Source: a bacterium (GTDB lineage Bacteria; UBA10199; 2-02-FULL-50-16; JAJFLM01). From it: a stretch of 64,000 nucleotides of DNA. The DNA lies in the NCBI GenBank assembly GCA_965216315.1, contig CBDCFN010000016.1, positions 1,946,181 to 2,010,180 on the forward strand, in the 5' to 3' direction. A model generated the notes under the pieces. That model did not search any database. It was not told where the DNA came from and saw only the letters and a list, made by a program, of their open reading frames with translations. Position numbers and translations under genes: made by a program. How positions within the stretch are numbered: position 1 is the stretch's first letter; every line of letters begins with the position of its first letter. Positions 1 through 64,000 of this stretch are shown here, piece after piece.

Positions 1-362
1 GCGCTATTCAGGGTGTCCCGGAAGGTCATCTCATCCTCCTTGCCGGCGGTGAAGACAAAGGCAGTTCTTACGAGCCTCTCCGGCAAGCACTCGTTGCGCA
101 GCGCGCCAAGGCCGTCTGTGTCTACGGCGAAGCCGCCGGAGCGTTGCAAGAAGCCCTGAGTGAATCACTGCCAACTTTCCGGCAAACAACTATGGAAGAG
201 GCCTTTACGCAGGCGCTTTCCCAAGCCGACGACGGTGATTTCATCGTCCTTGCACCGGCCTGTGCAAGCTTTGATCAGTTCAGCAACTTCGAACACCGCG
301 GCGAAAGTTTTCGACAGCTCGTCATTCGGCAGGGACCCGCAGAAACGGAGGCCAGCGCATGA
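1..362 (+). CDS. murD: UDP-N-acetylmuramoylalanine--D-glutamate ligase MurD, C-terminal part (5' end outside window)
   Basis: Frame is open from the window edge to TGA 360-362. C-terminal motif FIVLAPACASFDQFSNFEHRGESF is typical of MurD. ATGA stop/start overlap with ftsW; dcw gene order. Confidence 0.85.
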   Translation, partial: AIQGVPEGHLILLAGGEDKGSSYEPLRQALVAQRAKAVCVYGEAAGALQEALSESLPTFRQTTMEEAFTQALSQADDGDFIVLAPACASFDQFSNFEHRGESFRQLVIRQGPAETEASA

Positions 363-1480
363 ATCGACGCCATATCGATTACACCTTATTACTGACGACC
401 CTTCTTCTCGTCGCTATCGGTATCACGATGGTTTATTCATCATCCGCTATTCTCGCACGCGAGCGTTATGACGATACTTATTACTTTTTAAAGAGGCAGC
501 TGTTCAGCCTTAGTATCGGATTTGGAGCTCTGTTTGCAGGCCGAAGCATTCCCCTCACCTTTTATCGACGCTTTGCTTACCCGATTCTTATCAGTGCGGT
601 AATTTTTCTCGCTTTGGTTCAAATCCCGGGTCTTGGAGTCACTGCCGGCGGGGCCACCCGGTGGATCAGCATCGGCAGCTTCAGTTTTCAACCATCCGAA
701 TATGCCAAGATCGCACTCGTCATTTTCATGGCGTACATGCTCGATAAAAAGGAAAATCGCCTCAAGCACTTTGGGTTCGGCTTTCTTCCCCCCATGCTCA
801 TATCACTCGTGCTTATTTTTCTCGTCTTACTCGGCAAAGACCTTGGCAATGCCGTTTTAATGGCAAGTTCCGTAATCGCCATGATGTTTGTTGCCGGAGC
901 CCGTTTCAGTTATCTGGTTGCGCTTTTACTGTTGGCCCTGCCTGCATTCTACAAACTCATTGCTTCGGTTTCTTATCGACGCCAGCGTATTTTAGCATTC
1001 CTCGACCCTTGGCAGCACCGTACAGAAGCAGGTTTTCAGATCATCCAAAGTTATTTAGCATTTCAAGCCGGTGGCATCTTGGGCGCGGGCCTGGGTCAAG
1101 GTCGGCAAAAACTTTTTTATCTTCCTGAAGCTCACACGGACTTCATATTTTCCGTGCTCGGTGAGGAACTCGGACTGTGGGGCGTCCTCCTCGTCCTGCT
1201 TCTCTTTGGTTTCTGGATCTCACGAGCTCTCATGATATCATGGCGCGCCCAAGACAACTTCAGCCGTTATCTTGCCCTAGGCATCGGCCTTATCATTGGT
1301 TTTTTAGCAGTCCTTAATATGGCTGTCGTGATGGGATTATTACCCACAAAGGGCATTCCTCTTCCCTTTATCAGCTATGGCGGCACATCACTGATCATTA
1401 ACTTGTTTGCAGTCGGCATATTGCTCAATATTTCCCGGCGCAGTGTCGAAGCCGAAGATGCGGAGGCGCCATGCACGTAA
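359..1480 (+). CDS. ftsW: SEDS-family peptidoglycan glycosyltransferase FtsW
   Basis: 373-aa polytopic FtsW/RodA/SpoVE-like protein located between murD and murG. Confidence 0.9.
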   Translation: MNRRHIDYTLLLTTLLLVAIGITMVYSSSAILARERYDDTYYFLKRQLFSLSIGFGALFAGRSIPLTFYRRFAYPILISAVIFLALVQIPGLGVTAGGATRWISIGSFSFQPSEYAKIALVIFMAYMLDKKENRLKHFGFGFLPPMLISLVLIFLVLLGKDLGNAVLMASSVIAMMFVAGARFSYLVALLLLALPAFYKLIASVSYRRQRILAFLDPWQHRTEAGFQIIQSYLAFQAGGILGAGLGQGRQKLFYLPEAHTDFIFSVLGEELGLWGVLLVLLLFGFWISRALMISWRAQDNFSRYLALGIGLIIGFLAVLNMAVVMGLLPTKGIPLPFISYGGTSLIINLFAVGILLNISRRSVEAEDAEAPCT

Positions 1481-2556
1481 TTCTTGCAGCCGGCGGCACC
1501 GGAGGACATCTCTTTCCCGCTCTTGCCCTTGGCCAGGCTTTCCAGCAATTCAACCACCGCGTTACCTATGTAGGCAGTGGTCGCCCGATGGATCTCCATG
1601 TCGAGAAACTCAGCGGCATGCCGTGGAGACACCTCAAAGCGGGACGGCTCAAGGGTATGGGTTGGCTCGCCAAACTCAAGAGCCTCTTTGCCATGCCGAT
1701 GGCGCTGATGCAGGCACTGATTATTCTCATTCAAGAGAAGCCGGATCTTGTTTTAGGACTTGGGGGCTATAGTACGGGGCCTATGGTTCTGGTGGCACGT
1801 ATCGTTGGAATCTATACGGCTATACTGGAACAAAACCGTATCCCCGGCTTTACGAACCGCATCCTCATCTGGTTTGCCCACCGTGCTTTTATCGCATTCC
1901 CCTTAGTTCAATCGTATTGGAGCAACAAAAGTAAAGTCATCGTCACCGGCAACCCGGTACGAAACGAAATCATTCAACAGTTCCAGCAAACAGAGCGATC
2001 AACAGATCGTATGACCTTACTCACCTTCGGCGGGAGTCAGGGAGCCCATTTTTTGAATCAGGTTATGCAAGAACTGCTACCACGCCTGCAATCCAAGGCG
2101 AAAGAGTTGGCTGTCATTCATATTACAGGTGAAATCGAACATAAACAGATTCAAGCCGCTTATAATGATTATCCGGAACTCGCCGCCCAAGTCATTCCAT
2201 TTTCAGATCAAATCGGTGCGCTCTATAAGCAGGCCGACCTTGTTCTAAGCCGTTCCGGAGCATCAACAATCACCGATCTCATAGAATTCGGGTGTCCTGC
2301 GGTTCTGGTTCCTTATCCGTTCGCAGCCGACGGGCACCAACATGCCAACGCACAATATCTCGTGGAGGCTGGAGCCGCCATAATGATTGATCAACAAGCC
2401 TTTAACGTGGACAACTTTTGGGATGACATCGAGCTTTGGCTCAAAGACCAAGGCCTATTAAGGGAAATGGGGGCCAAGGCCCGTGCCCTTGCACTACAGG
2501 AACCGCCGGCACAACGAATTATAAGAGAATGTCAAAACCTAGTTGGGGTCAATTGA
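1471..2556 (+). CDS. murG: UDP-N-acetylglucosamine--N-acetylmuramyl-(pentapeptide) pyrophosphoryl-undecaprenol GlcNAc transferase MurG
   Basis: N-terminal AAGGTGGHLFPALAL motif, GT28-like length (361 aa), dcw context. Confidence 0.95.
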   Translation: MHVILAAGGTGGHLFPALALGQAFQQFNHRVTYVGSGRPMDLHVEKLSGMPWRHLKAGRLKGMGWLAKLKSLFAMPMALMQALIILIQEKPDLVLGLGGYSTGPMVLVARIVGIYTAILEQNRIPGFTNRILIWFAHRAFIAFPLVQSYWSNKSKVIVTGNPVRNEIIQQFQQTERSTDRMTLLTFGGSQGAHFLNQVMQELLPRLQSKAKELAVIHITGEIEHKQIQAAYNDYPELAAQVIPFSDQIGALYKQADLVLSRSGASTITDLIEFGCPAVLVPYPFAADGHQHANAQYLVEAGAAIMIDQQAFNVDNFWDDIELWLKDQGLLREMGAKARALALQEPPAQRIIRECQNLVGVN

Positions 2557-2563
2557 GTAAGGT

Positions 2564-3934
2564 ATGTATAAAAATATTCAGCGCATACATTTCGTGGGAA
2601 TCGGCGGTATCGGCATGAGCGGTATTGCAGAAATTCTCCTGAATCTCGGTTACGAAGTTTCAGGTTCGGATGTGCAACGCACGTTGGTAACACGACGCTT
2701 GAGTCGCTTAGGCGCTAAAGTCCGTTATGGCCACAAAGCGGAACATATCGGCAAGGCTCAAGTAGTTGTCACCAGCTCGGCGGTCAATAAAAGCAATCCC
2801 GAAGTCGCCGCAGCCTTGCGGTACGGTATTCCCGTCATCGCCAGGGCGGAGATGCTGGCGGAGCTCATGCGGCTTAAATATGGAATCGCCGTCGCCGGGA
2901 CTCATGGGAAGACAACAACGACTTCACTGATAGCCACGATATTGACAGAAGCAGCTTTTGATCCGACCATTATCATCGGTGGCCGAGTTCGGAGTCTTCG
3001 CTCCAATGCACGCTTAGGACGTGGTGACTTTCTCGTGGCAGAAGCGGATGAATCCGACGGCAGTTTCTTACATCTCCATCCGACGATTGCAGTTGTCACC
3101 AACATCGACCCCGAACACCTTTCTCATTATAAAGACTATGAAGAGCTCAAACGCTCCTTCAATCGCTTTTGCGATGCCATCCCTTTTTATGGGGCCGCAA
3201 TTTTTTGTGCCGACCATCCCGCTACTGCCAAGATCGCTGAAACATTCCAGCGTCGATATTGGACCTACGGTCTCGACAAGAAAGCGGACTTTATGGCCAA
3301 GAGTCTCCGCTTCGAAGGACCGACCATGCACTTTACTGTGACTTTTCGGGGCAAGTCTCTCGGGCAACTCCAAGTTAGGCTGCCAGGGCGGCATAATGTT
3401 TCGAATGCACTCGCCGCCGTCGCCGTCGCGCATGAACTCGGTATCCCTTTTAAAAAGATTCGCAGCGCCTTGAAAAAATTCAAGGGCATTGGACGCCGGC
3501 TCGAAGTCCTCGCTGACAGTAAGGAATTGGTCGTGATCGACGATTACGCGCACCATCCGGTCGAACTGGAAGCAACTCTCAGTGCCCTTAAAAAAGGCTG
3601 GAAAGGCCGCCGTATCCGAGCTGTTTTTCAACCTCATCGCTATAGCCGGACCAAGGAATTATTTAAAGAATTTGCAGCGGCTTTCGGCGATTGTGATGAA
3701 CTCATCGTATCCGATATCTATGCGGCCAGTGAAGCACGCATCGTTGGTATTACGGGACGTCGTTTAGCCGAAAGCATCCGCAAACCTAAAAATGTGAAAT
3801 ACATGTCGGACTTTGACGAAATTGCAAACTACTTATGGGAATCTCGGAATAAAAAAGATCTGATCGTCACCTTAGGTGCGGGCAATGTATGGAAAATAGC
3901 TAAGGAGATCGCAAAGCGGAGTAAACGAAACTAA
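2564..3934 (+). CDS. murC: UDP-N-acetylmuramate--L-alanine ligase MurC
   Basis: IHFVGIGGIGMSGIAE Rossmann start, GTHGKTTTT Mur-ligase P-loop, 456 aa. Confidence 0.95.
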   Translation: MYKNIQRIHFVGIGGIGMSGIAEILLNLGYEVSGSDVQRTLVTRRLSRLGAKVRYGHKAEHIGKAQVVVTSSAVNKSNPEVAAALRYGIPVIARAEMLAELMRLKYGIAVAGTHGKTTTTSLIATILTEAAFDPTIIIGGRVRSLRSNARLGRGDFLVAEADESDGSFLHLHPTIAVVTNIDPEHLSHYKDYEELKRSFNRFCDAIPFYGAAIFCADHPATAKIAETFQRRYWTYGLDKKADFMAKSLRFEGPTMHFTVTFRGKSLGQLQVRLPGRHNVSNALAAVAVAHELGIPFKKIRSALKKFKGIGRRLEVLADSKELVVIDDYAHHPVELEATLSALKKGWKGRRIRAVFQPHRYSRTKELFKEFAAAFGDCDELIVSDIYAASEARIVGITGRRLAESIRKPKNVKYMSDFDEIANYLWESRNKKDLIVTLGAGNVWKIAKEIAKRSKRN

Positions 3935-3948
3935 TACGGAAATAAAAA

Positions 3949-4893
3949 ATGCTATCTGATGAAATAAAAGAAAAACTCAAAACGGCAGCCAGTAAGATTT
4001 TTTTCGACGAACCTATGTCTCAACATACGACGATTCGGGTCGGAGGTCCGGCAGACGCGCTCATCTACCCGGCTAACATAGAGGAACTCCAAAACCTCTT
4101 GAGCATAGTCATCGAGCACAAACTCCCCATCTTCCATCTTGGCTGGGGCAGCAATCTCGTGGTTCAGGACGGCGGCATTCGCGGTCTGGTCATCAGTTTG
4201 GAACGGGGCTTTCAGAAGCTTGAGATACCCGAACAGACTGAGGCCGATGACATCACGCTACTGGTTGAGGCCGGCGTCAAAATACCCGCCCTGCTCGACT
4301 TTTGTGCGGAAAAAAGCCTTACGGGACTTGAGTTTATGGCAGGTATCCCCGCTACCGTCGGCGGGGCCCTCTGGATGAATGCCGGGACCAGCCAAGGGGA
4401 AATTGGCGACCGTGTGTCCAGCGTCACGATCATAACCAAACAGGGCCGACTCAAGACACTCGAACAAAAGGCCTGTGGTTTTGCTTATCGAACCAACAAT
4501 TTCCCTTCCGGTGCAACCATCGTTGAGACACGTCTTCAACTGAAACGCGGTCAATCAGAAAAGATTCGCGAAACAATCAATTCACACCGAAAGTATCGCG
4601 TTGATTCGCAACCGTTGAATCTACCCAATGTCGGAAGCGTTTTTAAAAATCCCAGCAAGAAACAATATGCAGGTCAACTGATTGAAGAAGCTGGGCTCAA
4701 AGATGTTCGTGTCGGTCATGCCCGTGTATCCGAAAAACATGGCAACTTTATTGTCAACGAAGGCAATGCCACGGCGAAAGACATCATCGCATTGATCGGA
4801 TTGATAAAAGATAAAGTTAAAGAAAAATGTAATGTTAGACTTGAAACTGAAGTGCATATTGTAGGAGAAAAGAGTTGTGAAAGTTTATCGTAA
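3949..4893 (+). CDS. murB: UDP-N-acetylenolpyruvoylglucosamine reductase MurB
   Basis: 314 aa with an FAD-binding PCMH-type N-terminus (TTIRVGGPAD) and a C-terminal MurB pattern (GSVFKNP, GGAHVSEKH-like RVSEKHGNFIVN). Confidence 0.95.
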   Translation: MLSDEIKEKLKTAASKIFFDEPMSQHTTIRVGGPADALIYPANIEELQNLLSIVIEHKLPIFHLGWGSNLVVQDGGIRGLVISLERGFQKLEIPEQTEADDITLLVEAGVKIPALLDFCAEKSLTGLEFMAGIPATVGGALWMNAGTSQGEIGDRVSSVTIITKQGRLKTLEQKACGFAYRTNNFPSGATIVETRLQLKRGQSEKIRETINSHRKYRVDSQPLNLPNVGSVFKNPSKKQYAGQLIEEAGLKDVRVGHARVSEKHGNFIVNEGNATAKDIIALIGLIKDKVKEKCNVRLETEVHIVGEKSCESLS

Positions 4894-4897
4894 CGAC

Positions 4898-4927
4898 AAC
4901 TTATCCACAGTTTTGTGGATAAGTTTT
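4898..4927. promoter_or_regulatory. Perfect 12-bp-stem hairpin made of two inverted DnaA-box consensus 9-mers (TTATCCACA), followed by a T-run; terminator/attenuator or DnaA site
   Basis: The sequence aaCTTATCCACAgtttTGTGGATAAGtttt sits directly after the murB TAA (4891-4893). TTATCCACA is at 4901-4909 (+) and its reverse complement at 4914-4922. Confidence 0.4.
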
Positions 4928-4959
4928 GGCAACACATTCAAAGTGATTAAAGAGTAAGC

Positions 4960-5889
4960 ATGTTGAAGTCATATAAAAGTTCAAGGATCGCTGTACTGAT
5001 GGGCGGCAAGTCCAGGGAAAGAGAAATTTCCTTCAAGAGTGGTGCCGCCATACTCGCCTCCTTGGAACGGCAAGGTTATTCAGCCTTCTCAATCGATGCG
5101 AGTGACGACCTTGCAGCTGAATTACTCGAAACGAAACCCGATGCAGCCATCATTGCGCTGCATGGACGTTACGGTGAGGACGGAACGGTCCAGGGAATGC
5201 TCGAAATGATGGGAATTCCTTACAGTGGATCCGGTGTCCTGGCCTCCTCTATTTGTATGGATAAGGCGCTCACCAAGCAATTACTCACAGCGGAAGGAAT
5301 TGAGGTCGCCCCGTCGTGCGAAGTCGGGGCTGTGGATAACTTAAAGGCTCAGTTCGCAGCTCACCCAGTCCCCTTCCCGCTGGTCGTCAAACCAAACCGT
5401 GAAGGCTCAACGATAGGCATCTCCATCGTCACGACAGAAGATGCCTTGCAAGCAGCGGTTGCCAAGGCCCTCGAATTCGACAGCACGGTTCTGCTGGAAC
5501 AATTCATCAAGGGAGTGGAGGTCACCGTTGGTCTCATCAATGGCAAGGTGCTCCCCGCCCTTGAGATTGTCCCGGAAAGCGGCTTTTACGATTACGATGC
5601 CAAATACACCAAAGGCAAAACAGAGTACATCGTGCCGGCCCGGATCTCTGAACGAGTCGCAGAGCTCATCGCCCAACAAAGCCAGCTAATTTTCAGACGG
5701 CTCGACCTCTCTGGTGTGGCACGTGCTGACTTTATTATCGACGAAAATGATCGCGCCGTTTTTTTAGAAGTAAACACGATACCGGGAATGACAGAGACAT
5801 CACTCATTCCGAAGGCCGCCGAGCATATTGGAATGAATTTTGATTTGGTTGTCGAGGAAATGCTCGCAAGTGTGAGTTTGAAAGCATGA
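4960..5889 (+). CDS. ddl: D-alanine--D-alanine ligase
   Basis: ATP-grasp Ddl pattern (ALHGRYGEDGTVQGMLE, EVNTIPGMT), 309 aa, dcw context. Confidence 0.95.
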   Translation: MLKSYKSSRIAVLMGGKSREREISFKSGAAILASLERQGYSAFSIDASDDLAAELLETKPDAAIIALHGRYGEDGTVQGMLEMMGIPYSGSGVLASSICMDKALTKQLLTAEGIEVAPSCEVGAVDNLKAQFAAHPVPFPLVVKPNREGSTIGISIVTTEDALQAAVAKALEFDSTVLLEQFIKGVEVTVGLINGKVLPALEIVPESGFYDYDAKYTKGKTEYIVPARISERVAELIAQQSQLIFRRLDLSGVARADFIIDENDRAVFLEVNTIPGMTETSLIPKAAEHIGMNFDLVVEEMLASVSLKA

Positions 5890-6719
5890 AAAAACTATCG
5901 CAAACGAAAACTGTTAAGCGTCGCAGGGCAAAACCGACTCCACGTCGCCGAGTCCGTCGGCTTAAACTACCCAAGCTTAATTGGTCGGGGTTGTCTTGGT
6001 CTAAGCTTCAATGGAAGCCTTTCGCAGGAGCCTTTTTAGCTATCTTCTTTGTCGCGTGGTGGGTCCGTTATGATCCTGCCTCTTGGTTTCGTCTTAACAA
6101 AATTCATGTGGCTGGTCCGACGCAACACCTAACGGTTGAAGAAATTGAAGAATTGGCGGCACCAACCTTTGGGCTCCCCTTAATGGGCATTGATCTCAAT
6201 CCCATACAAAATCGAATCGAAGCCCATCCTTGGGTGCGAACGGCCAACTTAAGGCGACTACTTCCAGGTACCTTATATATACTTGTCGAAGAACATGTGC
6301 CGGCTGCTCATTTATTACTACCGAAACCCTATCTCGTCAGTGACGAAGGTATCACTATAAAAAAAGTCGAGCCTCAAGATCCGACGGACCTACCCAGGAT
6401 CTTAGGCCTCGAACAGATAACAGATAATCATTTAATGCATCGACGCATTCTCGAAAGCTTGGCCGTTGCTCACAAACTGAAGACAACCGGGGCCTTAGAA
6501 CCCTTCGGCTTGTCTGAAATCAAGTGGGTAAACGGTCGGCGCTTAACCCTGATTACGGGGACGCGTCCATTCAACATCGAACTCGGGGGAGCTCCGTGGA
6601 GCGACAAGATAGATCGTCTTATCCACGTACTTCCCCATGTTGAACGCGATGGCAGATTTCCAGTCCGAGTCGCATTGGACCAAAGCGACGGTGTGGTTGT
6701 GAGATATATCAATAATTAA
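5886..6719 (+). CDS. ftsQ: Cell division protein FtsQ
   Basis: Very basic N-terminus, single TM segment (FAGAFLAIFFVAWWV), POTRA-like region. ATGA overlap with ddl; located upstream of ftsA. Confidence 0.8.
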   Translation: MKKLSQTKTVKRRRAKPTPRRRVRRLKLPKLNWSGLSWSKLQWKPFAGAFLAIFFVAWWVRYDPASWFRLNKIHVAGPTQHLTVEEIEELAAPTFGLPLMGIDLNPIQNRIEAHPWVRTANLRRLLPGTLYILVEEHVPAAHLLLPKPYLVSDEGITIKKVEPQDPTDLPRILGLEQITDNHLMHRRILESLAVAHKLKTTGALEPFGLSEIKWVNGRRLTLITGTRPFNIELGGAPWSDKIDRLIHVLPHVERDGRFPVRVALDQSDGVVVRYINN

Positions 6720-6729
6720 GGAGGACGAC

Positions 6730-7956
6730 ATGGCTAAACGGGATGACAAAATAATCGGTCTTGATATTGGGACCACAAAAATTTGCGCGATTGTCGGGCA
6801 AGTGACGGACGATGGGGTTGATATCATCGGTATCGGTTCCCACCCGTCACGCGGCCTGCGCAAAGGAGTCGTAATCAACATCGAATCAACGGTTGAATCG
6901 ATCAAAAAAGCCGTTGAAGAAGCCGAGCTAATGGCAGGATGTGAGATACACTCTGTCTACGCCGGTATCTCCGGCGGCCATATTCGTGGTATCAACAGCC
7001 ACGGTATCGTCGCCATTAAAAATCGCGAAGTCACTGCCGCAGACGTCGAACGGGTCATTGACGCCGCCCAAGCTGTTGCCATTCCTCTTGATCGTGAGGT
7101 TATTCATGTCATCCCGCAAGAATACCGAATCGATGATCAAGACAGCATTCGTGACCCTATCGGTATGAGTGGGGTCCGCCTCGAAGCCAAAGTCCATATT
7201 GTCAGTGCCGCAGTCACTTCCGCCCAAAACATCATCAAGTGTTGCAATCGTGCCGGTCTCAATGTCAGCGATATCGGTTTGGAGCAACTGGCCAGCGCCG
7301 AGTCCACGCTGAGCCAAGAAGAAAAAGATCTCGGAGTCGCCATCATTGATATCGGTGGTGGCACGACCGACCTTGCCATCTTCGTCAATGGGAGTCTCGT
7401 CCATACCTCCGTCCTGTCCGTCGGCGGCAACCATGTCACTAATGACATTGCTGTCGGTCTCCGCACTCCTGCAGCTGAAGCTGAGAAGATCAAGCTTAAG
7501 TATGGTTGTGCCCTCTCCTCTTTAACTCAAAAAGAGGAAACCATTGAAGTCCCGAGTGTCGGCGGACGTGCCGACCGCATCATGTCTCGCCAGATCCTGG
7601 CAGAAATCATCGAGCCGCGGATGGAAGAAATGTTCGCCCTGACACGTCAGGAGATCATTAACTCCGGCTACGCCGACGTCATTTCTTCCGGGCTCGTCAT
7701 TACCGGCGGCAGCAGTCTCTTGGAAGGCGCGTGCGAACTGGCAGAACAAGTCTTCAACCTGCCCGTCCGAACCGGCCAGCCCGAGGATATCGGCGGACTT
7801 GTCGAAGTCGTCCGCAGCCCGATCTACTCGACAGGAGTTGGGCTTGTCATTCAAGGCCAGCACGATCAAGGCGATAGTCGTTTCACCGTACGTGACAATT
7901 CCGTCTACGACAAAGTCAAAGGTCGCATGAAGGGGTGGTTAGCAGAAATATTCTAA
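6730..7956 (+). CDS. ftsA: Cell division protein FtsA
   Basis: Actin-like ATPase motifs (GLDIGTTKICAIVG, IDIGGGTTDLAIF), 408 aa. Confidence 0.95.
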   Translation: MAKRDDKIIGLDIGTTKICAIVGQVTDDGVDIIGIGSHPSRGLRKGVVINIESTVESIKKAVEEAELMAGCEIHSVYAGISGGHIRGINSHGIVAIKNREVTAADVERVIDAAQAVAIPLDREVIHVIPQEYRIDDQDSIRDPIGMSGVRLEAKVHIVSAAVTSAQNIIKCCNRAGLNVSDIGLEQLASAESTLSQEEKDLGVAIIDIGGGTTDLAIFVNGSLVHTSVLSVGGNHVTNDIAVGLRTPAAEAEKIKLKYGCALSSLTQKEETIEVPSVGGRADRIMSRQILAEIIEPRMEEMFALTRQEIINSGYADVISSGLVITGGSSLLEGACELAEQVFNLPVRTGQPEDIGGLVEVVRSPIYSTGVGLVIQGQHDQGDSRFTVRDNSVYDKVKGRMKGWLAEIF

Positions 7957-7996
7957 GCATCGCTAAATAACTCTAACTTCTTTTAAGGAGGAGTGA

Positions 7997-9235
7997 ATGT
8001 TTAAATTAATCGAAGAGAATGTTATCCAAGGAGCTAAGATTAAAGTCATCGGTGTTGGGGGCGGAGGGGGGAACGCCCTCAATACGATGATCCAGTCCGA
8101 CCTACAAGGGGTCGAATTCATCGCCGCCAACACCGACATGCAGGCCATCGAATCGAATTTGGCAACAATCAAATTACAGCTCGGCAAAGCCCTCACCTCA
8201 GGACTGGGCGCAGGAGCCAACCCAGATGTCGGACGATCCTCGGCGCTAGAAAGCGAATCAGAAATCACTGAGTTGCTTCGCGGTGCCGATATGGTCTTCA
8301 TTACAGCCGGCATGGGGGGCGGAACCGGCACTGGAGCCGCACCGGTCATTGCTCGGATTGCTAAGGAAGTCGGAGCCCTTACCGTCGGAGTCGTTACTAA
8401 ACCCTTCGGCTTTGAAGGTAAAAGGCGGGGCCGCCTCGCCGATGAAGGACTCCAAGTCCTGCAAGAAAATGTTGATACCTTAATAACGATCCCCAATGAA
8501 CGCCTCCTCCAGATTGCGGGACAAGACATGTCGATGATCGATTCCTTCAAACGAGTCGATGAGGTCTTGTTGCACGCCGTCCGCGGTATTGCGGACCTCA
8601 TCACCGTCAACGGTCTCATCAATCTCGACTTTGCGGATATCCGCACGGTTATGGGTGAAACCGGAATGGCCCTGATGGGCACCGGTGTCGCCGCAGGCGA
8701 AAGTCGCGCGGTGGAAGCCGCCACGCGGGCCATCAGTTCTCCACTCTTGGAAAACGTTTCCATGGCTGGGGCTACCGGCATACTCATCAACATCTGCGGT
8801 AGCACCAACATGACACTCTATGAAGTCAACGAAGCCGCTCAATTGATCCAGGAAGAAGCGGAAGAAAATGCCAACATCCTCTTTGGCGCCGTTCTCGATG
8901 AAAGCTTGGAAGATCAACTCCGAGTCACCGTTATCGCGACTGGTTTCAAACAACGGATGCAGTACAGCCATGCACGTTCTAACGTCCGCCCGCTTCGAGG
9001 CTGGGAACGTAAGAGCATTGTGGACACTCCGGAAATTGTGAGACCTGCGATCTCCGCAGAAGGAGAAACGGAAACACAATTACAAACTGTCAGTAGCAGT
9101 GAAAGTGAAGGACAAGCGGGCACACAGCTAGATATGCAGCGCTTGGTTCAAGAGATTGGTTTCTCAGGTGGGACGCAAGAGGTCGAACCCGATCAGTATG
9201 ACATTCCCACTTTTCTGAGAAAGCATGCCGATTAG
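7997..9235 (+). CDS. ftsZ: Cell division GTPase FtsZ
   Basis: GVGGGGGNA and GMGGGTGTGAAPV tubulin-signature motifs; conserved C-terminal peptide DIPTFLRK. Confidence 0.98.
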   Translation: MFKLIEENVIQGAKIKVIGVGGGGGNALNTMIQSDLQGVEFIAANTDMQAIESNLATIKLQLGKALTSGLGAGANPDVGRSSALESESEITELLRGADMVFITAGMGGGTGTGAAPVIARIAKEVGALTVGVVTKPFGFEGKRRGRLADEGLQVLQENVDTLITIPNERLLQIAGQDMSMIDSFKRVDEVLLHAVRGIADLITVNGLINLDFADIRTVMGETGMALMGTGVAAGESRAVEAATRAISSPLLENVSMAGATGILINICGSTNMTLYEVNEAAQLIQEEAEENANILFGAVLDESLEDQLRVTVIATGFKQRMQYSHARSNVRPLRGWERKSIVDTPEIVRPAISAEGETETQLQTVSSSESEGQAGTQLDMQRLVQEIGFSGGTQEVEPDQYDIPTFLRKHAD

Positions 9236-9291
9236 ACGCTTCATCAGGCCCCTTAAGGGGGGTTCATTAATTGTACCCTTGGAGGTATGTT

Positions 9292-11271
9292 ATGCGAAAA
9301 TTACTCTGTCTAATCATTGTTGCCATTCTACCGTTCATAGTCAATTGCGCCGGCAGCGGATGGGGACCGAACTCTCCTAAAAATCCCAATCTGTACAAAG
9401 GTTCATTTAGCCGATCAGACTTTAATGTACCGGTGGTGCTCAATGAGCATACTGCAAAATGGCTGGACTTCTATCAGAAGCGCGGTCGCAAACACTTTGC
9501 CCGGCACCTGAATCGATCTTATCGATACATTCCCCAGATGAAGAAAATACTCAAAGAGCATGGCCTCCCAACAGACCTCGTTTATATCGCGTTGATTGAG
9601 AGTGGCTTTAACGCCAAGGCACATTCCCACGCGAATGCGGTCGGTTTCTGGCAATTCATTTCGGCAACAGGACGTCGTTACGATCTCAAGATAAACCGTC
9701 ATGTTGATGAACGACGCGACTTTGTCAAAGCCACCCACGCAGCGGCACGCTACCTCAAAGATCTCCATAATATGTTCGGTCATTGGTACCTTGCGGCTTC
9801 CGGCTACAATGCCGGCGAAGGCACCATTATGCGAGCTATCAAAAAAACCGGTTCTAAAGATTTTTGGACACTCGCTGACAGCAAATATCTTCGCAGTGAG
9901 ACCAAGAACTATATTCCCAAATACCTCGCGGCAATGATTATCGCGAAAAATCCGGAGCGTTTTGGCTATGATAATCTGGAGCCGCAGGCTCCACTTGAGT
10001 ATGAAACTATTCAAGTTCGTGGCAATCCCGTCGATTTACGCGTCGCCGCTAAGTTATTAAAGCGGGATAAAGCGGAACTGGAGACATTGAATCCAGAACT
10101 CAAGCTCGGCATGACCCCGCCCAATCGCAAATCGTACGCCCTGCGCGTCCCAAGCGGTCAGGGCGGACGCATGCGCAGCAAACTCGCCTCGATGCCCAAA
10201 CATTTGCGTATGGCGCAACGTGAGCACCATGTTGTCGCCGGCGAAACGCTGGAATCCCTGGCCAAGCAAAACAATATGTCCCTCAAATACTTTGCGATGG
10301 CCAACGGCATGAGCGCAAAAAGCTCTCTCAAGCCGGGGCAAAGAATAGGCATCCCTTTTAAACCACCTCGCGACATGTGGCGTTATAAAGGTAGCGGCAA
10401 AAGTGGGGTTTATTATCATCGTGTTCGTGCCGGCGATTCTCTCTGGAAGATTGCACAGCGTTACAAAGTTCCCATGCGCAAACTTCGTAAGTGGAACAAG
10501 GGGAAAATCGGCAAACATTTAAAGCCCGGACAAAAAATTGCACTGCGCGGCAGTAAAAATAAATATCAAAAGAAAGCGAGCCAGTCTAAAACGGTCGTCG
10601 CCAGCAAGAGCAAGCGTTCCGGCAAAACGGTCAAGTACCGGGTCAAATCAGGAGATAGTCTTTGGACCATTGCCAGTGCTCACGGCGTCAGTATCAGCGA
10701 GCTCAAGTCCTGGAATCAAGGCACGCTTAAAAAACATCTAAAGCCCGGTCAAAGACTGGTCATTAAAGGAGCCGGCAACACAAAGGTAAAATCGAGTCAA
10801 AGTGTCATCGTTGCGAGTAATGCGAACACAAGCAAAACGAAAAAAAGCACTGGCAATTATAAAGTACAATCGGGCGATAGCCTCTGGACCATTGCCCAAA
10901 AGAACAAAGTCAGTGTCTCCCAGCTGAAAAAATGGAATGAAGGCAATATTGGTCGTCACCTCAAACCCGGTCAGCGCATCAAAATTGTCAAGAGCGGGTC
11001 GGCTTCACAGTCTAAACCGCGCACGAACGCAGCGAAACCAACAACGGTTGCTAAGGCCGAGTCCACTCCGGCGATTTCAACTGCCACCAAACAGAAGACG
11101 ATTATGCATAAAATCTCTTCCGGCGATACGTTATGGGATATCGCGCGCAAGTACGGTGTCAGTACGCGTGACATCAAAAAATGGAACGGGATTGACCAAG
11201 TCAAGCGCCTACGTCCGGGTAATAGGTTGAAAATCTACGTGAAACGGGCGGCGACGCCGTCGAAGGCCTAG
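9292..11271 (+). CDS. mltD: Membrane-bound lytic murein transglycosylase (SLT domain) with five C-terminal LysM repeats, MltD-like
   Basis: SLT catalytic region (ALIESGFNAKAHSHANAVGFWQF, YNAGEG). Five LysM units (e.g. YRVKSGDSLWTIASAHGVS...LKPGQ). I prefer ATG 9292 (GGAGG six nt upstream, signal peptide) over the TTG at 9271 in the ORF track. Confidence 0.85.
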   Translation: MRKLLCLIIVAILPFIVNCAGSGWGPNSPKNPNLYKGSFSRSDFNVPVVLNEHTAKWLDFYQKRGRKHFARHLNRSYRYIPQMKKILKEHGLPTDLVYIALIESGFNAKAHSHANAVGFWQFISATGRRYDLKINRHVDERRDFVKATHAAARYLKDLHNMFGHWYLAASGYNAGEGTIMRAIKKTGSKDFWTLADSKYLRSETKNYIPKYLAAMIIAKNPERFGYDNLEPQAPLEYETIQVRGNPVDLRVAAKLLKRDKAELETLNPELKLGMTPPNRKSYALRVPSGQGGRMRSKLASMPKHLRMAQREHHVVAGETLESLAKQNNMSLKYFAMANGMSAKSSLKPGQRIGIPFKPPRDMWRYKGSGKSGVYYHRVRAGDSLWKIAQRYKVPMRKLRKWNKGKIGKHLKPGQKIALRGSKNKYQKKASQSKTVVASKSKRSGKTVKYRVKSGDSLWTIASAHGVSISELKSWNQGTLKKHLKPGQRLVIKGAGNTKVKSSQSVIVASNANTSKTKKSTGNYKVQSGDSLWTIAQKNKVSVSQLKKWNEGNIGRHLKPGQRIKIVKSGSASQSKPRTNAAKPTTVAKAESTPAISTATKQKTIMHKISSGDTLWDIARKYGVSTRDIKKWNGIDQVKRLRPGNRLKIYVKRAATPSKA

Positions 11272-13973
11272 ATAAGGCGCGAAAAGAATTCGGCGACTCT
11301 GAAGGCCGTCAACTGTAGGGTCGTGGAGGCCCCGCGTCCCAGCAAACCGGACCACCAAGACCGCTTTTCATCGGTTTCACCCAGGCCAAAAGCCCGCGCG
11401 CCTTCTCGGCTCGCGGTTGCCAAGCCTTCAGTCGCCATACTGATGGCAAGGGCACTGACCAAAAAGGTTCCGAATTCCGGTGAACCTACGGCATAAAAGG
11501 CGCCGCCTAAGAGACCTGTTGTTGCCACGGGAATTCCCACCTTGGCCATCGCTCTCAGGGCGGACGTCCCTGAAGAGGCATTCTCCGTCGCCACTATATC
11601 GCTATCTCCCTCGGCAGATTGATCGGTCCCGCTTTCATCTTGCGTTTGACTTGCGGCTGTTGCCGGTAACGCTTTCTTCTGTTGAGAATTTGAAGCAACG
11701 AGACCTCCAATATCTAAGCCCCAGCGCAACCCTTGAAAAGCGAACAAGGCCGTACCCAATAAAAGACCCACCATCGGATACGTTGCGATCTCCGGCGCTT
11801 CCATGCCCGCATAGTGAGCTCCAATCATTAACGGCAAGACACGCTGGACCCACACGCGCCGCATGAACGGGGAAGACCCATCACGAACCAAACCGGCCGA
11901 CAAAAACATCGAAGCAATGGCTGCTGAGGTCCCCATCGCAATCGATCCCGAATTACCGATAAGCTCAAGGACATTCAGAGGCTTGTCCGCGAGTGCGGTG
12001 ACGACGGCATCAGCGGCCACCGCCCCTCCATAATAGGACAAACCTGTTGGAACGCCATGGCCGGCTATCGCTCGTCCCCAGTCGGACAGATAAGGAGCCC
12101 AACCTTCTCGATAGGTATCGGTGACAACGGTTTCGCGATCCCCCTGCCGTGACATCCGTATCGTAACAGTCCCTTTGGCGCCCCCTAATAGAAAACCGAT
12201 AACACCACTGCGCTCACTGACATTAACCCCGTTGTACGTCGTAAGGACCTTATTCTCAAAATCCCGCTTCGAACAATTCGTCGTATAAACAATACCCGGC
12301 TCTTCGCCGCGAACCGCTAATTTGACAAGCGGGTGGTCGGAGGGAGAGTCCGTATACACCCCGGCAATTCGGTATTCAACACCGAGCTCCTTTAAAGGCT
12401 CGAAAAGTCTTTCTTCTAATAAGTCTATTTTTGATTCATCATGGTTCCAATGAAACTCTCCGGTCAGTTCTTTGTTACCTTCTTCCGTTTCACGGACTCC
12501 AAACCAGGTCCCCTGAACATTTTCTGCCGGCACCCCATATTTTGCCAGTACCCCGGCAACAAGTTTTTCGGGAGAGGCGGATGAAATAATTACCAGGCGA
12601 CCCGCGGCGATATGCTTGCGAAGCTCCTCCATCACAAAGGCACTATGCCCCATGTCGCCATAATACTTGATGAAGCGCTCAAAGCTGTCTTCGAATTTGT
12701 AGGGATCTCCTATCTCCAGCGCCTTGGCAATAATACGCTGCGTTGAATCCTTGTCGGCTTCCCCCTTTACTTTTTCTATTACGCCATTAATCAATCCCGG
12801 GATAACGACAGCGAGAGTCTTAATCAGAGAAACCCCCACGGAATGACGTGGATGAGGCACCACATCGAGGAGCAACCATTCCGCCCACAATTGGCCGTGC
12901 CTCACGACCAGGCCGCGACGTCGTCGCAAGGTACCGTCGTAATCAAATATAACCATTTCAACCGGCTCGTCCCGATAAGCCTCCGGATTGGAGCGTATCT
13001 TGGACAGGGTCAGGGCTTCGATAGATCCTTCACGATGAGCGGCTCCCGCTGTTAAACGTCTCGCTTCACTCGCGGCCCGTGCGATCGCGTTTTTCGAATG
13101 CTTCTCCGATGCGGTAATCTGGCGGATCTTTAGAATCGTCGGCGCCTCGCGTGCCAATAAATCAAGTTGGGTTGGATTCAGGGTCGTTACCTGCTCCACC
13201 GCACCCACCGCCTTGCTCTCACTGTGGACACCCAAAAGCTCTTGCGGCGTTTCTTCTAATAAAGCTTGATGTTCCTCCGTGAAACGGGCGTCCCCGCGCA
13301 GACTTCGCAATGCTTCAGCCACGGGTGATGGAAAATCATCGAGAACTTCATCGGAGAGAACTATTTTGAGTGCATTTCGAAGGTGCCGTAGTTCCTTAAC
13401 ATCGAGGTCCAAACCGGCCTTTTCGAAGGCTGCAAGCACTCTTGCCTCGTCGGATAGCGCCTCGCTGCCTGATCCGGCCGCCATTCTTGCTTCGGCTGAT
13501 TCCCTAAGCTGCGCCGTCACCTCTTCGAGACGTTCCACCCCTTTTAGAACTGATTGGGGAGAGGTAGTGGACCCCGAAGAAGCCGGAACAAATTCCTTCA
13601 GAACTTCGATACGCTTGTCTTCGTTGAGCTCTTGAAGGAGCTGCGGTGAAGGGAGGCTATCAACTGAGCCTGTAAAGACGCGCGCAGCAGATTCCGCAGC
13701 GGACGACAATTCAAGACGGGTCAGGCTGGGCTCGTCTTCTACGATCGGACTCATGATCGTGCGCAAGGATCCTATCGCCTGCTGCGGCGGGATATCCAAA
13801 CCTAGATTTGAAAGAATATTCACCGACTGCATTTGTAAGGCATTCGTGCTCGCAAGCGCCGGTGCCAATGAAGTGTTTAATGCGGCTGTACCAAAAAAAG
13901 TCATATGTCTCCCATCAGCAAAAAAGGCGGTCACATCAGCGCCGCCTCTTATCCGCCTTATCGCGGGGCCCAC
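11268..13973 (-). CDS. Large orphan protein: helical N-terminal region, HAD-superfamily (HAD-IB/SerB-like) phosphatase core, Gly/Ala-rich polytopic C-terminus
   Basis: HAD motif I FDYDGT, motif II IISSAS, motif IV YTDSPSDHP. C-terminal hydrophobic segments. The true start is uncertain (an internal Met at MTFFGTAAL is possible). Confidence 0.6.
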   Translation of the reverse strand: MGPAIRRIRGGADVTAFFADGRHMTFFGTAALNTSLAPALASTNALQMQSVNILSNLGLDIPPQQAIGSLRTIMSPIVEDEPSLTRLELSSAAESAARVFTGSVDSLPSPQLLQELNEDKRIEVLKEFVPASSGSTTSPQSVLKGVERLEEVTAQLRESAEARMAAGSGSEALSDEARVLAAFEKAGLDLDVKELRHLRNALKIVLSDEVLDDFPSPVAEALRSLRGDARFTEEHQALLEETPQELLGVHSESKAVGAVEQVTTLNPTQLDLLAREAPTILKIRQITASEKHSKNAIARAASEARRLTAGAAHREGSIEALTLSKIRSNPEAYRDEPVEMVIFDYDGTLRRRRGLVVRHGQLWAEWLLLDVVPHPRHSVGVSLIKTLAVVIPGLINGVIEKVKGEADKDSTQRIIAKALEIGDPYKFEDSFERFIKYYGDMGHSAFVMEELRKHIAAGRLVIISSASPEKLVAGVLAKYGVPAENVQGTWFGVRETEEGNKELTGEFHWNHDESKIDLLEERLFEPLKELGVEYRIAGVYTDSPSDHPLVKLAVRGEEPGIVYTTNCSKRDFENKVLTTYNGVNVSERSGVIGFLLGGAKGTVTIRMSRQGDRETVVTDTYREGWAPYLSDWGRAIAGHGVPTGLSYYGGAVAADAVVTALADKPLNVLELIGNSGSIAMGTSAAIASMFLSAGLVRDGSSPFMRRVWVQRVLPLMIGAHYAGMEAPEIATYPMVGLLLGTALFAFQGLRWGLDIGGLVASNSQQKKALPATAASQTQDESGTDQSAEGDSDIVATENASSGTSALRAMAKVGIPVATTGLLGGAFYAVGSPEFGTFLVSALAISMATEGLATASREGARAFGLGETDEKRSWWSGLLGRGASTTLQLTAFRVAEFFSRLI

Positions 13974-14254
13974 AGGAATGTTGCGTCTATTTACCGAAGA
14001 TAAGCCTATGATATGAAAAGGGTTTCAAAAATTTTCAAGCGAGAGAGACGTCCTCTTCGAGGAAGATGACGCACGTCCTCAAATGTACTCTCGGGAGTTT
14101 ATCTCAATCTATGTTAGCCGGGACGAGTTTTAAATAAACTTGGCAATCCGGATTTTGTTTTCGAAAAAACCTGTATACAAATGAATACATTAATGTGATT
14201 TTGCCTGTTTTTGTTAGCCTTTCTTAGCAACATCTCTCTGAAGAATGCGATGCC

Positions 14255-17200
14255 TTGAGTATGGGAGACGGTGCGATTCCCAAGGGGAGTAATTCCCCAG
14301 GGGACAACTCCATTCAGCCAACCGATCAACGGAATGTCGTGGGGACAAATTCCGCAGGGCCCAGTACGGCCTTCCAGAGCCAGCCTCAACTTCCCATCGA
14401 CGGTTTCCTTGATATATCTTTGTCCGGACGCCTGCCTCATCGCGGCAAGGACGGTCGCGGCCCGTGGTTTGTGGATCGACATCGTTCACTAGAGCGTTTC
14501 GGTGGCGAATTTGCCGTCCGCGGGGGGCCCTTTGAAGTCAACGGAAAACTCCCGATCCGGAACGGATTCCTCGATCTAAGCGGCAACATACTCAACTTGA
14601 CGGGCCTGAAATTCTACGATGTCGGCGGCGGCACGGTCAGTGGCAATCTATGGAGTGCCGATGGCGCCCTCTTCACCGCCAAGCGTATTTCGCTGGATGA
14701 AAATGGTGTGCCGCGTCTTTATGGCTCCACTCTCTTTGGAGCCCCCTTTGACGACAAACTCCGCATCGTCGGCAATAACCCGTACGTCTTTCCCTATGGC
14801 CTCAATGCCGGTGGCGAGCTCATCTGTCACGCGAACAATCGCGATACCGTCGTCACTCCCTTTGCGGCTTCCTCTTCGTTACGCGACAACGGGCTTCCGT
14901 CCAGCTGGGCTCTTACTTCCATGTTGGGGCTCGGTGATGAAATGAAGGACGTCGCCAACACGGTTAGCGATGCCGGAATACTCGAGCTGTACAGCATGGT
15001 TTTTCATCAGTCCACTAGCGACCTGGAATATGCTCGCAGCGAGCTGACGAATTATCAGCAGACGATCTCCCAAATGGATGCGGCTTCGTTTCGCGTGTTC
15101 TATGGACAGCTTTACGAGCTCGATGACGGGAGACTTTCTCGCATTCCCGATGATTTCCTCAACAAGGCACATGCAGCCTTTGCCAAAGATTTGATTTTTA
15201 ATGCCGCTCCGCGAGGGTGCCGGCCCGACCCGAGCTTTGACATCAGCAATATGCCGGACTGGATGAAAAACGACCCGCTCATGCTGATCGACAACGCCCG
15301 CATTAACGGAGATTTTGCTTTTACGGACTCCCACATACGACTCCCATCCCTCCAGGGGAAACCACCCGTTTCGGTTCTCCTGGGGGGCGGAGTCACTAAG
15401 GCCACCGTTGATGTCAGTTACAAGAACCCCGAACTCATTGCTTGGAAAGGTGGTGAACGCGATAAGGCAACCCTAGCCAATCTCCGCCATGAACGTGAAT
15501 TCAATGCGGCGATTAAGACTCAATTCGATATTGTTTCCGTCAAACTGGGCGACAAAGAACTGCGTATCCCGCTGTCCGGCAATATGGACCTGACGGCGCA
15601 ACTCAAGGGATTATTCCCAACTCGCAAACCGGAAAACTTGACCGCCTATATAATGATGAATGGACTGGTGACGCTCAACGGAGACATTGTTGTCCCGGCG
15701 CTTGACGGTATGCCCGAAATCAAGATTGAGCGCGGCAAAGGAACGAACCAAGTCAGTGCCAAAAATTTTTCGCTCACTCACAAGAATGGACTCATCACCG
15801 TGGGCGGTGAACTGGATGCCCACTTTAATTTCAATAAGCTACAGATTGGCAACATAACGGCACCAGGCCCTCATAACATCGACTTATCAGTCAAAGCAGA
15901 TGAAAAGGCCGTCGTGATGGAACTCGGGGGTCGAATGACGCTACCACGTTCCGGCTATCCCATTCCCTTGCAAGTCGCCCTTTCCCGCGGCTACCTTGAA
16001 CTCGACAAGTTGAAAGTCGTCATCGATAACCCCAGCTCCATCGACAATGTCAAAGGCACTTTTGGAGGCACCATCGCCCTGAAGGACCTTGCCGGAACGG
16101 TTGATAGCCACCCGGTCACGGCGAACGCCGCGGTTACGATCAAAGATGGCCGGTTTACTTTTAAGCAGGGACAGATCGATGCCGACTTCAAGCTCGGCAT
16201 CGATGCTAAAGGCACAATTAATAATCAAGGCGTCGATATCCAGCTCCAGAGTGATGTCGGCATCCATGACAGCGGTGTCTGCCAGGTTGATGGCACCAGT
16301 CTTTCTTGGCGCCACATCGGCATGCAGAATGTTGGTGGATCAATCAAGGCAAATTTTAACGGCATCGGCATAGATGCCCCGAAGGGCTCATTTGGCGATG
16401 GAACTGTCGCGGAATTTGACGGTCAAGTGATTTCCCCCGGCATTCACATGAAAGCGGACGTCGATGGCCCGCGTTTCGGACTCTTTGCAACCACAACAAT
16501 CAACACTCAAGTCAAGGGCGTTCAAATCGCCACCCCACAGGGAAAATTTGAAATCAGTGGACAGCTTGTCGGGACGATGAAATTTGTCAACATCTCCAAA
16601 GATCCAAAGGTCCCTGATTTTAAACCGGTCGTCGGTTCGATGCGTTTCGAGCTCCGCAATGGTCAAGTCGCCATGATCGAAGGTGGAAGCAAATTGAATG
16701 TTCTTAATGGGGCCACCCTAGAGATTAAGGACAATGATCAGGGTGTATTCAGCCTGATCGCACATAATCGAATTAATCTCGGTGGCGCGATGGCCAAATT
16801 CGGCTTAGGTGACATTCGTAAGACACTCGGCCTTCCGGGTTCCGTTTCCAACCACCTAAAGATCAGTGAAATCAAAATTGATCCTGCCGGCATTCATCAA
16901 CACTATCCTGAGATGACACCGGCCGTGTTTGGACTCGCCAATGATCCATTATTGAAAATTGGCCCGACGGGCAATGAGCAATGGCATCAAACCAACCCAC
17001 CCGACTTTTGTCCGGCCGACCCGACAACATACAGTACGCAACCCGTCGCCACCTATTATGACCCGGGCACGATTGATACAATCAACATTCCTTCAATCAT
17101 CCTGCGAGCGACCGGAGGCGGTACGACGCTGCTTTCCGCCCATGGCGGGGCTAAAATCAGCGGTCTCACTACCGACGAGCCCAAGGCCAAATATCACTTG

Positions 17201-20200
17201 GGTACGACGCTCAAAGGACGCAAGTTTAAACTGCCTCAAGGTGAGGTCAAAGTTGGCAGTAGTTATCTTTATCTTTCCGGCGTCAATGAAAAGGTAGGCC
17301 TCAGCCTACGACCCCCGCGCGAGATCAAAGTCGACGTAAAACATACGCAAGACGGCATTACTTATGAAGTGAAAGGAACTTTAAAACCGAAAGGTCGCAT
17401 CCACGCCTCTGTTAATCTAAAAGGCAAAAGCATTACCATCCACAAACCGAAAAATCCGCATAGTTTTTCCGGCGATGTTGAGATCGTCGCCAAAGATAGT
17501 ACCGGAAAAATTATTGGTAGCGGAAAAGTCGGGCTGGAAACAAAGTACAAGGTCAGTGGAACTGCAGGAACGGCTCGGGCCCGTTTCGATATCAGTGTTC
17601 CCAGTACAATTCTCTCTGGTGAACTGACCCACCCCGTGACCACTCAGGGCATAACTATTGCTAAAGGTCTGCGCTTTAAAATTCCCATCACGGGGTTCAA
17701 AGGCAAGATAAGTGCCGATTTCACCAACTCAAATAATCCCAGCATGACCAGCACATGGACGCTGCCGAGTGTCGGCTCCGGCGACAGTGTTCCCGAGGTA
17801 ACCATCCCTGGGATCCAACTCGCCGGTCTCGGCGAAAAGGGACATCTTCAGGATATGACAGTCAACTTCCACCTCAACCCCAAAGGACAACAGGTGAAAG
17901 TCGACGCGAGCAAAACCGGCGGCATTACCTTTAGAGCTCTACCCGGACCCAGCGGCAAACCACGTAAGATTGAATTATCCTTTGCAGTCGATGAAAAAGG
18001 CAACAAGGTCAAGATCGCCGGCACCAGCACATCCTCCGCTTTAGTCAGTGGAAATGTCTTGCCAAACGGCGAAATCAAGATAGATGTAAGCCAGCTTTTG
18101 GTCGACAGCAAGACCAATGGAGCCGTTAAACAACCTGTTCAACTTGATTTAAATGGTCTGAATACACTTGCGAAGCTCCCGGGACTGCAGGTCTATTTCA
18201 ATCCGCAGACTAAAAAGGTCCGCTTCGTCGTCAAAGCCGCTCCCTACAAAATGCCGGCTCAACCGAAAAGCTTTCAAGATTTCTTCAAATGGACCCCGCA
18301 GCAGTGGAAAAAGTACTATGCGGATGTTAACAAGCAGCAGCACCTCTTGCGCATGTCGGAACCCAACGTCGATGCCCTGCGCAAGGGAGCCGGCCTGCAC
18401 ATCCCGGCGGGTAAAGGCGACATCCTCGTCAACCTGAAAAAATCGATTGATATCACCTTCCCGCTCGATAATCAGTTAGCAAGTAAAGTAACCGCGGGAC
18501 TTAATGCAGTGCTCGATATCCGTCGCGCGCAACCCGCTCCTCCACCCTGCAACAAGCGCTGTCCGGCCATCATCCTGTCTCATAACCAAGACCCCAAGGG
18601 TGTCCTGTATTTCACTGAAACACTGGATTCAAAGGGACAGCCGCGGATTCATCCGGATCTTCCGGGACTTCTCGAAAAAGGTTTGGGCATCAAGCGTGAT
18701 GATGTCGATAAGCTTCTGCAGGATCGACGTATCGGCCTCCCTGAAGTTATTGACCACGTGTATAAAGATAAGAACGTCAGTCGCTATTTCAGCAAAGCCG
18801 ATATAGAAAGTCTCCTCAAGACTTATCTGACTTCTCCGGTGCCCAACGGAACCTTCCGTCAAATGGCACTCCGCTCCCTGGTAACATTAGCCACGATCCG
18901 TAAGATTGGCGATCTTAACAAGCCTCACAATAAACGTCTCCCCGTCCATGGCCATGTATTTGGACCGGATAGCTATCACAGCGTCTCCAAAGGAGATGGC
19001 AGTAACATGCAGTTCTTGGGTGTTCTGCCGGTTGACCCAGCCAAACTCGAAACCATTTTCAAAAACCCTCGCTTGATGGGGAAATGGGACCACTGGGTGG
19101 ATCAAATCAAAGTCACCGGCAATGTCGTTAGCGGACGCCTTCTGCGTAAATATAAATTCACCGTCACGACAACGACGGCGCGCGAAGGCAACATTCGCCT
19201 CATTCATTTCCATCTAAAGCCCAAAAAGGGTGACAAGATGAAGGCCTATACGCGAACGGTCCGCCTCGTTCCCGTAAAGAATGTCAAAGATCCCAAGACC
19301 GGGCGCGTTATCAAACAAGGCACCCTCGTCATGATGGACGAGCATGCCGACTTCGAAGGTCGCGATACCGATCTCCCCTTCCCGCGGACGCGCATTCCCG
19401 TGAAGCCAAAGATAGCCTGGAAAGGTTTTCTAGAGGGAACACTCCGCGTTGTCGAGCCACCGACAAGTAACGTTTCCAAACACGGAATGAATCGTTTTGC
19501 GGTCTCGGCGAGCAACCTACTCGCCCTGGCAAAAGGAGCGAAACCGGCCTTATCATATGACTCAAGCAGAGGAAGCCAGAGTAAGACGGTCCGCCGTGTC
19601 GATTTCCTCACGATGGGACAAAACAAGAGTTCGCAATGGGTCTTAAAGATAGACCAGAATGCCCGTTCCAATGATGTCCAACCCTATTTCAAGGCCTTGG
19701 GCATCCCAGATGCCAAGATCAATCAATGGATCAATAAAAAGGAACTCCCCCTGGACGATCTCAGAACCTTATCGGGCTTGGATCAATACCTCGACGAGGC
19801 GTCGTTCCGCGCGCTGGCCCATGCGACGCTGAATCCATCGAGTTCTCAATTTGGTTCCACAACAGAGCGCTATTTCGTCACGCTCGGCCACTTCAAGAAA
19901 CGCGCCAAGGCCTTACAAACCCGCAGTGGCAAGCAATTGAAAGGTGATATCATCGTCTTTAAAGATAGTCGCTTCCATCCCAAAATTTCGCAGAAGAGTC
20001 GACGTCAAGGTGATACTGTCGATTCATTAGGATTCTACTACATACCCGGAACGCTTAATTGGCGTGGCACCAACATGAAACTAGACATCGATAAATTTAC
20101 GGGAACTATTCACCATGCCGAGGATTACGCTCGCTTAGACGGTGGCAATTTCGGCAGCTCCAAGGTTATTCCGCACGCGACCTTGTCAGACCCGAGTAAG

Positions 20201-20659
20201 TCTCCCTCTCTCGCTGGGTCTGCCAAGGTCGACACAAATCGGGTCTATACAGGATCTCGCATCGATCTGCCGGGCGGGCTCAAATTGAATTATTTGATTA
20301 GCAGTCCCAAGGCTCCGGCCAAGGTTCACGGGAGCCGCATTTCGGCCTGGAAACTTGAACCGTCCCCACAAATGAATGATTTCTCCGACAATACCGGCTA
20401 CTGGTTGGTTATCCCGGCGAAGCAAGGCGGCTTCTTCGTCTTGCGTGCTGGCATCCTGAACTCAAGCTCCGGAAGCGACAGTACGGGAACCGTCGCGGAA
20501 ACCGGTCGTAAAGGCGTCGTTAATTTCATGGAGGCCATCGTCACCTCAGCACTTGAATATCAACGCACTGGTAAACGCACGGCCTGGAAGAGCAGCATGG
20601 GCCGTGTCCTCGATTATCAAGTCGGCCAAGTCCTCAACGAGTCCGGCAAGCCCCTCTAA
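14255..20659 (+). CDS. Giant orphan protein (2134 aa), beta-rich with a Lys-rich C-terminal half; no recognisable domain or signal peptide
   Basis: Single uninterrupted 6.4-kb ORF. The TTG start in the ORF track is doubtful: ATG 14261 or GTG 14471 are possible, and the first ~70 codons overlap a region open in four frames. Confidence 0.7.
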   Translation: MSMGDGAIPKGSNSPGDNSIQPTDQRNVVGTNSAGPSTAFQSQPQLPIDGFLDISLSGRLPHRGKDGRGPWFVDRHRSLERFGGEFAVRGGPFEVNGKLPIRNGFLDLSGNILNLTGLKFYDVGGGTVSGNLWSADGALFTAKRISLDENGVPRLYGSTLFGAPFDDKLRIVGNNPYVFPYGLNAGGELICHANNRDTVVTPFAASSSLRDNGLPSSWALTSMLGLGDEMKDVANTVSDAGILELYSMVFHQSTSDLEYARSELTNYQQTISQMDAASFRVFYGQLYELDDGRLSRIPDDFLNKAHAAFAKDLIFNAAPRGCRPDPSFDISNMPDWMKNDPLMLIDNARINGDFAFTDSHIRLPSLQGKPPVSVLLGGGVTKATVDVSYKNPELIAWKGGERDKATLANLRHEREFNAAIKTQFDIVSVKLGDKELRIPLSGNMDLTAQLKGLFPTRKPENLTAYIMMNGLVTLNGDIVVPALDGMPEIKIERGKGTNQVSAKNFSLTHKNGLITVGGELDAHFNFNKLQIGNITAPGPHNIDLSVKADEKAVVMELGGRMTLPRSGYPIPLQVALSRGYLELDKLKVVIDNPSSIDNVKGTFGGTIALKDLAGTVDSHPVTANAAVTIKDGRFTFKQGQIDADFKLGIDAKGTINNQGVDIQLQSDVGIHDSGVCQVDGTSLSWRHIGMQNVGGSIKANFNGIGIDAPKGSFGDGTVAEFDGQVISPGIHMKADVDGPRFGLFATTTINTQVKGVQIATPQGKFEISGQLVGTMKFVNISKDPKVPDFKPVVGSMRFELRNGQVAMIEGGSKLNVLNGATLEIKDNDQGVFSLIAHNRINLGGAMAKFGLGDIRKTLGLPGSVSNHLKISEIKIDPAGIHQHYPEMTPAVFGLANDPLLKIGPTGNEQWHQTNPPDFCPADPTTYSTQPVATYYDPGTIDTINIPSIILRATGGGTTLLSAHGGAKISGLTTDEPKAKYHLGTTLKGRKFKLPQGEVKVGSSYLYLSGVNEKVGLSLRPPREIKVDVKHTQDGITYEVKGTLKPKGRIHASVNLKGKSITIHKPKNPHSFSGDVEIVAKDSTGKIIGSGKVGLETKYKVSGTAGTARARFDISVPSTILSGELTHPVTTQGITIAKGLRFKIPITGFKGKISADFTNSNNPSMTSTWTLPSVGSGDSVPEVTIPGIQLAGLGEKGHLQDMTVNFHLNPKGQQVKVDASKTGGITFRALPGPSGKPRKIELSFAVDEKGNKVKIAGTSTSSALVSGNVLPNGEIKIDVSQLLVDSKTNGAVKQPVQLDLNGLNTLAKLPGLQVYFNPQTKKVRFVVKAAPYKMPAQPKSFQDFFKWTPQQWKKYYADVNKQQHLLRMSEPNVDALRKGAGLHIPAGKGDILVNLKKSIDITFPLDNQLASKVTAGLNAVLDIRRAQPAPPPCNKRCPAIILSHNQDPKGVLYFTETLDSKGQPRIHPDLPGLLEKGLGIKRDDVDKLLQDRRIGLPEVIDHVYKDKNVSRYFSKADIESLLKTYLTSPVPNGTFRQMALRSLVTLATIRKIGDLNKPHNKRLPVHGHVFGPDSYHSVSKGDGSNMQFLGVLPVDPAKLETIFKNPRLMGKWDHWVDQIKVTGNVVSGRLLRKYKFTVTTTTAREGNIRLIHFHLKPKKGDKMKAYTRTVRLVPVKNVKDPKTGRVIKQGTLVMMDEHADFEGRDTDLPFPRTRIPVKPKIAWKGFLEGTLRVVEPPTSNVSKHGMNRFAVSASNLLALAKGAKPALSYDSSRGSQSKTVRRVDFLTMGQNKSSQWVLKIDQNARSNDVQPYFKALGIPDAKINQWINKKELPLDDLRTLSGLDQYLDEASFRALAHATLNPSSSQFGSTTERYFVTLGHFKKRAKALQTRSGKQLKGDIIVFKDSRFHPKISQKSRRQGDTVDSLGFYYIPGTLNWRGTNMKLDIDKFTGTIHHAEDYARLDGGNFGSSKVIPHATLSDPSKSPSLAGSAKVDTNRVYTGSRIDLPGGLKLNYLISSPKAPAKVHGSRISAWKLEPSPQMNDFSDNTGYWLVIPAKQGGFFVLRAGILNSSSGSDSTGTVAETGRKGVVNFMEAIVTSALEYQRTGKRTAWKSSMGRVLDYQVGQVLNESGKPL

Positions 20660-20717
20660 TCCGCGGGGCTAAATAGCTCTAGCCTTATCCAGTCGAGTCC
20701 CTTAGTATTTCGCCCTC

Positions 20718-21386
20718 ATGGCTTCCACCTCCGTGCGCCATTTCAAAAGGTCTGCATTGATAGCGGCCGTTATCAATGGAATTGCCGCCTTATTAATGTT
20801 GGTCGCCCTTCGAGACGGACTCTTACCGAGTATCGACATCAATATCCGAGTCGCTTACATCAATGATCATCCGCTCCTCTGGAAATTATCCTGGTGCTGT
20901 TGGATTTTTGCGGCCATCAGCTTGATATATTTCTTTATTCAGTGGGGGCTCTGGCTGGATGAACATTCACAGCGAAAAAATCGAACATTGCTGGTTCCGG
21001 GGGTCCTGATAGGCTGTCTTGGACTCGCCGCGGATACAATCGCTGAAATCCTTTATATTGCTTATATCCCACAGCTCGCACGCGCGCTTCTCATCCCCGA
21101 GTTAGAGCGACTGGAGCCATTCGTCGCGATGATGACGGGATTCTTAGGGAATGGCTTGTATTGCATCGGCGGCCTGTTCCTGACCACCGCGGCCTTAAAG
21201 AGCCTCCAACCTGTCAGGCGCTGGTTTGCTATGAGCCTCCCCGTATGGATCTTTGGCTTAGGCCTTTCGTGGAGTGCCTTCACTGAGTCAGCTATGGGCA
21301 TGCAAGTCACGACGGCCCTTACGATGACAACCTTTATTATCTGGGCAGGCTGTATTGGGTTCTTTTTTCCCAATCGAATTAAATAA
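20718..21386 (+). CDS. Polytopic membrane protein, unknown function
   Basis: 222 aa with about 6 hydrophobic segments. Its stop lies 2 nt before the next start. Confidence 0.65.
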   Translation: MASTSVRHFKRSALIAAVINGIAALLMLVALRDGLLPSIDINIRVAYINDHPLLWKLSWCCWIFAAISLIYFFIQWGLWLDEHSQRKNRTLLVPGVLIGCLGLAADTIAEILYIAYIPQLARALLIPELERLEPFVAMMTGFLGNGLYCIGGLFLTTAALKSLQPVRRWFAMSLPVWIFGLGLSWSAFTESAMGMQVTTALTMTTFIIWAGCIGFFFPNRIK

Positions 21387-21388
21387 AC

Positions 21389-22492
21389 ATGAGCACAGCG
21401 GTCGCGGTTATTGGAGGAACGGGTGTATTTGGACAGTACATCGTCGAAGGATTACTTCAAAGCCCGATTGATTTTTCAATAACTGTCGCCGCCCGAAACA
21501 AAAAAACATTCGATAAGGTCTTTTCCGTGGTTTCACCCCGACTAACGTTCCAAAGTGTCGATCTCACCAATCCCGCCTCACTAGAGCAGCTTTTAGACGG
21601 AATTCAAATCGTCATTCTCGCCGCGGGGCCGTTCCAGGGATTTACGTCACAACTGGCGCTCACTGCCAGCCGTATGGGTGTCCATTATATTGATATCTGC
21701 GATGATCCCGCTTACATCGAACGGCTCATCACCGTGTCCAAGGAACTCAATCAATCAAAAGCACTTCTTTTAAGCGGACTATCAAGCTTGCCCGGCATTT
21801 CGATGCGACTTATTGATATTGCGCATAATCGATTCGATCGGATTGACTCCGTTTCTATCGGTCTTTTTATCGGCAATAGTAATAAAAAAGGCCACGGAGC
21901 TGTCATGTCATCGCTTGACAGCCTCGACAAGACCGCTAGTGTTATTGAAAACGGGCAGCACAAAGAGATCCCTGTCTGGAGTGACAAGGAGCTGTATCTC
22001 TACCCGAAACCCATTGGAGTGATCCCCTCTTATTCCTTTAATTCACCCGATGCCCTCCTTGCCGCCCAGCATTTCAAGATTCGTGATTTACGGGTGAAAG
22101 TAGGATTTGAGTGGCGCCTGGCTCGCTGGTCCTTTTTGTTCTTCAAGCTTGCAACAAAATTTTGTAGCGTTCGACTGATTAAAGGCCTAGTCAGGGGCTT
22201 ATTTCCCCTGTTTAGCTGGTTTCATCGCTTCGGATCTGAACGAGGTTGTGTGAGCGTCATCATGCGTGGCCACCAACAAAATGAGATTAAAACAGTGCGC
22301 GCATCACTCCTTGGACTTGAGAAAGGACAGAGAATGGCCAGCCTCCCTGCCGTGATCGCGGCCGAGGCCATCGCTAACAACGAGGTTCGAGGAACAGGTC
22401 TGACTGACCTTATTAGTTGGCTCCCCAGTAAAGCATTTCTGGACAAGCTCCAACAGAAAGGCTTTGAGCTGCGGATCGAGGAACTTAACTGA
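21389..22492 (+). CDS. Saccharopine dehydrogenase-like NAD(P)-binding protein
   Basis: N-terminal Rossmann motif VAVIGGTGVFGQYIV; length and pattern resemble the Sacchrp_dh_NADP family. Tightly coupled to both flanking membrane-protein genes. Confidence 0.65.
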   Translation: MSTAVAVIGGTGVFGQYIVEGLLQSPIDFSITVAARNKKTFDKVFSVVSPRLTFQSVDLTNPASLEQLLDGIQIVILAAGPFQGFTSQLALTASRMGVHYIDICDDPAYIERLITVSKELNQSKALLLSGLSSLPGISMRLIDIAHNRFDRIDSVSIGLFIGNSNKKGHGAVMSSLDSLDKTASVIENGQHKEIPVWSDKELYLYPKPIGVIPSYSFNSPDALLAAQHFKIRDLRVKVGFEWRLARWSFLFFKLATKFCSVRLIKGLVRGLFPLFSWFHRFGSERGCVSVIMRGHQQNEIKTVRASLLGLEKGQRMASLPAVIAAEAIANNEVRGTGLTDLISWLPSKAFLDKLQQKGFELRIEELN

Positions 22493-22956
22493 TGTATGCC
22501 GCGCTTAAAATCATTCATATTCTGGCCCTCATCCTATGGCTGGGCCCGGCTATCGGCGCCTACTGGATCCTCCTGAAAATGGGAGACCATGTATCGAGCC
22601 AACAAAGGCTTGTCATGGAAAGAGCCTATGAATTCGTGCTGCGCGTTGAACACTTTGCTTTTCTCATTGTGATTGCGTCGGGATTAGGATTGCTTCATGT
22701 AATCGGGAGCGTATTCCTTAAAGTAGATTGGTTTCTCACCAAGCTCTACCTGATCGCTGGTATCGTTCTCATCGAAATCTTTGATATTTACTTATCTCAT
22801 TTTTTATTTCGAAGATTAATTCGGAAAAGTGGTGAACCTTCGAGTCAGGCATGGAAGCAATTTACCAAAAACAGAAACATTTTTTATTTTATCAGTGTTC
22901 CTATTCTTTTATTTTTGGTCATTGCCATTCTTTATCTGGTGATTTTCAAGCCCTAG
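22492..22956 (+). CDS. Small 4-TM membrane protein (HemJ/CopD-like topology)
   Basis: 154 aa with N-terminus MYAALKIIHILALILWLGPAIG. Its start overlaps the upstream stop (TGATG). Confidence 0.55.
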   Translation: MYAALKIIHILALILWLGPAIGAYWILLKMGDHVSSQQRLVMERAYEFVLRVEHFAFLIVIASGLGLLHVIGSVFLKVDWFLTKLYLIAGIVLIEIFDIYLSHFLFRRLIRKSGEPSSQAWKQFTKNRNIFYFISVPILLFLVIAILYLVIFKP

Positions 22957-22965
22957 CAAACATTC

Positions 22966-23562
22966 TTAGGAACGTTTTTTCTTGGGCTCTAAGCGAAAGG
23001 AATCAAAGAACGTCTGAATACTCGCCAAATCGGGTTTACTGTGGTCCGTCGTTGCGACCAGAACATACAACCGCTTCTGTACCAAATAAAACCGAGCCTG
23101 ACCGAGTTGAGAAGGCACTCGGCTACTATTCAGCACCTTAAAATCCATCTCAGCTGCAAAATAGGGCCCCCACTTGGTAATGCGAAAATCGCGAATTTCA
23201 CCTTTAGCCGCCTCAAGAAGTGCTTTCTTAGCCTCACGAAAGATCTTTTTATACCCTCCAAACATGACCGCTATGCCGGGTAGATCCGAATACGAGGCAT
23301 CAAGCTCGAGATTGTGCCCCCGCCAGCTAAACAGATGCTCTTCGATATCGCCCAGTGGGCTGTTGACTATTTCATAATGATAAGAGGCTTGGCCGGGCAA
23401 TAACATGCTGGCGCCTCCGGCCTCGGAGGTAAACCGTTCCCAGGAGCGCGACCGCGCAAAAGTAGCGCTGCTTAGTATGAGGCAAAGCAAAATAAGTAAG
23501 GAATATCGCCCTATTAGAAGTAGCGATTGGGTCATGCTTGATTGTACCGTGATCTTGCTCAA
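22966..23562 (-). CDS. Secreted hypothetical protein
   Basis: Signal-peptide-like LLILLCLILSSATFA near the N-terminus; no recognised domain. Confidence 0.55.
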   Translation of the reverse strand: MSKITVQSSMTQSLLLIGRYSLLILLCLILSSATFARSRSWERFTSEAGGASMLLPGQASYHYEIVNSPLGDIEEHLFSWRGHNLELDASYSDLPGIAVMFGGYKKIFREAKKALLEAAKGEIRDFRITKWGPYFAAEMDFKVLNSSRVPSQLGQARFYLVQKRLYVLVATTDHSKPDLASIQTFFDSFRLEPKKKRS

Positions 23563-23573
23563 AAGAGGAGCAA

Positions 23574-24362
23574 TTAATCGCGACCGGGGTATTTTCCTGC
23601 CAACGCCGCGCGAATAATGTCGAGAACATCCGAACTGAAATCAGCTTTGTCCGCCATCCACTGCAAATAGTTACGTTGATGCGCGACCATATCGCGTAAA
23701 CGCATCCCTTTATGTTTACCGAAATTAATGACCGCCTCACCAGCCACCCAGACGAACTTGCCATTATAATCGACATAACGCGGATTCTTTTCGTGACAGT
23801 AATCGTGGAGACCTGTGCCGTCCGCTGGAAGGTCATACCGAGTCACCTGCGCCAATAGAATTTCAGCCGTCGCCTCGGCATCGGCCAATGCAGTATGGGC
23901 ATTACCATGGTCGCGATCTAAATAATACTGTACTGCAGCAGATAGGTCGCGTCGTTCATTGCGATGATAAATCGTCATCGCATCGATCAGCTTTCTGTCT
24001 TCCGCAAACCCTACGATGCCAGCATCTTCGAATTCACGGACCAAAATCGGCAGGTCAAACTTTTCCATATTAAAACCGGCGAGGTCACAGGCATCGAGCA
24101 TTTCGAAGATCTTCGGAGCCAACTGCGCAAACGAGGGCTGATCCTTTACCATCTCATCAGAAATGCCATGAATTTCCGTTGCCTCTTTGGGAATAGGAAT
24201 GCCGGGATTGATCAGCAGCTCTTCACGGACGTCGATGACTCCCTCCGCATTGAGGCGTACCATTCCAAATTGGACGATCTTGGTTGTAGCGACGTCTACG
24301 CCGGTTGTCTCCAGGTCAAAGACGGCGATCGGCCGAGTCAGCTTGAGAGGCCCGTCAGACAT
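23574..24362 (-). CDS. DEDDh 3'-5' exonuclease (DnaQ/epsilon-like) with a DUF3820-like C-terminal extension
   Basis: ExoI motif VFDLETTG, ExoIII motif HTALADAEAT. C-terminal FGKHKGMRLRDM...YLQWM pattern. Confidence 0.85.
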   Translation of the reverse strand: MSDGPLKLTRPIAVFDLETTGVDVATTKIVQFGMVRLNAEGVIDVREELLINPGIPIPKEATEIHGISDEMVKDQPSFAQLAPKIFEMLDACDLAGFNMEKFDLPILVREFEDAGIVGFAEDRKLIDAMTIYHRNERRDLSAAVQYYLDRDHGNAHTALADAEATAEILLAQVTRYDLPADGTGLHDYCHEKNPRYVDYNGKFVWVAGEAVINFGKHKGMRLRDMVAHQRNYLQWMADKADFSSDVLDIIRAALAGKYPGRD

Positions 24363-24385
24363 ATCCTATCGGTAGCCTTTAGGCC

Positions 24386-25144
24386 TTGTGGATGTCTAAT
24401 GATTTCTCAGGGCAACTTTTCAGGGCGACGTGCGATAGGAGAGCCATGCACGTAGGCCCCCTAAACAGCATTTCGGCCGCTCTCCTGCAGGGCATTGCGG
24501 AGACGGTCACCTATCAGCACGTCGCCGAAGATTTGCTCAGACAGGCTGTCACCTTAGATGAAATCAGCCGACACGCGATTGTCTCCGGTTTCGGAGATAT
24601 CGATGATGCAACCGAAACCCTCACCCTCGATCCAAATCGCATCAAAGATCCGGATGCATTTCTACGGGCACAAGAAGTCTTTGATAAGGTTCGAAGCTAC
24701 GTTAACCACCTCGGAGAGCAGATCCCGCTGCTGGAAGATGTACTCTCCAAATTAGACTACTGGTCGCACAGCATGTCACATGTTTTTCACCTCTTCGACC
24801 AAACGCCACGGGTGATCGGCTACATCCACAATGTACAACGCAATCACATTTCCTACGAACCGGTCGAACGCTTTGATGTCCGCTATGCCCTCCAACACTA
24901 TCTCGGCCTGGCGCCGGACCCTGTTTTCGGTTCTGGCATTGCTTACACGGATCCACAGGTCATTGACACACTCACGCCGTTCGGTTTCGGCGTTACAGTT
25001 TACCTGAATATCGCGCTGAACCCGGATCTTATTGCGGAGGGAAGACTTCCCAGTCGCTTCGAATTTGGTAGGATCTCCAGGCCTGTCACTCCAGCCCCCG
25101 TCACTGTTGAATCCGACGGAACCATACGCTTAGCAGCCGTCTAG
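24386..25144 (+). CDS. Hypothetical protein
   Basis: 252-aa ORF with a GTG start only 23 nt from the divergent exonuclease start. ATG 24446, preceded by AGGAG, is the more likely start. Confidence 0.5.
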   Translation: MWMSNDFSGQLFRATCDRRAMHVGPLNSISAALLQGIAETVTYQHVAEDLLRQAVTLDEISRHAIVSGFGDIDDATETLTLDPNRIKDPDAFLRAQEVFDKVRSYVNHLGEQIPLLEDVLSKLDYWSHSMSHVFHLFDQTPRVIGYIHNVQRNHISYEPVERFDVRYALQHYLGLAPDPVFGSGIAYTDPQVIDTLTPFGFGVTVYLNIALNPDLIAEGRLPSRFEFGRISRPVTPAPVTVESDGTIRLAAV

Positions 25145-25836
25145 CTACCATCAACAGTGAGGAAGCGGCCGCTGAGATATTTGAAGAGCTGAAATCCCAC
25201 GACAGTGATGATGACTAACGCAAAGGGGCCCCAGACCTGATAGTTCGCCCAGGTTGCCGGGTCAGCGAGGCTCATCTTTTGGCCGGCCGCACCGAAAGAT
25301 GTATATATAAAGGTGAGAGGTGCAACTCCTATAAGGGTCGCAAAAAAGAAATCTCGTAACTTGATCTTCGTCAGTCCCAGGCCATAGTGCAGGATCACCA
25401 CGGGAGTCAAAGGCGGTAAACGGAGCAAGAGAACCGAATGAAAGCTGGGGTTTTTAATATAATGCTCCCAGCGGCTGAGCCGTTCCGAGCGCGGCAACCA
25501 TTTTTCAATACCACCTCTTCCCAACCAACGAGCTAACAAGAAGCAAATCGTTCCGCTCAGCATGGCACTCGTCAAATTCACCAGCGTTCCCATCAACACC
25601 CCAAAAAGCAATCCCCCGGTGACCGTCAAAATGAAACGTGGAAAAAAAAAGGTCGTGGCCACGACATAAAAAGCGCCATAACAAAGCGGGGCATATATTC
25701 CCTGGCTCCGAACCCATAATAGTAGCCCAGATAAGCCATCTTCAGCGAGATAGGTGCCGAGCGGTGTCAAAAAATAAAGCCCCGCAACAGTCAAGACCAG
25801 GGCCAGTAGAAACATCATGCGATAGAGAGGGCTCAT
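25141..25836 (-). CDS. TVP38/TMEM64 (DedA-related, SNARE-associated) membrane protein
   Basis: 231 aa, polytopic, with the family-typical FFFPRFILTVTGGLLFG segment. Confidence 0.75.
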   Translation of the reverse strand: MSPLYRMMFLLALVLTVAGLYFLTPLGTYLAEDGLSGLLLWVRSQGIYAPLCYGAFYVVATTFFFPRFILTVTGGLLFGVLMGTLVNLTSAMLSGTICFLLARWLGRGGIEKWLPRSERLSRWEHYIKNPSFHSVLLLRLPPLTPVVILHYGLGLTKIKLRDFFFATLIGVAPLTFIYTSFGAAGQKMSLADPATWANYQVWGPFALVIITVVGFQLFKYLSGRFLTVDGS

Positions 25837-25848
25837 GGAAAACGTCGC

Positions 25849-26274
25849 TTACTTGGCAAATCTCCTAACTATCCAGGAATCCACGGAAAACTTGCCCGGT
25901 CCCGTCACCAACAGCGTCAGATAAGGAATTAAATACAGGAGCGCAAATTCCTGTTTCGAAAAGGGATCGTCGGCGTGAATAATAAAAATCGCGACCAGCA
26001 TCGTAAAAGCGAGCGGAATCGCGGCCAGTCGCGTCAACAAACCAATCACTAGAGCTAATGAACAAAAAAATTCCGCGGACCCGGCCAAAAACAACGACGC
26101 CGCCGGTCCGATCCCGATCGGGTCGGCAAATTTTACCTCGCCGGCCTGAAAAAAGGCCTCGATCTTGCCCCAGCCGTGTGAAAACGCCATCATTAGCCCC
26201 ACACTGACCCGCAACAATAACAGGCCCAGGTCACTCGCCGAACCGGCCTTATCAGGCACCAAACAATTCATCAT
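25849..26274 (-). CDS. DoxX family membrane protein
   Basis: LGLLLLRVSVGLMMAFSHGWGKI is a typical DoxX N-terminus; 141 aa, 4 TM segments. Confidence 0.8.
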   Translation of the reverse strand: MMNCLVPDKAGSASDLGLLLLRVSVGLMMAFSHGWGKIEAFFQAGEVKFADPIGIGPAASLFLAGSAEFFCSLALVIGLLTRLAAIPLAFTMLVAIFIIHADDPFSKQEFALLYLIPYLTLLVTGPGKFSVDSWIVRRFAK

Positions 26275-26416
26275 TGTATCTCCCCTCGCTTTCCTATATA
26301 CCGCTCATCTAAATAGCGGCACCAAAAAAAATGAAACCATCTCCTAACTACATAAGGCTAAACGGTGCTATCTGGCCAGAAAAACCTTGTCACGTTAAAC
26401 CAAATTACTAATTTTC

Positions 26417-27859
26417 ATGTTTTTACGGAACAAAGTTCAACTTCTCGCGTATCCGAACCGCATAGGTAGTAATCTCAAAGATTTACGGCTGTTTTTGGAT
26501 CGCTATTTATCCAAATCTGTCGGCGGGGTGCACATTTTACCCTTTTATCCTTCAAACGCTGATAATGGGTTTTCACCCCTGACACATCTTGAAGTTGACC
26601 CTCAATTCGGAACCTGGCGCGATATAGAAGCAATCGCCAAGAAATATGATCTTTGTGCCGATCTCACTATCAACCACATCTCCGACGAATCCGCTGAATT
26701 TCTTGACTTCATCAAGCACGGGTACAAATCAAAATATGCGGATCTGTTCGTGCATGTTCATAAACTCGGTAATTTCAGCACGGACGATATGGCTAAAATT
26801 CATATCCGCAAGGAAAAGGAACCTTTCAGAGATGTCTATTTTAAGAACGGTAAACAGGGTCAAGTCTGGTGCACTTTTACAACTCATCAAATTGACCTTA
26901 ACTATGAGAGCCGGAACACATTTGCTTTAATGAAAAAATATATGAAGTTTCTGGCCGGAAAAGGAGTCAAACTTTTCAGGATGGATGCGTTCGGATACAT
27001 CACGAAACAGCGGGGTACGAGTTGTTTTTTTATTGAACCACAAATCTATGACCATCTGGAATGGTTTAAAAGTACAGCCGCCCAGTATCAGACCGCAATT
27101 CTCCCCGAAGTTCATGACCATCCGAGTTTTCAAAGGGCCTTAAGCAACCGGGGAGCTTATTCTTATGGATTTGCGCTGCCCCCACTCCTTTTGTACTCGA
27201 TACTTGATTGCAACAGCAAATATCTAAAAGAATGGCTCAGAGCTTGTCCCCCCAACCAGGTAACCGTATTGGATACGCACGATGGAATATGCATTCCGGA
27301 CGTGGAAGACCTTTTACCTGAAGATAAAATAGACGCCGTGGTGCAGAACGTCTCCGAAAGGAGTGCTGACCCGATCCTGCGCCGTTCCGCGGCTAATGTC
27401 CACAGTGTTGGGGCTATCTATCAATTAACAACGACTTTTTATGACGCTCTCAAGAGAAATGACGATGCCTATATTGTCGCACGTGCCATCCAACTGTTCA
27501 CGCCGGGCATTCCTCAAGTATACTATGTCGGACTTTTGGCTGGTGAGAATAATATTGAACTCATGGAAGAAACAGGCTCCGTCAGAAATATCAACCGACA
27601 TTATTTTACGAATGAAGATATCAATAAAGCATTCAAGAAAAAAGTCGTTAAACGATTATTGCGTGTCATGGAATTCAGAAACAACTACCCCGCCTTTAAT
27701 GGCCGATTTGACCTGCACTATTCAAATGATTCCAGCCTGATAGTTTCTTGGACTAAAAACAAGCATTCCTGCAAATTATCCGTGGATTTTAATTTCAATA
27801 AAGCCATTCTCCATTATTTTGATAAGGCGACTAAAAAAACGAAAAAAATAACCCTCTGA
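26417..27859 (+). CDS. GH13_18 sucrose-phosphorylase-family glycoside phosphorylase (possibly glucosylglycerol/glucosylglycerate phosphorylase)
   Basis: 480 aa. Family pattern GGVHILPFYPS...DNGFSP, nucleophile context FRMDAFGYI, acid/base context LPEVHD. Confidence 0.85.
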   Translation: MFLRNKVQLLAYPNRIGSNLKDLRLFLDRYLSKSVGGVHILPFYPSNADNGFSPLTHLEVDPQFGTWRDIEAIAKKYDLCADLTINHISDESAEFLDFIKHGYKSKYADLFVHVHKLGNFSTDDMAKIHIRKEKEPFRDVYFKNGKQGQVWCTFTTHQIDLNYESRNTFALMKKYMKFLAGKGVKLFRMDAFGYITKQRGTSCFFIEPQIYDHLEWFKSTAAQYQTAILPEVHDHPSFQRALSNRGAYSYGFALPPLLLYSILDCNSKYLKEWLRACPPNQVTVLDTHDGICIPDVEDLLPEDKIDAVVQNVSERSADPILRRSAANVHSVGAIYQLTTTFYDALKRNDDAYIVARAIQLFTPGIPQVYYVGLLAGENNIELMEETGSVRNINRHYFTNEDINKAFKKKVVKRLLRVMEFRNNYPAFNGRFDLHYSNDSSLIVSWTKNKHSCKLSVDFNFNKAILHYFDKATKKTKKITL

Positions 27860-27862
27860 TTC

Positions 27863-29440
27863 CTACCAGAAACAAATAACAAGCCATGCGGTCAGAACAA
27901 CTAGGATCAGAGCTTGCACACGATAGTCCTTATAAAACGGATAGCGTTGGTCCGGCAGGTAATCGGCGCGGCTCCATAAATAGGCTCCCAACTGAACACG
28001 TGTTTTGCCCGCGGGGTAGACCCAGGTTAGAACCGTCATTACTCCCGTTGATACGGCTGTTAAGATCCCCGCGATAATCGTGAAATGCAGCATGACCATG
28101 CCAAGCTGAGACAAGATAAACACAACGAGCGAAACAATGTGCCCGGTAATCAGGGTGTACAAGGCCGCCTGAGCGGATACACGTGACCAAAAGATACCGA
28201 GAATAAAAACCGCTGCCACCGGCGGCACAACATACGAAAAAGCCTGTTGGAGATAGGCAAACAAGCCCGGAAAATGGGCAATTTGCGGGGCCCATAACGC
28301 TGCGATTATCATTAAAATGAGTGTAGTGAAACGTCCGTAATTGCGAATTTGTCGCGGTGTCAATTCCAAGTGTTTTGGTTGGATGAAATCCATCACGATG
28401 AGCGTTGAAGCGGAATTTAGCGTGGAGTCAATGCTCGACATAATGGCCGCAATAAGAGCGGCCAAAACCAGTCCGACGACGCCTATGGGCAAGATGTTGG
28501 TAATGATCGTCGGAAAAACCAGATCCGGGTTTTGTAATGACGGAAATAACTGCAGTGCCATCACGCCGGGAAGAACCATAAAAAACAAAACAGGTAGTTT
28601 CAGTAATCCTCCCAGCATCGCCCCCCAGCGCGCATTTGCTAAATTCTTCGCTCCCAAGACCCGTTGTGCAATATATTGATTGGTCGACCAATAATAAAAA
28701 CCCAGTATCGGAACGCCCACCAGTGTTCCCAGCCAGGGCAAGGCAGGATCATCTATCGGTCGGATAACCGACATATGGCTTTGAGGAATCGTCGAAAACG
28801 CCTGAGCCCAAGAAAAATCATAATTAGAAAAGATCATTCCCGTCATGAAGATACATCCGCATATCAGCACAATGGCCTGCAATACATCCGTATACACAAC
28901 TGCCTTTAAGCCGCCTGCTGCCGTGTAAATCCCTGCAAATAAGGCCAGAGCAATGCAGACCTGCCAGATTACTAGTGAGGGGAAAATAACCTTCAAGACG
29001 AGGGCGCCGGCGTAAAGCCCTCCCGCCGTATCGACAACGATGCTTAGAAATATAGTAATTATTGAAAAATATTTCTGACAACGCGAATCAAATCTTTTTC
29101 CCAGAAATTCCGGGATCGTCGTGACCTTGTTCTTCAAATAAAGCGGAATAAAAAATATCGCCATGAAAACAAGGACCAGTGTCGCCATCCATTCATAATT
29201 AGATACAGAAATTCCGCTTTTATAGGCTTGTCCGGACAACCCGATCAGTGTCGTACTCGAGATGTTCGAAGCAAACAGTGAAAACCCGATGGCCATCCAA
29301 CCTAAACTACGACCGGCAAGAAATAAGTCCTCTCCACTCTTGGTTCTTCGCGCCACTGCGATCCCGATTCCGAAAACAACGCAAAAATAGAGGATGATGA
29401 TGGCGATATCCAGCGAGTGAATAGGAAATGAAGACATCAA
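27863..29440 (-). CDS. Sodium:solute symporter (SSS/SGLT family)
   Basis: 525 aa with about 13 TM segments and a typical SSS N-terminus (FLAGRSLGWMAIGFSLFASNISS). Confidence 0.9.
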   Translation of the reverse strand: MMSSFPIHSLDIAIIILYFCVVFGIGIAVARRTKSGEDLFLAGRSLGWMAIGFSLFASNISSTTLIGLSGQAYKSGISVSNYEWMATLVLVFMAIFFIPLYLKNKVTTIPEFLGKRFDSRCQKYFSIITIFLSIVVDTAGGLYAGALVLKVIFPSLVIWQVCIALALFAGIYTAAGGLKAVVYTDVLQAIVLICGCIFMTGMIFSNYDFSWAQAFSTIPQSHMSVIRPIDDPALPWLGTLVGVPILGFYYWSTNQYIAQRVLGAKNLANARWGAMLGGLLKLPVLFFMVLPGVMALQLFPSLQNPDLVFPTIITNILPIGVVGLVLAALIAAIMSSIDSTLNSASTLIVMDFIQPKHLELTPRQIRNYGRFTTLILMIIAALWAPQIAHFPGLFAYLQQAFSYVVPPVAAVFILGIFWSRVSAQAALYTLITGHIVSLVVFILSQLGMVMLHFTIIAGILTAVSTGVMTVLTWVYPAGKTRVQLGAYLWSRADYLPDQRYPFYKDYRVQALILVVLTAWLVICFW

Positions 29441-29444
29441 ATCG

Positions 29445-31715
29445 CTACGATGTGGCTTTTTTTACAGAATCGAGAAAATCTTCGGCCCAAGTCTGGATAT
29501 CATATTGGTTCACAATCTGAAAAAGTCTTTCCATATGCAGGACTTTGGTCTCCGGTTTTAGTTGGACTGCACGCTTCAATACACGCGCCATATCGGAAAT
29601 ATCATACGGGTTGGTCAACAAGGCTCCGTGCAGTTCAGCTGACGCGCCTGCAAATTCAGATAAAATCAGGACTCCCTCGGTATTTGTAGCATCTTTGGTA
29701 GCGACATATTCCTTGGCAACTAGATTTAAGCCATCTCTCAACGGGGTCACCCAAGCAATGTCCGCAATGGTATAAAAACACAACACGTCCTCATATGAAA
29801 ACGATTGAAAAAAATAACGAACGGGATTCCATTGATAAGTCGCGAAGCGTCCATTAATTCTTCCTATCGCCTCATCGACTTCCGAGCGGATCGAACGATA
29901 GACTTTCATCCGCGGGTTTGGTGGTGTCCAAATCGTAATGAATTGCAATTTTTCATACCATTCGGGATTTTCCTCAAGAAATTTCTCGTAGGCTGCCAGC
30001 TTTTCCATTGGCCCTTTTGTGTAATCCAATCTCTCGACAGAAAGCACCGTGACTTTATCGGAAAATTCTCCGCGCAGCTTCTCAATCCTCTGTTTATTCT
30101 TCGGCTTATTGATCAAGTCACGGATTAGTTTCACATCTGTGCCTACAGGATGAGCCCCCAGATAGACTGTACTCTCGACTGACTTGACTTTTTTAACTTC
30201 AGTGACCGCTCCGGACGCGCAACTATGCGTCAAATATCTTGGAGCCGCCGATTCCGATTCAAGGATCTCGAGCGGTCCATGCCCTCTCAAGGCATCAACA
30301 AAATTTTCTATATATCTCGGTATGTGAAAACCAATATAGTCACATTGGATGAGGCTACTTAATATCTCGCGACGCCACGGAATAATTGAAAAGGAGTCCG
30401 ATGAAGGGAACGGCGTGTGATGAAAAAACGCAATTTTGAGATCATGGCGGTCTTTTCTCAATAAACCCGGAACCATCCACAGGTTGTAGTCATGTATCCA
30501 GACCGTTGCGCCCGGATGGGCGATCTTCGACACTTCCTCTGCAAAGAGACGATTCACTTCCACAAACCGGTCCCAGTGCGCCTTGATGAAAGCGGTTTTG
30601 TCCGGAAACGAGTGCAACAGAGGCCAAAAGGCTTCTTTGGAAAAGCGTTGATAAAAAATTTCTATATCTTCTTTATCGAGCCATACCCTCGATAGCTTTA
30701 AATTAGGATAGTCGTCGGCGTCCGGCTGGAGAGCGGCGAGTTCTTCATTCGCCTGACGTTTATTACTGGCCGACGACGCGACCCAAACCCCTTCGCGCCC
30801 CTTGGAGAATAAACGCAGCAAGGTGGGCACTATGCCGTTCGGGCTTTTTAACCGCTTTTTAATATACTTGCCCCCCTTTTTCGCTTCCTCGAAAGGCAAG
30901 CGGTGATACACAATCACCAATTGATCTGAATCACCCGCATTGACTTTTTCGCTTTTTTTAACAGTTTGAACGACCCCTTCTTTTGGTGCAACAATCCCAC
31001 GCTGCGTTAACCCTTCGAGTATGCCGCCGGTCCCCTCCTTGTTCGCGATAAACACGTGTGTCTTATTCTTAACGGAATTCACTAAATCTTCTTCGGAATT
31101 TCCGACGGCAATGCCATCAAAGGTCGTCTCAAAAAGCGAGAGGTCATTGAGCGTATCTCCAGCGACGACAACACTTCGAGGATCAATGTTTTCCAACTGA
31201 ATGAGCTCCATTAACGTTGATCCTTTTGAGACCCCCTTGGGTAGAAAATCAAGATAACGATCCGCTGAATACAGCACATCACAGTTCAATTTTTCAGCGG
31301 CTTGATATATTTCCTGGGACAAGTTTTCTTTTTTTGTATAAAAAGAACAGCGCCTCTCTTGCGGTACATCTTGGCGTTCAAGCGACGGCGTATTTTCCAG
31401 CGCCTCTAGGACGACCGCCGTTCCGGGCCATTTTTTCTGAATTTCGCGTTGTAAAGGCTGGATCGGTTCCAGGTATTCACCGTCAACCACCGTGGCACCG
31501 ACATCGGCAATGATATAATCCGGCCGGGGAATCACCGGATCTCTTAACAGAGGATAGACATTTTCCAAGCCGCGACCGGTAACAAAAATCAGCGTGGGGG
31601 GATGTTCCGCCGAAGAAAATATCTTATAGAGCTCATTTTTATCTCTTCTGTCGCCACCTAGAAAGGTCCCGTCCAGATCTGCTGCCAAGGTCAGGTTTTT
31701 CTTCACTTCATACAT
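29445..31715 (-). CDS. Fused HAD-IIB sugar-phosphate phosphatase / GT20 (OtsA/GgpS-like) sugar-phosphate synthase; GgpPS-like
   Basis: N-terminal HAD motifs (LAADLDGTFLGG, VAGDTLNDLSLF). C-terminal GT20 pattern (VWIHDYNLWMVPGLLR, FFHHTPFPSS, GLNLVAKEY). 756 aa. Confidence 0.8.
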   Translation of the reverse strand: MYEVKKNLTLAADLDGTFLGGDRRDKNELYKIFSSAEHPPTLIFVTGRGLENVYPLLRDPVIPRPDYIIADVGATVVDGEYLEPIQPLQREIQKKWPGTAVVLEALENTPSLERQDVPQERRCSFYTKKENLSQEIYQAAEKLNCDVLYSADRYLDFLPKGVSKGSTLMELIQLENIDPRSVVVAGDTLNDLSLFETTFDGIAVGNSEEDLVNSVKNKTHVFIANKEGTGGILEGLTQRGIVAPKEGVVQTVKKSEKVNAGDSDQLVIVYHRLPFEEAKKGGKYIKKRLKSPNGIVPTLLRLFSKGREGVWVASSASNKRQANEELAALQPDADDYPNLKLSRVWLDKEDIEIFYQRFSKEAFWPLLHSFPDKTAFIKAHWDRFVEVNRLFAEEVSKIAHPGATVWIHDYNLWMVPGLLRKDRHDLKIAFFHHTPFPSSDSFSIIPWRREILSSLIQCDYIGFHIPRYIENFVDALRGHGPLEILESESAAPRYLTHSCASGAVTEVKKVKSVESTVYLGAHPVGTDVKLIRDLINKPKNKQRIEKLRGEFSDKVTVLSVERLDYTKGPMEKLAAYEKFLEENPEWYEKLQFITIWTPPNPRMKVYRSIRSEVDEAIGRINGRFATYQWNPVRYFFQSFSYEDVLCFYTIADIAWVTPLRDGLNLVAKEYVATKDATNTEGVLILSEFAGASAELHGALLTNPYDISDMARVLKRAVQLKPETKVLHMERLFQIVNQYDIQTWAEDFLDSVKKATS

Positions 31716-32034
31716 AAACGAGAAAACGGAGAACTATCGATCTCATCTGAGACCTCATTCGTCAAGGGGGGGGGCGGCCGAAGGACATGCTGTTCACGAG
31801 AAATACCCGCCATCCAATCCATATTTTCGCAATTCTGCCCTGTTGGCCTACATTTACCGCATTGATAAAACCCTCATCGCATCAGACATTGCTGGATAAT
31901 TGAGGGTAAAATGTTCCGATCTGATACAGGTCGGGGATCACATTCACCGGGATGATCATAAAGAGTCCTTGAAATCATTGCGGATTTCCCTGGCACACGC
32001 CTTGCTCTGTCCAAGAGCCATGGAGGAATAATTT

Positions 32035-32475
32035 ATGAGCGACAGAACAAACGTACCGGGCACGAAGCAAACAAATCAAACTAATTGGAATTGGCGTGAT
32101 AATCTACCTGGGAGTATCTCCCCAAAAGAGGCGCAAATCAGCGTCACTCCTGATGGCAGAATCGTTATCACTGCCTATGAACAGAGCAACAATGCCTGCA
32201 AAGGACTTCTTCGTTACAAAAAAGTTATTTATACGAATGGACAAGCAATCAAGTTTGGCGAGCGCGCCGACCCCGTTAGCCGTCCGCTTTCCAAGGACGA
32301 CTGTGGTGGTCATGCCATGATCACGTCTGCCTATATGAATGCGAATCGCGCCTACAAGGTCGAACCATCTAAACTCCTCGTAATAGGTTCCAAATTATAT
32401 GCATCGGGCACTATCTCGGGTAAGGATTTATCAAATATTGTCGGTGCAGCAACACAATCCTATTTTTCCAAGTAA
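32035..32475 (+). CDS. Hypothetical protein (146 aa)
   Basis: ORF with GGAGGAA upstream of the ATG; no recognised domain. Confidence 0.5.
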   Translation: MSDRTNVPGTKQTNQTNWNWRDNLPGSISPKEAQISVTPDGRIVITAYEQSNNACKGLLRYKKVIYTNGQAIKFGERADPVSRPLSKDDCGGHAMITSAYMNANRAYKVEPSKLLVIGSKLYASGTISGKDLSNIVGAATQSYFSK

Positions 32476-32561
32476 AATAATTTATTAAACTTAAGGAGCA
32501 GTCGAGACTAAAAGCATAACTAAAAACCGGCGAAATGGACGGGAATCGTTAGGAGAGAACA

Positions 32562-32728
32562 ATGTCCGAGAAAATAAATCACAAATTATGGACGGTAGTA
32601 CTTGAAGGAATCGATCACACGTATTCAAGACGATAGACGATTCAACGCGTGTCTACATAACTGGCAACAACCGCCCCTTGCTCAAACATTTTGACCAAGG
32701 CGTTTGTCTTAGCAAATACTACGAATAA
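32562..32728 (+). pseudogene. Frameshifted small paralogue of the C-terminal module of the downstream 174-aa protein
   Basis: AGGAGAG RBS plus ATG 32562 gives MSEKINHKLWTVVLEGIDHTYSRR*, with the stop at 32634. The +2 frame from 32627 reads KTIDDSTRVYITGNNRPLLKHFDQG..., which matches FYTIDGGVRVFIAGDNRDLLKRFDNLL of ORF 32744-33268. Confidence 0.4.
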
Positions 32729-32743
32729 ATATGGGAGAGCAAC

Positions 32744-33268
32744 ATGTCACGACTTAAACTACAATTACGTCAGGTTGAAATGAACGGTGACGTGCATAAA
32801 TATATATTTCGGGTCACCGATCCGTCTACCAAAAAAAGCTACGCCATTGTAGCCGTCGACGGGGACGGCGACGGCAAGATCGATCTCGACGCAACACAAC
32901 GGCGTGATTATGTTACGTACGTCGGCAATTGTGGACAATCGGCTAATCACGTCACGGCCCGCGATGTTTCAGCAATTCAAGATACGATAACTTATTTTCA
33001 CCAACGCCGGGACGTAGAAATAGCGCATGCCAACTTCCGCTATCGTTGGGAGCGCACGCCTGCCGGGATGATAGCAACCGGACTCAGCCTAGTCGCCTCG
33101 CTGGCCTCGAGGGCTTCGCGCATCGGAGCGCTTGCGAGAACGCGTATCCACTCGACCCATAATGATCAGGTCACTAAAGTGAGCTTTTATACGATCGATG
33201 GCGGCGTCCGCGTCTTCATCGCAGGCGATAATCGTGACCTGCTGAAGCGATTCGATAATCTTCTCTAA
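32744..33268 (+). CDS. Hypothetical protein (174 aa)
   Basis: ORF with a GGGAGAG RBS; one central hydrophobic segment (GMIATGLSLVASLAS); no recognised domain. Confidence 0.55.
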   Translation: MSRLKLQLRQVEMNGDVHKYIFRVTDPSTKKSYAIVAVDGDGDGKIDLDATQRRDYVTYVGNCGQSANHVTARDVSAIQDTITYFHQRRDVEIAHANFRYRWERTPAGMIATGLSLVASLASRASRIGALARTRIHSTHNDQVTKVSFYTIDGGVRVFIAGDNRDLLKRFDNLL

Positions 33269-33298
33269 AAAATCGGAGTTTATGATGACTGACATCAC

Positions 33299-34174
33299 TT
33301 AGTAAGTCCAAAACTCTAGCAAGCGAGGATCTAAAGCATAAAGTCTCTCTTCAGTCTTGTAACGAATTGTCAAATCTGACTTTGTTGGATCCCACCGATA
33401 ACCACGACTCTCATGTATGTACGTGTTGAAAGGCATGCCTGGAGAGGCTATCGACGATGACGTAGACGGATATTTATCATCTGGATGTGGCACAATACCA
33501 TGCGACCAGAGAATTTTCTCCGTAACACCGACATATTGATAGAGGTGAACGGCGCCCTCTACGAACGGACAATCAGAGGCCAGACCCAGGGTTTCCGTCA
33601 GAAGGCGATATAAAGCCACGCCGCCGAGATTGATCTCATAATCCAGAAATTCCACCAGGTTTTTCGTACAACGGATGGCGATTGTAGAAGTACGCGATTC
33701 CTCTGACCTAGCTACGATGCGCAAGTCCTGTGGAGTGTCTCTATCCTCACCATAATCGAAATGTAACGTTGTTCCCTCCTTCGCTCTGGCCGGAAGGTGA
33801 TAACTCATAATGCAATACGAATCAGCGGAGAATTTCCTGAACGCCCATCGGTCAGAATAGCCCTCTTCCATTTCATCATTATCTAAATCCGGCTTCGTCA
33901 TGCTCTCCATGAACTCCACAACCTGGCGAGATTGACTAATAAAAGTGTTTGCATGTGTGGGGTCCAAGGCAACACTTTCTAATCGCGGGGATCCTTCCGC
34001 GTCTTGAATGACGGGGACGATCACGGAGCCATGCTCGGGAACGGCTCGGAATGTATCGAGATAGTTGTCAATGCCACCGGCGGTCATAAAAGTAGTGACG
34101 GGATCGATTCCAGATGTCGCGCAGATACTGACAGTCAAATTTGCCGTCGCTGAGCTCCCTACTGAAAATAACAT
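33299..34174 (-). CDS. Hypothetical protein (291 aa)
   Basis: Long ORF convergent with 32744-33268; no recognised domain. Confidence 0.55.
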   Translation of the reverse strand: MLFSVGSSATANLTVSICATSGIDPVTTFMTAGGIDNYLDTFRAVPEHGSVIVPVIQDAEGSPRLESVALDPTHANTFISQSRQVVEFMESMTKPDLDNDEMEEGYSDRWAFRKFSADSYCIMSYHLPARAKEGTTLHFDYGEDRDTPQDLRIVARSEESRTSTIAIRCTKNLVEFLDYEINLGGVALYRLLTETLGLASDCPFVEGAVHLYQYVGVTEKILWSHGIVPHPDDKYPSTSSSIASPGMPFNTYIHESRGYRWDPTKSDLTIRYKTEERLYALDPRLLEFWTY

Positions 34175-34481
34175 ACCCTCCTATCGGAGGACATACATAA
34201 TAGTTTCATTGTTAACGTCCAGCGACGCATTTTTATGTTTAGATTATTAGACACTTCATGACGCAATAGTATAACGCCTTGATTCAACGATTCAATAATT
34301 GAATCATGCCTCAAATAATTGCTCAGGCAATATACACATCTCCCCCTGAATTCGATCCCTCAGCCGTGGCGTCTAATATTCGGAAGCTGGCAGTTACCCA
34401 GGCCGTGTCGGAGACCATAGGCGTCGAGACCTCTTGCACCTTTTGATTAGACGTCTTAGACTAAAGCCAGTTCTTTGAATT

Positions 34482-34572
34482 GGGGGCGATTTGGGTTCGA
34501 CGGAATCGCCAGAAATGACGATAGCAGGTCGAGGTTGACGTCATAGGGGCTTGCGTCGCCCCCTCCGGAAGC
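34482..34572 (+). pseudogene. Partial, decayed duplicate of the ssrA 5' end (56 nt, 53/56 identical), followed by a T-arm-like hairpin
   Basis: 34482-34537, gggggcgatttgggttcgacggaatcgccagaaatgacgatagcaggtcgaggttg, aligns with 34785-34840. It is followed by GGGGC-ttgcgtc-GCCCC (34546-34562). There is no tag frame and no matching acceptor 3' strand. Confidence 0.6.
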
Positions 34573-34784
34573 AAAGCTTGCGGGCCGATCGCAGAGCTCT
34601 CGGCATCTGAGGCACCAGAGGTGCTGATCCAAGCCTCCCCTTCTCGCTCGCGTTGCTCGCTAGACAACCTCGGCAAAACATATAAGGTGTTCTTTGAAAC
34701 GATGAGGGATTGTTAAGGGGGAGAGAGTTTTTCTTCCCCTTAACTAGAAGCCAATCCGAAGCTGCGCTTTCGGTTGGCTGCAAT

Positions 34785-35141
34785 GGGGGCGATCCGGGTT
34801 CGACGGAATCGCCAGAAGTGACGATAGCAGGTCGAGGTTGTCCGAACCTTGTCTAAAACGGACACAGGCTATAAACGCCGATCATGATGCGCCTTTGGCG
34901 CTTGCTGCTTAATTAAGCGGCCGTCTCTTAGGTTCTTGTCTGCGGGATTTAATGAGACGCCATTTGCAGACTGGCTCAGAGGACATTGTCTTCGAAAATC
35001 TGGGTGAGAAACTCCGAAGGCTAGCGGCCGAACCCCTGTCGATGGGGAAACTCGGTGGCGAATCACTAATCATCGACTAAGCCTGTAGCGATCGTCATGG
35101 AAGCCTTCCGGACGGGGGTTCGATTCCCCCCGCCTCCACCA
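34785..35141 (+). ncRNA. ssrA: tmRNA (transfer-messenger RNA)
   Basis: The 5' GGGGGCG pairs with the 3' CGCCUCC, including the G3-U wobble. T-arm GGGGG-UUCGAUU-CCCCC, 3' ACCA, 5' GGGUUCGACGG D-loop analogue, internal tag frame ending ALAA-UAA. 357 nt. Confidence 0.92.
34868..34912 (+). other. tmRNA tag reading frame (predicted tag ...ADHDAPLALAA; resume codon uncertain)
   Basis: GCT ATA AAC GCC GAT CAT GAT GCG CCT TTG GCG CTT GCT GCT TAA. The canonical hydrophobic ALAA end is followed by a second stop (TAATTAA). Confidence 0.6.
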
Positions 35142-36582
35142 ATTGATAAGTGGTCGACGTTTTGCGAGCAGGGACCACGGCAAATGGTAGGAAAAGCGCA
35201 GGGTTTTGGCCGAAACGCGAAAGTTCGAGCCGATCTTTTTTAAGAATTCCTTTTGGGAGGAGTAATCGTCGCCACTCGCCAGCGGACCCGCTTGGTGAGC
35301 CGCCTGGAGGAATTCGAGGCAGGGTTCGAGCCAACCCATTGCCCCGGTCTCAAGGGCCGTCAGCTTTTCCTCTAAACGCACCTTCTGTTTCAATAATGAT
35401 TCCTTCTTGGCTTGATACTCGACGCGATCGATGATGCCGTCGAGATGGGCGTCCAAGAGACGATCAAGCTTGCCCTGAATGGCCGGCATCTCCCGGTCGA
35501 ATTGTTCCTTAAAGCGTGCAAGGGGTTGGCGAGAATCCTGCTGCTCCTTGGCCCACCACGCGATCATCTGTTGATAGGCGTCAGCCGGCAGAGCGACCTT
35601 TGCGATCGCGGTGCTGATTTGTTTGGCTAAGTCTTCCTCTCGGACAAAGGGCTCGGTACACGGGCCTTTCTTCTTGGTGCAGCGATAATAGTGATATTTC
35701 TTTTTCTGTCGCTCTGCCGTGATGGCGCCGTCACAATTGGCGCAACTCGCCAGGCCAAGAAAGGGAAATAAGTGCTTACGATGTTTGTGAGGCACGCCGC
35801 TCTTGGTCAGCAGACCTTGCACCTTATCGAACAAGTCTTTCGTAATAATGGGTTCGTGGGAGCCCTGATGCCACTCGCCGGAGAACTCGAATAAGCCGTA
35901 ATAGAAAGACTTGGTGAGGATGCGATAAAGGGCGGCGTGCACAAGTGGCTTATTTTTGCGGCTCAGCAAACCCCACTCGGGCGCCATGCGCCGTAGATCC
36001 TCCACCGTATAGCGCCCCGTCGCGTAGGTCTCGAAGAGTTTCTTGATCAGGGGCGCTCGCTCGGGATCGATGACAACCTTTCGGGTCTTTTGGTCATTGT
36101 CGTAGCCCAAGGGTGCGACCCCCGGCCATTCCCCACGCCTTAACTTTTGGCGAATCCCGCGGCCGAATATTCTCCGAAAGGTTGTCCACGTAATACTTGG
36201 ACTGCCCAAAGGCGATATTGAGCATAAATTTGCCTTGTGGCGTGTTTTCGAACCAAAAAGTCGGGAACTTAAGCGCCTTAATATGCTCAGTATCTAAAAA
36301 GTAAATAATCCGGCCGCCATCGACGGAATTGCGCGCGAGTCGATCCGGGTGCCAGGCGATAATCCCTTGGGCCTCACCGCGTTCAATGCGCTCCATCATG
36401 TCATTGAAAATCGGGCGGCCGGGGACCTTGGCCGTCTTGGATTCGGTAAAAATTTCCTTAATTGTTAAACGTTCTTTTTCAGCGAAGAGTTTTAGTTCCG
36501 CGATTTGTGATTCAATTGATAAGACCTGTCGCTCTTCGCTGTCGCTGGATTTACGGGCATAGAGAAAATACTGGGAAGACAT
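35070..36582 (-). pseudogene. Large serine recombinase (integrase) disrupted by a single-nucleotide frameshift
   Basis: N-terminal resolvase domain in ORF 36094-36648 (YARKSSDSEERQ..., HPDRLARN). Recombinase domain, zinc ribbon (CANCDGA...YYRCTKKKGPC) and coiled coil in ORF 35070-36209. The two frames join as ...SENIRRGIRQKLRRGEWPG if one C/G is removed from cccgcggccg (36156-36165). Confidence 0.85.
35136..35211 (+). repeat. Left copy of a perfect 76-bp inverted repeat (includes the last 6 nt of ssrA, CCACCA, and the recombinase 3' end)
   Basis: The manual reverse complement of 36740-36815 equals 35136-35211 exactly. Confidence 0.9.
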
Positions 36583-36739
36583 GGTCGACGTGCTATCGCC
36601 TTTGGGCACGCGTGGCAAATTGGAAATGGCGCCTCCCCGCGAAGGCAAGTGCGATCGGCGCCCGGCGCCGTCAGGTGCCGGCCAGGCGTCGCAGGGACTT
36701 TAAATTTCCCGGAAACGAATGGGGACTTTCGCCAGTGCA

Positions 36740-36815
36740 GGCCAAAACCCTGCGCTTTTCCTACCATTTGCCGTGGTCCCTGCTCGCAAAACGTCGACCA
36801 CTTATCAATTGGTGG
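36740..36815 (-). repeat. Right (inverted) copy of the 76-bp repeat, fused to the ACCA end of tRNA-like module X_A
   Basis: See the left copy. The junction on the minus strand reads ...tccacaggcaccACCA|attgataagtgg... Confidence 0.9.
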
Positions 36816-36967
36816 TGCCTGTGGACCAAAATTCGAACTTGGTTTCAAGAAAATGCGTGACCGCGAGGCCACTTGCTGCAAAAGCCGCGCCGAGCGGTCA
36901 CTAAATGACTATTCCACAGGCACCTTCCCGCCACGCGCTCGTCACGGCTTGTGCAGCCCCGTGTGCC
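36810..36967 (-). repeat. Inverted repeat IR2-A, containing tRNA/tmRNA-like module X_A (12-bp closing stem, T-arm-like hairpin, ACCA)
   Basis: GGTGCCTGTGGA (36814-36825) is complementary to TCCACAGGCACC (36913-36924). The minus strand has CCAAG-TTCGAAT-TTTGG immediately 5' of TCCACAGGCACC-ACCA. About 158 bp match 42477-42634 in inverted orientation, with 8 mismatches by manual alignment. Confidence 0.8.
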
Positions 36968-37264
36968 TCTCGTGCCGCCGCTTGGCCCAGCGCCGAGCCC
37001 CTGGCTACACAAGGCCTGGGCATCCGCCAGCCCCCGCACATAAAGCTGCCCAGGCCGGGGACGCAGAGGGCTGGGCGGGAGGGTGTTAGCTAGTAATGGA
37101 CAATTTTTCGCCACCCGGAAGCGAGGCGCTGAAAAAGTATATAGAAATGATGGAGAATTTGTTGATTAAATAGCAGGATATCATGCCATATGTAGCAATA
37201 GCATGAAGATGTACATCAGACTTACTAAGTATTTGACTATGGCCAACCAAAATACGGGGTTGCT

Positions 37265-37993
37265 ATGACGGTTATGAGCATTTTAGCGGGTATAATCGCC
37301 CTCTTAATTCTAGTCGTATTGAGCAACATTGCCAGTGCGGTACGAGGAAACAGACAGGCCATGGAATCAGCTTGCTCAGATATCAACGATAAAATTGGTG
37401 AGCTTAATAATATCTTATACGAAATAAAAACCGCATCAGAAGAACTACTAGATGTGATCAAGACGGTAAGTGAAACTATGTATAATATGGAAGAAAAGAC
37501 TCATGAACCGATCGTTGATATATTTGGCCCTAATAACTTCCATACAATGTCTAATGATGAAAGGGAAAGCGTCAGCAGTGAGCTAGAAAAGAAAATTTCT
37601 GAGAACAAGACTTCGCAAGACGAATTAGAAGATTGGATCAAAAGCTGGATCATATTTTTTTCACATACGTCATATATTTACGAGATTTTATCTAAAAAGG
37701 ATCTTTTGAACAATGTAAGTCCCGAAACAAAGGAATTGCTTCAAGAGCGTCATGAACAAGCTCAAATGTTTGTTAAAGTAGTTGGTGAACTGAAGAATGG
37801 CAGCGATTTAAATAAGGTAGAACAGTTTCTGGCTAATATCAAAGACCAGAAAGCTAAAAAACTGGTAGTTCGATCGGCACTATACGAAATTTATGGGAAA
37901 AAGGTTCTTCTGAATATTAAGGACATGAAGGATTTAAAGATCTTTTCTGAAGCAACAAATATACCCATTAAATTCATTTTCAACTATCTTTAA
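37265..37993 (+). CDS. Single-pass membrane protein with a long coiled-coil/helical domain (242 aa), unknown function
   Basis: N-terminal TM segment MSILAGIIALLILVVLSNIASAV, followed by E/K-rich helical sequence. AT-rich codon usage. Convergent with the NTPase gene. Confidence 0.65.
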   Translation: MTVMSILAGIIALLILVVLSNIASAVRGNRQAMESACSDINDKIGELNNILYEIKTASEELLDVIKTVSETMYNMEEKTHEPIVDIFGPNNFHTMSNDERESVSSELEKKISENKTSQDELEDWIKSWIIFFSHTSYIYEILSKKDLLNNVSPETKELLQERHEQAQMFVKVVGELKNGSDLNKVEQFLANIKDQKAKKLVVRSALYEIYGKKVLLNIKDMKDLKIFSEATNIPIKFIFNYL

Positions 37994-38058
37994 CATCTGA
38001 CGATGCACTGATATGCGCATAATAAATATACGGTGCATTGTAGTAGATACTGTGCGCT

Positions 38059-41000
38059 TTAGTTGTATTTCTTGAATTTGCACTGCTTGGCACCAATAAG
38101 CTTTGACCTACTGTTGAGCATAAATGCTCCGCTGATATTCAATCTTCCCAATGCACCACCACCGAGATAGCCACTGCCAAACAAGTGCTTTTCGCCGAGA
38201 AGAGTCCAAATAATTGAATAACCATTTTTCTTAAGATAGTTGTGTAATACAGACTTATTAATAAGAATTGACCGAGGCATAGAATCACTAAAAACATTCG
38301 GGTCGAAAGCTATTAGTTTTTTACCGGCACTGTAGAAGCGGCCATCAGTATAATGTTGTCTTATTCGTAATTTATCTATTAACCATTTCGCGGGTAGCTT
38401 GACTCGGATCGATTCGCTTGTTGAACAATCAATCGATGAACCACTACTAAGATATGCGTCATCCGTTACTAATATCTTAGCAGGCATTAATTTGTCACTT
38501 GGAGCGGTCGTCCAACCTTCATGGTGATAATATGGAATGTAATAGTATAAGAATGGATGCGCCCAAGGATACTCACCCAGGAAAACTCTATAAAACTCAT
38601 GAGATTCAGGCATCCACCTACCCATGAAATCTTGCTTCTTTGCCCATAAATAAAATTTCTTCGCATCCCTCTTCTTAACAATATAGCTCTTTATCATATA
38701 CCAAATTGTTCTTGTGGGTGTCTGATATTTATCTTTCTCTGGGGCGATCTCATTTTGCCACTGAATATGACTTTCGAGCGCAAGCCAACTAACGTGATTA
38801 TCATCAGATGTTTCAATAAGGCTAAGGGGATCTGGCAAATCATTTTTGCTCTTTATCCATGTCGCATCAGATGCTCTTTTCTTCCAAGATTTGTGAATAG
38901 TGGTGTGTTGGTATAGCCCTAGATTAGGAACACCTTCAGGCTTAGAGTTTGGTGGATCTTTTAATATGCAAGATGGGTCAATATCCCTAACACTCAACTG
39001 CCAGGGTCCTTGATAAGGGCCATAGCGATCGGGCCACCGTTCTATTTTAAACTCGAAATTATCTCCAATCCGTGCCAATAGCTCATGAAAAGCAATCCAC
39101 TGATATTTTTTTCCTAATCTTTCAGCTTTCTGCTCTGACTGACTTACTCGATAATAATTGACGCGTCTGTCGAAATCACTGTGTAGTTCGTTTTTCAATC
39201 CAAACTGCATAACTCGATGAACTAACCATCTCTGAGCTAATGCCGCATCAAATTCATCAAGTGAATCACTTATATTTCCATGATCATCAATATACGGCTT
39301 AAATTCTCTTTCAAAAAATGATCTTTTTGGCTGCTGCAAAGATTCAATGAATTTTCTCCAAGCAGCTTTTCTCTCTTTATAGTATTGTTTTAGTTTTTCC
39401 TTAGTGTCACTATCATCGTTACCATAGACAATGAGTGGAATACTCACAATGCTTGAAGGGCTTGTAATTTGTCTATATAAACGCCTTTGCTGCTTATTTA
39501 ATTTTTTAATAAATTGCTGATATTGTTCCCTCCTGCTCGCACCTCGAGACATAAGAGGTCGGCTTGACCAGCAATTAAGTGTTGAATTAAGCTCATATCG
39601 TCCAAAGTCGCCAAACATGACAGATGACCATACTTGACGTAATGCTCCATCGTCGGCTGTACACCTTAACTTTAGTCTATCTGCAGTCGGAACTCTTTTT
39701 GGCCATTTGCTGTTATACGGAGGCGCTATTTTCTTCTTACTAACACGTAATTTAAGCTTATTCTTTAAGGCGCATTCAATAATTCCCCGTGCATAATCGC
39801 GTAATAGAATTTGTACTGGTGGCTTGTTATCCTCAAAAATACTTTTATATACCCAGCTAGCTAAGGCCTTGAGCGCCTTTTTGTCGCCTTGGGACCGCAA
39901 GGCACAACCATACGCTATAGCGTAAATCCGCTCTGCGACATACATATCATTAACATTCTGAAACCCTCTCAGTAATCTCAGTACAATATTTAAGCGATTC
40001 GTTAAAATTGCAATGAGTGCCTTTGTACTTTTGTCTCTTAAAAATCTATTAGACGTTGTTAGGAACCATGATAATGTAATTGCACATAACTCTGCAGATT
40101 CATCGCTCAAATGGGATTTATCGTACTCGGACCAAGCCCATGTAACAAGTCGATCGACAGCTTCCTTATTGCCATATTCGTCATGCAAATATATTGACCA
40201 CCACGAATCACGATTAGCCATTGAATACTTAAATAGGTGGCCATGAAGATAATACGCATTGAATGGATGTTCTGGTATAGGTGCAACAGACAGAAAAGCA
40301 TTAAGTAGTAAAGTGTGGCCTCTCTCTGATCTAATTATATGGGTATTTATGAGCCTTATTGTATTTTGAAGACTATGCGAGAAGGCAGTAGGCTTTCGCC
40401 ATATAATACTTTCGATAAAAGCTTCCTCAGCAAGCTGTAATTGATAGTGACCCTTTAAGAGATAAGGGGCGACCTCTATAAATTCACTTCCTTTTAAATG
40501 CTCTGGGCACTGTATTGATAATGTTTCAATTATGCCCCGCCCTAGAGGTTGTGAAATAAATTTACCGAGCTTTCTACGTTTTGAAAAAAATCTTTTAGCA
40601 GTATTGATATTCTTATTGCCTTTTCCAAATTCTGATTCATACTCCTTGAAAATGTACCTACCAATTAAATGATCACTAAATTTCTGAAAAGGGAATCTAT
40701 ATTCGAATCCACTGTCGGAATCCCCTCCACTCGTATATTTTGGGACTTTGACTAACAATAACTGCTTTTCCAACGCGCTAATTAAAGCATTGCAATCAAC
40801 CGTGGGGTATGCATTTGCAACTATTCTGATAAGCTCTTTGTCTGTAATTCTATCTGAGCGTCGTGAAACCATATCATGAGCTATTTGCTCAATAATGGTA
40901 TCCCATATGACATAGTCACCTTTTTTATTTCTGCCTTTAGGTAGTGCGAATTGCTTAACAATATTCCTGCTAGCGAATTTAATGAAATTCTCAAAAATAT

Positions 41001-42198
41001 AAGTAGCACCTTCATGGCCTCGAAATACCGGCTTTTGACCAGTTGTTTTCTTTCCACTGGGCTTAGTTCGGCTTTCGTAGGCTTTGCAAAATAATAGCAA
41101 GAATAGGGGGTTGCGGAATTCTGGCGCAAGCAATGGGACTTCTGGAAGAGGCAAATTGAATTCATTGAAAAATTTGTTTACGGCCTCCCACTCACGGAAT
41201 TCAAAGCCATGATGTTCAGCAAAAACAAATTGTTTCATTTGCGTATTACTGAGAGTGTCATGCTCAAAGCCTGTCCTTACACTAATAGCTAATGCAATAC
41301 ATGGATATCTCTTAAGCGTATCAATGAACTTTTTAAGCTTGCGCTTCCAAATTTTCGGATGATGCGTTTCGTTCAGCGCATCTATAACTATGAGGGAGCG
41401 GACACCTGTTTCTCGTCCAGCCTGATTTAGTAATTTAAACAATCCATTAGATGTCAGCACACCTTTCAATCCGATCTGGTGTATTATTTGGTCAGCTAAA
41501 TCAGCGCTATCTGTAAAATACTCTCCAAACGTCACTACTGTTGGAAGATGTTGTTGTCTCTTGATGCGCGTTTCCACCACGTCACATAAAAGATGTGTTT
41601 TTCCAGTGCCCGCTAAACCCGTTAATAATAGAAATGGCTTATTTGATAGTTTGGCAGAAACGCTGAGCGAAAACTCTTCAAAATTCCTAATCTCTTGTTG
41701 AGTTTTATATAGATATTCTATGTCTGCCTTAATTCGGCTCAAGTACGATTCAAGTTCAGTATTTTTCTTAGTTTCTCTTGTTTTCCTATCGATGACCGAT
41801 TTTTCATCTTCTAATAGTCTAACCAGCTTTCGACACAATGGTATTGCCTTTTTGCTGCGAGAACTAATAGACGGCCACGGAATTATCCTCGTATTAAATT
41901 CTTTTATTTTACTGAGCAATGTCAGGAGAGCTGAGACTTCTCTTTTCAAGTTTCTGTAGGCGCTATCTATCTTTTTCTTCTTATGTTTATTAGATATTCG
42001 GTTAAAGGTTCTTGAGAAATCGCCGAAATCCTTTCTAATTGAAGTATAAAATGTTTCTGTTCTTGCTATTCCATCAAATATTTGGGCAATCGGTACTTTA
42101 ATGTTTAATTTAGGCGTATACCGAGGGCCGGCTTTCTTCAGAACTTTCTCTAGGTGAGAATGAAGCCATTTTTTGTCGAGGAAGAGATTCTTAACCAT
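38059..42198 (-). CDS. NACHT/STAND-like P-loop NTPase, ~1380 aa, with an N-terminal Lys-rich coiled-coil region and a >1000-aa unassigned C-terminal region
   Basis: Walker A LLLTGLAGTGKTHLL (about res 195-209; DNA about 41590-41630). Walker B/NACHT-like SLIVIDALNE (about res 273-282). The ORF track starts at TTG 42213; ATG 42198 is more likely. Confidence 0.8.
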   Translation of the reverse strand: MVKNLFLDKKWLHSHLEKVLKKAGPRYTPKLNIKVPIAQIFDGIARTETFYTSIRKDFGDFSRTFNRISNKHKKKKIDSAYRNLKREVSALLTLLSKIKEFNTRIIPWPSISSRSKKAIPLCRKLVRLLEDEKSVIDRKTRETKKNTELESYLSRIKADIEYLYKTQQEIRNFEEFSLSVSAKLSNKPFLLLTGLAGTGKTHLLCDVVETRIKRQQHLPTVVTFGEYFTDSADLADQIIHQIGLKGVLTSNGLFKLLNQAGRETGVRSLIVIDALNETHHPKIWKRKLKKFIDTLKRYPCIALAISVRTGFEHDTLSNTQMKQFVFAEHHGFEFREWEAVNKFFNEFNLPLPEVPLLAPEFRNPLFLLLFCKAYESRTKPSGKKTTGQKPVFRGHEGATYIFENFIKFASRNIVKQFALPKGRNKKGDYVIWDTIIEQIAHDMVSRRSDRITDKELIRIVANAYPTVDCNALISALEKQLLLVKVPKYTSGGDSDSGFEYRFPFQKFSDHLIGRYIFKEYESEFGKGNKNINTAKRFFSKRRKLGKFISQPLGRGIIETLSIQCPEHLKGSEFIEVAPYLLKGHYQLQLAEEAFIESIIWRKPTAFSHSLQNTIRLINTHIIRSERGHTLLLNAFLSVAPIPEHPFNAYYLHGHLFKYSMANRDSWWSIYLHDEYGNKEAVDRLVTWAWSEYDKSHLSDESAELCAITLSWFLTTSNRFLRDKSTKALIAILTNRLNIVLRLLRGFQNVNDMYVAERIYAIAYGCALRSQGDKKALKALASWVYKSIFEDNKPPVQILLRDYARGIIECALKNKLKLRVSKKKIAPPYNSKWPKRVPTADRLKLRCTADDGALRQVWSSVMFGDFGRYELNSTLNCWSSRPLMSRGASRREQYQQFIKKLNKQQRRLYRQITSPSSIVSIPLIVYGNDDSDTKEKLKQYYKERKAAWRKFIESLQQPKRSFFEREFKPYIDDHGNISDSLDEFDAALAQRWLVHRVMQFGLKNELHSDFDRRVNYYRVSQSEQKAERLGKKYQWIAFHELLARIGDNFEFKIERWPDRYGPYQGPWQLSVRDIDPSCILKDPPNSKPEGVPNLGLYQHTTIHKSWKKRASDATWIKSKNDLPDPLSLIETSDDNHVSWLALESHIQWQNEIAPEKDKYQTPTRTIWYMIKSYIVKKRDAKKFYLWAKKQDFMGRWMPESHEFYRVFLGEYPWAHPFLYYYIPYYHHEGWTTAPSDKLMPAKILVTDDAYLSSGSSIDCSTSESIRVKLPAKWLIDKLRIRQHYTDGRFYSAGKKLIAFDPNVFSDSMPRSILINKSVLHNYLKKNGYSIIWTLLGEKHLFGSGYLGGGALGRLNISGAFMLNSRSKLIGAKQCKFKKYN

Positions 42199-42476
42199 AT
42201 TTCGTGAGTGCAAGAGTATATTTTAATCATACCGAACAACAGGGAAAACATTTATCCAATGTAGTGCTTGCCGCGGGCCCGATTCGGGGGTGCGGGGGGA
42301 GAAGCGGGCCCGCGGCCCCGGCTTCAAGTGGCGTCTTTCAATCTATGGCGAGGCCTGGAGTCAAGCGACGGCCCACTGGGACCGTGGGCGGTGCAGGCCG
42401 AATGCCTGAGCGCCCGGCCTGCGTAGCCTTGGCGAAGCAGGCTAGCGAAGGCATGAGGCTTGCTCAGCCAATTTAG

Positions 42477-42634
42477 GGCACGCGGGGCTGCACAAGCCGT
42501 GACGAGCGCGTGGCGGGAAGGTGCCTGTGGACGAGGCATTTAGTGACCGCTCGGCGCGGCTTTTGCAGCAAGTGGCCTCGTGGTCACGAATTTTCTTGAA
42601 ACCAAGTTCGAATTTTGATCCACAGGCACCACAA
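42477..42634 (+). repeat. Inverted repeat IR2-B, containing tRNA/tmRNA-like module X_B
   Basis: GGTGCCTGTGGA at 42520-42531 and TCCACAGGCACC at 42619-42630. T-arm-like CCAAG-TTCGAAT-TTTGA at 42602-42618. The internal stem GTGACCGC/GTGGTCAC has a G-U where copy A has G-C. Confidence 0.8.
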
Positions 42635-43027
42635 AATTTGCGCAGCCAATTTTGTCCCTATATTCCATATACGATATGCGCCATGGCGCAAATTTTCGTA
42701 TATAGAATATCGTATAGGGTATATGGGGACTTATTGCTGACTTTGAATCAACAAAGTAACAATATAATCCTGCGATTGCCTGCTTTCCAATATGGAAGAT
42801 AAACATAAACAATATCTCGAACGTATGTATCCGTTACGGAGCACTAAAAGATAATAATACAAAGATGGGAGATATTGTCCGTATATATCACAAAAATGTT
42901 AGTGAGCCCACAAAAGACAGAAATCGAATAACAGAATAGATATTCAATTAACCTATGATCATGCGGGCCGTATGATATCAGGGATGTGATTCGCAGGCGA
43001 GTTAACCAGCGGACTCACATCTGGGGG

Positions 43028-43339
43028 TCAGTAGGCTTTTGAAGCTGCCTCTTGCTCTCTAATACGTGTAGTCATAATGTTATTCAAGAGCATTTTATCC
43101 TGCTTCTGTAGATCCGGAAATCTTAGCTTCATTCTCATTTCATTAAGAGTCTTTTTATCTCTCTTCATTAGCAATCCGATAGCTTCATCAAAAAACGAAA
43201 CGGAACCAACTAATTTTCCGCCAAACTGTATCTCGATTCTTGGCTGATCCCAATTGTCATTAATCAGAGTTCGTATCTTTTTTCCAGCTTCACGAGAAAT
43301 GATATCTTCACCGCAAATTTCTGGGACATTAATTATCAT
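43028..43339 (-). CDS. STAS-like (DUF4325-like) small protein
   Basis: The pattern IEIQFGGKLVGSVSFFDEAIGLL...LRFPDL resembles the DUF4325 STAS-like family. The likely start, ATG 43339, overlaps the upstream stop by 11 nt (ATGATAATTAA). Confidence 0.6.
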   Translation of the reverse strand: MIINVPEICGEDIISREAGKKIRTLINDNWDQPRIEIQFGGKLVGSVSFFDEAIGLLMKRDKKTLNEMRMKLRFPDLQKQDKMLLNNIMTTRIREQEAASKAY

Positions 43340-44210
43340 TGAAAATTCCTTCTTCTTCTCTGAGAATATCATAATAACTTTCACCATCTAAATTAATCTG
43401 AAAATCTACGCACGTTCCCATAAACGATTTTTGAGCTTTTTTGTAATCGTATTCGCTGCGATCATATTTCAGTGCAATTTTTGCCTTGCCTGAAAAAATG
43501 TATAGTCTTCCTGAATTGTGTCTGAGAGCTTCTTGTATTATTTGATAGCCTCGACCACCTTCTATTTCATCTCTTGTTGTTAAGCTTTCTTTCAATAGGC
43601 GCTGGATTGCATCCTTGTCAGTTCCTAAGTCCTCATATCGCGTACGTAGTTTATATGGTATTCCAACTCCAAAATCTAAAAAAGCTATGTGCATGTTATG
43701 AGATCGTCCCCAAGAACCAACGCAGGCATAACAAGTACGCTCTCCACTATGGTCTAATGTATTTGTGAGTAACTCTGTAAGAATGAGTCGTGCCATATCT
43801 TTGAGGTCTGGGGTGAATCTAGGAGCGTTCGCGGCTATTATAGCAAGCATGTCATCTAGAGACATAGTATTGTAACTGTCGAGCCTCCGAAGTTGGCACA
43901 TCTTCTCAGTTACCATAATGCTTTGAGGGCCATCTGGTTTACTAAGATACCTTATAGCCCGCAATGCATTTTGGGCGCGCCTGGCCGAAGGCAAAGTTAT
44001 TCTTATTTTATTGTTTCTGCCCCACGCTAAATCTGTCAGGCCACATAAGAAACATACGGAAAGTGCGCTAACTTCAGTAGTTCTCTTGAGGTCGAAGTGA
44101 ACTATTGAATTTTCTATGCCGCGCACTTTACGGACTGCCGCCAATAAGGAATCAATGTAGGCCACCGTCAGCTGTTTGGGGAAAGGAATGTCGATAGTGC
44201 CGGGGATCAT
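43329..44210 (-). CDS. GHKL-superfamily ATPase/kinase (RsbW/SpoIIAB-like HATPase_c) with an N-terminal STAS-like region
   Basis: N-box LTELLTNTLDH, G1 box FLDFGVGIP, G2-like GGRGYQII. 293 aa, AT-rich. Confidence 0.7.
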   Translation of the reverse strand: MIPGTIDIPFPKQLTVAYIDSLLAAVRKVRGIENSIVHFDLKRTTEVSALSVCFLCGLTDLAWGRNNKIRITLPSARRAQNALRAIRYLSKPDGPQSIMVTEKMCQLRRLDSYNTMSLDDMLAIIAANAPRFTPDLKDMARLILTELLTNTLDHSGERTCYACVGSWGRSHNMHIAFLDFGVGIPYKLRTRYEDLGTDKDAIQRLLKESLTTRDEIEGGRGYQIIQEALRHNSGRLYIFSGKAKIALKYDRSEYDYKKAQKSFMGTCVDFQINLDGESYYDILREEEGIFNDN

Positions 44211-44567
44211 AGATGTAACCTACTGAAATATATAGACTATGTAAATCAATAATTGCAGATAATTATATATAACATCATAATAGGTGTTTAAATTCATATA
44301 CTTATGAATAATTTAAATCCCCGGCATCAAGGGGGCTGGCATCATGAGCTGCGCTTCTATCAATCAGCCTGGCAAGCGGAAGTAATATCGTTTCAGAAGC
44401 CATAGTAGTTGAAGTTACGGCACTCCCACGGCACTGGCTAATTTTTTCTTGAGTAATTTCTTTTGCTTACGCCGATCCGCGGAGGATTCGACGAGCCTTT
44501 CGCAGAAGGCGAAAATTTCCACCGTGCGATTGCCAAAATAGGCAATCGCATCCTCACGAAGCGGTGA

Positions 44568-44598
44568 GGACGAGCAAATCCCCCCCCCACCTCCACTA
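44568..44598 (+). repeat. Degenerate direct repeat of the ssrA 3' end (T-arm/acceptor); putative distal att remnant
   Basis: ggacgagcaaatcccccccccacctccacta here compares with ggacgggggttcgattccccccgcctccacca in ssrA 35111-35141. Confidence 0.55.
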
Positions 44599-44604
44599 TT
44601 CAGT

Positions 44605-44693
44605 GTGCGTCCAAGAGGCGATCCAACTTGCCTTGAATGGTCGGCATCTCCCGGTCGAATTATTATTTAATGCGTGCGGCAAGGGATTGGCGC
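44605..44693 (-). pseudogene. ~89-bp remnant of a second serine recombinase gene (homologous to 35448-35533)
   Basis: ...gcgtccaagaggcgatccaacttgccttgaatggtcggcatctcccggtcgaatt... aligns with ...gcgtccaagagacgatcaagcttgccctgaatggccggcatctcccggtcgaatt... The remnant translates as FDREMPTIQGKLDRLLDAH versus FDREMPAIQGKLDRLLDAH. Confidence 0.7.
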
Positions 44694-47600
44694 TTGCGAA
44701 GCGTTCCCAGGACAAGGAGACAGAGAGCCAGTACAGCCCATGGCAGCCCCGCGTTCACTCTTTCCGCAAATGAAGCGCTTGTTAAGCTACAACTGGAGGA
44801 GCCGCCGCCGCCCTCCACTTCTAAACAATCAAAGAAACCGTCGCGGGGAGCACTGACATCCACTACGAGATGCTCGCATCGATCACATGCACCCAATTCA
44901 ACTCTCTGGGGATCATCAGGGCAGTCGTCATTGCAGTCCAGTACGCCGTCACCGTCGCTGTCGACATCGTCGGTCTTATCCGGATCGTCGGGGCACTGGT
45001 CAACTTGCTCCAGACCGGTCTCCAGGCAGTCGGTGATGCCGTTCTGGTTTTCATCCAGGTCCGCTTCGCCGCAACCGCAGTCGCCCTCCTCCGTCTTGTT
45101 CGGATCATCAGGACACTCGTCATTGCAGTCCAGCACGCCGTCTCCGTCGGAGTCGACATCGAAATCCTTTTCCGGGTCCGTGGGACAGAAATCCTCGCTG
45201 CCGTCCGAGGGCATGCAGTCAGTATCACATCCGTCACCATCGACGCCATTGGCGTCGTCGCACTGCTCGACGCCGGACTGCACAAAACCGTCGCCGCAAA
45301 AAGCGGAGGTACAGTCGGGCAGACACTTATTATAGAACTGATTGGCAACGCCGTTGTCGCATTCCTCGCCCGGACCGACGATGCTGTCACCACAGAACGC
45401 CTGGGTACAGTTGTTCGTGCAACTGTTGCTATTGTCGTTGTCACCGTCGTCGCATTCTTCCGAGCCCTCGGGAATGCCGTTCCCGCAGCTGCCACCTTCA
45501 AGCTCGCAGTTTGCACAGATCAGCCCTAAGGCGGCATAATCAACACCGTCTTCAGGATCGCATTCCTCGCCCGCTGCAATCTGCACGATACCGTCGCCGC
45601 ACACGGCCTCGATGCATTCGTCACTGCAGGAGTCGTCGTTGACGCCGTTGCCGTCGTCACATTCTTCCACGCCGTCACCGGTCAACTGGACCACGCCGTC
45701 GCCGCAAATGTTCTCTGAACAATCGTTCTTGCAGCTGTCATGGGGATCGGTATTGCCATCATCGCAGTCTTCACCGGCCTGCGGGACGCCGTCACCACAT
45801 GATGGTTTTTCACACGTGTTGCTGCATTCATCGTCATCGGTGTCGTTACCGTCGTCACATTCCTCGCCGAGCGTGGCCTGTGTAATGCCGTCACCACATT
45901 CCTCGATCACGCATGTACTACTGCAACCATCGAGCGAGTTATTGTTTGCGTCATCACACTCTTCGCCGTCGTCGAGATTGCCATCACCACAGCGTGCCTC
46001 GATTTCGCATGATTCGGAACACCCATCGCCATTGCTGTTGTTCCCGTCGTCGCAGTCCTCGGTACCGAACTGGACGAAGCCATCGCCACATGCGGCATTC
46101 AAACAACTCGTTGTACATCCGTCGTTGGGATTGACATTGCCGTCGTCGCATACCTCCGTGCCTTCGACGACGCCGTTTCCGCAGCGGGGCTCGACAATGC
46201 AGATATCGGAACATCCGTCGCCGCTCGACTGGTTGCCGTCATCACACTCTTCGCCGTCGTTCGGATCTAAAATGCCGTCACCACAACGCTGGTTGATGCA
46301 GCCCGGGCGGCAGCTGGCGTCGGGGTCGGTGCTGTTGCCGGCGCCGTTGTCACAATCCTCGCCGGGATCCGTGTTGCCGTCGCCGCAGAACGGGGCGATC
46401 ACATGGCAGATCGCGTCGCAGTTGCCGGAATTCGGCGGTTCGCATTCTTCGCCCAGGAGCGGCTGGATGGAACCATCACCGCAGGATTCGGCGACACAGG
46501 TATCGGAACACCCGTCGCCACTCGATTGGTTGCCGTCATCACATTCTTCACCGGCAACAGAATCTCGAATGCCGTCACCACAACGGGATAACACGCAACC
46601 CGGTCGGCAATTGGCATCGGGATCGTTGCTATTGGCCGCACCGTCATCGCATTCCTCACCGGGGTCCGGGTTGCCGTCGCCACAGAAAGGGGCAATAAGC
46701 TGGCAGGCCGCGTCACAGTCATCGACCGAGGGGGGTTCGCACTGTTCGCCCAAGAGCGGCTGGATGGAACCATCGCCGCAGGATTCAGCGACACAGGTAT
46801 CGGAACAGCCGTCCCCGCTCGACTGGTTGCCGTCATCACACTCTTCGCCGTCGTTCGGATCTAAAATGCCGTCACCACAACGCTGGTTGACGCAACCCGG
46901 GCGGCAGGTCGCGTCGGGGTCGGTGCTGTTGCCGGCGCCGTCGTCACATTCTTCGCCGGGATCCGTGTTGCCGTCTCCACAGAACGGGGCAATCACATGG
47001 CAGATCGCGTCGCAGTTGCCTGAATTCGGCGGTTCGCATTCTTCGCCCAGGAGCGGCTGGATGGAACCATCACCGCAGGATTCGGCGACACAGGTATCGG
47101 AACACCCGTCGCCACTCGACTGGTTCCCGTCATCACAATCTTCTCCGCTCTGCTGAATGCCATCGCCGCAACGCTCCTCGCGGCAGAGATGACTGCAGCC
47201 GTCATTATCATCCAAGTCGCCGTCGTCGCATTCCTCGCTGGGCTGCTGAATGTTATCGCCACAGGCTTCCAGCTGACAGGTCGCCGAACAGCCGTCGTTG
47301 TCCGACTGGTTGCCGTCGTCGCACTCTTCATCATCGCCGCCACCGATCGTATTATCAGCACCGTCGGGGTCGAGAACACCGTCGCCGCAGCGCTCTTCAC
47401 GACATAAATGATTGCAACCGTCACCGTCGATGAGGTTGTTGTCGTCGCACTCTTCACTGGGTTGCTGGATACCGTCACCACACGCTTCCAGTTTGCAGTT
47501 AGCATCGCAGCCGTCACCATTGGACTGGGCGCCGTCGTCGCATTCCTCGTTATCGTCGAGCGTAGTGATGTCATTATCAATACCGTTTAGATCAAGAACC

Positions 47601-50600
47601 CCATCCCCGCAGCGCTCGGGTTGGCAAAATTCACTACAGCCATCACCGCTGACCGGAAGACAAACGGCACTGTTCGGATCGACACAGCCGCTGACGTCAG
47701 CCGTCGTGCAAGCCACATTGATATCATCGCTGCAGACGCCACCGTCGTCGCACTGCTCGCCGGCAACACCTTGCGTATGACCATCGCCGCAAACGGCGCT
47801 CTTGCAGTCATCTGTGCATAAGTCGTGATTATCGATGTTGCCGTCGTCGCATTCTTCGGCGACGAGTTGTCCCGTCACCGGGTCGACAAAAACATTGGTG
47901 ATGCCATCACCGCATTCCTCGATCTGGCAAGACCGGCCGCAGCCATCTTTATCCTGCGTGATGCAGACCGCGCTGTTCGGATCGGCACAGCTGGTTACAT
48001 TATCAATGGTGCAGGGCACATTGGGATCATCACTACAAACACCGCCGTCGTCGCATTCTTCGCCGGTATCCAGGACACCGTTACCGCAATTCGGCCCGCC
48101 GTTGCCACCATCGCCGCCACATTCCAGTTCGCAGGAATCCGGATGACAATAACAGTTGTCGGGTACATCCGGGTTTCCGTCTGCATCAAATTCGCATTCT
48201 TCCAGTGCCTCGATCTCACCATTGCCACAGACGGGTCCTTGGCAATCGTTGCCGCAGGCATCATTGTCGACATTATTGCCGTCGTCGCATTCCTCGTCGT
48301 CGTCGGTGTTGGGGATGTTGTCAGGTCCATCCGGGTCGGTAACACCGTCCCCGCAGGATTCAATGTTGCAGGCATTGTTGCAACCATCACCATTCCTTTG
48401 AACACAGGGGGTCGGGTCGCCGTTGGCGTCGACCGGGCACTGCGAAACACTCGTACAGGCGCTTCCGCCTACAAGACAGTGTTGGCCGTCGTCGCACTCT
48501 TCGTCCTTGTCGAGGATACCGTTGCCACAGGATTCAAGTATGCAGAATTCGCTGCAGCCCGGGTGCCGGATCGGTTCACAAAAGTTGAACTTGAGGATCG
48601 GATCGCAGTCAAAATCAGAGGTGCACGCGGTGCCGGTTTGGGAACAAGCACCACCCTCATCACAGCTTTCAAAGGGAGGTTCAACGACACCGTTGCCGCA
48701 TCGGGAATCATTCAATTCGATCGCGCCCCGGTCGCAGGCAGCATCCGGTCCGTAGCGGTCCGTGCCAAGTTGGTCGTCGGCGGGACAATCGTTACTGCCC
48801 GTATCGTTGGCAATACTGGACGCAAGCAGCGGGCAATGCGGTTCGCCGGCGATGCTTGATGAGGTGTCGCAGACGTCCAGGCCGGCATCCGTATCGGGCG
48901 ATACCATAATGTCGTTCGTCATCGCCGCAACAATCGCGCCGCTTAAGTCGCCAAGGAGGTTAAAGTCGTTCGAGTTCAGTCCACCGCTGTAATTGGGTCC
49001 ACTCGCTTTGGCGGTGTTCTCTGCCAGGATCGCGTTTCTCATGCTCGTGTTGCTGTTGAGGCTGAAGACACCGCCGCCCTCCTCACTAGCCAGGTTGCGC
49101 GCAATCGTGGAACTGAAGATATTGATATAGGTCTCCGGGATGACAAAAGGATCCGTCGAACCCGGATCCGGAAAGACGATGCGCGCCTGCTGAAGTTCGG
49201 TGCTGCTAACATCCAGGTAAGCATTCGTCTGAAGGCTGTTTCTAATCGTATCATTGGTGACAATCTGGTTTCCATCGGTACGGCTTCCGTCGCCACCGTC
49301 ATTGCGGCCACCATCCCCACCGTCGTCGAAGATTGACTGGCAGATATTGGGATCCCCCAAGATGAAGAAACCGCCGCCCAGTTTGGCCTCGTTTTCAAAG
49401 ACGCTGGTATTGGTAATGCCGACGTCACTGCACAAAAAAGCCAGTCCGCCGCCGAACTCGCCGGCGAGGTTGCTGTGGAAAGCGCTCTGTTCGATCGTGA
49501 CATTACTGACAGCAGCGCCGATCGCCCCGCCCAGTCCCGTGATACTGTTAACCTCCGAAGAGTCCTCAGCGATGACGAGGTTGTCTGTAAATGTAGAATT
49601 GCCGATGTTGAGGTTGCCCGCCGCCATGACGATGGCGCCCCCGATCGAGGACACGTTACCGGCAAATATTGAGTCCGTGATCTCGACTGTCGAAAGAAAC
49701 TCCGTCGCGACGGCACCGCCAATGCCGTCTTCGCGGCCCACTGTCAGCGGATGCGGTGTCGTCAGCGTGCTGTTGCCTTTCAAGGTAGACTGATGGATTT
49801 CTAAGATACCGGGCCCGCCGCCACCGTTGTTGTCGTCACCTTCCTCACCGACGAGGAGTGCACCGCCGTTATAACATTCATCGCAGATCTCAGGTTGGCA
49901 TTGGTCGGTACAACCATCTCCGTTCTGCGGGGCGCAGATTTCTTGACGATTGGCACTGCAAGGATTCTTGGCATCGCAGAAGGCACCGAGTTCCCCCGTC
50001 GTGACATCCAGGCAGCGGCCACCGTCGTCGCATAACTCTGCCGGCGCATCGACGATACCATCCCCGCAGGATTCCAGTTGACAGAAGCTGTCACAGCCGT
50101 CCCCGGATTGCGGGATGCAATCATTGGCGGCGCCATCGACGACCGGACAAGGATTATTGGCGTCGCAGACGGACCCGTCCGCGGAACAAAGACCGCCGTC
50201 ATCACACTGCTCGCCATTAACGGGTTCTTTTACGCCGTTACCGCAGGAGGCATTGTCTCCGCTGTTCAAGCGCCGACAATTGAAATCACAAGGAGGGCCG
50301 CTCGTATCGCCGGGATCGCATTGCTCACCGTTTTCGACGATGCCATTGCCGCAGCTTTCCAATTGGCAGTCGGCACTACAGCCATCGCCATCGACTCGCT
50401 CTCCGTCGTCGCATTGTTCACCTACATCCACCTGGACGATGCCATCACCACAGAACAGCGGATCGCAACCGGGATTGAATTTATTGATACTAAGGTTGTT
50501 GAATGACGCCAGGCCGCGAACATGGGCGAGCCGGAAGAAAATGTCTCCATCGGGATCCGAGCCGAGACCGACAAGGTCCGCAACGCCACCGCCGTCGATA

Positions 50601-50971
50601 ATGACCGGAGCCTCAATCACAGGCAGTGCGTTGGGGCCGTTGCAGGCATTCAAATTGAAATTATCGACCTGCGTAAATTGGTAGATGCCGGCCGTGAGGA
50701 CAATAGTGTCTGTCCCGTTGCCGGGAGTACAGCCGTCGACTTGTTCTTCGCGCCTCGAGGCTTCGAGCGCCTCGCCGAAAGAACATTTTCCGTCCTGGTC
50801 ACCGCCGATCGTGGGAGGACCTGACGGCAATTCGCCGCAGCGAAGTGGCGCAGCCGCCCCGCTATTACATTGGACCGTCGTATCGACGATAATCGTCGCC
50901 CCGTAGGCGCTGCCCGCAATACTTAAAGTGATTAAAAAGAAAAGAGTCTTACCCAGCGTCTTTGCGTTCAA
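44663..50971 (-). CDS. Giant secreted protein: signal peptide, CSLREA-like motif with a parallel-beta-helix/PMP-like repeat region, dozens of Myxococcus-type Cys-rich repeats, TSP3-like Ca-binding repeats, C-terminal TM anchor
   Basis: Signal peptide [24 protein letters not shown] (TTG start with a GAGGGGG RBS). [11 protein letters not shown] motif. GGAI/GGGL...N repeats. Many C-GDG[17 protein letters not shown] units. [18 protein letters not shown] repeats. C-terminus [19 protein letters not shown]. Confidence 0.9.
46206..47097 (-). repeat. Three tandem 297-bp (99-codon) coding repeats inside the Cys-rich gene
   Basis: The tatcggaaca(t/c/g)ccgtc(g/c)cc(g/a)ctcga(c/t)tgg motif recurs at about 46206, 46503, 46800 and 47097. 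Units 1 and 3 are nearly identical (protein ...[42 protein letters not shown]...). Confidence 0.85.
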
Positions 50972-51258
50972 GTAGTTGCCCCCTCTAGTGCGCCATCATC
51001 AGGGGTAATTGTACCGTTTTCCGGGGCAAAATGAAGCCACTTGTCATGCGAAAGTCTTCGCTGGAGGTTGGCTATCCATTTAACTAATTGAAATTATTAA
51101 TTAATATTAAATATAAAAAAATGTTCTGATTAAGGGGCAATTGGCACAAAGTTTTATCGATATGAGAATTTTAGTAAAATTGCCTTTTGATCTGCGGCTT
51201 TATGCGTGGCGCCGCAAAAGAGTGGATTCGGCTGCTTCACTTGCAGGACCTTCACACC

Positions 51259-52494
51259 TCAATCCGACATAAACTCAATCAACTCCTGATGCTGACTCTT
51301 AGCGTCCTCAAAACCGAGATCTAAGAGCCGTTTGAGATAGTGTGGTGAAAAGCTCAAATAGGATAAGAGGTCGACGCCGCTATAAGGGTCGACGTCCATC
51401 GTGCGGAGCAGAAACTTTTCGAAAAAGGTCTGCTCATCCTTATTGCGCTGCCGAAAGCATTCTTTGAAGATTTCGCCGATGTCCACCGAAGGTCGGATGT
51501 GCAAGACTTTGAGATGCTTGAGTCCACGGTCAGCGATATCGCCCTCGATGTTGTGATCCTCGATCATCTGATTGACTTCGCTTAAAAAAGTCGGACCGTG
51601 GACCTTCTCTCCCCACTCGATAATGCGGTTGATGCGATTCAGCTGTTCAAAGTCATACTGCACGCGATCTAAAAAGATCGCATTCATCACCCGACTCACG
51701 ATGGCCCCTAACGACGGTTGACGCCCTCGCTCTCCCCGCTCGGGAGCGGCCTCACCGGGAAGGGCCCGATGATTCAAGCCAATCGCCAACACCCGGTCTG
51801 CACCGAGATGAATGGCCGGAGACAACGGCGTATTCAGGCGCAGACCGCCGTCGATATAGGGAATATCGCCGATCATCACTGCCGGAAAAACAATTGGAAT
51901 CGCCGCCGAGGCACGGGCATGGTTAGGCATGATTTCCGTAATGTGCGCTACACAATCACCTTGATAAGCGGTCTGGTCATGCTTCTCAACGAATAATTCC
52001 AAACGCCCCGTAAGCACGTTGGTGACAACCAGCGAAATCGCATCGATTAAGCCGTCATTGATATTCCGGCTCAAGCGTTTCCAATCGATGATGCGACAGA
52101 TAAACGGATTGAACGGCGAGGTGTCCAAGAAACCCGGAAAGTGCGGGTTCGCCTGACCCGGCCGCCTGAATACTTTCTCCAAAAACCCGACGCTGGTCTT
52201 GCGCAGAAAACCCGCGAGCGCACTCAGGTTACGTCGATAGATATCCTCACTACGCACGTCTTCCCACAGTTTCCTGATCGCACGCGCCTGCAAGTCATGG
52301 TCGTGCGCCGTCGAGACCATAAAACAGGTATTGATGGCGCCCACCGACGAGCCGCACTGAATATCAAAACGCCGCGTCCGAACCGGATTCGGCAGCATCG
52401 TGCGAATGTAATGAATGATCCCCGCTTCGTACGCCCCCCGCGCTCCGCCGCCGGATAAAACTAATGCGATTTTAGCCGGCCGCGACTCCGTCAT
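51259..52494 (-). CDS. Patatin-like phospholipase
   Basis: LVLSGGGARGAYEAGI oxyanion motif, GSSVGAIN (GxSxG), DGG catalytic Asp motif (YIDGGLR). Confidence 0.9.
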   Translation of the reverse strand: MTESRPAKIALVLSGGGARGAYEAGIIHYIRTMLPNPVRTRRFDIQCGSSVGAINTCFMVSTAHDHDLQARAIRKLWEDVRSEDIYRRNLSALAGFLRKTSVGFLEKVFRRPGQANPHFPGFLDTSPFNPFICRIIDWKRLSRNINDGLIDAISLVVTNVLTGRLELFVEKHDQTAYQGDCVAHITEIMPNHARASAAIPIVFPAVMIGDIPYIDGGLRLNTPLSPAIHLGADRVLAIGLNHRALPGEAAPERGERGRQPSLGAIVSRVMNAIFLDRVQYDFEQLNRINRIIEWGEKVHGPTFLSEVNQMIEDHNIEGDIADRGLKHLKVLHIRPSVDIGEIFKECFRQRNKDEQTFFEKFLLRTMDVDPYSGVDLLSYLSFSPHYLKRLLDLGFEDAKSQHQELIEFMSD

Positions 52495-52546
52495 GGCGGG
52501 CGATTATAGCCGAATAGCTGGATTTTTTATAGCTATTACGACGGTA

Positions 52547-53368
52547 TTACCGTTTCCACAGATAGAACGAATCCGTCACGTAGGTCATTTTATCCTCGCC
52601 GACTTGGCGGATCGCAATCCGATAACCGTGCCCCCGTATCTCCGGGGCATCATCCGGAAGTTCCTCGCGACCATCAAAGAACGATAGTTTCGTCTCCCCA
52701 TCGACAGTGTGCGTCCCCAAATCCAGTACATGCTTGAAATCGGGGCCAACAACCAATGACGCCTCGAGCTCAACCGGGCCGTCCGTTTCAACGGCAACAA
52801 CAACAGGCTCGAACAATAAGACGGGATAATGATCCGGATCAATTTTAGTCACCGAACTGATTGTCCCCGCAACATTCGATAGGTCCGGCCTTTCCGCATA
52901 GTCCCCTGCATTAAAGGAAGCATCGGACGCGACATCCCAGGAAAATCGAACGCCAAACCCGCCACTAAAGGCCAGATTATCGAAATCCGTCGTGGCGAGA
53001 CCCGTGTACGCAGTCAGGCCGACGTGATCGGTCACGTTAGCTAAGAAAAGGACGCCGGCCTCTCCGGTGGTCACAAGGTCACCGCTCGTCAGGCTCTCTA
53101 TGTCTTCAGTCACTCCCAACTGCCCCCCGAGCCAAACATCGGGATCAAGCTGGCCTAAAAGGCCGAAATGAAACGCAACATTATACGAAGGAATCTCGGC
53201 GGAGCCCCCATCGAAAGGCACGAGCAACTCCGCCGCCGCCGTCGCATCGATGAGCAGGTCATCGGTCTCAATTTGTAGGTTAGGTCCAATCGAACCACCC
53301 AACAGTGTCTGACCTGCCCCGGATAAAACGGAACTGTCCAGTTCAATACCTAAACGCACCTCTCCCAC
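52547..53368 (-). CDS. Hypothetical protein (273 aa), beta-rich
   Basis: GTG start preceded by GGAGG; no recognised domain. Confidence 0.5.
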   Translation of the reverse strand: MGEVRLGIELDSSVLSGAGQTLLGGSIGPNLQIETDDLLIDATAAAELLVPFDGGSAEIPSYNVAFHFGLLGQLDPDVWLGGQLGVTEDIESLTSGDLVTTGEAGVLFLANVTDHVGLTAYTGLATTDFDNLAFSGGFGVRFSWDVASDASFNAGDYAERPDLSNVAGTISSVTKIDPDHYPVLLFEPVVVAVETDGPVELEASLVVGPDFKHVLDLGTHTVDGETKLSFFDGREELPDDAPEIRGHGYRIAIRQVGEDKMTYVTDSFYLWKR

Positions 53369-53481
53369 AACACACCTCCACGGCTCATTGCATACTGCTA
53401 ATTGTTCATGAAGTATCGCACCTAGGGAGATTATCGGCGCTTAGACAAGAGAAGTTCTGACGACAATTTGCGAAACGGTTT

Positions 53482-53901
53482 CTAATTCGCCCGCTTAAGA
53501 GTACAGATGATTGATTCTGCATCTGCATAGTCTACAATGATACCACCAAGATCAAGGGCCCCGTGAGCTTGAATAACCACATTATATTTAATCGAATTTG
53601 ACATCACTAACTTCGCTGAATTCATACAAGACCGCATTATTTCACGCACAGAACTGTTTCCCATATTCAAATTATCAAAACGAAATCCGTCAAGCCCTTG
53701 AATGCTTTCTCCAATAATATAGATCCGTGTCGTCCCGAAATTCGTGTTGTAAAGATGCGTGACATCCGTAATTTTTGTGAACTCGGCCGTATGAGTCTTT
53801 GGAGGATCGGCCGCAATCACGATTTGACCGACAAACATCACTGCAATAAATGAAAGCAAACCGGCTAAGCGAACCCTATTTTTCATATTTTTCTCCTTCA
53901 T
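53482..53901 (-). CDS. Secreted hypothetical protein
   Basis: Signal peptide LAGLLSFIAVMFVGQIVIAA; 139 aa. Confidence 0.55.
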   Translation of the reverse strand: MKEKNMKNRVRLAGLLSFIAVMFVGQIVIAADPPKTHTAEFTKITDVTHLYNTNFGTTRIYIIGESIQGLDGFRFDNLNMGNSSVREIMRSCMNSAKLVMSNSIKYNVVIQAHGALDLGGIIVDYADAESIICTLKRAN

Positions 53902-53904
53902 TGC

Positions 53905-54312
53905 TTAAAACTCTCCCATGATGATGCGCCATTCTTCTTCCAGCTGTCCCGCTAGCAGAGCGGCCTTGGCCTTAAACGGCACCGCAAAAACCGAAAACGG
54001 ATTAGGCCCCGACTCGTTGCCAGGCCCTGAGTCGGCCTCCCCCCCTCCAGCGGACGGATCCTCCGCCAATGGGTCTCCGGCCGGTGAATCGGACCCAGCC
54101 TCAGCTTCGGCTTCAACCTCGGGTTCTCCACCCTCATCGACAACATCATCACTCGCAAATGGCTCCTCATTCACCTCTTCAGCGGAACCTGCATCGCCGG
54201 CCGGTAATGACGTCCCCTGACAAGCGGATAGCAGGAAAGTAACGGCGCAAGCTATGGAGATAAAAGGGGAAATCCCGATACGGCAGAGGCTGAAATTCAT
54301 TGCACGCATCAT
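53905..54312 (-). CDS. Acidic lipoprotein
   Basis: Lipobox FLLSAC followed by D/E/G/A-rich low complexity. Confidence 0.55.
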   Translation of the reverse strand: MMRAMNFSLCRIGISPFISIACAVTFLLSACQGTSLPAGDAGSAEEVNEEPFASDDVVDEGGEPEVEAEAEAGSDSPAGDPLAEDPSAGGGEADSGPGNESGPNPFSVFAVPFKAKAALLAGQLEEEWRIIMGEF

Positions 54313-54426
54313 AGCATAGGGGACTCCACCCTCACCACGGAATTGTGCCTAAAAGTGCTTACACGAGTTAACAGATACTGAACCCGGCGAGAAACCCGAT
54401 CCCGTCTCACGGCCGAAAACTTGGGA

Positions 54427-55062
54427 ATGAACACATCCACCTCTTTCTTCAAATTCACGTTGTTTCTCTTCTCACTCAGCCTGGTCACGGCCTGCCATTA
54501 TAGTGGCGGCATTACTGATTCGGATTATGACTTCGGCCCGTCGATTACGGAAGACCTTCCCCCTGAAGTCGCTGAAGCCATCGCCGAGGATATCGAAACC
54601 GAATTCGACCGACAGGCAAATGAAGACGAAATTATTGATGAAGTAAGATCAACGGAATTGAGCGATGAGCTCCTTGAAGAGCTTGATAAAACCGAAGCCC
54701 TTGGCAACGATGATACTGAGCTGGACGAAGAAAACACCGCAAACAACGGATCCGAAACAGATGCTGAAGAACCCACCGTGGAACCCGAAGAACCGAGCGA
54801 AGTCGTCGTCACTCCCGCCAATCCGGATGCCAATATCACCGTAAGCCCGACTTTTACGAATATTGAGACCAGCATACAGCCGCACTGGGAACCGCGTCCC
54901 GCAGTTCGCCAAATTCCTCCCCGCGAAGAAGAAATCAATTACAACAACACCATCTCTTACGACGTTTCCGATGAACGACAGGAGTTCGACATAGCCGATA
55001 CCGTTTACTACGAAGCGGATAATAATAATAATCGTGACTGCCGCCGCTGCAGGCGTGATTAA
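54427..55062 (+). CDS. Acidic lipoprotein
   Basis: Lipobox SLVTAC, E/D-rich. I prefer ATG 54427 over the TTG at 54421. Confidence 0.6.
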   Translation: MNTSTSFFKFTLFLFSLSLVTACHYSGGITDSDYDFGPSITEDLPPEVAEAIAEDIETEFDRQANEDEIIDEVRSTELSDELLEELDKTEALGNDDTELDEENTANNGSETDAEEPTVEPEEPSEVVVTPANPDANITVSPTFTNIETSIQPHWEPRPAVRQIPPREEEINYNNTISYDVSDERQEFDIADTVYYEADNNNNRDCRRCRRD

Positions 55063-55126
55063 AATCAGTTATACTCGTTAGAAAAGTTTTCTCGCGCCTA
55101 TTGACCATTTTCGCTACAATTCCAGC

Positions 55127-56329
55127 GTGGGTCTCTGGAAGCGCACGCGGATTTGGGCTGTACTCTTCACCTTCCTCGCTCTGGCCAGTTGTTCAGGTAC
55201 GGGAACACCGGGTGATACTCTCCCTGCTGCACCACCCGTGCCACCAGCAGAAATTCCTTCGTTTCTTCAATTTCCAGAAAGTCTAGCCATCGATTTCAGT
55301 GAGTTAAATCAAGCAGAGGGCAATCCGAGCGTTTCGGCATTGCAAACTCAATTTGCCAGTGATCAGACACGCGAAGAAATTATCCGTGATCGGATTGAAT
55401 TCATCGTCGGAAGTAGCAACGAGTTTAATGAAACCCTGGAATTCCTCTTGCAGCCGGCCAGCAATGCCCGGATTCCCGTCAGGCCTCAACAACAAGACTT
55501 TGAAACAGTCGTGGAAATGACCGGAATGGTCGAAGGGTTCCCGCAAACGGTCAGCCTCAACGCTGTCTTCGATTTCCGTGACTTTGACTTCGACGGAGAC
55601 AATCAACCGGATGGCTGTTCTGGCTGTACCTGCCCGGTCGGCTGTGAAGCCGATGGCCTCAGCGTCTGTCCTGCCGAGGCCCCTGCCACCGATTTCAAGC
55701 CCGTTTGTTTTCGGATCTGGTTAAACAATGAACGCTATATGGCGGGAAAGTTTGATGCCTCCCCGGCTTCATTGCCCACGGAGGGTAACCCGGGTGCCGG
55801 CGTCTTTCGCGCCAGTGAAACTCTTGATATGCCCAACGTTGAAGCCGAGATATCGAGCGCACGTATTGGTGCCAACTATGATCAAAGAGACTCAGACAAG
55901 CAATTCAATGATTTGTTTTTGCATGCCTTCCTCGGCGGAGTTAATCCTATCGCAACGCATATCATCTCGGAAGCAGTCCTGTCCGGCGCAGACCTAATCA
56001 AAACCTTTAATGCCACTGCCAACATCTTCGACAGTCCGGAAGATAAAAATCCACAATTTTTTGCCAAACAGGTCTCCAAATTCAGAGAAGGTACTGACTT
56101 TATCGGACTTCATGTAGTCGCCGGCGGTATTGATGACGATACGGGCGAGTTTACCGGAGAGCTACCCATCCTCTCTCCCCCCATCTGCGCCCAGATCTCG
56201 ACGGCCATTGAGACATCCCTTGGGATTTGCCAGGACCTCGAAATCGATGTTACCGGAATTGATTTTGCCTCTGATGTTCAAGAGGCAGATGTTACCTTGC
56301 CACCGCTCGACGACTTTCCCGATCTGTAA
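55127..56329 (+). CDS. Lipoprotein, unknown function (400 aa)
   Basis: Lipobox LALASC; GTG start. Confidence 0.6.
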   Translation: MGLWKRTRIWAVLFTFLALASCSGTGTPGDTLPAAPPVPPAEIPSFLQFPESLAIDFSELNQAEGNPSVSALQTQFASDQTREEIIRDRIEFIVGSSNEFNETLEFLLQPASNARIPVRPQQQDFETVVEMTGMVEGFPQTVSLNAVFDFRDFDFDGDNQPDGCSGCTCPVGCEADGLSVCPAEAPATDFKPVCFRIWLNNERYMAGKFDASPASLPTEGNPGAGVFRASETLDMPNVEAEISSARIGANYDQRDSDKQFNDLFLHAFLGGVNPIATHIISEAVLSGADLIKTFNATANIFDSPEDKNPQFFAKQVSKFREGTDFIGLHVVAGGIDDDTGEFTGELPILSPPICAQISTAIETSLGICQDLEIDVTGIDFASDVQEADVTLPPLDDFPDL

Positions 56330-56341
56330 CAAGTACGTCCG

Positions 56342-56902
56342 CTACCCAACCCGTTTCAGCGTATTCTTATCGATATGATGAAACAGCTCCGGCTGCCCCT
56401 TGATCTGTAGTTGCGTATCCTCTTCATAACTAAAGCTGTCATCATCGTGAATCGTAATCTTTAGCTCATAGCGCACGGTCTTAAATTCTTTATCCAAGAA
56501 CTTATTCGAGCATATGCCGTAAGTTTCCGACCCGACCTCCGCACTCAGTTGAAAGGATTTGGCATCCGCCTCGACGGTCCCTCCGGCAATTACGGTCACT
56601 CCACGGGGTACCATGAAGCAACGTAGTACCTGCTTGGCTTCGGCATCCCAGAGCCAATATCCCAGTTCTTCATGAAACGGATCTTCCTCACCGACCGGCC
56701 AGGCCGTCGTTGCATAACGCAACCCATACAGCTGTTGTTCGTGATTATTAACGGCACCAATTGGAGTAAATGTCATCCGCTCGCGAAACTTGTTAGTCTC
56801 CGTCCCTCTCTCATCAGAAGGGGCCGTATCATCGCCCTTTTCACCTTCCCAGGTACCGGCCAATGTCGATAAAGGACCTAAATTAACTATATCTTCGTCC
56901 AT
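56342..56902 (-). CDS. Nitrobindin/THAP4-like heme-binding beta-barrel (DUF1794-like) protein
   Basis: The N-terminal LGPLSTLAGTWEGEKGDD pattern is typical of this family; 186 aa. Confidence 0.5.
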   Translation of the reverse strand: MDEDIVNLGPLSTLAGTWEGEKGDDTAPSDERGTETNKFRERMTFTPIGAVNNHEQQLYGLRYATTAWPVGEEDPFHEELGYWLWDAEAKQVLRCFMVPRGVTVIAGGTVEADAKSFQLSAEVGSETYGICSNKFLDKEFKTVRYELKITIHDDDSFSYEEDTQLQIKGQPELFHHIDKNTLKRVG

Positions 56903-56920
56903 AAATTCCCCCCTTTAACT

Positions 56921-57916
56921 TTAAGCGATAAAATAGTGCATCTCTTGGAGTAAGCCAATCTGTTCTTTGATGCTGAGTAAGAATTCTTCCCAATAGCGCC
57001 GCTCTCGATAATAAGGAAAGGCCCGTTGAAAAATAGCCTCTTCATAGCGCTGCCCAATCCAGGCCGCATGGCGAATCATGCGTAAGGTCCTGAGCGGCTC
57101 TGTCAAACGCAAAGTTTTTGGATCGAACTCACGAAATATCGAATACCCCTCAAAAAAAGCTTCTTGCTGGCGCCGCTTATCTTCCTCGCTCCCATTAAAG
57201 AGCATCCAAATATCTTGTACCGGCGGCGCCAGCACCATATCGTCAAAGTCGACGAGATGAAGGCCGTCTTGATTCCACAGTATATTACCCGGATGACAGT
57301 CTCCATGAAGGGTAATCGTTTCTAAATATTCATGGAAGCACGGGGTCACCAATTGCAGGGCTTGATCCAAATGGGCGGAAATACTTTCTCGCAGATCATC
57401 CGGCAGGAAGTTCTGGCGCAGGATAAAGTCCAGGCTATCCGCACCATAAGTCGTTGGATTGAGATGAAGTCGATGTTGCGAATGAAAGGCGGCACCGACA
57501 TTATGCAAGCGCCCTAAGGTGCGTCCGAGCCAGCGTCGATCATCATCCGAAATTTCAGCATGCTCGCGCCCCCGAAATTTAGGGTAAAAAGCGTAGTAGA
57601 AGCCATTGATCTCGCCCAAGGTCGAGACGACATCGAGCGGCTCACGCAGCATCAACGGCATGACAACCGGGATCTCAGCTGCATCCACTGCCTGCATAAA
57701 ACGGTGTTCTTCAGCAATTGCGGCCGCGGACCACCGCCCGGGTCGGTAGTACTTGCCGATGATTGAGTCCCCAGATTCTAAGGTAATATCGTAGACACGA
57801 TTCTCATAACTATTAAGCGGAAACAGGGCTCCTGTCGGCCGAAATCCTTGGGCTTCAGCCGCACGAAAACAAGTCTCCGGATCAAGCAACTCAAAACTAT
57901 CAAGGTTTGGAGACAT
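56921..57916 (-). CDS. srkA: Stress response kinase A (YihE/RdoA-type Ser/Thr protein kinase)
   Basis: LNSYENRVY, YRPGRWS, LHGDCHPGNILW and VQDIWMLFNG match E. coli SrkA motifs almost residue for residue. Confidence 0.9.
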   Translation of the reverse strand: MSPNLDSFELLDPETCFRAAEAQGFRPTGALFPLNSYENRVYDITLESGDSIIGKYYRPGRWSAAAIAEEHRFMQAVDAAEIPVVMPLMLREPLDVVSTLGEINGFYYAFYPKFRGREHAEISDDDRRWLGRTLGRLHNVGAAFHSQHRLHLNPTTYGADSLDFILRQNFLPDDLRESISAHLDQALQLVTPCFHEYLETITLHGDCHPGNILWNQDGLHLVDFDDMVLAPPVQDIWMLFNGSEEDKRRQQEAFFEGYSIFREFDPKTLRLTEPLRTLRMIRHAAWIGQRYEEAIFQRAFPYYRERRYWEEFLLSIKEQIGLLQEMHYFIA

Positions 57917-58113
57917 GGCTAGGCACCCGAGTAACCTGTTTACCGGGAAAAGCCAATCGCTTTTCGGACGAAAACCAATAGACTTCTGGTATCAGTTCTA
58001 TAAATAGGTTTCTCCATGGAAATGATTGTGAGCGAGCGTCGGATTAACTCCGCGCGAGAGAACCAAACAGGGAGTATGGGGGTGTTGGGCTCAGCACACA
58101 CCCCCATTTTCGA

Positions 58114-59961
58114 ATGATTCAAGCCATCGGCATCAGCAAACATTTCGGACATCATGTCCTCTTCGACAAGATTACTTTTTCTCTGACAAAGGGTGAGAAA
58201 GTAGGCCTAGTCGGCCGTAACGGCTCCGGTAAATCCACGCTCTTTAGAATTATCCTCGGCGAGCTCGCGCCTGATGAAGGAGAAATAAGCGTCCCAAAAG
58301 GCTATCGCATCGGAACCCTTCCCCAGCACATCCACTTTTCTAAAAATACTCTGTTGGAAGAAGGTTGCCTGGCTCTGAGTGAGGATGAGCAATGGGACCA
58401 TTATAAGGTAGAACGCATCCTCTCCGGCCTTGGATTTTCCGCGGAGGATTTCAATAAAAATCCAGACACATTTTCCGGGGGATTTCAGATTCGCATTAAT
58501 TTGGCCAAGGCCCTCGTCCAAAATCCTGACATGTTGCTTTTGGACGAACCGACCAACTACCTGGATATCGTCAGCCAACGTTGGCTCAAACAATACTTGG
58601 CCGCCTATCCCGGTGAAATCATTCTCATCACCCACGATCGACAATTCATGGACGGTGCCACAACGCATATTATGGGGCTTCATCGCGAACGTTTAAAAAA
58701 GATCAAGGGCAATACACTCAAATACTATACTCAGATCCAGGAGGAGGAAGAAAACTACGAGCGCACCCGCAAGAACCAAGCGCAAACCAAAAAACATTTA
58801 GAAAAATATATCAATCGCTTTCGCTCAAGCGCCCGCCGGGCCTCTCAAGCCCAGTCACGCGTCAAACAATTAGCCAAACTCGATGATTTAAAAGCTTTGA
58901 AACAAGAACGCAATCTGGAGTTTTCATTCAACCATACGCCCTGTCCCGGAAAAACAATCATGACCGCAAAAAATCTGCGTTTTGGTTATGACAAGGGGCC
59001 ATTACTGATCGATCACTTGTCATTTACAATTGGGCGAAACGATCGCATCGGCATCATCGGCAAAAATGGAAAAGGAAAGTCCACACTGCTTAATTTACTC
59101 GCAGGAGAATTGAAACCGATCAAAGGCACCATTACGTCACACCCAAGTTTGCAAATCGGTCACTTCGGGCAAACCAACGTCAATCGCCTGAATCCAGAAC
59201 TGACGGTGGCCCAGGAAGTTGCCGCCTCCAATTCGGAACTGACAATGGAACAGGCCCGCTCAATATGCGGGACGATGATGTTTGAGCAGGACTTGGCACT
59301 TAAAAAAATCCGCGTGCTTTCCGGCGGCGAGCGCAGCCGCGTCTTATTGGGTAAAATACTGGCCAACCGTTCTAACTTACTCCTACTCGATGAACCGACC
59401 AATCACTTAGACCAAGAATCGGTTGAAGGTCTTATCGACGGGCTCGAGGTCTTCGAAGGCGCGGTAGCGATCGTGACGCATAGTGAGATGATCCTCAGCC
59501 AACTCGTCAATAAGCTTGTCGTTTTTCACCGGGGCCATGTGGAATTTATCGAAGGGTCGTATGACTACTTTCTAGACAAATATGGCTGGGATGATGATGA
59601 AGAGGCGGTCGTACCGCCAAAAGCCGAAGAAATCACTATCAATAAAAAAGAGCTGCGCAAGCAGCGTTCTCAAATCATCAATCAGCGTTCTAAAATCTTA
59701 AACCCTTTAAAAAAGAAAATGGACAAACTAGAAAATGAAATCTCTGAACTGGAAAGCGCCTTAAAGGAAACAAATGATGCGCTTATTCAGGCCTCCAAAG
59801 AGAATAATGTGGATCAGTTTGTCATTCTCTCCAAGGCAAGCAAAGAACACCAAAAAACTATTGACAAGAACTACGTAAAGCTCGAAGAACTGACGGACAA
59901 ATATGAGAGAGAAAGCGCCTCTTTTGAAACCAAGCTAAGCGAAATGGAAGATATCAATTGA
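58114..59961 (+). CDS. ABC-F family ATPase (two ABC domains, C-terminal coiled coil)
   Basis: Two Walker A motifs (GRNGSGKST, GKNGKGKST), two signatures (FSGGFQIR, LSGGERSR), and no TM domain. Confidence 0.9.
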   Translation: MIQAIGISKHFGHHVLFDKITFSLTKGEKVGLVGRNGSGKSTLFRIILGELAPDEGEISVPKGYRIGTLPQHIHFSKNTLLEEGCLALSEDEQWDHYKVERILSGLGFSAEDFNKNPDTFSGGFQIRINLAKALVQNPDMLLLDEPTNYLDIVSQRWLKQYLAAYPGEIILITHDRQFMDGATTHIMGLHRERLKKIKGNTLKYYTQIQEEEENYERTRKNQAQTKKHLEKYINRFRSSARRASQAQSRVKQLAKLDDLKALKQERNLEFSFNHTPCPGKTIMTAKNLRFGYDKGPLLIDHLSFTIGRNDRIGIIGKNGKGKSTLLNLLAGELKPIKGTITSHPSLQIGHFGQTNVNRLNPELTVAQEVAASNSELTMEQARSICGTMMFEQDLALKKIRVLSGGERSRVLLGKILANRSNLLLLDEPTNHLDQESVEGLIDGLEVFEGAVAIVTHSEMILSQLVNKLVVFHRGHVEFIEGSYDYFLDKYGWDDDEEAVVPPKAEEITINKKELRKQRSQIINQRSKILNPLKKKMDKLENEISELESALKETNDALIQASKENNVDQFVILSKASKEHQKTIDKNYVKLEELTDKYERESASFETKLSEMEDIN

Positions 59962-60392
59962 TTAGCATAAGAAACCTGCTTACAAGTTGTTTATTAAGCC
60001 TTTTGCTAGTGGCGTGTGGCACTTTAGGCTCAAACTCCGCTGACCACGGCCACAATCCCGGAAATTTAACGATCTATTTCGAGGATAACGAATATACGGT
60101 CCCGATCGAGGCACAGTTGCATCTCATCGATATGGTCAGGTTTCTTGAACATCATCGTGATTCCTCTGTTGAAGTCTCCGGGCATACTCATCGGAAAAAG
60201 GGAAAGCGACGGAGCATAATGACTTCCAATAAGCTTGTCCAACTCGTCAGTGATCATTTACTGCGCCTCGGCATCAACCCGACCCGACTCCGTACGTCAG
60301 CCTCCAATGACTTGCCTTCGGCTCAAGAGGCGCCCCGCGTTGAAGTGAAATTAGTCAGAGCGGCAACCCTGTTGACTCCCGTAAACAGATAG
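59958..60392 (+). CDS. Lipoprotein with a weak OmpA_C-like domain
   Basis: Lipobox LLVACG; VEVSGHTH...LRLGINPTRL loosely fits the OmpA C-terminal pattern. Confidence 0.45.
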   Translation: MISIRNLLTSCLLSLLLVACGTLGSNSADHGHNPGNLTIYFEDNEYTVPIEAQLHLIDMVRFLEHHRDSSVEVSGHTHRKKGKRRSIMTSNKLVQLVSDHLLRLGINPTRLRTSASNDLPSAQEAPRVEVKLVRAATLLTPVNR

Positions 60393-60442
60393 TTTCACAG
60401 CTCCGAAACCCCACACTCTCGGAACGCCGATAAATACAGACT

Positions 60443-60772
60443 ATGAAACAGCTCAAACTATTTGCGCTTTTACTCACTTTCGCCTGCGCGGCGTGTACCG
60501 GCAGTACCACGCCAACTAACAGCAGCGACACTCCCAGCGACGTTGAAATCAGCGTTCCAAGTACCCCAACAGGTCAGGAGCCTGAAACATCAGCCGATCC
60601 TTCGGATTCGAATGTCGCAACCGAAGCAGGTGAAAACGAGAACGAAGACGCACCCAACAATCCAGATGGTGGCACGACTCAAGAAGAAAATGAAGCAGAA
60701 GAAACAGGCCTCTCAACGGCGCAAACCATGGCCGTTATCCAGCAGGTCCTATTTTCAAAACATATTAACTAG
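60443..60772 (+). CDS. Acidic lipoprotein
   Basis: Lipobox FACAAC; E/D/T/P-rich. Confidence 0.55.
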   Translation: MKQLKLFALLLTFACAACTGSTTPTNSSDTPSDVEISVPSTPTGQEPETSADPSDSNVATEAGENENEDAPNNPDGGTTQEENEAEETGLSTAQTMAVIQQVLFSKHIN

Positions 60773-60807
60773 CAATAAAATCACTTTATACCACTGGAGG
60801 TAATCCA

Positions 60808-61305
60808 ATGACAGGATTCAAAAAAATCATAGTGAGCATGGGCGCTCTGGCTCTCATGCTTTCAACCGTAACAAGCTGGGCGGCTCAACCGGGCAACGGA
60901 AACCTTCCCTCAAGCAATAACCCGGCTAATGAGGCAGCGAATGCCGCTAACATTGACTTGACAGTTCCAACAGGTTGCAAGGTCAAATCAATTGAAACTC
61001 CTGGTTTTGGTTCATTTATATGCGATAAAGGACCCGACGAAAATGGTATGAACCTCAATCCAGAACTTGAACTCGATAAAGATTCCAAGGCCAAAAACAT
61101 TCTGGTCAAGGTCAGTTGCGGTTCGGCGGAAAAATCCGTTTTAGTCGAATCAAAAGAATATTCTGATAACTGGAAGTTGATCTATAGCCAATTATTGGCC
61201 GCGCAACTCTCAGGGAATAAAATCAAGTTTGGCCTTGGCAACTTAGCAACTTGCGGCAATACAGATCTCGCAATTGCCAAGTCCGTCATTCTCCTGAATC
61301 AATAG
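60808..61305 (+). CDS. Secreted hypothetical protein
   Basis: GGAGG RBS, signal peptide ...STVTSWAAQ. Confidence 0.55.
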   Translation: MTGFKKIIVSMGALALMLSTVTSWAAQPGNGNLPSSNNPANEAANAANIDLTVPTGCKVKSIETPGFGSFICDKGPDENGMNLNPELELDKDSKAKNILVKVSCGSAEKSVLVESKEYSDNWKLIYSQLLAAQLSGNKIKFGLGNLATCGNTDLAIAKSVILLNQ

Positions 61306-61322
61306 CAATAGTCCTAGCATGC

Positions 61323-61356
61323 AAAAAAGGGCCTCACAGATGTGAGGCCCTTTTTA
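61323..61356 (+). terminator. Rho-independent terminator (bidirectional-looking)
   Basis: aaaaaaGGGCCTCACAgaTGTGAGGCCCttttt: a 10-bp GC-rich stem with a flanking A-run and T-run. Confidence 0.8.
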
Positions 61357-61372
61357 TTAAAGAAGCCATAAT

Positions 61373-62497
61373 ATGACAACAACAACAAGACCATCGACTC
61401 CCCTTCAGATTTTGAACGCCTATCACCGAATCGCGCGTTTTGAGGGTCTGACAGTCAAGGAACTAGCGAGTCGTCTACCGCAGACGATACCCCAGCGGCT
61501 ACGGCAATTCGTACTCACGAAAGTCGCTCAAATCGTCTCTTCTGATACAGCCGCGGGAACAAACTCAAAACGGATCGACCCCTGGGGCGAGGCCATGCAA
61601 GTGGCCGCATTGGTACAGAGCCACCTTAATAGATATCTCAATAAACCGATCCAGAAATATGATAATCCCGTTTACGTTCAAGAATTACGATTCGGCCGGC
61701 TGGAAGCAAAGCGGAATAAGATTTTAGCTAATTTTTCTATGCCCAGCACCAAGCATCCTGTTCTCAACGTCCTCCGCAGGCTACCCATCCGCTACATTGA
61801 TTCCTTACGAGGCATTCGTGTCTTTTATAACGCGGCTACAACGATTGAAAAAAAGCACCCTGATTTGATTAAAGACCGCAAACTAACGGTTCTCTACCCC
61901 GCCAGCGGAAGCCATCTGGCTCCGCTGATGACAGCAATCCGTTTAATAGATCGTAACAAGATCGATTCAGGTGAATTCACCTATACTGATATCGATAAAC
62001 AGCATATTAGTAAGATTGAGAGGCAACTGATGTTCCTCTTGAAGAATCGCGTGATCACTAACTATACGGTCCATTCAGCCAAAATATTTGGCAATAATGG
62101 CACTGAGCATCGCTATGAGTTTCAATATAAAGGAAAGAAAGTCTCAATTGTCCTGGCCCTCAACCGTAGTGGTAAGAGTTATTGGAGGCCTGAATATGCT
62201 CGTGGAGCAGATCTCGTGATACTCCATGACACTGAAGGAAAAAATGCAGAGCTCATCAAGCAACTTAGCAAAGAAAAAAGCAGCCATCGAGCCGCATCGC
62301 CGCAAGTCATTCTTACCGAGGGACGCGAAAGCGCTTCTAAACAGGTGAAAAAACCATCTCAATCTCATTACATCGAAATTCAGGGACAGTATGGCCACTG
62401 TGACGGATTTTTCACGACAGCAGCTCCGCGCGGCGGCGTTGAATTTAGTCGTTGTGCCTACACGAGCGGTCTGCTCTTTGAGAACAAACGTAAATAA
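61373..62497 (+). CDS. Hypothetical protein (374 aa)
   Basis: Long ORF; no confidently recognised domain. Confidence 0.5.
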   Translation: MTTTTRPSTPLQILNAYHRIARFEGLTVKELASRLPQTIPQRLRQFVLTKVAQIVSSDTAAGTNSKRIDPWGEAMQVAALVQSHLNRYLNKPIQKYDNPVYVQELRFGRLEAKRNKILANFSMPSTKHPVLNVLRRLPIRYIDSLRGIRVFYNAATTIEKKHPDLIKDRKLTVLYPASGSHLAPLMTAIRLIDRNKIDSGEFTYTDIDKQHISKIERQLMFLLKNRVITNYTVHSAKIFGNNGTEHRYEFQYKGKKVSIVLALNRSGKSYWRPEYARGADLVILHDTEGKNAELIKQLSKEKSSHRAASPQVILTEGRESASKQVKKPSQSHYIEIQGQYGHCDGFFTTAAPRGGVEFSRCAYTSGLLFENKRK

Positions 62498-63818
62498 TAT
62501 CAGCTGTCCAATGACTCCAAGAGCAGCTTACGAATAGGCTGTACCTGACTCGTTCGACATCAGACTCTTTTGAAAATCGAAATTTCTTTAACCGCTCAAC
62601 CGTATTCTTGTCGCCTCCTAGCCGCTGCAAAAAAGCATCCCATTCTTTTTTCTGGGCGGCTGTCAGCCTTTCGTACCACATGATGTATTGCAATAATTCC
62701 CAATCTTTCAACGCGATTTTCCCAAAACGCGCTTGTTGAAACTCACCGGCAGCCTCAATCCACGTCGCGTAAGCCAGTCTGGGCAACTTGTTTGTCGACA
62801 GAGTCATATTCCATGTCAGGCGTTGCTGTTTCGCATCCCACGCCCCGTTGCTTTCCAAAGGTTGTCGAGACGCTAAGAAAACAACCCTGAGTTCATCCCC
62901 TAAAATGAAGGATAAACCCAGCGCTAAGTCATCACCTATCTCTTCAAGCACATCTTCCGGTTCTGGGGCCTGCTCTTGACGCGTTTTTTTCCACTGCGCC
63001 TCTCTTTGTTTCCATTCGTCGGTCGTACGAATATAGGCTAGAATTGATTTTTCCAACTCCTTTGCGAAGAGCAGGTTGATCAATTCGGTAATCAGCGGGG
63101 ACTCCTTGTTCAGCTGCAGCTTGCGCGCAAGAACAACGCGAAGGACTCCCTGGAGTGCTTCTTTGCCTGTTTCGAGCGGCTTATCTTCCATCAAACGACT
63201 CAATTGCGGCCACTGCTGCGGCGGAAAATATTTGTGTTCCGCGAGATAGAGGACGGCGCGCGCTATACTTTCTTTGTCGGCCGACCAAAGATAGAGAATC
63301 AAGTTTTTCGCGTCTTCGCGCAATTCCTGCTTAATAAATTGATCGAGTTGCGACCACCCAGGTTTATCCCCTAGCTTGGAGCGCAACCAGCCCTTGATCA
63401 GGTCGACCAGCTCATCGACGGCTTTTTGTTGTTTCGCAATGGACCCGGCCATGTCGTCATTTCCGCGGAAACGTTCCATATAATAAGAAACCGATCCCAA
63501 GGAGGTATCATAGTGCCTCCAATAGCCCACCCCGCCTATATCATTCGGTGTGTCTTCCTTAAACTGGGCCTTGAGTTTAAATTTTTTTGGCTCCGCATTG
63601 GGGAGCTTTTGATGATACGCCGTCGCAATTCGTTCTAGCTCGGCCTTGTGCGGTGTTTTTAAGCTATATTGGCGCGTGAGGTGACTCTCCCGCCAAAACA
63701 CAAGTTGGCGGTCCAGAACTTCTCCCTGCGCTTTCATTTCAACTTCGTAGACGTTTCGCGAACAGGCGGCGCTCAGCGCCAGCAAAAACAGTAAAGTGAT
63801 CCATCGAAGTTTGGGCAT
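62445..63818 (-). CDS. Hypothetical lipoprotein/secreted protein (457 aa)
   Basis: N-terminal signal/lipobox LLALSAAC. Its 3' end overlaps the convergent gene by about 53 nt. Confidence 0.55.
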   Translation of the reverse strand: MPKLRWITLLFLLALSAACSRNVYEVEMKAQGEVLDRQLVFWRESHLTRQYSLKTPHKAELERIATAYHQKLPNAEPKKFKLKAQFKEDTPNDIGGVGYWRHYDTSLGSVSYYMERFRGNDDMAGSIAKQQKAVDELVDLIKGWLRSKLGDKPGWSQLDQFIKQELREDAKNLILYLWSADKESIARAVLYLAEHKYFPPQQWPQLSRLMEDKPLETGKEALQGVLRVVLARKLQLNKESPLITELINLLFAKELEKSILAYIRTTDEWKQREAQWKKTRQEQAPEPEDVLEEIGDDLALGLSFILGDELRVVFLASRQPLESNGAWDAKQQRLTWNMTLSTNKLPRLAYATWIEAAGEFQQARFGKIALKDWELLQYIMWYERLTAAQKKEWDAFLQRLGGDKNTVERLKKFRFSKESDVERVRYSLFVSCSWSHWTADIIYVCSQRADRSCRHND

Positions 63819-63889
63819 GGTAAGTTTCCTTGCTTGAGCTGCTTATTATGCTAGATTAGCCGCCTATTGACAGCAAAAAGAGGACGCTT

Positions 63890-64000
63890 ATGAAGCAAAA
63901 GTCGAGCGTAGGGGGATTTGACTCAATCTTTTATTCGTTAGGAGAAGCCAACCGAGTTGGCTGGTGGCGAATGTGGCGCGCCCTCTCCTCTCGCAATACC
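63890..64000 (+). CDS. Partial CDS (N-terminus only), possibly a YdeP/FdhF-family molybdopterin oxidoreductase
   Basis: AAAGAGGA RBS plus ATG. MKQKSSVGGFDSIFYSLGEANRVGWW... loosely resembles YdeP-type N-termini. Only 37 codons are visible. Confidence 0.3.
   Translation, partial: MKQKSSVGGFDSIFYSLGEANRVGWWRMWRALSSRNT

Follow-up and report, generated by a model that had tools for sequence, protein, structure and literature searches.

Serine integrases are the main tools for large-DNA insertion, and the usual view of their attachment sites is that these are short stretches of arbitrary sequence within protein-coding genes. In Myxococcus phage Mx8, which uses a tyrosine recombinase (Mx8 Int), the gene intP spans its own attP, and integration alters the C-terminal coding end of the integrase; we know of no duplicated inverted copy of the integrase 3' end in Mx8. 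Hin/Gin-type invertible segments place a serine recombinase gene between inverted repeats, and they are characterized by small invertases with a C-terminal HTH, ~26-bp sites, an enhancer, and alternative expression states. Islander-type islands and tycheposons, which use tyrosine integrases, integrate at the 3' ends of tDNAs, restore the gene end with element sequence, accrete in tandem at a single tDNA, and carry defense or accessory cargo; the tycheposon preprint recorded a large serine recombinase in 27 of 937 elements at tRNA genes. In serine integrases of the A118/LI, Bxb1, and phiC31 type, the hybrid junctions have no more than a short core in common. The zinc-ribbon-domain motif of the LI/A118 integrase lies at half-site positions 16-24 in attP and 11-19 in attB, a shift of 5 bp (PMC3783163).

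Inverted repeats in the window (the whole 64,000-nt stretch of DNA that was analyzed) are, in our assessment, attachment-site DNA of an integrative island and not RNA genes (probability about 0.85). At the level of sequence comparison, the junction relationships, the 5-bp offset, and the conservation of the architecture in other loci are established. The large serine recombinase (LSR) gene of the island (35070..36582, minus strand; Pfam, translation, and tblastn) encodes Resolvase, Recombinase, and Zn_ribbon_recom domains (PF00239, PF07508, PF13408), as do enzymes of the A118/LI, Bxb1, and phiC31 type, with which the locus also shares hybrid junctions having only a short core in common and the shifted motif. 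The domain matches fall in both halves of a gene that is broken by a single frameshift near 36106-36161, where tblastn with P0001/P0004 splits it into two frames; the LSR is 58-77% identical to intact homologues. The island in the window is decaying, as judged from this frameshift and from the divergence of both repeat pairs to 95%. Unlike integrases of the A118/LI, Bxb1, and phiC31 type, this family targets tRNA and tmRNA genes at their T-loop/acceptor end, its integrase ORF spans the crossover (in the window it runs across into tmRNA antisense), its P and P' arms are very dissimilar, and it keeps an inverted second attP beyond the integrase gene, giving attL, an internal attP, and attR.

The first repeat pair consists of X_A (copy A; 36809..36967, minus strand) and X_B (copy B; 42477..42635, plus strand). 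A repeat search found these to be inverted, 159 nt long, and 95% complementary with 8 mismatches, at a spacing of 5509 nt, which bears out the original prediction of ~158-bp inverted repeats bracketing an NTPase cargo; the weaker similarity said to extend past the arms is marginal, falling to ~55% with a 29-nt indel beyond 36967/42477. A second pair, which the original prediction missed, flanks the LSR gene and abuts both copy A and the tmRNA 3' end. Its arms D (35127..35211, plus strand) and D' (36740..36824, minus strand) are 85 nt long and 95% identical as an inverted repeat. From the repeat search, alignment, and six-frame translation, D would comprise the core and the P' arm, and it is antisense to the final ~25 LSR codons; D' looks like a remnant duplicate of the LSR 3' coding end, and LSR residues 458-485 match 36741-36815 by tblastn.

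These pairs meet at three junctions. The candidate integration target is the tmRNA gene (ssrA; 34785..35141, plus strand), identified by ARAGORN and Rfam (RF00023, 170 bits; the sole RNA match of Rfam over the whole window) and by comparison of junctions. Its final 24 nt (35118-35141), from the T-loop GTTCGATTC through CCA, correspond to the B arm, and we infer that the crossover dinucleotide is the CC at 35136-35137, tRNA-equivalent positions 71-72. The tmRNA end reads ...CCTCC followed by ACCAATTGATAAG, which is D. X_A and X_B are the same up to ...GGCACC, after which X_A continues into ACCAATTGATAAG (D') and X_B into ACAAAATTTGCG (B'); at X_A/D' the complement of 36814-36815 gives the core CC, which in X_B lies at 42629-42630. 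The tmRNA|D junction thus has the structure predicted for attL (B+P'), and X_A|D' that of an internal, unrecombined attP (P+P'). X_B|B' is the predicted attR (P+B') and island end, because the sequence from 42631 is B' (ACAAAATTTGCG...). What attL and attR share with attP is just a short core. B' (42631..42730, plus strand) is presumed from the repeat search, the junctions, and analogy with L025 to be the original ssrA-downstream sequence, and within it a palindrome with 24-nt arms (42654-42730) encloses a terminator-like hairpin (42677-42690). The B' of L025 has a hairpin and a T-run, as expected from its position downstream of a tRNA gene.

The unit is not the 5.5-kb cargo alone, as had been proposed, and instead is a 7.5-kb island (35138-42630) in which the recombinase gene also lies and which extends as far as the tmRNA gene. 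We propose that this ~7.5-kb element would have been inserted into the tmRNA 3' end by its own LSR, which would have exchanged strands at tRNA-equivalent positions 71-72. In this model the LSR recognizes GTTCGAA, the T-loop sequence of tRNA and tmRNA genes, and attP would therefore carry the same motif, 5 bp further from the crossover. At attL the P' arm of the element would restore the discriminator A and CCA, while a second attP would stay unrecombined, inverted, and immediately upstream of the LSR gene. Since two inverted attP copies flank the LSR, the integrated island would show two inverted-repeat pairs, D/D' enclosing the LSR and X_A/X_B enclosing the cargo. The earlier reading of the repeats as recombination sites for cassette mobilization was essentially right, with the 3' 30-35 nt of the module being the attP-type arm and copy B the attR; the suggestion of a tRNA-like target or decoy holds only as DNA mimicry of the tRNA T-loop/acceptor region. 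Of the tycheposon traits, an integrase, a tmRNA target, and cargo are present, and replication genes are absent. In contrast to Islander-type islands and tycheposons, the recombinase here is a serine recombinase, only ~5 nt of the gene are replaced, and the far end has no direct tDNA-fragment repeat or partial target copy, having instead a T-loop mimic with a 5-bp offset.

The mimic, GTTCGAATT, lies at 36838-36830 in the P arm of X_A (36816-36843) and at 42606-42614 in the P arm of X_B, and its distance to the core in X_A exceeds that in the tmRNA by 5 bp. Counted from the gene-type end, (R)TTCGRA starts at 29 nt in X and at 24 nt in the target at 10 of 10 loci that have a tRNA/tmRNA-derived arm, with distances of 28 and 23 in L010 that keep the 5-bp offset. 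The motif thus occupies half-site positions 16-24 in X (attP-type) and 11-19 in the target, and the appearance of a "12-bp acceptor" (7+5) arises because it sits 5 bp further out in X. An attP/attB offset of 5 bp that had been proposed from one crystal structure holds in every case examined. The GTTCGAA sequence is probably read by the zinc-ribbon domain of the LSR. Where the LSR ORF reads through X, the motif encodes the conserved peptide RT[YF]F[QE], and therefore part of its conservation could be protein-coding and not due to DNA binding. Junction comparisons across loci gave no convincing common motif with a 5-bp shift between the P' and B' arms.

Homologous LSRs (50-69% identity) from 11 other distinct loci indicated that the arrangement is a family trait. 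Their LSR 3' ends lie within tRNA-Gln (L010), tRNA-His (L013), tmRNA (L011/L012), tRNA-Pro (L020/L021, L023), and tRNA-Ser (L022, L025, and L017, in which the LSR segment is reversed), or inside a tRNA-Leu 3' fragment (L024); in L014 and L026, which have no tRNA, a P-type arm lies on either side of the LSR. The D/D' inverted repeat encloses the LSR in every locus (85-185 nt, 90-100%), and the discriminator base supplied by the P' arm fits the target, being A for tmRNA and tRNA-Pro, C for tRNA-His, and G for tRNA-Gln and tRNA-Ser. In L023, L024, and L025 a second repeat pair abuts D' and brackets cargo (370 nt at 100%; 359 nt at 99%), and the three-junction logic of the window is repeated.

It could be argued that such inverted repeats are the terminal repeats of a MITE-like element or composite transposon that has nothing to do with the recombinase, or that a chimeric inverted duplication arose in assembly, as they enclose AT-rich cargo and assemblers can be confused by repeats. 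No transposase was found in the unit, and the two-pair architecture with arms abutting at the core recurs in independent assemblies of different organisms (L023, L024, L025); the copies differ at 8 positions and therefore are not a collapsed or duplicated read artefact. We find this explanation scarcely credible.

The LSR has 8000 relatives in the database at E<=0.001, and the best 120 of these are 43-69% identical (the window's own fragment aside); the phage and plasmid collections held no close relatives (<30% identity). Among these best 120 homologues, 53 have W-x4-DSN-type tails, the antisense of a tRNA T-loop, and 14 have x7-RT[YF]F tails, the antisense of an X-type arm, with spacing fixed within each class. 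A C-terminal change on integration is shared with Mx8 intP; in the LSR family the junction determines whether the tail is tRNA-antisense or X-antisense.

The two kinds of tail in database proteins are also what would be seen with a DNA-inversion switch, in which the 5.5-kb cargo, the 1.6-kb recombinase segment, or both change orientation through the action of the recombinase or through homologous recombination. Both repeat pairs are inverted with every arm stopping at the recombinase crossover core, arm identity is 96-100% in most relatives that are intact, in keeping with frequent exchange, and many assemblies break inside X. The orientation of the LSR segment relative to the tRNA and X differs among relatives (L017 versus the others), but both orientations are explained equally well by integration via either attP copy, and the window recombinase is a pseudogene. 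Furthermore, by the published directionality rules (in part PMC3783163), serine integrases pair attP with attB or attL with attR, and not attP with attL or attR. We therefore judge an inversion switch unlikely. The locus also stands outside the Hin/Gin type, as it has an LSR, arms of 85-185 nt, and outer flanks that are attachment-site arms. A flip would change expression or the C-terminal tail of the recombinase.

A more speculative extension of the attachment-site model, possible but doubtful, is that an LSR gene between two inverted functional attP sites is the ground state of the family and has a purpose, either a tail-switching flip or a modular cassette platform. If there is a flip, the LSR tail would alternate between an X-encoded form (...RT[YF]F[QE]...) and a tRNA-antisense form, which may toggle the enzyme between active and inactive states. 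As a platform, cargo cassettes and the LSR module would be joined at site centers, in an integron-like system whose driving serine recombinase reads the universal tRNA T-loop. Cargo cassettes in L023 are palindrome-ended.

The original prediction had also raised the possibility of a novel small RNA, with X encoding a tRNA-like structured RNA that is transcribed outward and processed or recognized like the acceptor/T-arm domain of tRNA or tmRNA. The fold of 121 nt is stable in both copies (-51.5 and -49.1 kcal/mol, z ~ -4.4), but the MFE structure of the 166-nt whole repeat unit is a different long hairpin, conserved in the family (36878-36954 in X_A, 42490-42566 in X_B), which leaves both the 12-bp stem and the T-arm-like hairpin unformed and thereby excludes the tRNA-like fold. 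The 12-bp closing stem GGTGCCTGTGGA/TCCACAGGCACC, entirely Watson-Crick, was confirmed in both copies (2 matches versus 0 in 100 shuffles), and a closing stem of other sequence can form in L013 (8/9 pairs), but none is present in L010, L014, L017, L020, L011, L022, L023, L024, or L025. The hairpin CCAAG-TTCGAAT-TTTGG is likewise present, as a TTTGA variant in copy B, but T-stem pairing in 12 X arms is 5, 4, 2, 3, 1, 1, 4, 5, 1, 2, 3, and 2 of 5 (mean ~2.8), compared to 5/5 in every intact target tRNA, and the G53-C61 equivalent in X is G-U. An internal 8-bp stem does retain pairing through one difference between the copies (G-C to G-U). Copy A ends in ACCA, as described, but this end is accounted for by the P' arm of the element, and copy B ends in ACAA.

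ARAGORN, a check suggested with the original prediction, matched nothing at the repeats and found only the tmRNA gene at 34785-35141; Rfam likewise gave no match there with the threshold relaxed to E<=10. No additional copies of the module turned up when genome, metagenome, and viral collections were scanned for exact patterns, and promoter-like sites were no more frequent than in shuffled sequence, with none within the repeats. The likeness to the tRNA-like domain of tmRNA and to YrlA (bacterial Y-RNA-like) is superficial and confined to geometry, in that a TTCGAA-loop hairpin sits beside the 3' strand of a terminal helix, whereas here there is no covariance-model match and the pairing is not conserved in homologous modules. 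A novel tRNA-like RNA at the repeats is very unlikely. The attachment-site model does not account for one feature: 87 nt upstream of the P arm lies its perfect 12-bp complement, and this much Watson-Crick pairing exceeds what chance would give. The conserved hairpin that makes up the inner part of X is terminator-like and would shield the site from transcription coming out of the cargo; a small terminator-like hairpin lies at 36872-36857 in X_A.

The AT-rich cargo between X_A and X_B includes a gene for an anti-phage Avs2-like STAND NTPase (38059..42195, minus strand), supported by PADLOC (PDLC02164, E=0, 1287 bits), AAA_22/NACHT-type Pfam matches, and translation. The PADLOC match pairs protein residues 10-1382 with profile positions 169-1498, which means that the protein lacks the usual N-terminal part; the effector part of the profile, its first ~168 positions, has no counterpart. 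The other cargo ORF (37265..37993, plus strand) encodes 242 aa with a hydrophobic N-terminus and had no Pfam or PADLOC match. Related elements next to tDNAs carry Hachiman-like, restriction-modification, toxin-antitoxin, and HEPN genes.

Of interest is the conserved double-attP architecture in a tRNA-targeting LSR clade with defense cargo, here Avs2; together with an integrase tail that changes with recombination state, it is testable. The clade is large and mostly uncultivated, with repeated retargeting among tRNA and tmRNA genes while a near-universal T-loop anchor is kept, and its enzymes are candidate tools for inserting DNA at conserved tRNA sites across many bacteria. Defense islands at tRNA genes may be built partly by serine and not tyrosine recombinases, which would contradict a working assumption of island-finding software.

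An older, decayed junction was found at 44569..44656 (no strand assigned) by tblastn, blastn, sequence inspection, and translation. A diverged tmRNA 3' fragment (44569-44597, plus strand) there abuts an LSR remnant, the antisense of an internal fragment of another LSR gene (44603-44656, aa ~361-379).

The 159-nt arms of modules X_A (36809-36967) and X_B (42477-42635) were recovered by a repeat search as a real inverted repeat, as the original prediction had it, with 95% complementarity and a spacing of 5509 nt, and a sequence check found all of the predicted stems in the modules. Overlooked in that earlier account was a second inverted repeat, D (35127-35211) and D' (36740-36824), with 85-nt arms at 95% that begin within the last nucleotides of the tmRNA gene (ssrA, 34785-35141) on one side and of module A on the other. 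The gene for a large serine recombinase (LSR) with Resolvase, Recombinase and zinc-ribbon domains sits between D and D'. D is common to two junctions, following the tmRNA (...CCTCCACCA then ATTGATAAGTGG...) and, on the minus strand, module A (...GGCACCACCA then ATTGATAAGTGG...), and module B on the plus strand is the same as module A as far as ...GGCACC, after which it continues into ACAAAATTTGCG.... Compared at the sequence level, the three junctions show the classical attachment-site pattern, in which target-side arms B and B' are exchanged with element-side arms P and P': the tmRNA-D junction would be attL (B+P'), the junction of X_B with the sequence from 42631 (B') would be attR (P+B'), and X_A-D' would be an intact attP (P+P'). 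Because the junctions fit this pattern, the island is placed at 35138-42630, and the predicted attB is ssrA followed directly by ...CCTCCACAAAATTTGCGCAGCC. Just beyond the island end, B' holds a terminator-like hairpin (42677-42690) inside a palindrome (42654-42730; 24-nt arms, 88%); this is probably the original terminator region of ssrA, and such a hairpin is as expected if B' originally lay downstream of that gene. Of the interpretations offered earlier for the repeats, recombination sites stand, while structured RNAs and a cassette separate from the recombinase do not.

Relatives were sought with the repaired LSR sequence; 8000 were returned, the best 120 of which were 43-69% identical, the window's own fragment aside, and genomic contexts were compared for eleven. 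The LSR reading frame terminates within an opposite-strand tRNA, tRNA fragment or tmRNA 3' end in nine of these eleven; the targets include tRNA-Gln (L010), tRNA-His (L013), tmRNA (L011/L012), tRNA-Pro (L020/L021 and L023), tRNA-Ser (L022, L025) and a displaced tRNA-Leu 3' fragment (L024). Locus L017 has the LSR segment in the opposite orientation: its tRNA-Ser adjoins D', on the upstream side of the LSR, and an X-like arm is found at the 3' end of the LSR. The LSR is flanked by a D/D' repeat at every locus (85-185 nt, mostly 96-100%). In L023, L024 and L025 a second repeat pair adjoins D' and encloses 3.5-6 kb of cargo, precisely the layout of the window, with arms of 370 nt at 100% in L024 and 359 nt at 99% in L025. 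The three junctions of these loci also follow the window's attachment logic, and B' of L025 is a hairpin followed by a T-run. Since the second repeat pair and the junction logic are shared, the organisation of the window is a family trait and not an accident; the window island itself is a decayed member, as its LSR is frameshifted and each repeat pair has drifted to 95%. In annotated phage and plasmid collections, all LSR relatives were below 30% identity and none was close, and a scan of viral-contig proteins gave two truncated N-terminal matches only. Assemblies of the homologues often break 95-145 nt outside D/D', inside X (at the starts of L011, L012, L021 and L022 and the end of L017), which would fit a repeated or variable X in those genomes.

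When all junctions were anchored at the shared core, the T-loop motif GTTCRAnnC of the target genes began 24 nt from the CCA-type end, and the X motif (R)TTCGRA began 29 nt from the same end. This 29 versus 24 spacing held in 10 of 10 loci with a tRNA- or tmRNA-derived arm, L010, which is without an encoded CCA, having 28 versus 23. Taking the first two nucleotides that gene and X share (tRNA positions 71-72) as the crossover puts the motif at half-site positions 11-19 for the tRNA and 16-24 for X. These are the positions of the motif for the zinc-ribbon domain of the LI/A118 integrase in attB (11-19) and attP (16-24), where the 5-bp shift has been proposed as the feature that distinguishes attP from attB (Rutherford et al., PMC3783163). 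On these spacings, the "12-nt acceptor strand" of the module is the 7-nt acceptor strand plus the 5-bp offset. Each element also brings, in its P' arm, whichever discriminator base its target needs (A, C or G), and in most cases CCA. The idea that X is a piece of the target gene, displaced in the style of tyrosine integrases, was rejected, X and target having in common only a 6-12-nt core and the T-loop motif, with spacing off by 5 bp. A minimal LSR-only element with palindromic ends, lying between two convergent tRNA-like ends, was also rejected as the primary model because both outer flanks should then have attB-type spacing, whereas that of X is always of attP type.

It is very improbable that the X modules are a small RNA, even though the 121-nt module folds at about -50 kcal/mol (z about -4.4): neither the closing stem nor T-stem pairing is conserved, and a different hairpin is conserved and favoured in the fold. 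The 12-bp closing stem is without counterpart in L010, L014, L017, L020, L011, L022, L023, L024 and L025, and L013 has a weaker one of different sequence. T-stem pairing averages about 2.8 of 5 in twelve X arms versus 5 of 5 in all intact targets. Instead, X has a conserved long hairpin, TGCAAAAGCCGTGACGG...CCGGCGCGGCTTTTGCA, whose inner stems vary; it lies 61-231 nt from the core and resembles a bidirectional terminator. Folding the window's entire repeat unit gave this hairpin and not the tRNA-like fold. ARAGORN called the tmRNA (Rfam, 170 bits) as the sole RNA gene in the window and did not call the modules as tRNA-like, and Rfam gave no match at the modules even at E<=10, permissive thresholds yielding noise alone (miRNA models on the B' palindrome and hya/DUF1874 at E about 10). 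The attachment-site model does not account for the window's perfect 12-bp complement, which may be an accessory feature specific to the lineage. An exact-pattern scan for the closing-stem pair had 0 matches in viral contigs and 7 in genome contigs, all unrelated palindromes or coding sequence, and the P-arm pattern AGTTCGAAYTTTGNNCCACAGG had 0 matches in viral contigs and 2 chance matches in metagenome contigs, both in an unrelated intergenic region. Long perfect palindromes starting GGGTGTGCCTGTGGAT in two Gemmataceae genomes (L002:3649-3755 and L003:5444-5557) came up only through the 11-mer they have in common with the closing stem and probably belong to an unrelated family of repeats. A small protein in the X regions, such as a directionality factor, was also considered; six-frame pieces matched only where the DNA matched, in all frames, and so the X regions do not encode protein by themselves.

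The LSR gene in the window is broken by one frameshift and its reading frame continues into the tmRNA antisense, D being the antisense of the C-terminal codons. Among the 120 homologues, 53 have W-x4-DSN-type tails, the antisense translation of ...GGTTCGAATCC...CCA (the tRNA T-loop), and 14 have x7-RT[YF]F tails that are X-arm antisense, with fixed spacing inside each class, so natural examples of both junction types are common. Judged from these reading frames, the C-terminal tail would depend on the recombination state, or the junction faced. The conserved X motif TTGAAAAtAAGTTCGAAC translates as VRTYFQ and, as the reading frame crosses the site with a conserved tail, part of its conservation could be at the protein level. 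The Arg codon is CGA in all six X arms translated (the window, L010, L017, L020, L024 and L026), a uniformity that points to a DNA-level constraint.

Two loci (L014:9700-11530 and L026:6400-8400) have the LSR between non-identical arms with attP-type spacing on both sides and no tRNA on either. Both arms of L026 contain the core GAGCCA, shared with a tRNA-Asn 7 kb away that keeps its own terminator. From this arrangement, the un-integrated ground state may be an LSR flanked by two inverted attP sites, and integration via either attP copy would yield both orientations of the LSR segment that are seen. Alternatively, the LSR segment might flip by homologous or site-specific recombination, swapping the tail of the enzyme. 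Beyond the double attP, the cargo of L023 (4824-9799) consists of two adjacent cassettes, one with HicAB and one ORF and the other with three ORFs. Perfect inverted repeats bound both: those of the first span about 120 nt, made up of adjoining blocks of 35 nt (97%) and 87 nt (100%), and those of the second 148 nt (100%). Three ~46-nt hairpin units (GGCGCGGC-loop-GCCGCGCC) separate the cassettes, and this nested-palindrome structure hints at modular assembly at palindrome centres.

A literature search of incomplete coverage found no description of a double-attP architecture or T-loop mimicry; the LSR survey of Durrant et al. never mentions tRNA in its main text, and the tycheposon preprint reports LSRs on 27 of 937 elements at tRNA genes with no more detail. 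The cargo of the window encodes an Avs2-like STAND NTPase (38059-42195; PADLOC E=0) that matches the profile from position 169 onward only, and thus has no recognisable N-terminal effector. Its divergent neighbour, a 242-aa ORF with a hydrophobic N-terminus (37265-37993), had no family match in Pfam or PADLOC and no record in an exact look-up; it may act as an effector in its own right or as a partner.

At 44569-44656 a diverged tmRNA 3' fragment (AATCCCCCCCCACCTCCAC) is followed directly by an antisense internal fragment of another LSR (DREMPTIQGKLDRLLDA), which reads as an older, decayed attL, so that ssrA would have been used by at least two such islands. A 2102-aa ORF (44663-50971) begins right behind this junction. 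The 5' end of the tmRNA gene is also present as a 62-nt copy (34476-34537, 92% identical) some 300 nt upstream of intact ssrA, left by a further rearrangement or insertion there. Upstream of its intact tRNA-Ser, L017 (9341-9550) carries a second copy with the T-loop interrupted by about 105 nt; this copy departs from the gene near the crossover position and is followed by a D-like remnant. The L024 island (11444-12231) lies on a displaced tRNA-Leu 3' fragment (21/24 nt) behind a PIN/ParD pair, and in L025 (2529-2861) an older tRNA-Ser 3' fragment is joined to a D-like remnant just past B'; these two fragments indicate tandem accretion at the same tDNA.

Follow-up and report, generated by a model that had tools for sequence, protein, structure and literature searches.

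The locus studied here raises the question of whether two convergent genes in an AT-rich cassette form a new defence system. In the window, i.e., the whole stretch of 64,000 nucleotides that was analysed, the larger gene encodes an NTPase and the smaller one a membrane protein of 242 aa. The initial annotation presented this pair as a novel two-gene module with a domain combination matching no nameable system. It also named in advance two outcomes that would speak against it, namely a known family for the NTPase and a lack of co-occurrence of the gene pair. Both were observed. The locus is not a new defence system, since the NTPase falls in the Avs2 family (AVAST type 2) and the 242-aa gene fails to accompany Avs2 elsewhere. 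Standard tools (PADLOC, NCBIfam) already label the large gene as Avs2, and it has no weight as a candidate new system. It does reveal that the best-studied family of terminase sensors includes a large and conserved branch devoid of any effector domain.

According to the best overall explanation, which we regard as highly probable, the large gene encodes an antiviral STAND NTPase of the Avs2 family, from a deep and widespread effector-less branch. The adjacent 242-aa gene is separate cargo. The avs2 gene itself is the cargo of a ~9.6-kb AT-rich island, put into ssrA by a large serine recombinase whose gene has since acquired a frameshift.

Organization of the cassette and the ssrA island

The small gene (37265..37993, plus strand) and the large ORF (38059..42213, minus strand) converge, with a spacer of 65 nt between them. 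The GC content of the cassette is 0.35-0.39. The host genes on either side have 0.47-0.58, and the recombinase gene has 0.51-0.55. The cassette is enclosed by a 159-nt repeat, with a left arm at 36809..36967 (minus strand) and a right arm at 42477..42635 (plus strand) that are 95% complementary. A 34-nt piece of this repeat occurs twice in the window, for a chance expectation of 0. The cassette had been described as AT-rich and repeat-bracketed, which is correct, with the amendment that the arms are inverted rather than direct. Each arm contains a tRNA-like element, and 15-nt direct repeats flank the right one. An origin of the arms as displaced fragments of the tmRNA 3' end was rejected: they match no tmRNA/tRNA model, and their acceptor-like stem differs from the tmRNA 5' end.

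The integration target of the island is the tmRNA gene (ssrA; 34785..35141, plus strand), identified by ARAGORN and by Rfam RF00023 at 170 bits. It is adjoined by a large serine recombinase gene (35070..36648, minus strand), with the Pfam domains Resolvase, Recombinase and Zn_ribbon_recom, and the 3' ends of both genes overlap. The setting in an ssrA island beside a recombinase had been recognized from the start. With the three domains, the overlap with the tmRNA 3' end and the AT-rich cargo, the locus has the features that define t(m)RNA-targeting large-serine-recombinase islands. The recombinase gene carries a +1 frameshift near 36162, its Pfam domains being spread across two frames, and comparison with homologues places the frame switch of the window copy at residue 164/165. 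Judged from this frameshift, recombinase activity is doubtful. A remnant of the recombinase gene is present at the far end of the island.

The large gene encodes an Avs2 protein

The mechanical ORF of the large gene runs to a TTG at 42213, which corresponds to 1384 aa. The true start is probably the ATG at 42198, giving a product of 1379 aa (38059..42198, minus strand), because all close relatives begin with the motif M-x-KN-x-FLDKKW. The protein matches the NCBIfam equivalog NF041813 (Avs2) with 1230.5 bits, versus a cutoff of 1000, over profile positions 1-1312 of 1317. Six Avs2 models of PADLOC also match, the best one being PDLC02164 with 1287 bits. Finally, residues 11-1380 align to residues 164-1482 of EcAvs2 in the cryo-EM structure PDB 9o4e (E 2.6e-203). 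The large gene is thus a clear member, by sequence, of the characterised Avs2 family, from a branch without the usual killing domain. These matches bear out the earlier view of a STAND NTPase of an Avs-like anti-phage kind and remove the claim of novelty, for which PADLOC and Pfam had been proposed as checks. The unbroken NF041813 coverage of residues 25-1368 leaves no room for a further domain in other parts of the protein.

The nucleotide-binding core of the STAND NTPase (41209..41640, minus strand) is recognized by its Walker motifs, AAA_22 and Foldseek. Walker A (GLAGTGKTH, nt 41593-41619) occupies residues 199-207 in the 1384-aa numbering, including K205, which is K200 in the 1379-aa numbering. 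In the same numbering, Walker B (SLIVIDALNE, nt 41368-41397) occupies residues 273-282, with D278 lying 73 residues past K205, in agreement with the spacing of about 70 residues given previously. GxxGxGKT and DALNE are invariant across the effector-less Avs2 clade. The NACHT label finds no support: Pfam NACHT (PF05729) reaches 18.1 bits, below its cutoff of 26.7 (E 0.0024), and the bNACHT models of PADLOC give no match. Pfam AAA_22 exceeds its cutoff with 30.8 bits, while the nSTAND matches, like the NACHT one, stay under theirs. Across ~150 residues, Foldseek finds the NTPase core to resemble Cdc6/ORC and Avs4 (8dgf).

A helical N-terminus without effector

The first 190 residues are enriched in Lys (14%, versus 9.5% protein-wide), and no effector family was found in them among Pfam, PADLOC and NCBIfam. 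The AF2 model made with an alignment (pLDDT 85.6) is all-helical as far as residue 186, and on this model Foldseek matches the NTPase core alone, leaving the helical extension without a match, and 9o4e is not among the structures recovered. On these grounds, an effector fold concealed within residues 1-190 was discarded. The initial reading as a Lys-rich coiled coil without effector motif is therefore right in its composition, helical prediction and lack of an effector family, and the AlphaFold/Foldseek check that it called for was likewise negative for a fold match. The region is nevertheless not a novel one. The alignment to 9o4e opens at EcAvs2 residue 164, directly past the N-terminal effector of EcAvs2, and the best PADLOC Avs2 profile is matched only from position 169 onward. 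As the protein begins exactly at the end of the EcAvs2 effector, its N-terminal region (residues 1 to ~186 in the 1379-aa numbering; 41641..42198, minus strand) is, on this sequence alignment, the known Avs2 helical extension.

The fused N-terminal effector of a typical tripartite Avs is absent from the window protein and from its whole clade. We treat this as an atypical architecture inside Avs2 and not as an exclusion from it, because sensor and NTPase define Avs2, the effector being modular and outside the family HMM.

The effector-less Avs2 branch

The start motif is common to some 100 cluster representatives, which are 1370-1400 aa long, and overall to more than 100 relatives with 46-57% identity. 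The N-terminal extension measures ~0 aa in all loci with at least 42% identity and 160-170 aa in most other loci. When 76 Avs2 cores were placed in an NJ tree, the 21 effector-less proteins all fell on the same side of its midpoint root, the side on which the window protein lies. The shared start motif, the ~0-aa extensions and this placement indicate that the effector-less state probably goes back to the ancestor of the whole clade and did not arise by loss at this locus. The possibility that the GC-rich repeat lying upstream of avs2 had cut off an effector at this locus was also considered, and was rejected in view of the start motif shared by all close relatives. The closest relative of the window protein is only 55% identical.

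Pfam gave no match on the N-terminal domains of the effector-bearing relatives. These domains carry a PDAGVE...WQAK motif, which fits the Mrr-like PD-(D/E)xK type of the literature. According to GTDB matches, the effector-less branch is common in CPR bacteria, DPANN archaea, Omnitrophota and methanogen-related archaea, and its surroundings are those of defence and mobile elements (MmeI-type or DpnII RM systems, SMC/AAA_15 genes, integrases). In the Avs literature searched, whose scope leaves out Gao et al. 2022, Avs proteins are described as tripartite and no discussion of an effector-less Avs2 branch was found.

The neighbours of effector-less Avs2 genes were surveyed in 26 loci, many of them on short metagenomic contigs; the survey reaches effectors nearby and not those elsewhere in the genome. 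Clustering of these neighbours yields no candidate family for a conserved trans effector. The large serine recombinase is the sole neighbour family present in more than 3 loci (7/24 within 5 kb; 6/26 within 2 kb); a DNA methyltransferase and a small protein are found in 3 loci each. In the loci L012 and L086, the 3' end of the serine recombinase gene overlaps a tRNA gene, with Avs2 as cargo, comparable to the tmRNA overlap in the window. This repeated order of Avs2, serine recombinase and tRNA or tmRNA points to a small group of integrative islands by which avs2 is spread.

Sensor region and terminase contacts

The remainder of the STAND module and the Avs2-type sensor (38062..41208, minus strand) align continuously to 9o4e up to residue 1482. 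More than 1000 residues had been described here as lacking TPR-type periodicity. The same region in the solved EcAvs2 structure comprises a TPR-like helical domain and a beta-rich C-terminal sensor (PMC13601566), and by homology both are predicted in the window protein.

Nine EcAvs2 residues contacting the terminase or the bridging ATP were mapped. Three of them (D981, R1130 and E1444) are kept in the window protein, and W1266 is replaced by Y, a conservative change by which the position stays aromatic. The other five (T1128, R1132, E1362, E1364 and E1462) are altered, including R1132 to Q and E1462 to N, although both residues are kept in the clade consensus. Single mutants of the contact residues are tolerated in EcAvs2 (PMC13601566). 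According to PMC13581612, the type of sensor found in Avs2 is specific to its clade. As just 3/9 contacts are identical, plus the conservative one, terminase recognition by the effector-less clade is extrapolated over ~30-35% identity.

The 242-aa membrane protein

The product of the small gene was described earlier as having one N-terminal TM helix and a long helical domain, which our analysis confirms: residues 1-19 form a hydrophobic segment (Kyte-Doolittle mean 2.9) and the protein is predicted to be all-helical. The public gene call begins at M33 and so lacks the TM helix. The presence of an N-terminal hydrophobic helix in the sole relative of this protein favours the 242-aa reading. That relative, P0122, is remote (29% identity, E 6.5e-12) and was the only one recovered by an exhaustive HMMER search among 1.8 billion representatives; among 5.8 billion proteins, the 242-aa protein matched only itself. 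Searches against Pfam, PADLOC, NCBIfam and PHROGs returned coiled-coil noise only (E > 1e-3), with no Lactamase_B, radical-SAM or DUF6375 signal in Pfam, and the best Foldseek match had an E of 0.6.

As to a partnership with Avs2, for which co-occurrence had been suggested as a check, no homologue was found in 84 other Avs2 loci, nor in any of the 25 other effector-less ones. P0122 itself is not adjacent to an Avs2; the next gene downstream of it is co-directional and shows weak Fic-associated signals. The nearly unique 242-aa membrane protein is consequently regarded as near-orphan cargo and not as a conserved Avs2 partner. An amyloid-like motif shared by the Avs2 N-terminus and the C-terminus of the 242-aa protein (both 'LNIK') was considered and rejected by inspection. 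The Avs2 segment around it (RYTPxLNV...IAxIFDG) belongs to the core and can be aligned with the effector-bearing EcAvs2 as well, and P0122 does not have the motif.

Proposed mechanism and alternative explanations

Avs2 proteins sense the terminase ATPase domain and tetramerise, with the helical extension and the C-terminal sensor as binding interface (PMC13601566; bioRxiv 10.64898/2026.08.25.746987). In EcAvs2, the extension is situated between effector and ATPase and adjoins the bound terminase (PMC13601566). The window protein consists of a helical extension and a STAND NTPase, followed by what are, by homology, a TPR-like domain and a C-terminal sensor. By homology with EcAvs2, KpAvs2 and Avs2-trypsin, its sensor and helical extension would bind the ATPase domain of a phage's large terminase, ATP lying at the contact surface, after which the NTPase would drive tetramerisation. 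With no domain fused to its N-terminus, the protein cannot act through the usual activation of a nuclease or protease. The terminase nuclease domain is bound by EcAvs2 in a partly unfolded state (PMC13601566), which makes inactivation by binding plausible. The output may hence be a terminase sequestered in the complex, so that genome packaging would be blocked and the cell not killed. Given Avs2 membership, such a direct neutralisation would be the most likely output, and it is put forward tentatively; it would call for roughly stoichiometric expression. Alternatively, the output could come from a trans effector, either unlinked or specific to the cassette, or from assembly together with an effector-bearing STAND protein.

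It is conceivable, at a lower degree of confidence, that the effector-less branch as a whole is a working sensor and a non-suicidal NLR-like defence, locking the large terminase in an inactive Avs2 complex. The way in which a sensor and an NTPase could protect on their own would bear on the question of whether immunity of the NLR-like kind has to be suicidal. In a weaker variant, the output would come from interchangeable cassette-specific partners, e.g., the 242-aa membrane protein. In tested Avs families, deletion of the effector abolished terminase-induced toxicity (PMC13581612), and an effector-less protein may accordingly be inert in the standard assay.

Three other explanations were weighed against this one. 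The window protein could be a sensor-only subunit working with an effector-bearing STAND protein or another effector encoded elsewhere, comparable to sensor/helper NLR pairs. The clade is strongly conserved, yet has no effector fused or conserved nearby, and tetramerisation does bring the Avs2 N-termini together (PMC13601566). No second STAND protein was found among the window ORFs scanned (a subset), and we consider this explanation unlikely. In a locus-specific pair, the tetramerised Avs2 would recruit or activate the 242-aa protein, a single-pass membrane protein, and thereby damage the membrane. Such a pair would be in line with the lack of a fused effector in Avs2; the two genes are equally AT-rich and inside the same inverted repeats, the 242-aa family is real, with its TM helix kept in P0122, and Avs2 proteins with separate partner genes are known (trypsin-MBL; KpAvs2 with Avap1/Avap2). 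The convergent genes are, however, not co-transcribed. Homologues of the small gene are also absent within 2-5 kb of other effector-less Avs2 genes as well as from the 84 loci, P0122 is followed by the gene with Fic signals instead of Avs2, and the 242-aa protein is unlike known effectors by profile or fold, which makes a dedicated pair quite improbable.

The third explanation is that of a decaying, non-functional remnant in a dead island, the missing effector being a loss of function. The frameshifted recombinase, the recombinase-gene remnant at the far end and the two altered consensus contacts (R1132 to Q, E1462 to N) are compatible with decay of the locus. The avs2 frame itself is open through 1379 uninterrupted codons in AT-rich DNA. 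All catalytic motifs and ~200 clade-invariant positions are retained, and the effector-less state appears ancestral to the clade rather than lost locally. We therefore judge decay of this gene to be very improbable.

Comparison with known Avs2 systems

EcAvs2 (PDB 9o4e; PMC13601566) is homologous to the window protein over the whole core, with the same four-part layout, the Walker motifs and D981, R1130 and E1444. It differs by its ~160-aa N-terminal effector, which the window protein lacks, and in 5/9 mapped contacts. The KpAvs2 operon, in which an Mrr nuclease-Avs2 is accompanied by Avap1 (radical-SAM) and Avap2 (DUF6375) (PMC11564622), belongs to the same sensor/NTPase family and provides a precedent for accessory genes beside avs2. 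Unlike the window protein, KpAvs2 kills via its fused Mrr-like nuclease. Its genes form an operon, whereas the 242-aa neighbour is convergent here and shows neither accessory signal. In the Avs2-trypsin-MBL system of Vibrio cholerae, the Avs2 core tetramerises on the terminase ATPase domain and a second gene shares in the output (bioRxiv 10.64898/2026.08.25.746987). The Avs2 core is shared with the window protein; the fused trypsin-like domain and the MBL nuclease partner are not present at the window locus. According to Pfam, the 242-aa neighbour is of none of the partner types known from two-gene Avs2 systems (MBL; Avap1/Avap2).

Some effector-less counterparts already carry a name in public annotation, for example P0055 from Thermoleophilia (1377 aa) and P0057 from Ratteibacteria (1370 aa), which NCBI calls 'AVAST type 2 anti-phage system protein Avs2'. 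They have a similar length, the same start motif and the same clade as the window protein, with 46-55% identity. The window copy is distinguished from both by its ssrA island setting with a near-orphan neighbour.

Identification of the large protein as Avs2

An ORF scan located two convergent genes separated by 65 nt, a 242-aa ORF at 37265..37993 (+) and a 1384-aa ORF at 38059..42213 (-). Both are present as the initial annotation had described them, together with the Walker A (GLAGTGKTH, residues 199-207, K205) and Walker B (SLIVIDALNE, residues 273-282) motifs of the large ORF. The genes lie in an AT-rich block (~37090 to ~42270), with a GC content of 0.354 for the 242-aa gene and 0.386 for the large gene, compared to 0.47-0.58 for the flanking host genes and 0.51-0.55 for the recombinase. 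This block is enclosed by a 159-nt repeat (arms 36809-36967 and 42477-42635, 95% complementary), of which a 34-nt piece has two copies in the window against zero expected. The cassette is AT-rich and repeat-bracketed, as had been noted, and its repeats are inverted.

The pair had been put forward as a novel defence module matching no nameable system. The large protein scores 1230.5 bits against the NCBIfam equivalog NF041813 (AVAST type 2 anti-phage system protein Avs2; curated cutoff 1000), covering profile positions 1-1312 of 1317. Each of the six PADLOC Avs2 models matches it (top score 1287 bits), and a PDB search returned a single matching sequence, 9o4e (E. coli Avs2, EcAvs2; 1484 aa), at E 2.6e-203, with window residues 11-1380 aligned to 9o4e residues 164-1482. 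Because these matches place the NTPase inside a characterised Avs family, the large gene is an Avs2 family member and the claim of a novel module is refuted. The NACHT label is not retained either, since the Pfam NACHT match is sub-threshold (18.1 bits vs 26.7).

EcAvs2 starts with its effector, which a large helical extension connects to the STAND ATPase; this extension adjoins the bound terminase, and after the ATPase come a TPR domain and, at the C-terminus, a beta-rich sensor (PMC13601566). In the 9o4e alignment, the window protein starts where the EcAvs2 effector ends, and the top PADLOC Avs2 profile is matched from position 169 onward only. On this basis, the first ~190 residues, previously described as a Lys-rich coiled coil, correspond by alignment to the helical extension of the family, without a preceding effector domain. 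An AlphaFold2 model of residues 1-345 (12-sequence alignment; pLDDT 85.6, pTM 0.80) has only helices up to residue 186 and a nucleotide-binding fold after it. With this model, Foldseek matched the nucleotide-binding core alone (~150 residues; Cdc6/ORC and Avs4 8dgf).

An effector-less Avs2 branch

The large protein has 564 homologues with E < 1e-50. The best ~120 of the 564 share 46-57% identity with it, and most of these are 1370-1400 aa long at 99% coverage. The full-length relatives inspected have a common start motif, M-x-KN-x-FLDKKWQ..HLKKIK..AG-RYTPELNV, so that the predicted true start of the window gene is the ATG at 42198 and its product is 1379 aa long. N-terminal extensions beyond the start of the window protein were surveyed in 80 loci from GTDB species representatives: they measure ~0 aa in every locus at >=42% identity, and among loci at 28-36% identity most have one of ~160-170 aa. 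Truncation of the window protein was rejected, given the shared start motif and the ~0 aa extension of its relatives at >=42% identity. Midpoint rooting of an NJ tree of 76 core sequences leaves the 21 effector-less proteins, the window protein among them, all on the same side of the root.

Across the root, extensions carry a PDAGVE...WQAK motif, consistent with the Mrr-like PD-(D/E)xK nucleases that most Avs2 proteins are reported to have (PMC13601566, PMC11564622). Others have a hydrophobic N-terminus, which we take to resemble the non-enzymatic EcAvs2-type effector (PMC13601566). Some effector-less members are already named Avs2 by NCBI (e.g., P0055 and P0057). Avs proteins are described as tripartite in the literature (PMC13601566, PMC13581612, PMC11564622, bioRxiv 10.64898/2026.08.25.746987), and the effector-less branch is not discussed in those papers.

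The hosts of effector-less GTDB loci (L006-L020, L053, L085) are largely candidate-phyla-radiation bacteria (Roizmanbacteria, Saccharibacteria, Paceibacterota, Gracilibacteria, Levybacteria), archaea (Pacearchaeota, Methanosarcinales, Thermoplasmatota, Syntrophoarchaeum), Omnitrophota and Cloacimonadota. Members of the effector-bearing branch come mainly from Acidobacteriota, Chloroflexota, Bacteroidota, Cyanobacteria and Proteobacteria. Some close relatives (P0031, P0033, P0044, P0084 and others) form a subgroup that is ~100 aa shorter (1260-1300 aa), and its best local alignment covers only ~63% of the query, suggesting that an internal segment of the sensor was deleted or replaced.

Genomic neighbours of effector-less Avs2 genes

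Clustering of the neighbours of 24-26 effector-less Avs2 genes (24 loci within 5 kb, 26 within 2 kb) revealed no recurrent candidate effector. Only one family, a large serine recombinase, exceeds three loci (7/24 within 5 kb, 6/26 within 2 kb); three loci have a DNA methyltransferase and three a small protein. In two of the other effector-less Avs2 loci, the recombinase 3' end overlaps an opposite-strand tRNA gene, tRNA-Asn in L086 (11752-13471) and tRNA-Met in L012 (13864-15564), with Avs2 1.4-1.8 kb away and the same gene order as in the window. A 68-nt direct repeat in L012 (7813-7880 / 15337-15404) brackets the Avs2-to-recombinase unit and resembles the 74-nt repeat of the window (35446-35519 / 44604-44677). 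This arrangement suggests a family of small integrative islands carrying the effector-less branch. Other effector-less genes adjoin MmeI-type or DpnII RM systems and SMC/AAA_15 genes, and the clade thus occurs in defence islands. Of modest interest are the branch itself and its carriage on serine-recombinase islands at tRNA/tmRNA genes.

The 242-aa protein

Pfam, PADLOC and NCBIfam gave no match for the 242-aa protein, PHROGs gave only noise, and a word-indexed search of 5.8 billion proteins found only the protein itself. An exhaustive HMMER search of 1.84 billion representatives yielded one further relative, P0122 (225 aa, 29% identity, E 6.5e-12). In the public call, the protein begins at M33 (210 aa). 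As P0122 also starts with a hydrophobic helix and GGGG is located six bases 5' of the ATG at 37265, we favour the 242-aa reading with the TM helix. A single-sequence AF2 model (pLDDT 75.5) is all-helical, with one long helix (residues 2-78) followed by a helical bundle; Foldseek found no significant PDB neighbour for it (best E 0.6). The N-terminal TM helix and helical body annotated initially are thus supported by the P0122 start and the model.

P0122 is encoded on a 989-nt contig, on which it is followed by a same-strand gene fragment whose only signals are Fic-associated and below threshold (VbhA E 0.0096, DUF4172 E 0.014), and not by a convergent Avs2. In tblastn and phmmer searches, no match to the 242-aa protein or to P0122 lay close to any other Avs2 gene. 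The proposed partnership therefore finds no support in co-occurrence: judged from these searches, the two genes are not a conserved module and are linked by composition and position alone.

Proposed mechanism

The window protein is an Avs2 with an intact NTPase, no fused effector (clade-wide) and no conserved partner. By analogy with EcAvs2, KpAvs2 and the Vibrio cholerae Avs2-trypsin system, its sensor and helical extension would engage the ATPase domain of the terminase through an interface that includes ATP, and tetramerisation would follow. The output would be terminase sequestration, in which packaging is blocked without abortive infection. Conditional on Avs2 membership, we propose this output tentatively, given that neither a fused domain nor a conserved neighbour is present, that the interface is extensive and that EcAvs2 keeps the terminase partly unfolded (PMC13601566). 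Among the EcAvs2 contact residues, D981, R1130 and E1444 are conserved in the window protein and W1266 is conservatively replaced by Y, whereas T1128 (Y), R1132 (Q), E1362 (S), E1364 (S) and E1462 (N) are changed. This mapping backs terminase binding only partially; EcAvs2 tolerates single mutants at these positions (PMC13601566).

Against sequestration counts the finding that effector deletion abolished toxicity in the tested Avs families (PMC13581612), meaning that the Avs core alone does not kill. The output might instead pass through a helper STAND encoded elsewhere in the genome, which would accommodate the missing effector and partner but is unlikely in our estimate. The 242-aa protein, adjacent and similar in composition, could act as a local effector; with no counterpart beside other Avs2 genes, this appears quite improbable. 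That the window gene is dead, its NTPase being intact, is very improbable.

Organization of the ssrA island

The ssrA location beside a recombinase is confirmed: a tmRNA gene (34785-35141, +; ARAGORN, Rfam) is overlapped at its 3' end by the 3' end of a large serine recombinase gene (35070-36648, -; Resolvase, Recombinase and Zn-ribbon domains). The latter contains one +1 frameshift near 36162 (SENIR|RGIRQKL; extra base in CGGCCGCGGG, region 36094-36209), and homologues align across the frame junction at residues 164/165. As sequenced it is a pseudogene, unless the extra base is a sequencing error. The island extends roughly over 35142-44700, since the far copy of the 74-nt repeat is a recombinase remnant beside a 2102-aa protein gene (44663-50971, -; GC 0.58) that borders it. 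This ~90-nt remnant (44604-44677, to ~44695) overlaps the 2102-aa gene at its 3' end. It shares 86% identity with a stretch of the recombinase gene (35446-35519) and probably derives from an earlier island occupant. The 2102-aa protein looks secreted, with many Cys-rich 'CGDG...CDDGN..DGC' repeats. Housekeeping genes (glucosylglycerol-phosphate synthase, sodium:solute symporter, amylase) lie to the left of the island.

Past the right repeat arm there is another AT-rich pair of cargo genes (43028-44210, -; GC 0.36-0.41). It encodes a 293-aa HATPase_c-like protein (Pfam E 2.8e-4, below cutoff; phrog_3364 E 1.3e-26, function unknown) and, overlapping it, a 119-aa protein with a weak DUF4325 STAS-like match. 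The pair resembles a kinase/anti-sigma-antagonist-like pair; PADLOC gave nothing beyond a weak DrmA segment match.

Folding revealed a ~112-nt tRNA-like element in each repeat arm (36809-36929, -, left; 42515-42636, +, right), called neither by ARAGORN (default settings) nor by Rfam (E<=1). Each is closed by a ~12-bp stem (GGUGCCUGUGGA / UCCACAGGCACC) with ACCA after it, and also contains a hairpin resembling a T-arm, with UUCGAAU as its loop, and a long internal hairpin. The MFE values are -49 and -52 kcal/mol, with z-scores of -4.1 and -4.4. The T-stem of the right copy is broken by a G-to-A change. Directly either side of this copy are 15-nt direct repeats, TTGC[T/G]CAGCCAATTT (42460-42474 / 42638-42652); they resemble a target site or att core duplicated on both sides of a 163-nt insert.

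An 85-nt inverted repeat (95%; 35127-35211, + / 36740-36824, inverted) flanks the recombinase gene. It consists of the last 15 nt of the tmRNA and 70 nt encoding the recombinase C-terminus; in the second copy, those 70 nt follow the left tRNA-like element, not the tmRNA. Inverted att sites or nested elements are candidate histories. The tmRNA 5' end is present once more 303 nt upstream of the real gene (34476-34537, 92% identical to 34779-34840), and this extra copy may be the remnant of an earlier ssrA rearrangement.

Follow-up and report, generated by a model that had tools for sequence, protein, structure and literature searches.

A coupled gene pair in an AT-rich island

Within the window (the whole 64,000-nt stretch of DNA analyzed), two overlapping genes on the minus strand, here called K and S, encode a GHKL protein and a small DUF4325 (STAS-like) protein, respectively. 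The pair and its upstream region contain the following features.

43329..44210, minus strand: gene K, 293 aa, two-domain VapK-like protein (ORF, motifs, profiles, AF2 model)
43028..43339, minus strand: gene S, 103 aa, single-domain DUF4325 (STAS-like), VapS-like protein (ORF, profiles, AF2 model)
43329..43339, minus strand: 11-nt K/S overlap, ATGATAATTAA, a translational-coupling arrangement (sequence)
44262..44290, minus strand: best sigma-70-like promoter candidate of the pair, TAAACA, 17 nt, TATAAT (10/12)
44287..44317, no strand: near-palindrome TTTAAATTCATATACTTATGAATAATTTAAA, overlapping the -35 of the promoter candidate

The ATG of S lies within the 3′ end of K (ttcaATGATAATTAA, 11-nt overlap), with the sequence AAGGA 7 nt upstream of this start codon, and the S protein begins with MIINVPEICGEDII. 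The ORF list also gave an alternative 119-aa form of S from an upstream ATG, and the start of the 103-aa form was matched by 28 of 28 aligned homologues. A translational coupling of the two genes had been claimed from the letters of the DNA; the ATG of S 11 nt inside K agrees with it, as does the stop/start overlap kept in homologous loci, which measures 1 to 4 nt in those examined.

The promoter candidate, a consensus match only, is located about 50 nt 5′ of the start codon of K, and the number of promoter-like sites in this region is not above that in shuffles. The near-palindrome reported earlier in the promoter region does exist (arms TTTAAATT at 44287-44294 and AATTTAAA at 44310-44317), but its equal was found in 36 of 100 shuffles of the AT-rich stretch, and thus it is not beyond chance. 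An operator reading of this palindrome was rejected, since it does not stand out from shuffled sequence, either in the window or in 12 homologous upstream regions, and since no second copy lies near Avs2. A reading as an att site was rejected as well, since no similarity to the tmRNA 3′ end was found beyond the 89-nt recombinase remnant listed below.

The region around the pair has a GC content of 0.37-0.40, versus about 0.50, and is arranged as an island with the following features.

34785..35141, plus strand: tmRNA gene, left edge of the island (ARAGORN; Rfam RF00023, 170 bits)
35070..36648, minus strand: large serine recombinase in two overlapping frames
36809..36967, no strand: left arm of a 159-nt inverted repeat, arms 95% identical
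38059..42213, minus strand: Avs2 (AVAST type 2 STAND NTPase), 815 nt 3′ of S (NCBIfam, PADLOC)
42477..42635, no strand: right arm of the 159-nt inverted repeat, between the K-S pair and Avs2
42654..42730, no strand: 24-nt inverted repeat around a second small palindrome, about 300 nt 3′ of the S stop
44604..44692, no strand: 89-nt recombinase remnant, 84% identical to 35446-35531, at the right edge of the low-GC block

The neighbour of the pair matched the NCBIfam model NF041813 with 1230.5 bits (cut-off 1000) over profile positions 1-1312 of 1317, and the PADLOC Avs2 model with 1287 bits. Both this match and the low GC content bear out the earlier description of the pair as AT-rich island cargo beside a STAND NTPase. 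In the recombinase, a Resolvase domain was found in 36094-36648, and Recombinase and Zn-ribbon domains were found in 35070-36209. The 159-nt inverted repeats enclose a 242-aa ORF together with Avs2 and exclude the K-S pair. The inverted repeat at 42654..42730 is predicted to form a strong hairpin (RNA fold -33.8 kcal/mol, z = -4.5) that is unique in the window, and it may act as a transcription barrier or a recombination site where it lies, between the pair and the segment of Avs2. No sigma factor or cyclase gene was present among the island genes (the recombinase, the 242-aa ORF, Avs2 and the K-S pair), as the sequence-only reading had said of a sigma factor or diguanylate cyclase output beside the pair, and no PIN gene was found 3′ of S in the window.

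Domains and conserved residues of K and S

In the protein encoded by gene K, a STAS-like domain of alpha/beta type extends over residues 1 to about 125, and an ATP-binding kinase domain of the GHKL superfamily (Bergerat fold) occupies residues from about 130 to 290. The motifs ELLTNTLDH (146-154), DFGVGIP (179-185) and GGRGYQII (218-225) provide all of the GHKL boxes, namely the N-box E146/N150, the G1 box D179-F-G-V-G183 and the G2 box G218-G-R-G221. Across 136 representatives of the K family, E146, N150 and G181 are invariant, D179 is kept in 135, and H154, G219 and G221 are each kept in 134. Pfam HATPase_c was matched with an E-value of 2.8e-4 and 21.8 bits, under the gathering cut-off of 26.4, and a precomputed PF02518 hit is present in most K homologues. 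The AF2 model of K (pLDDT 78.9) resembled the ATPase domains of GyrB (24-kDa), Hsp90/TRAP1 and histidine kinases, with Foldseek probabilities of 0.96-1.00, a best E-value of 2.7e-4 and a target-normalised TM of only 0.37-0.42.

K had been taken for an RsbW/SpoIIAB-type GHKL protein. The GHKL boxes uphold the general assignment, but not the type: HATPase_c_2 (Pfam) was matched only at E 0.22, and the K profile gave only marginal matches to PDB sequences (DesK, E 0.02; SpoIIAB chains, E 0.7-0.85), so that its sequence does not assign K to any solved subfamily. Given its relatives described below, K is by sequence a two-domain VapK-type protein and not specifically an RsbW/SpoIIAB-type one. NCBIfam returned no match for K or S, and PADLOC returned no system-level match for the pair. 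A link to DISARM was rejected, as one local GHKL-region match to a DrmA model (E 1e-5) was obtained and nothing else in PADLOC.

The N-terminal region of K, modelled as beta-alpha-beta-alpha-beta-alpha, starts directly with the first STAS-like strand, while CapK-like relatives are extended N-terminally by about 60-70 residues. Its STAS-like nature, also suggested by the sequence-only reading, finds indirect support in the model topology and in the alignment along the length of VapK, in which the N-terminal domain has been designated STAS (PMC13373217); the domain alone, however, had no PDB sequence match and no hhalign relation to S. A comparison of this domain with a viral DUF4325 protein was not significant (Foldseek E 0.48) and was set aside.

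Within the clade of the window, K carries a signature of its own, E46 together with five conserved cysteines. Position 46 is E throughout this clade and F, W or Y in 68 of the 118 aligned representatives, and the relatives have [FW]-x-x-P where the clade has E-[VIL]-[SD]-[AS]. In the related kinases, activation by ssDNA depends on an aromatic residue at the STAS-GHKL cleft that stacks on the ssDNA, W68 in CapK and, putatively, F54 in VapK (PMC13373217). Since position 46 of K is Glu and the Pro three residues later is lost, the signal activating K is probably not ssDNA bound as in CapK and VapK. The cysteines include two CxxC-like motifs, C53/C56 and C160/C163. On the published VapK AF3 model, the equivalents of C160 and C163 are ~10.5 Å apart on one strand, most pairwise cysteine distances are 9-10 Å, and only the equivalents of C53 and C163 are close (5.35 Å). 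Because only this one pair is close and the other equivalents are too distant, a Zn-finger or tetra-Cys metal site in K was rejected; an interdomain Cys pair is possible on this model.

The protein encoded by gene S gave an AF2 model of pLDDT 92.8, with helix alpha-2 beginning at residue 47 and one long final helix. Its own match to Pfam DUF4325 (PF14213) was below the cut-off of 23 (E 0.019, 15.1 bits). The downstream partners in homologous pairs exceeded this cut-off, with 41.8 and 29.4 bits for the prophage relatives and 25.5, 25.4 and 23.8 bits for the homologues of S at 45-51% identity, which supports a place for S in DUF4325 at the family level. Neither a STAS match (PF01740/PF13466) nor a match to any HTH family was obtained for S in Pfam. 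In a Foldseek search of the PDB (entries released up to 2026-04-08), the S model matched nothing with an E-value under 0.33, the top 50 contained no STAS protein, and VapS 9z7o did not appear.

At the start of helix alpha-2, S has Ser46 and Ser48 (GSVSFFDEA), both invariant in 29 homologues, and the S-x-S-F motif is retained in the prophage and archaeal relatives. The phospho-acceptors of VapS (Ser48), CapS (Ser54) and SpoIIAA lie in this same region of helix alpha-2 (PMC13373217). Because VapS Ser48 aligns with Val47 of S, flanked by the two invariant serines, the acceptor residue in S is not pinned down to either of them. For the pair as a whole, the coordinates and frames are those proposed for a GHKL protein and a DUF4325 STAS-like protein, and motifs, relatives and structure agree with this proposal.

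Described relatives and homologous loci

The sequence-only reading had been aware of no characterised function for such a pairing, which no longer holds, since VapK and VapS are homologues of K and S, and the relatives CapK/CapS and VapKSC have been characterised (Chambers et al., EMBO J 2026, PMC13373217). In CapK/CapS and VapK/VapS/VapC, a STAS-GHKL kinase activated by ssDNA phosphorylates a STAS protein, and this phosphorylation frees the PIN toxin VapC or lifts the repression of an immune operon (PMC13373217). In the literature, a pair of this kind was found described only in that paper and its preprint, and DUF4325 is seldom mentioned. The K profile aligned with VapK in hhalign with a probability of 95.6% and an E-value of 1.3e-8 over 245 columns (residues 22-283 against 30-298). 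For the S profile, VapS 9z7o was the sole PDB sequence match (hmmsearch, E 0.0015), and hhalign indicated a modest relation between the two (E 1.4e-4, probability 52%); no CapS chain appeared among PDB sequences at E up to 10. By these sequence comparisons, the closest relatives of the K-S pair are VapK/VapS and CapK/CapS.

The likeness to VapKSC lies in the STAS-GHKL layout of K without an N-terminal HTH, as in VapK, in a small STAS-like protein encoded directly 3′ of the kinase gene, in conserved Ser residues at the start of helix alpha-2, and in a small cassette often placed near defence or toxin-antitoxin (TA) genes (5 of 14 loci here; 36% for vapKSC, PMC13373217). Unlike VapKSC, however, the window and 13 homologous loci have no VapC gene. 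In addition, S ends at residue 103, its alignment to VapS stops near residue 85, and it is without the C-terminal helix of VapS (94-116) that reaches the VapC active site and inhibits VapC. The equivalent of VapK F54 is the invariant Glu46 followed by the lost Pro, the identity of K to VapK is only about 22%, and the five conserved cysteines belong to the clade of the window.

With CapK/CapS, the pair shares the kinase-substrate logic of the common superfamily and, in this window, a position upstream of, and co-directional with, an immune gene. The HTH on CapK and the wHTH on CapS define that system (PMC13373217), whereas K is without an HTH and S without a wHTH for DNA binding; W68 is not kept either, and homologous loci do not share the downstream immune gene. 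CapK-like HTH-STAS-GHKL proteins do occur among the distant matches of the K profile (P0050 and P0083; 343-344 aa). The window pair thus falls outside the family definitions of both VapKSC and CapK/CapS.

More distantly, SpoIIAB/SpoIIAA and RsbW/RsbV also combine a GHKL Ser kinase with a small alpha/beta substrate phosphorylated at a helix start, and CapK-CapS superimposes on SpoIIAB-SpoIIAA (PMC13373217). K differs from these kinases in being twice as large, with an extra N-terminal domain, and in having no significant SpoIIAB match, S differs in having no STAS Pfam match, and the laterally mobile cassette holds neither a sigma factor nor a PP2C phosphatase. Genes of DUF4325 have also been found coupled to PIN.4 (VapC-like) genes in small operons (Matelska et al., NAR 2017, PMC5499597); there, too, a DUF4325 protein is the partner of another protein in a small operon, but the window pair has no coupled PIN gene.

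Homologous loci were rare: 185,579 species genomes yielded 4 and the metagenome scan 8, so that the neighbourhood counts given here are a small-sample description and no statistic. The K-S overlap was kept in 13 homologous loci whose neighbours differ, and none of these had Avs2, a sigma factor or, on the downstream side, a PIN gene next to the pair. Across the loci, the neighbours included PolX/CutA, hemB/polA, fmt/rpe, SerRS, BamD, AbiE, Phd/ParE, and MazE with a resolvase; three loci lay near hemB and polA, and one beside PolX. In one locus (L025), a PIN gene was found 330 nt upstream, not downstream, and in another a Sigma70_r4 gene was located about 2 kb off on the opposite strand. Room for a third gene is lacking in some loci, where S is abutted or overlapped by the gene that follows.

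The GC content of the pair was below that of its flanks in 14 of 14 loci, and TA, defence or mobile-element genes were present within about 3 kb in 5 of the 14. A neighbourhood check of pairs of HATPase and DUF4325 genes, as proposed earlier, showed TA, defence or mobile-element genes near these 5 loci, but no constant partner and no Avs2. A relative of Avs2 was found in none of the 27 other loci fetched. At E up to 0.001, the K profile matched about 2,700 clusters of proteins (50% identity), mostly of 265-300 aa. Distant two-gene relatives occupy prophage accessory slots, after the lysin gene in group B Streptococcus and in the inserted fragment IFa of psiM100, and the bare two-gene layout recurs in prophages of group B Streptococcus, an archaeon and Francisella. 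In IMG/VR viral contigs, neither profile found members of the clade.

A proposed two-gene switch and the alternatives to it

The reading that we favour, and to which we give an even chance, is that K and S form an autonomous, laterally acquired two-gene sensor-kinase/substrate cassette of the CapK/CapS-VapK/VapS superfamily with neither of the known outputs. The suggestion of a self-contained two-gene switch had been made earlier, and it gains from the overlap kept in 13 loci with differing neighbours, where neither Avs2 nor any third gene is constant. By homology, K would bind S and, once activated, would phosphorylate it at Ser46 or Ser48, and this phosphorylation would alter the binding partners of S; kinase activity, acceptor residue and K-S interaction are all predicted here by analogy with the described systems. 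Given that S has no wHTH and no VapC gene is present, a partner of S or K is expected to be encoded at another site of the genome or else by an invader. Such a partner, encoded in trans, would be held by unphosphorylated S or acted on by K; it is a gap in the model and not a finding. The cassette would then be one cargo piece of the tmRNA-linked island, lying beside Avs2 and not dedicated to it. The hemB/polA and PolX neighbours could instead point to a link with DNA metabolism rather than to a free-standing cassette.

A bolder version, which we hold tentatively, is that the pair is a free-standing stress or anti-phage switch of an undescribed kind, in which a rebuilt cleft reads a signal other than ssDNA and S acts on a protein of the host or of a phage whose gene lies elsewhere. 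In this clade, Glu and Ala/Ser stand in place of the aromatic residue and Pro, and the conserved cysteines would line the interdomain interface. As the layout recurs in the group B Streptococcus, archaeal and Francisella prophages, the module may be widespread.

Several other explanations were weighed against the autonomous cassette. The pair might be a toxin-antitoxin or abortive-infection module, with K as the effector, either as a kinase of an essential host protein or as an enzyme that consumes ATP, and S as its stoichiometric inhibitor or pseudo-substrate, from which a trigger frees K. Two tightly coupled genes with nothing else conserved around them, the repeated closeness to the classical TA modules AbiE, Phd/ParE, MazE and PIN, the prophage slots of the distant relatives and the high conservation of both K and S all speak for it. 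In VapKSC, however, the toxin is VapC and not the kinase, and a VapC active-site mutant gives no protection (PMC13373217); nor does K have an effector-like part beyond its STAS-like and GHKL domains, while the order of the genes, with the enzyme before the small protein, speaks neither way. We therefore regard this explanation as rather unlikely. A decayed vapKSC operon, which has lost the VapC toxin and with it its function, could be imagined from the homology of K and S to VapK and VapS, the missing third gene, and about 390 nt of non-coding DNA 3′ of S in the window. It is the least credible of all, since 14 loci (39-63% identity) retain the two-gene form together with every catalytic and acceptor-region residue, several loci have the following gene directly against S, and the clade's own signature of E46 and five cysteines indicates selection rather than decay.

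A regulatory role for the pair was considered in two forms. In the window, the pair precedes Avs2 on the same strand, within one low-GC island, and CapK/CapS sit upstream of diverse immune operons (PMC13373217), so a CapK/CapS-like controller that senses stress and raises the expression or activity of Avs2 could be envisaged. But S has no wHTH and K no HTH, the very parts that define CapS and CapK, and S thus brings no DNA-binding domain. The 815-nt spacer between the pair and Avs2 contains a 159-nt inverted-repeat arm and the strong hairpin, and Avs2 and the 242-aa ORF sit within their own inverted repeats, with the pair outside. Moreover, no Avs2 relative accompanies the pair in the 27 other loci, and no second copy of the promoter palindrome occurs 5′ of Avs2. 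Avs2 is also reportedly a single-gene system, which again counts against a controller. The earlier proposal of a regulator of the neighbouring NTPase is accordingly disfavoured: the pair is probably not a dedicated Avs2 regulator, and we consider control of Avs2 by the pair improbable, while its co-directional position upstream of an immune gene resembles CapK/CapS loci and some link to Avs2 may yet exist in this genome. In the other form, the pair would be a housekeeping partner-switching module of the SpoIIAB/SpoIIAA or RsbW/RsbV type, acting on a sigma factor encoded elsewhere. This explanation has the shared logic of a GHKL kinase with a small STAS-like substrate in its favour, along with the Sigma70_r4 gene about 2 kb off on the other strand in one homologous locus. 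It is highly improbable, given the HATPase_c_2 match at E 0.22 and the K profile at E 0.7-0.85 against SpoIIAB, an S protein with no STAS match in Pfam or Foldseek, and a cassette without a PP2C phosphatase or sigma factor; in addition, its patchy, rare distribution and a GC content below that of the flanks argue for lateral transfer rather than a core regulon.

CapK/CapS and VapKSC showed that one core, a GHKL kinase and its STAS substrate, can serve either a repressor or a toxin output and thereby couple DNA damage to immunity (PMC13373217). The K-S pair represents a third configuration, in which this core is kept, the sensor residue is altered and no output is recognisable. It is also a cautionary case, in that adjoining Avs2 in an island does not make a gene pair a regulator. 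If the cassette is active, the kinase-STAS core can read other signals and can act on partners encoded in trans, and many of the about 2,700 clusters, including the prophage-borne pairs, could be unannotated switches and not generic “ATP-binding proteins”.

The kinase gene and its coupled partner

Two overlapping genes make up the pair:

44210-43329, minus strand: K, GHKL kinase-type protein of 293 aa
43339-43028, minus strand: S, DUF4325 protein of 103 aa

The start codon of S lies within the final codons of K (ttcaATGATAATTAA, an 11-nt overlap) and AAGGA is located 7 nt on its 5′ side; K is thus translationally coupled to this small VapS-type protein. The ORF listing also offered a longer S of 119 aa that begins at an ATG further upstream, and all 28 aligned S homologues start where the 103-aa form starts.

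The motifs cited in the sequence-only reading were found at residues 146–154, 179–185 and 218–225 of K and at residues 35–57 and 72–77 of S. The Pfam scores fell below the cut-offs for the window proteins themselves, with K scoring 21.8 bits against HATPase_c (E 2.8e-4, cut-off 26.4) and E 0.22 against HATPase_c_2, and S scoring 15.1 bits against DUF4325 (E 0.019, cut-off 23). Despite these sub-threshold scores, the GHKL and DUF4325 calls are sound, as supported by relatives, ATP-site residues and the K model. All 136 aligned family representatives have the N-box Glu and Asn as well as G181; 135 of them keep D179, 134 keep G219 and 134 keep G221. The AlphaFold2 model of K (pLDDT 78.9, pTM 0.77) matched the ATP-binding domains of GyrB, Hsp90 and histidine kinases (Foldseek probability up to 1.00, best E 2.7e-4). 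The DUF4325 cut-off was passed by downstream partners of homologous kinases (41.8, 29.4, 25.5, 25.4 and 23.8 bits).

The S model (pLDDT 92.8) had no significant Foldseek neighbour in the PDB, and no SpoIIAA-type STAS protein was recovered, so the label “STAS-like” rests on Pfam naming and the relation to VapS. Strands and helices alternate in residues 1–125 of the K model; searched alone, this region gave no PDB sequence match and no profile relation to S, and it may be termed STAS-like through VapK only.

Relation to VapKSC and CapK/CapS

The S profile had a single sequence match in the PDB, “Escherichia VapS” (9z7o, E 0.0015), and no CapS chain came up in this search (E up to 10). Both VapS and CapS belong to kinase–STAS immune systems described by Chambers et al. 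(EMBO J 2026, PMC13373217). There, CapK (HTH-STAS-GHKL) phosphorylates Ser54 of the STAS-wHTH repressor CapS once ssDNA, stacked on Trp68, binds between its STAS and GHKL domains, which de-represses the downstream immune operon. VapK (STAS-GHKL), with Phe54 as putative ssDNA-binding residue, was proposed to phosphorylate Ser48 of the antitoxin VapS, which would free the PIN toxin VapC. The vap loci chosen in that paper contain all three vap genes, and bare pairs, DUF4325 and Avs are not mentioned in it (PMC13373217).

With the VapK and VapS sequences taken from the deposited AlphaFold 3 model of this paper, the alignment of the K profile to VapK covered 245 columns and took in both domains (hhalign probability 95.6%, E 1.3e-8), while the relation between the S profile and VapS was modest (E 1.4e-4, probability 52%). 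By this comparison K is a two-domain GHKL protein of the VapK type, and its ATP site is intact. However, the pair has no VapC gene, S lacks both the wHTH of CapS and the C-terminal helix by which VapS inhibits VapC, and K lacks the HTH of CapK. Because the defining features of both families are missing, the pair was not filed under either; it is set apart from CapKS and VapKSC, within a kind of system known since 2026.

The sensor position also differs, as VapK Phe54 aligns with Glu46 of K. An aromatic residue (F, W or Y) occupies position 46 in 68 of the 118 representatives aligned, and Glu occupies it throughout the window's clade (all members with at least 46% identity); the surrounding motif is [FW]-x-x-P in relatives, including prophage and plasmid copies, and E-[VIL]-[SD]-[AS] in this clade. 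Five K cysteines (C53, C56, C160, C163 and C267) are conserved in the clade. On the published VapK model, the C53 and C163 equivalents are 5.35 Å apart (C-alpha to C-alpha), where the STAS-like helix meets a GHKL strand, and an interdomain cysteine pair is possible. A four-cysteine metal site looks unlikely, since only these two are close and the remaining pairs are 9–11 Å apart.

VapS Ser48 aligns with Val47 of S, which is flanked by the invariant S46 and S48, and helix alpha-2 of the S model starts at residue 47. From this alignment and helix position, the acceptor is probably Ser46 or Ser48. The S-x-S-F motif is shared with prophage and archaeal relatives.

Homologous loci and the surrounding island

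The window's clade is rare: only 12 relatives of K (48–63% identity) and 22 of S were found among 5.8 billion clustered proteins. A genome collection of 185,579 species gave four loci, all in MAGs (Bdellovibrionales, Bacteriovoracaceae, an uncultured Pseudomonadota member and an unclassified bacterium); a metagenome scan gave eight and IMG/VR none. At 13 distinct homologous loci, S always follows K with overlapping stop and start codons, while the neighbours vary (14 neighbourhoods in total underlie these statements):

PolX and CutA1
hemB and polA (three loci, pair in different positions)
fmt and rpe
SerRS
BamD
AbiEi/AbiEii
Phd/ParE together with AbiEii
MazE with a resolvase
a PIN gene upstream (one locus)

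In some loci the next gene touches or overlaps S. In all 14 loci the pair has a lower GC content than its flanks, and the 150 nt upstream have 18–36% GC even where genome GC is 55–62%. Given the varied neighbours, the kept overlap, the low GC and the AT-rich upstream region, the pair has the pattern of a small laterally moving cassette with its own promoter, kept as a two-gene unit. In three metagenome contigs (L014, L020 and L018) hemB is no more than 3 kb from the pair, which comes before or after it depending on the locus, and in two of them the pair is beside polA; in another locus (L005) PolX is directly upstream. This proximity may reflect coincidence, shared ancestry or a DNA-metabolism link.

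The wider family is large, with 2,700 clusters (50% identity) matching the K profile at E ≤0.001 and 314 at E ≤1e-10, most of them 265–300 aa long and matching from end to end. The best BFVD match of the K model covered 230 columns with a target-normalised TM of 0.70. Distant relatives with the two-gene layout are carried by mobile elements. Two of them, in prophage accessory regions, are bare pairs, each with a kinase of the aromatic-residue type and a DUF4325 protein:

2545-3734: Streptococcus phage phiGBSVK-E1 (L010)
2683-3814: archaeal prophage psiM100 (L011)

In group B Streptococcus prophages the pair directly follows the lysin gene, its overlapping genes encoding an “ATPase-like” protein of 298 aa and a DUF4325 protein of 99 aa, and in psiM100 it corresponds to ORFB and ORFC of the “inserted fragment IFa”. 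Neither the phiGBSVK-E1 nor the psiM100 pair has a PIN gene, and the two-gene layout is thus not restricted to the window's clade. Francisella prophage KIRK presumably has a similar arrangement, with a 293-aa gene followed by a 112-aa DUF4325 gene between repressor and integrase.

On Phaeobacter plasmid pP129_f (L012, 1741-3585), a K-like protein of 339 aa is encoded after a gene whose product has a weak match to a HEPN/RES domain at its N-terminus (E 5e-4), with no DUF4325 gene downstream; this may be another wiring of the same kinase. Positions 139–261 of the PADLOC DrmA model PDLC02567, in its N-terminal part, were matched by the GHKL domains of K (E 1e-5) and of the group B Streptococcus prophage kinase (E 5e-6), which suggests by profile similarity that a GHKL module like that of K is present in some DrmA proteins of DISARM.

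In the window, GC falls from about 0.50 to 0.37–0.40 between 37000 and 44000, and this block holds a 242-aa ORF, Avs2 and the pair, in that order. The island features are:

34785-35141: tmRNA gene
35070-36648, minus strand: large serine recombinase in two overlapping frames
36094-36648, minus strand: its Resolvase domain
35070-36209, minus strand: its Recombinase and Zn-ribbon domains
36809-36967 and 42477-42635: 159-nt inverted repeat, 95% identical
37265-37993, plus strand: 242-aa ORF, convergent with Avs2 in the same repeat-bounded segment
44604-44692: 89-nt remnant of a second recombinase-gene copy, with 84% identity to an interior stretch of the gene

The recombinase frames overlap by 116 nt, which could reflect a frameshift, a pseudogene or a sequencing error. 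The 242-aa ORF has no Pfam or PADLOC match, and Avs2 scores 1230 bits on NCBIfam NF041813 (cut-off 1000) and 1287 bits on PADLOC. Both are enclosed by the 159-nt repeat, with the pair outside. The 89-nt remnant, overlapping the 3′ end of a 2102-aa gene, points to an earlier island copy, since decayed, at the right edge, and the pair may once have been part of it.

Further repeats were observed. An inverted repeat of about 90 nt (about 95% identical, 35136-35224 and 36725-36815) begins right at the tmRNA 3′ end and brackets the recombinase gene; its inner arm abuts that of the 159-nt set with a 7-nt overlap at 36809-36815, and the two sets could make the cargo modular or invertible, with the recombinase serving it. 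A 57-nt direct repeat (34481-34537 and 34784-34840, 95% identical) duplicates the tmRNA gene 5′ end 303 nt upstream. The 2102-aa protein (44663-50971, minus strand) has many Cys-rich repeats (C..DG..C...C..E.CGDG) and a signal-peptide-like N-terminus, and the many long antisense ORFs over its gene are repeat artefacts.

The 815-nt spacer between S and Avs2 contains the right 159-nt arm, a GC-rich stretch with its own hairpin, and a unique 24-nt inverted repeat (42654-42730) enclosing the palindrome TGCGCCATGGCGCA. As RNA, this repeat folds at -33.8 kcal/mol (z = -4.5), with no U-tail and no Rfam match. The GC-rich patch (42230-42640), just upstream of Avs2 in the low-GC island, includes a 16-nt GC hairpin at 42270-42316 and the right 159-nt arm, and looks like a foreign insertion or repeat element.

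Proposed action of the pair and its alternatives

A two-gene toxin–antitoxin pair, with K as the effector, would also be a bare pair of coupled genes, and we consider it unlikely. A CapKS-like controller of the adjacent Avs2 is less probable again: tblastn with the window's Avs2 found nothing in 27 other fetched loci. The best promoter-like site of the pair (TAAACA, 17 nt, TATAAT) overlaps a near-palindrome reported earlier, which does exist; it is not above chance, since 36 shuffles did as well when the same AT-rich 150 nt were shuffled 100 times, and it is not repeated near Avs2.

A housekeeping partner switch whose sigma factor is encoded far from the pair appears very improbable. The sequence-only reading had seen no such output beside the pair, and this extends to the 13 homologous loci, none of which has an adjacent sigma factor or a downstream PIN gene. 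Slightly less probable still is a decayed vapKSC operon.

We favour an autonomous kinase/substrate pair, a reading that as a whole we hold to be an even call. By homology, activated K would bind S and phosphorylate Ser46 or Ser48, and phosphorylation would change the interactions of S. The absences noted here suggest that whatever S binds, or K acts on, would be encoded outside the cassette, and that the activating signal would be something other than ssDNA bound in the CapK or VapK manner.
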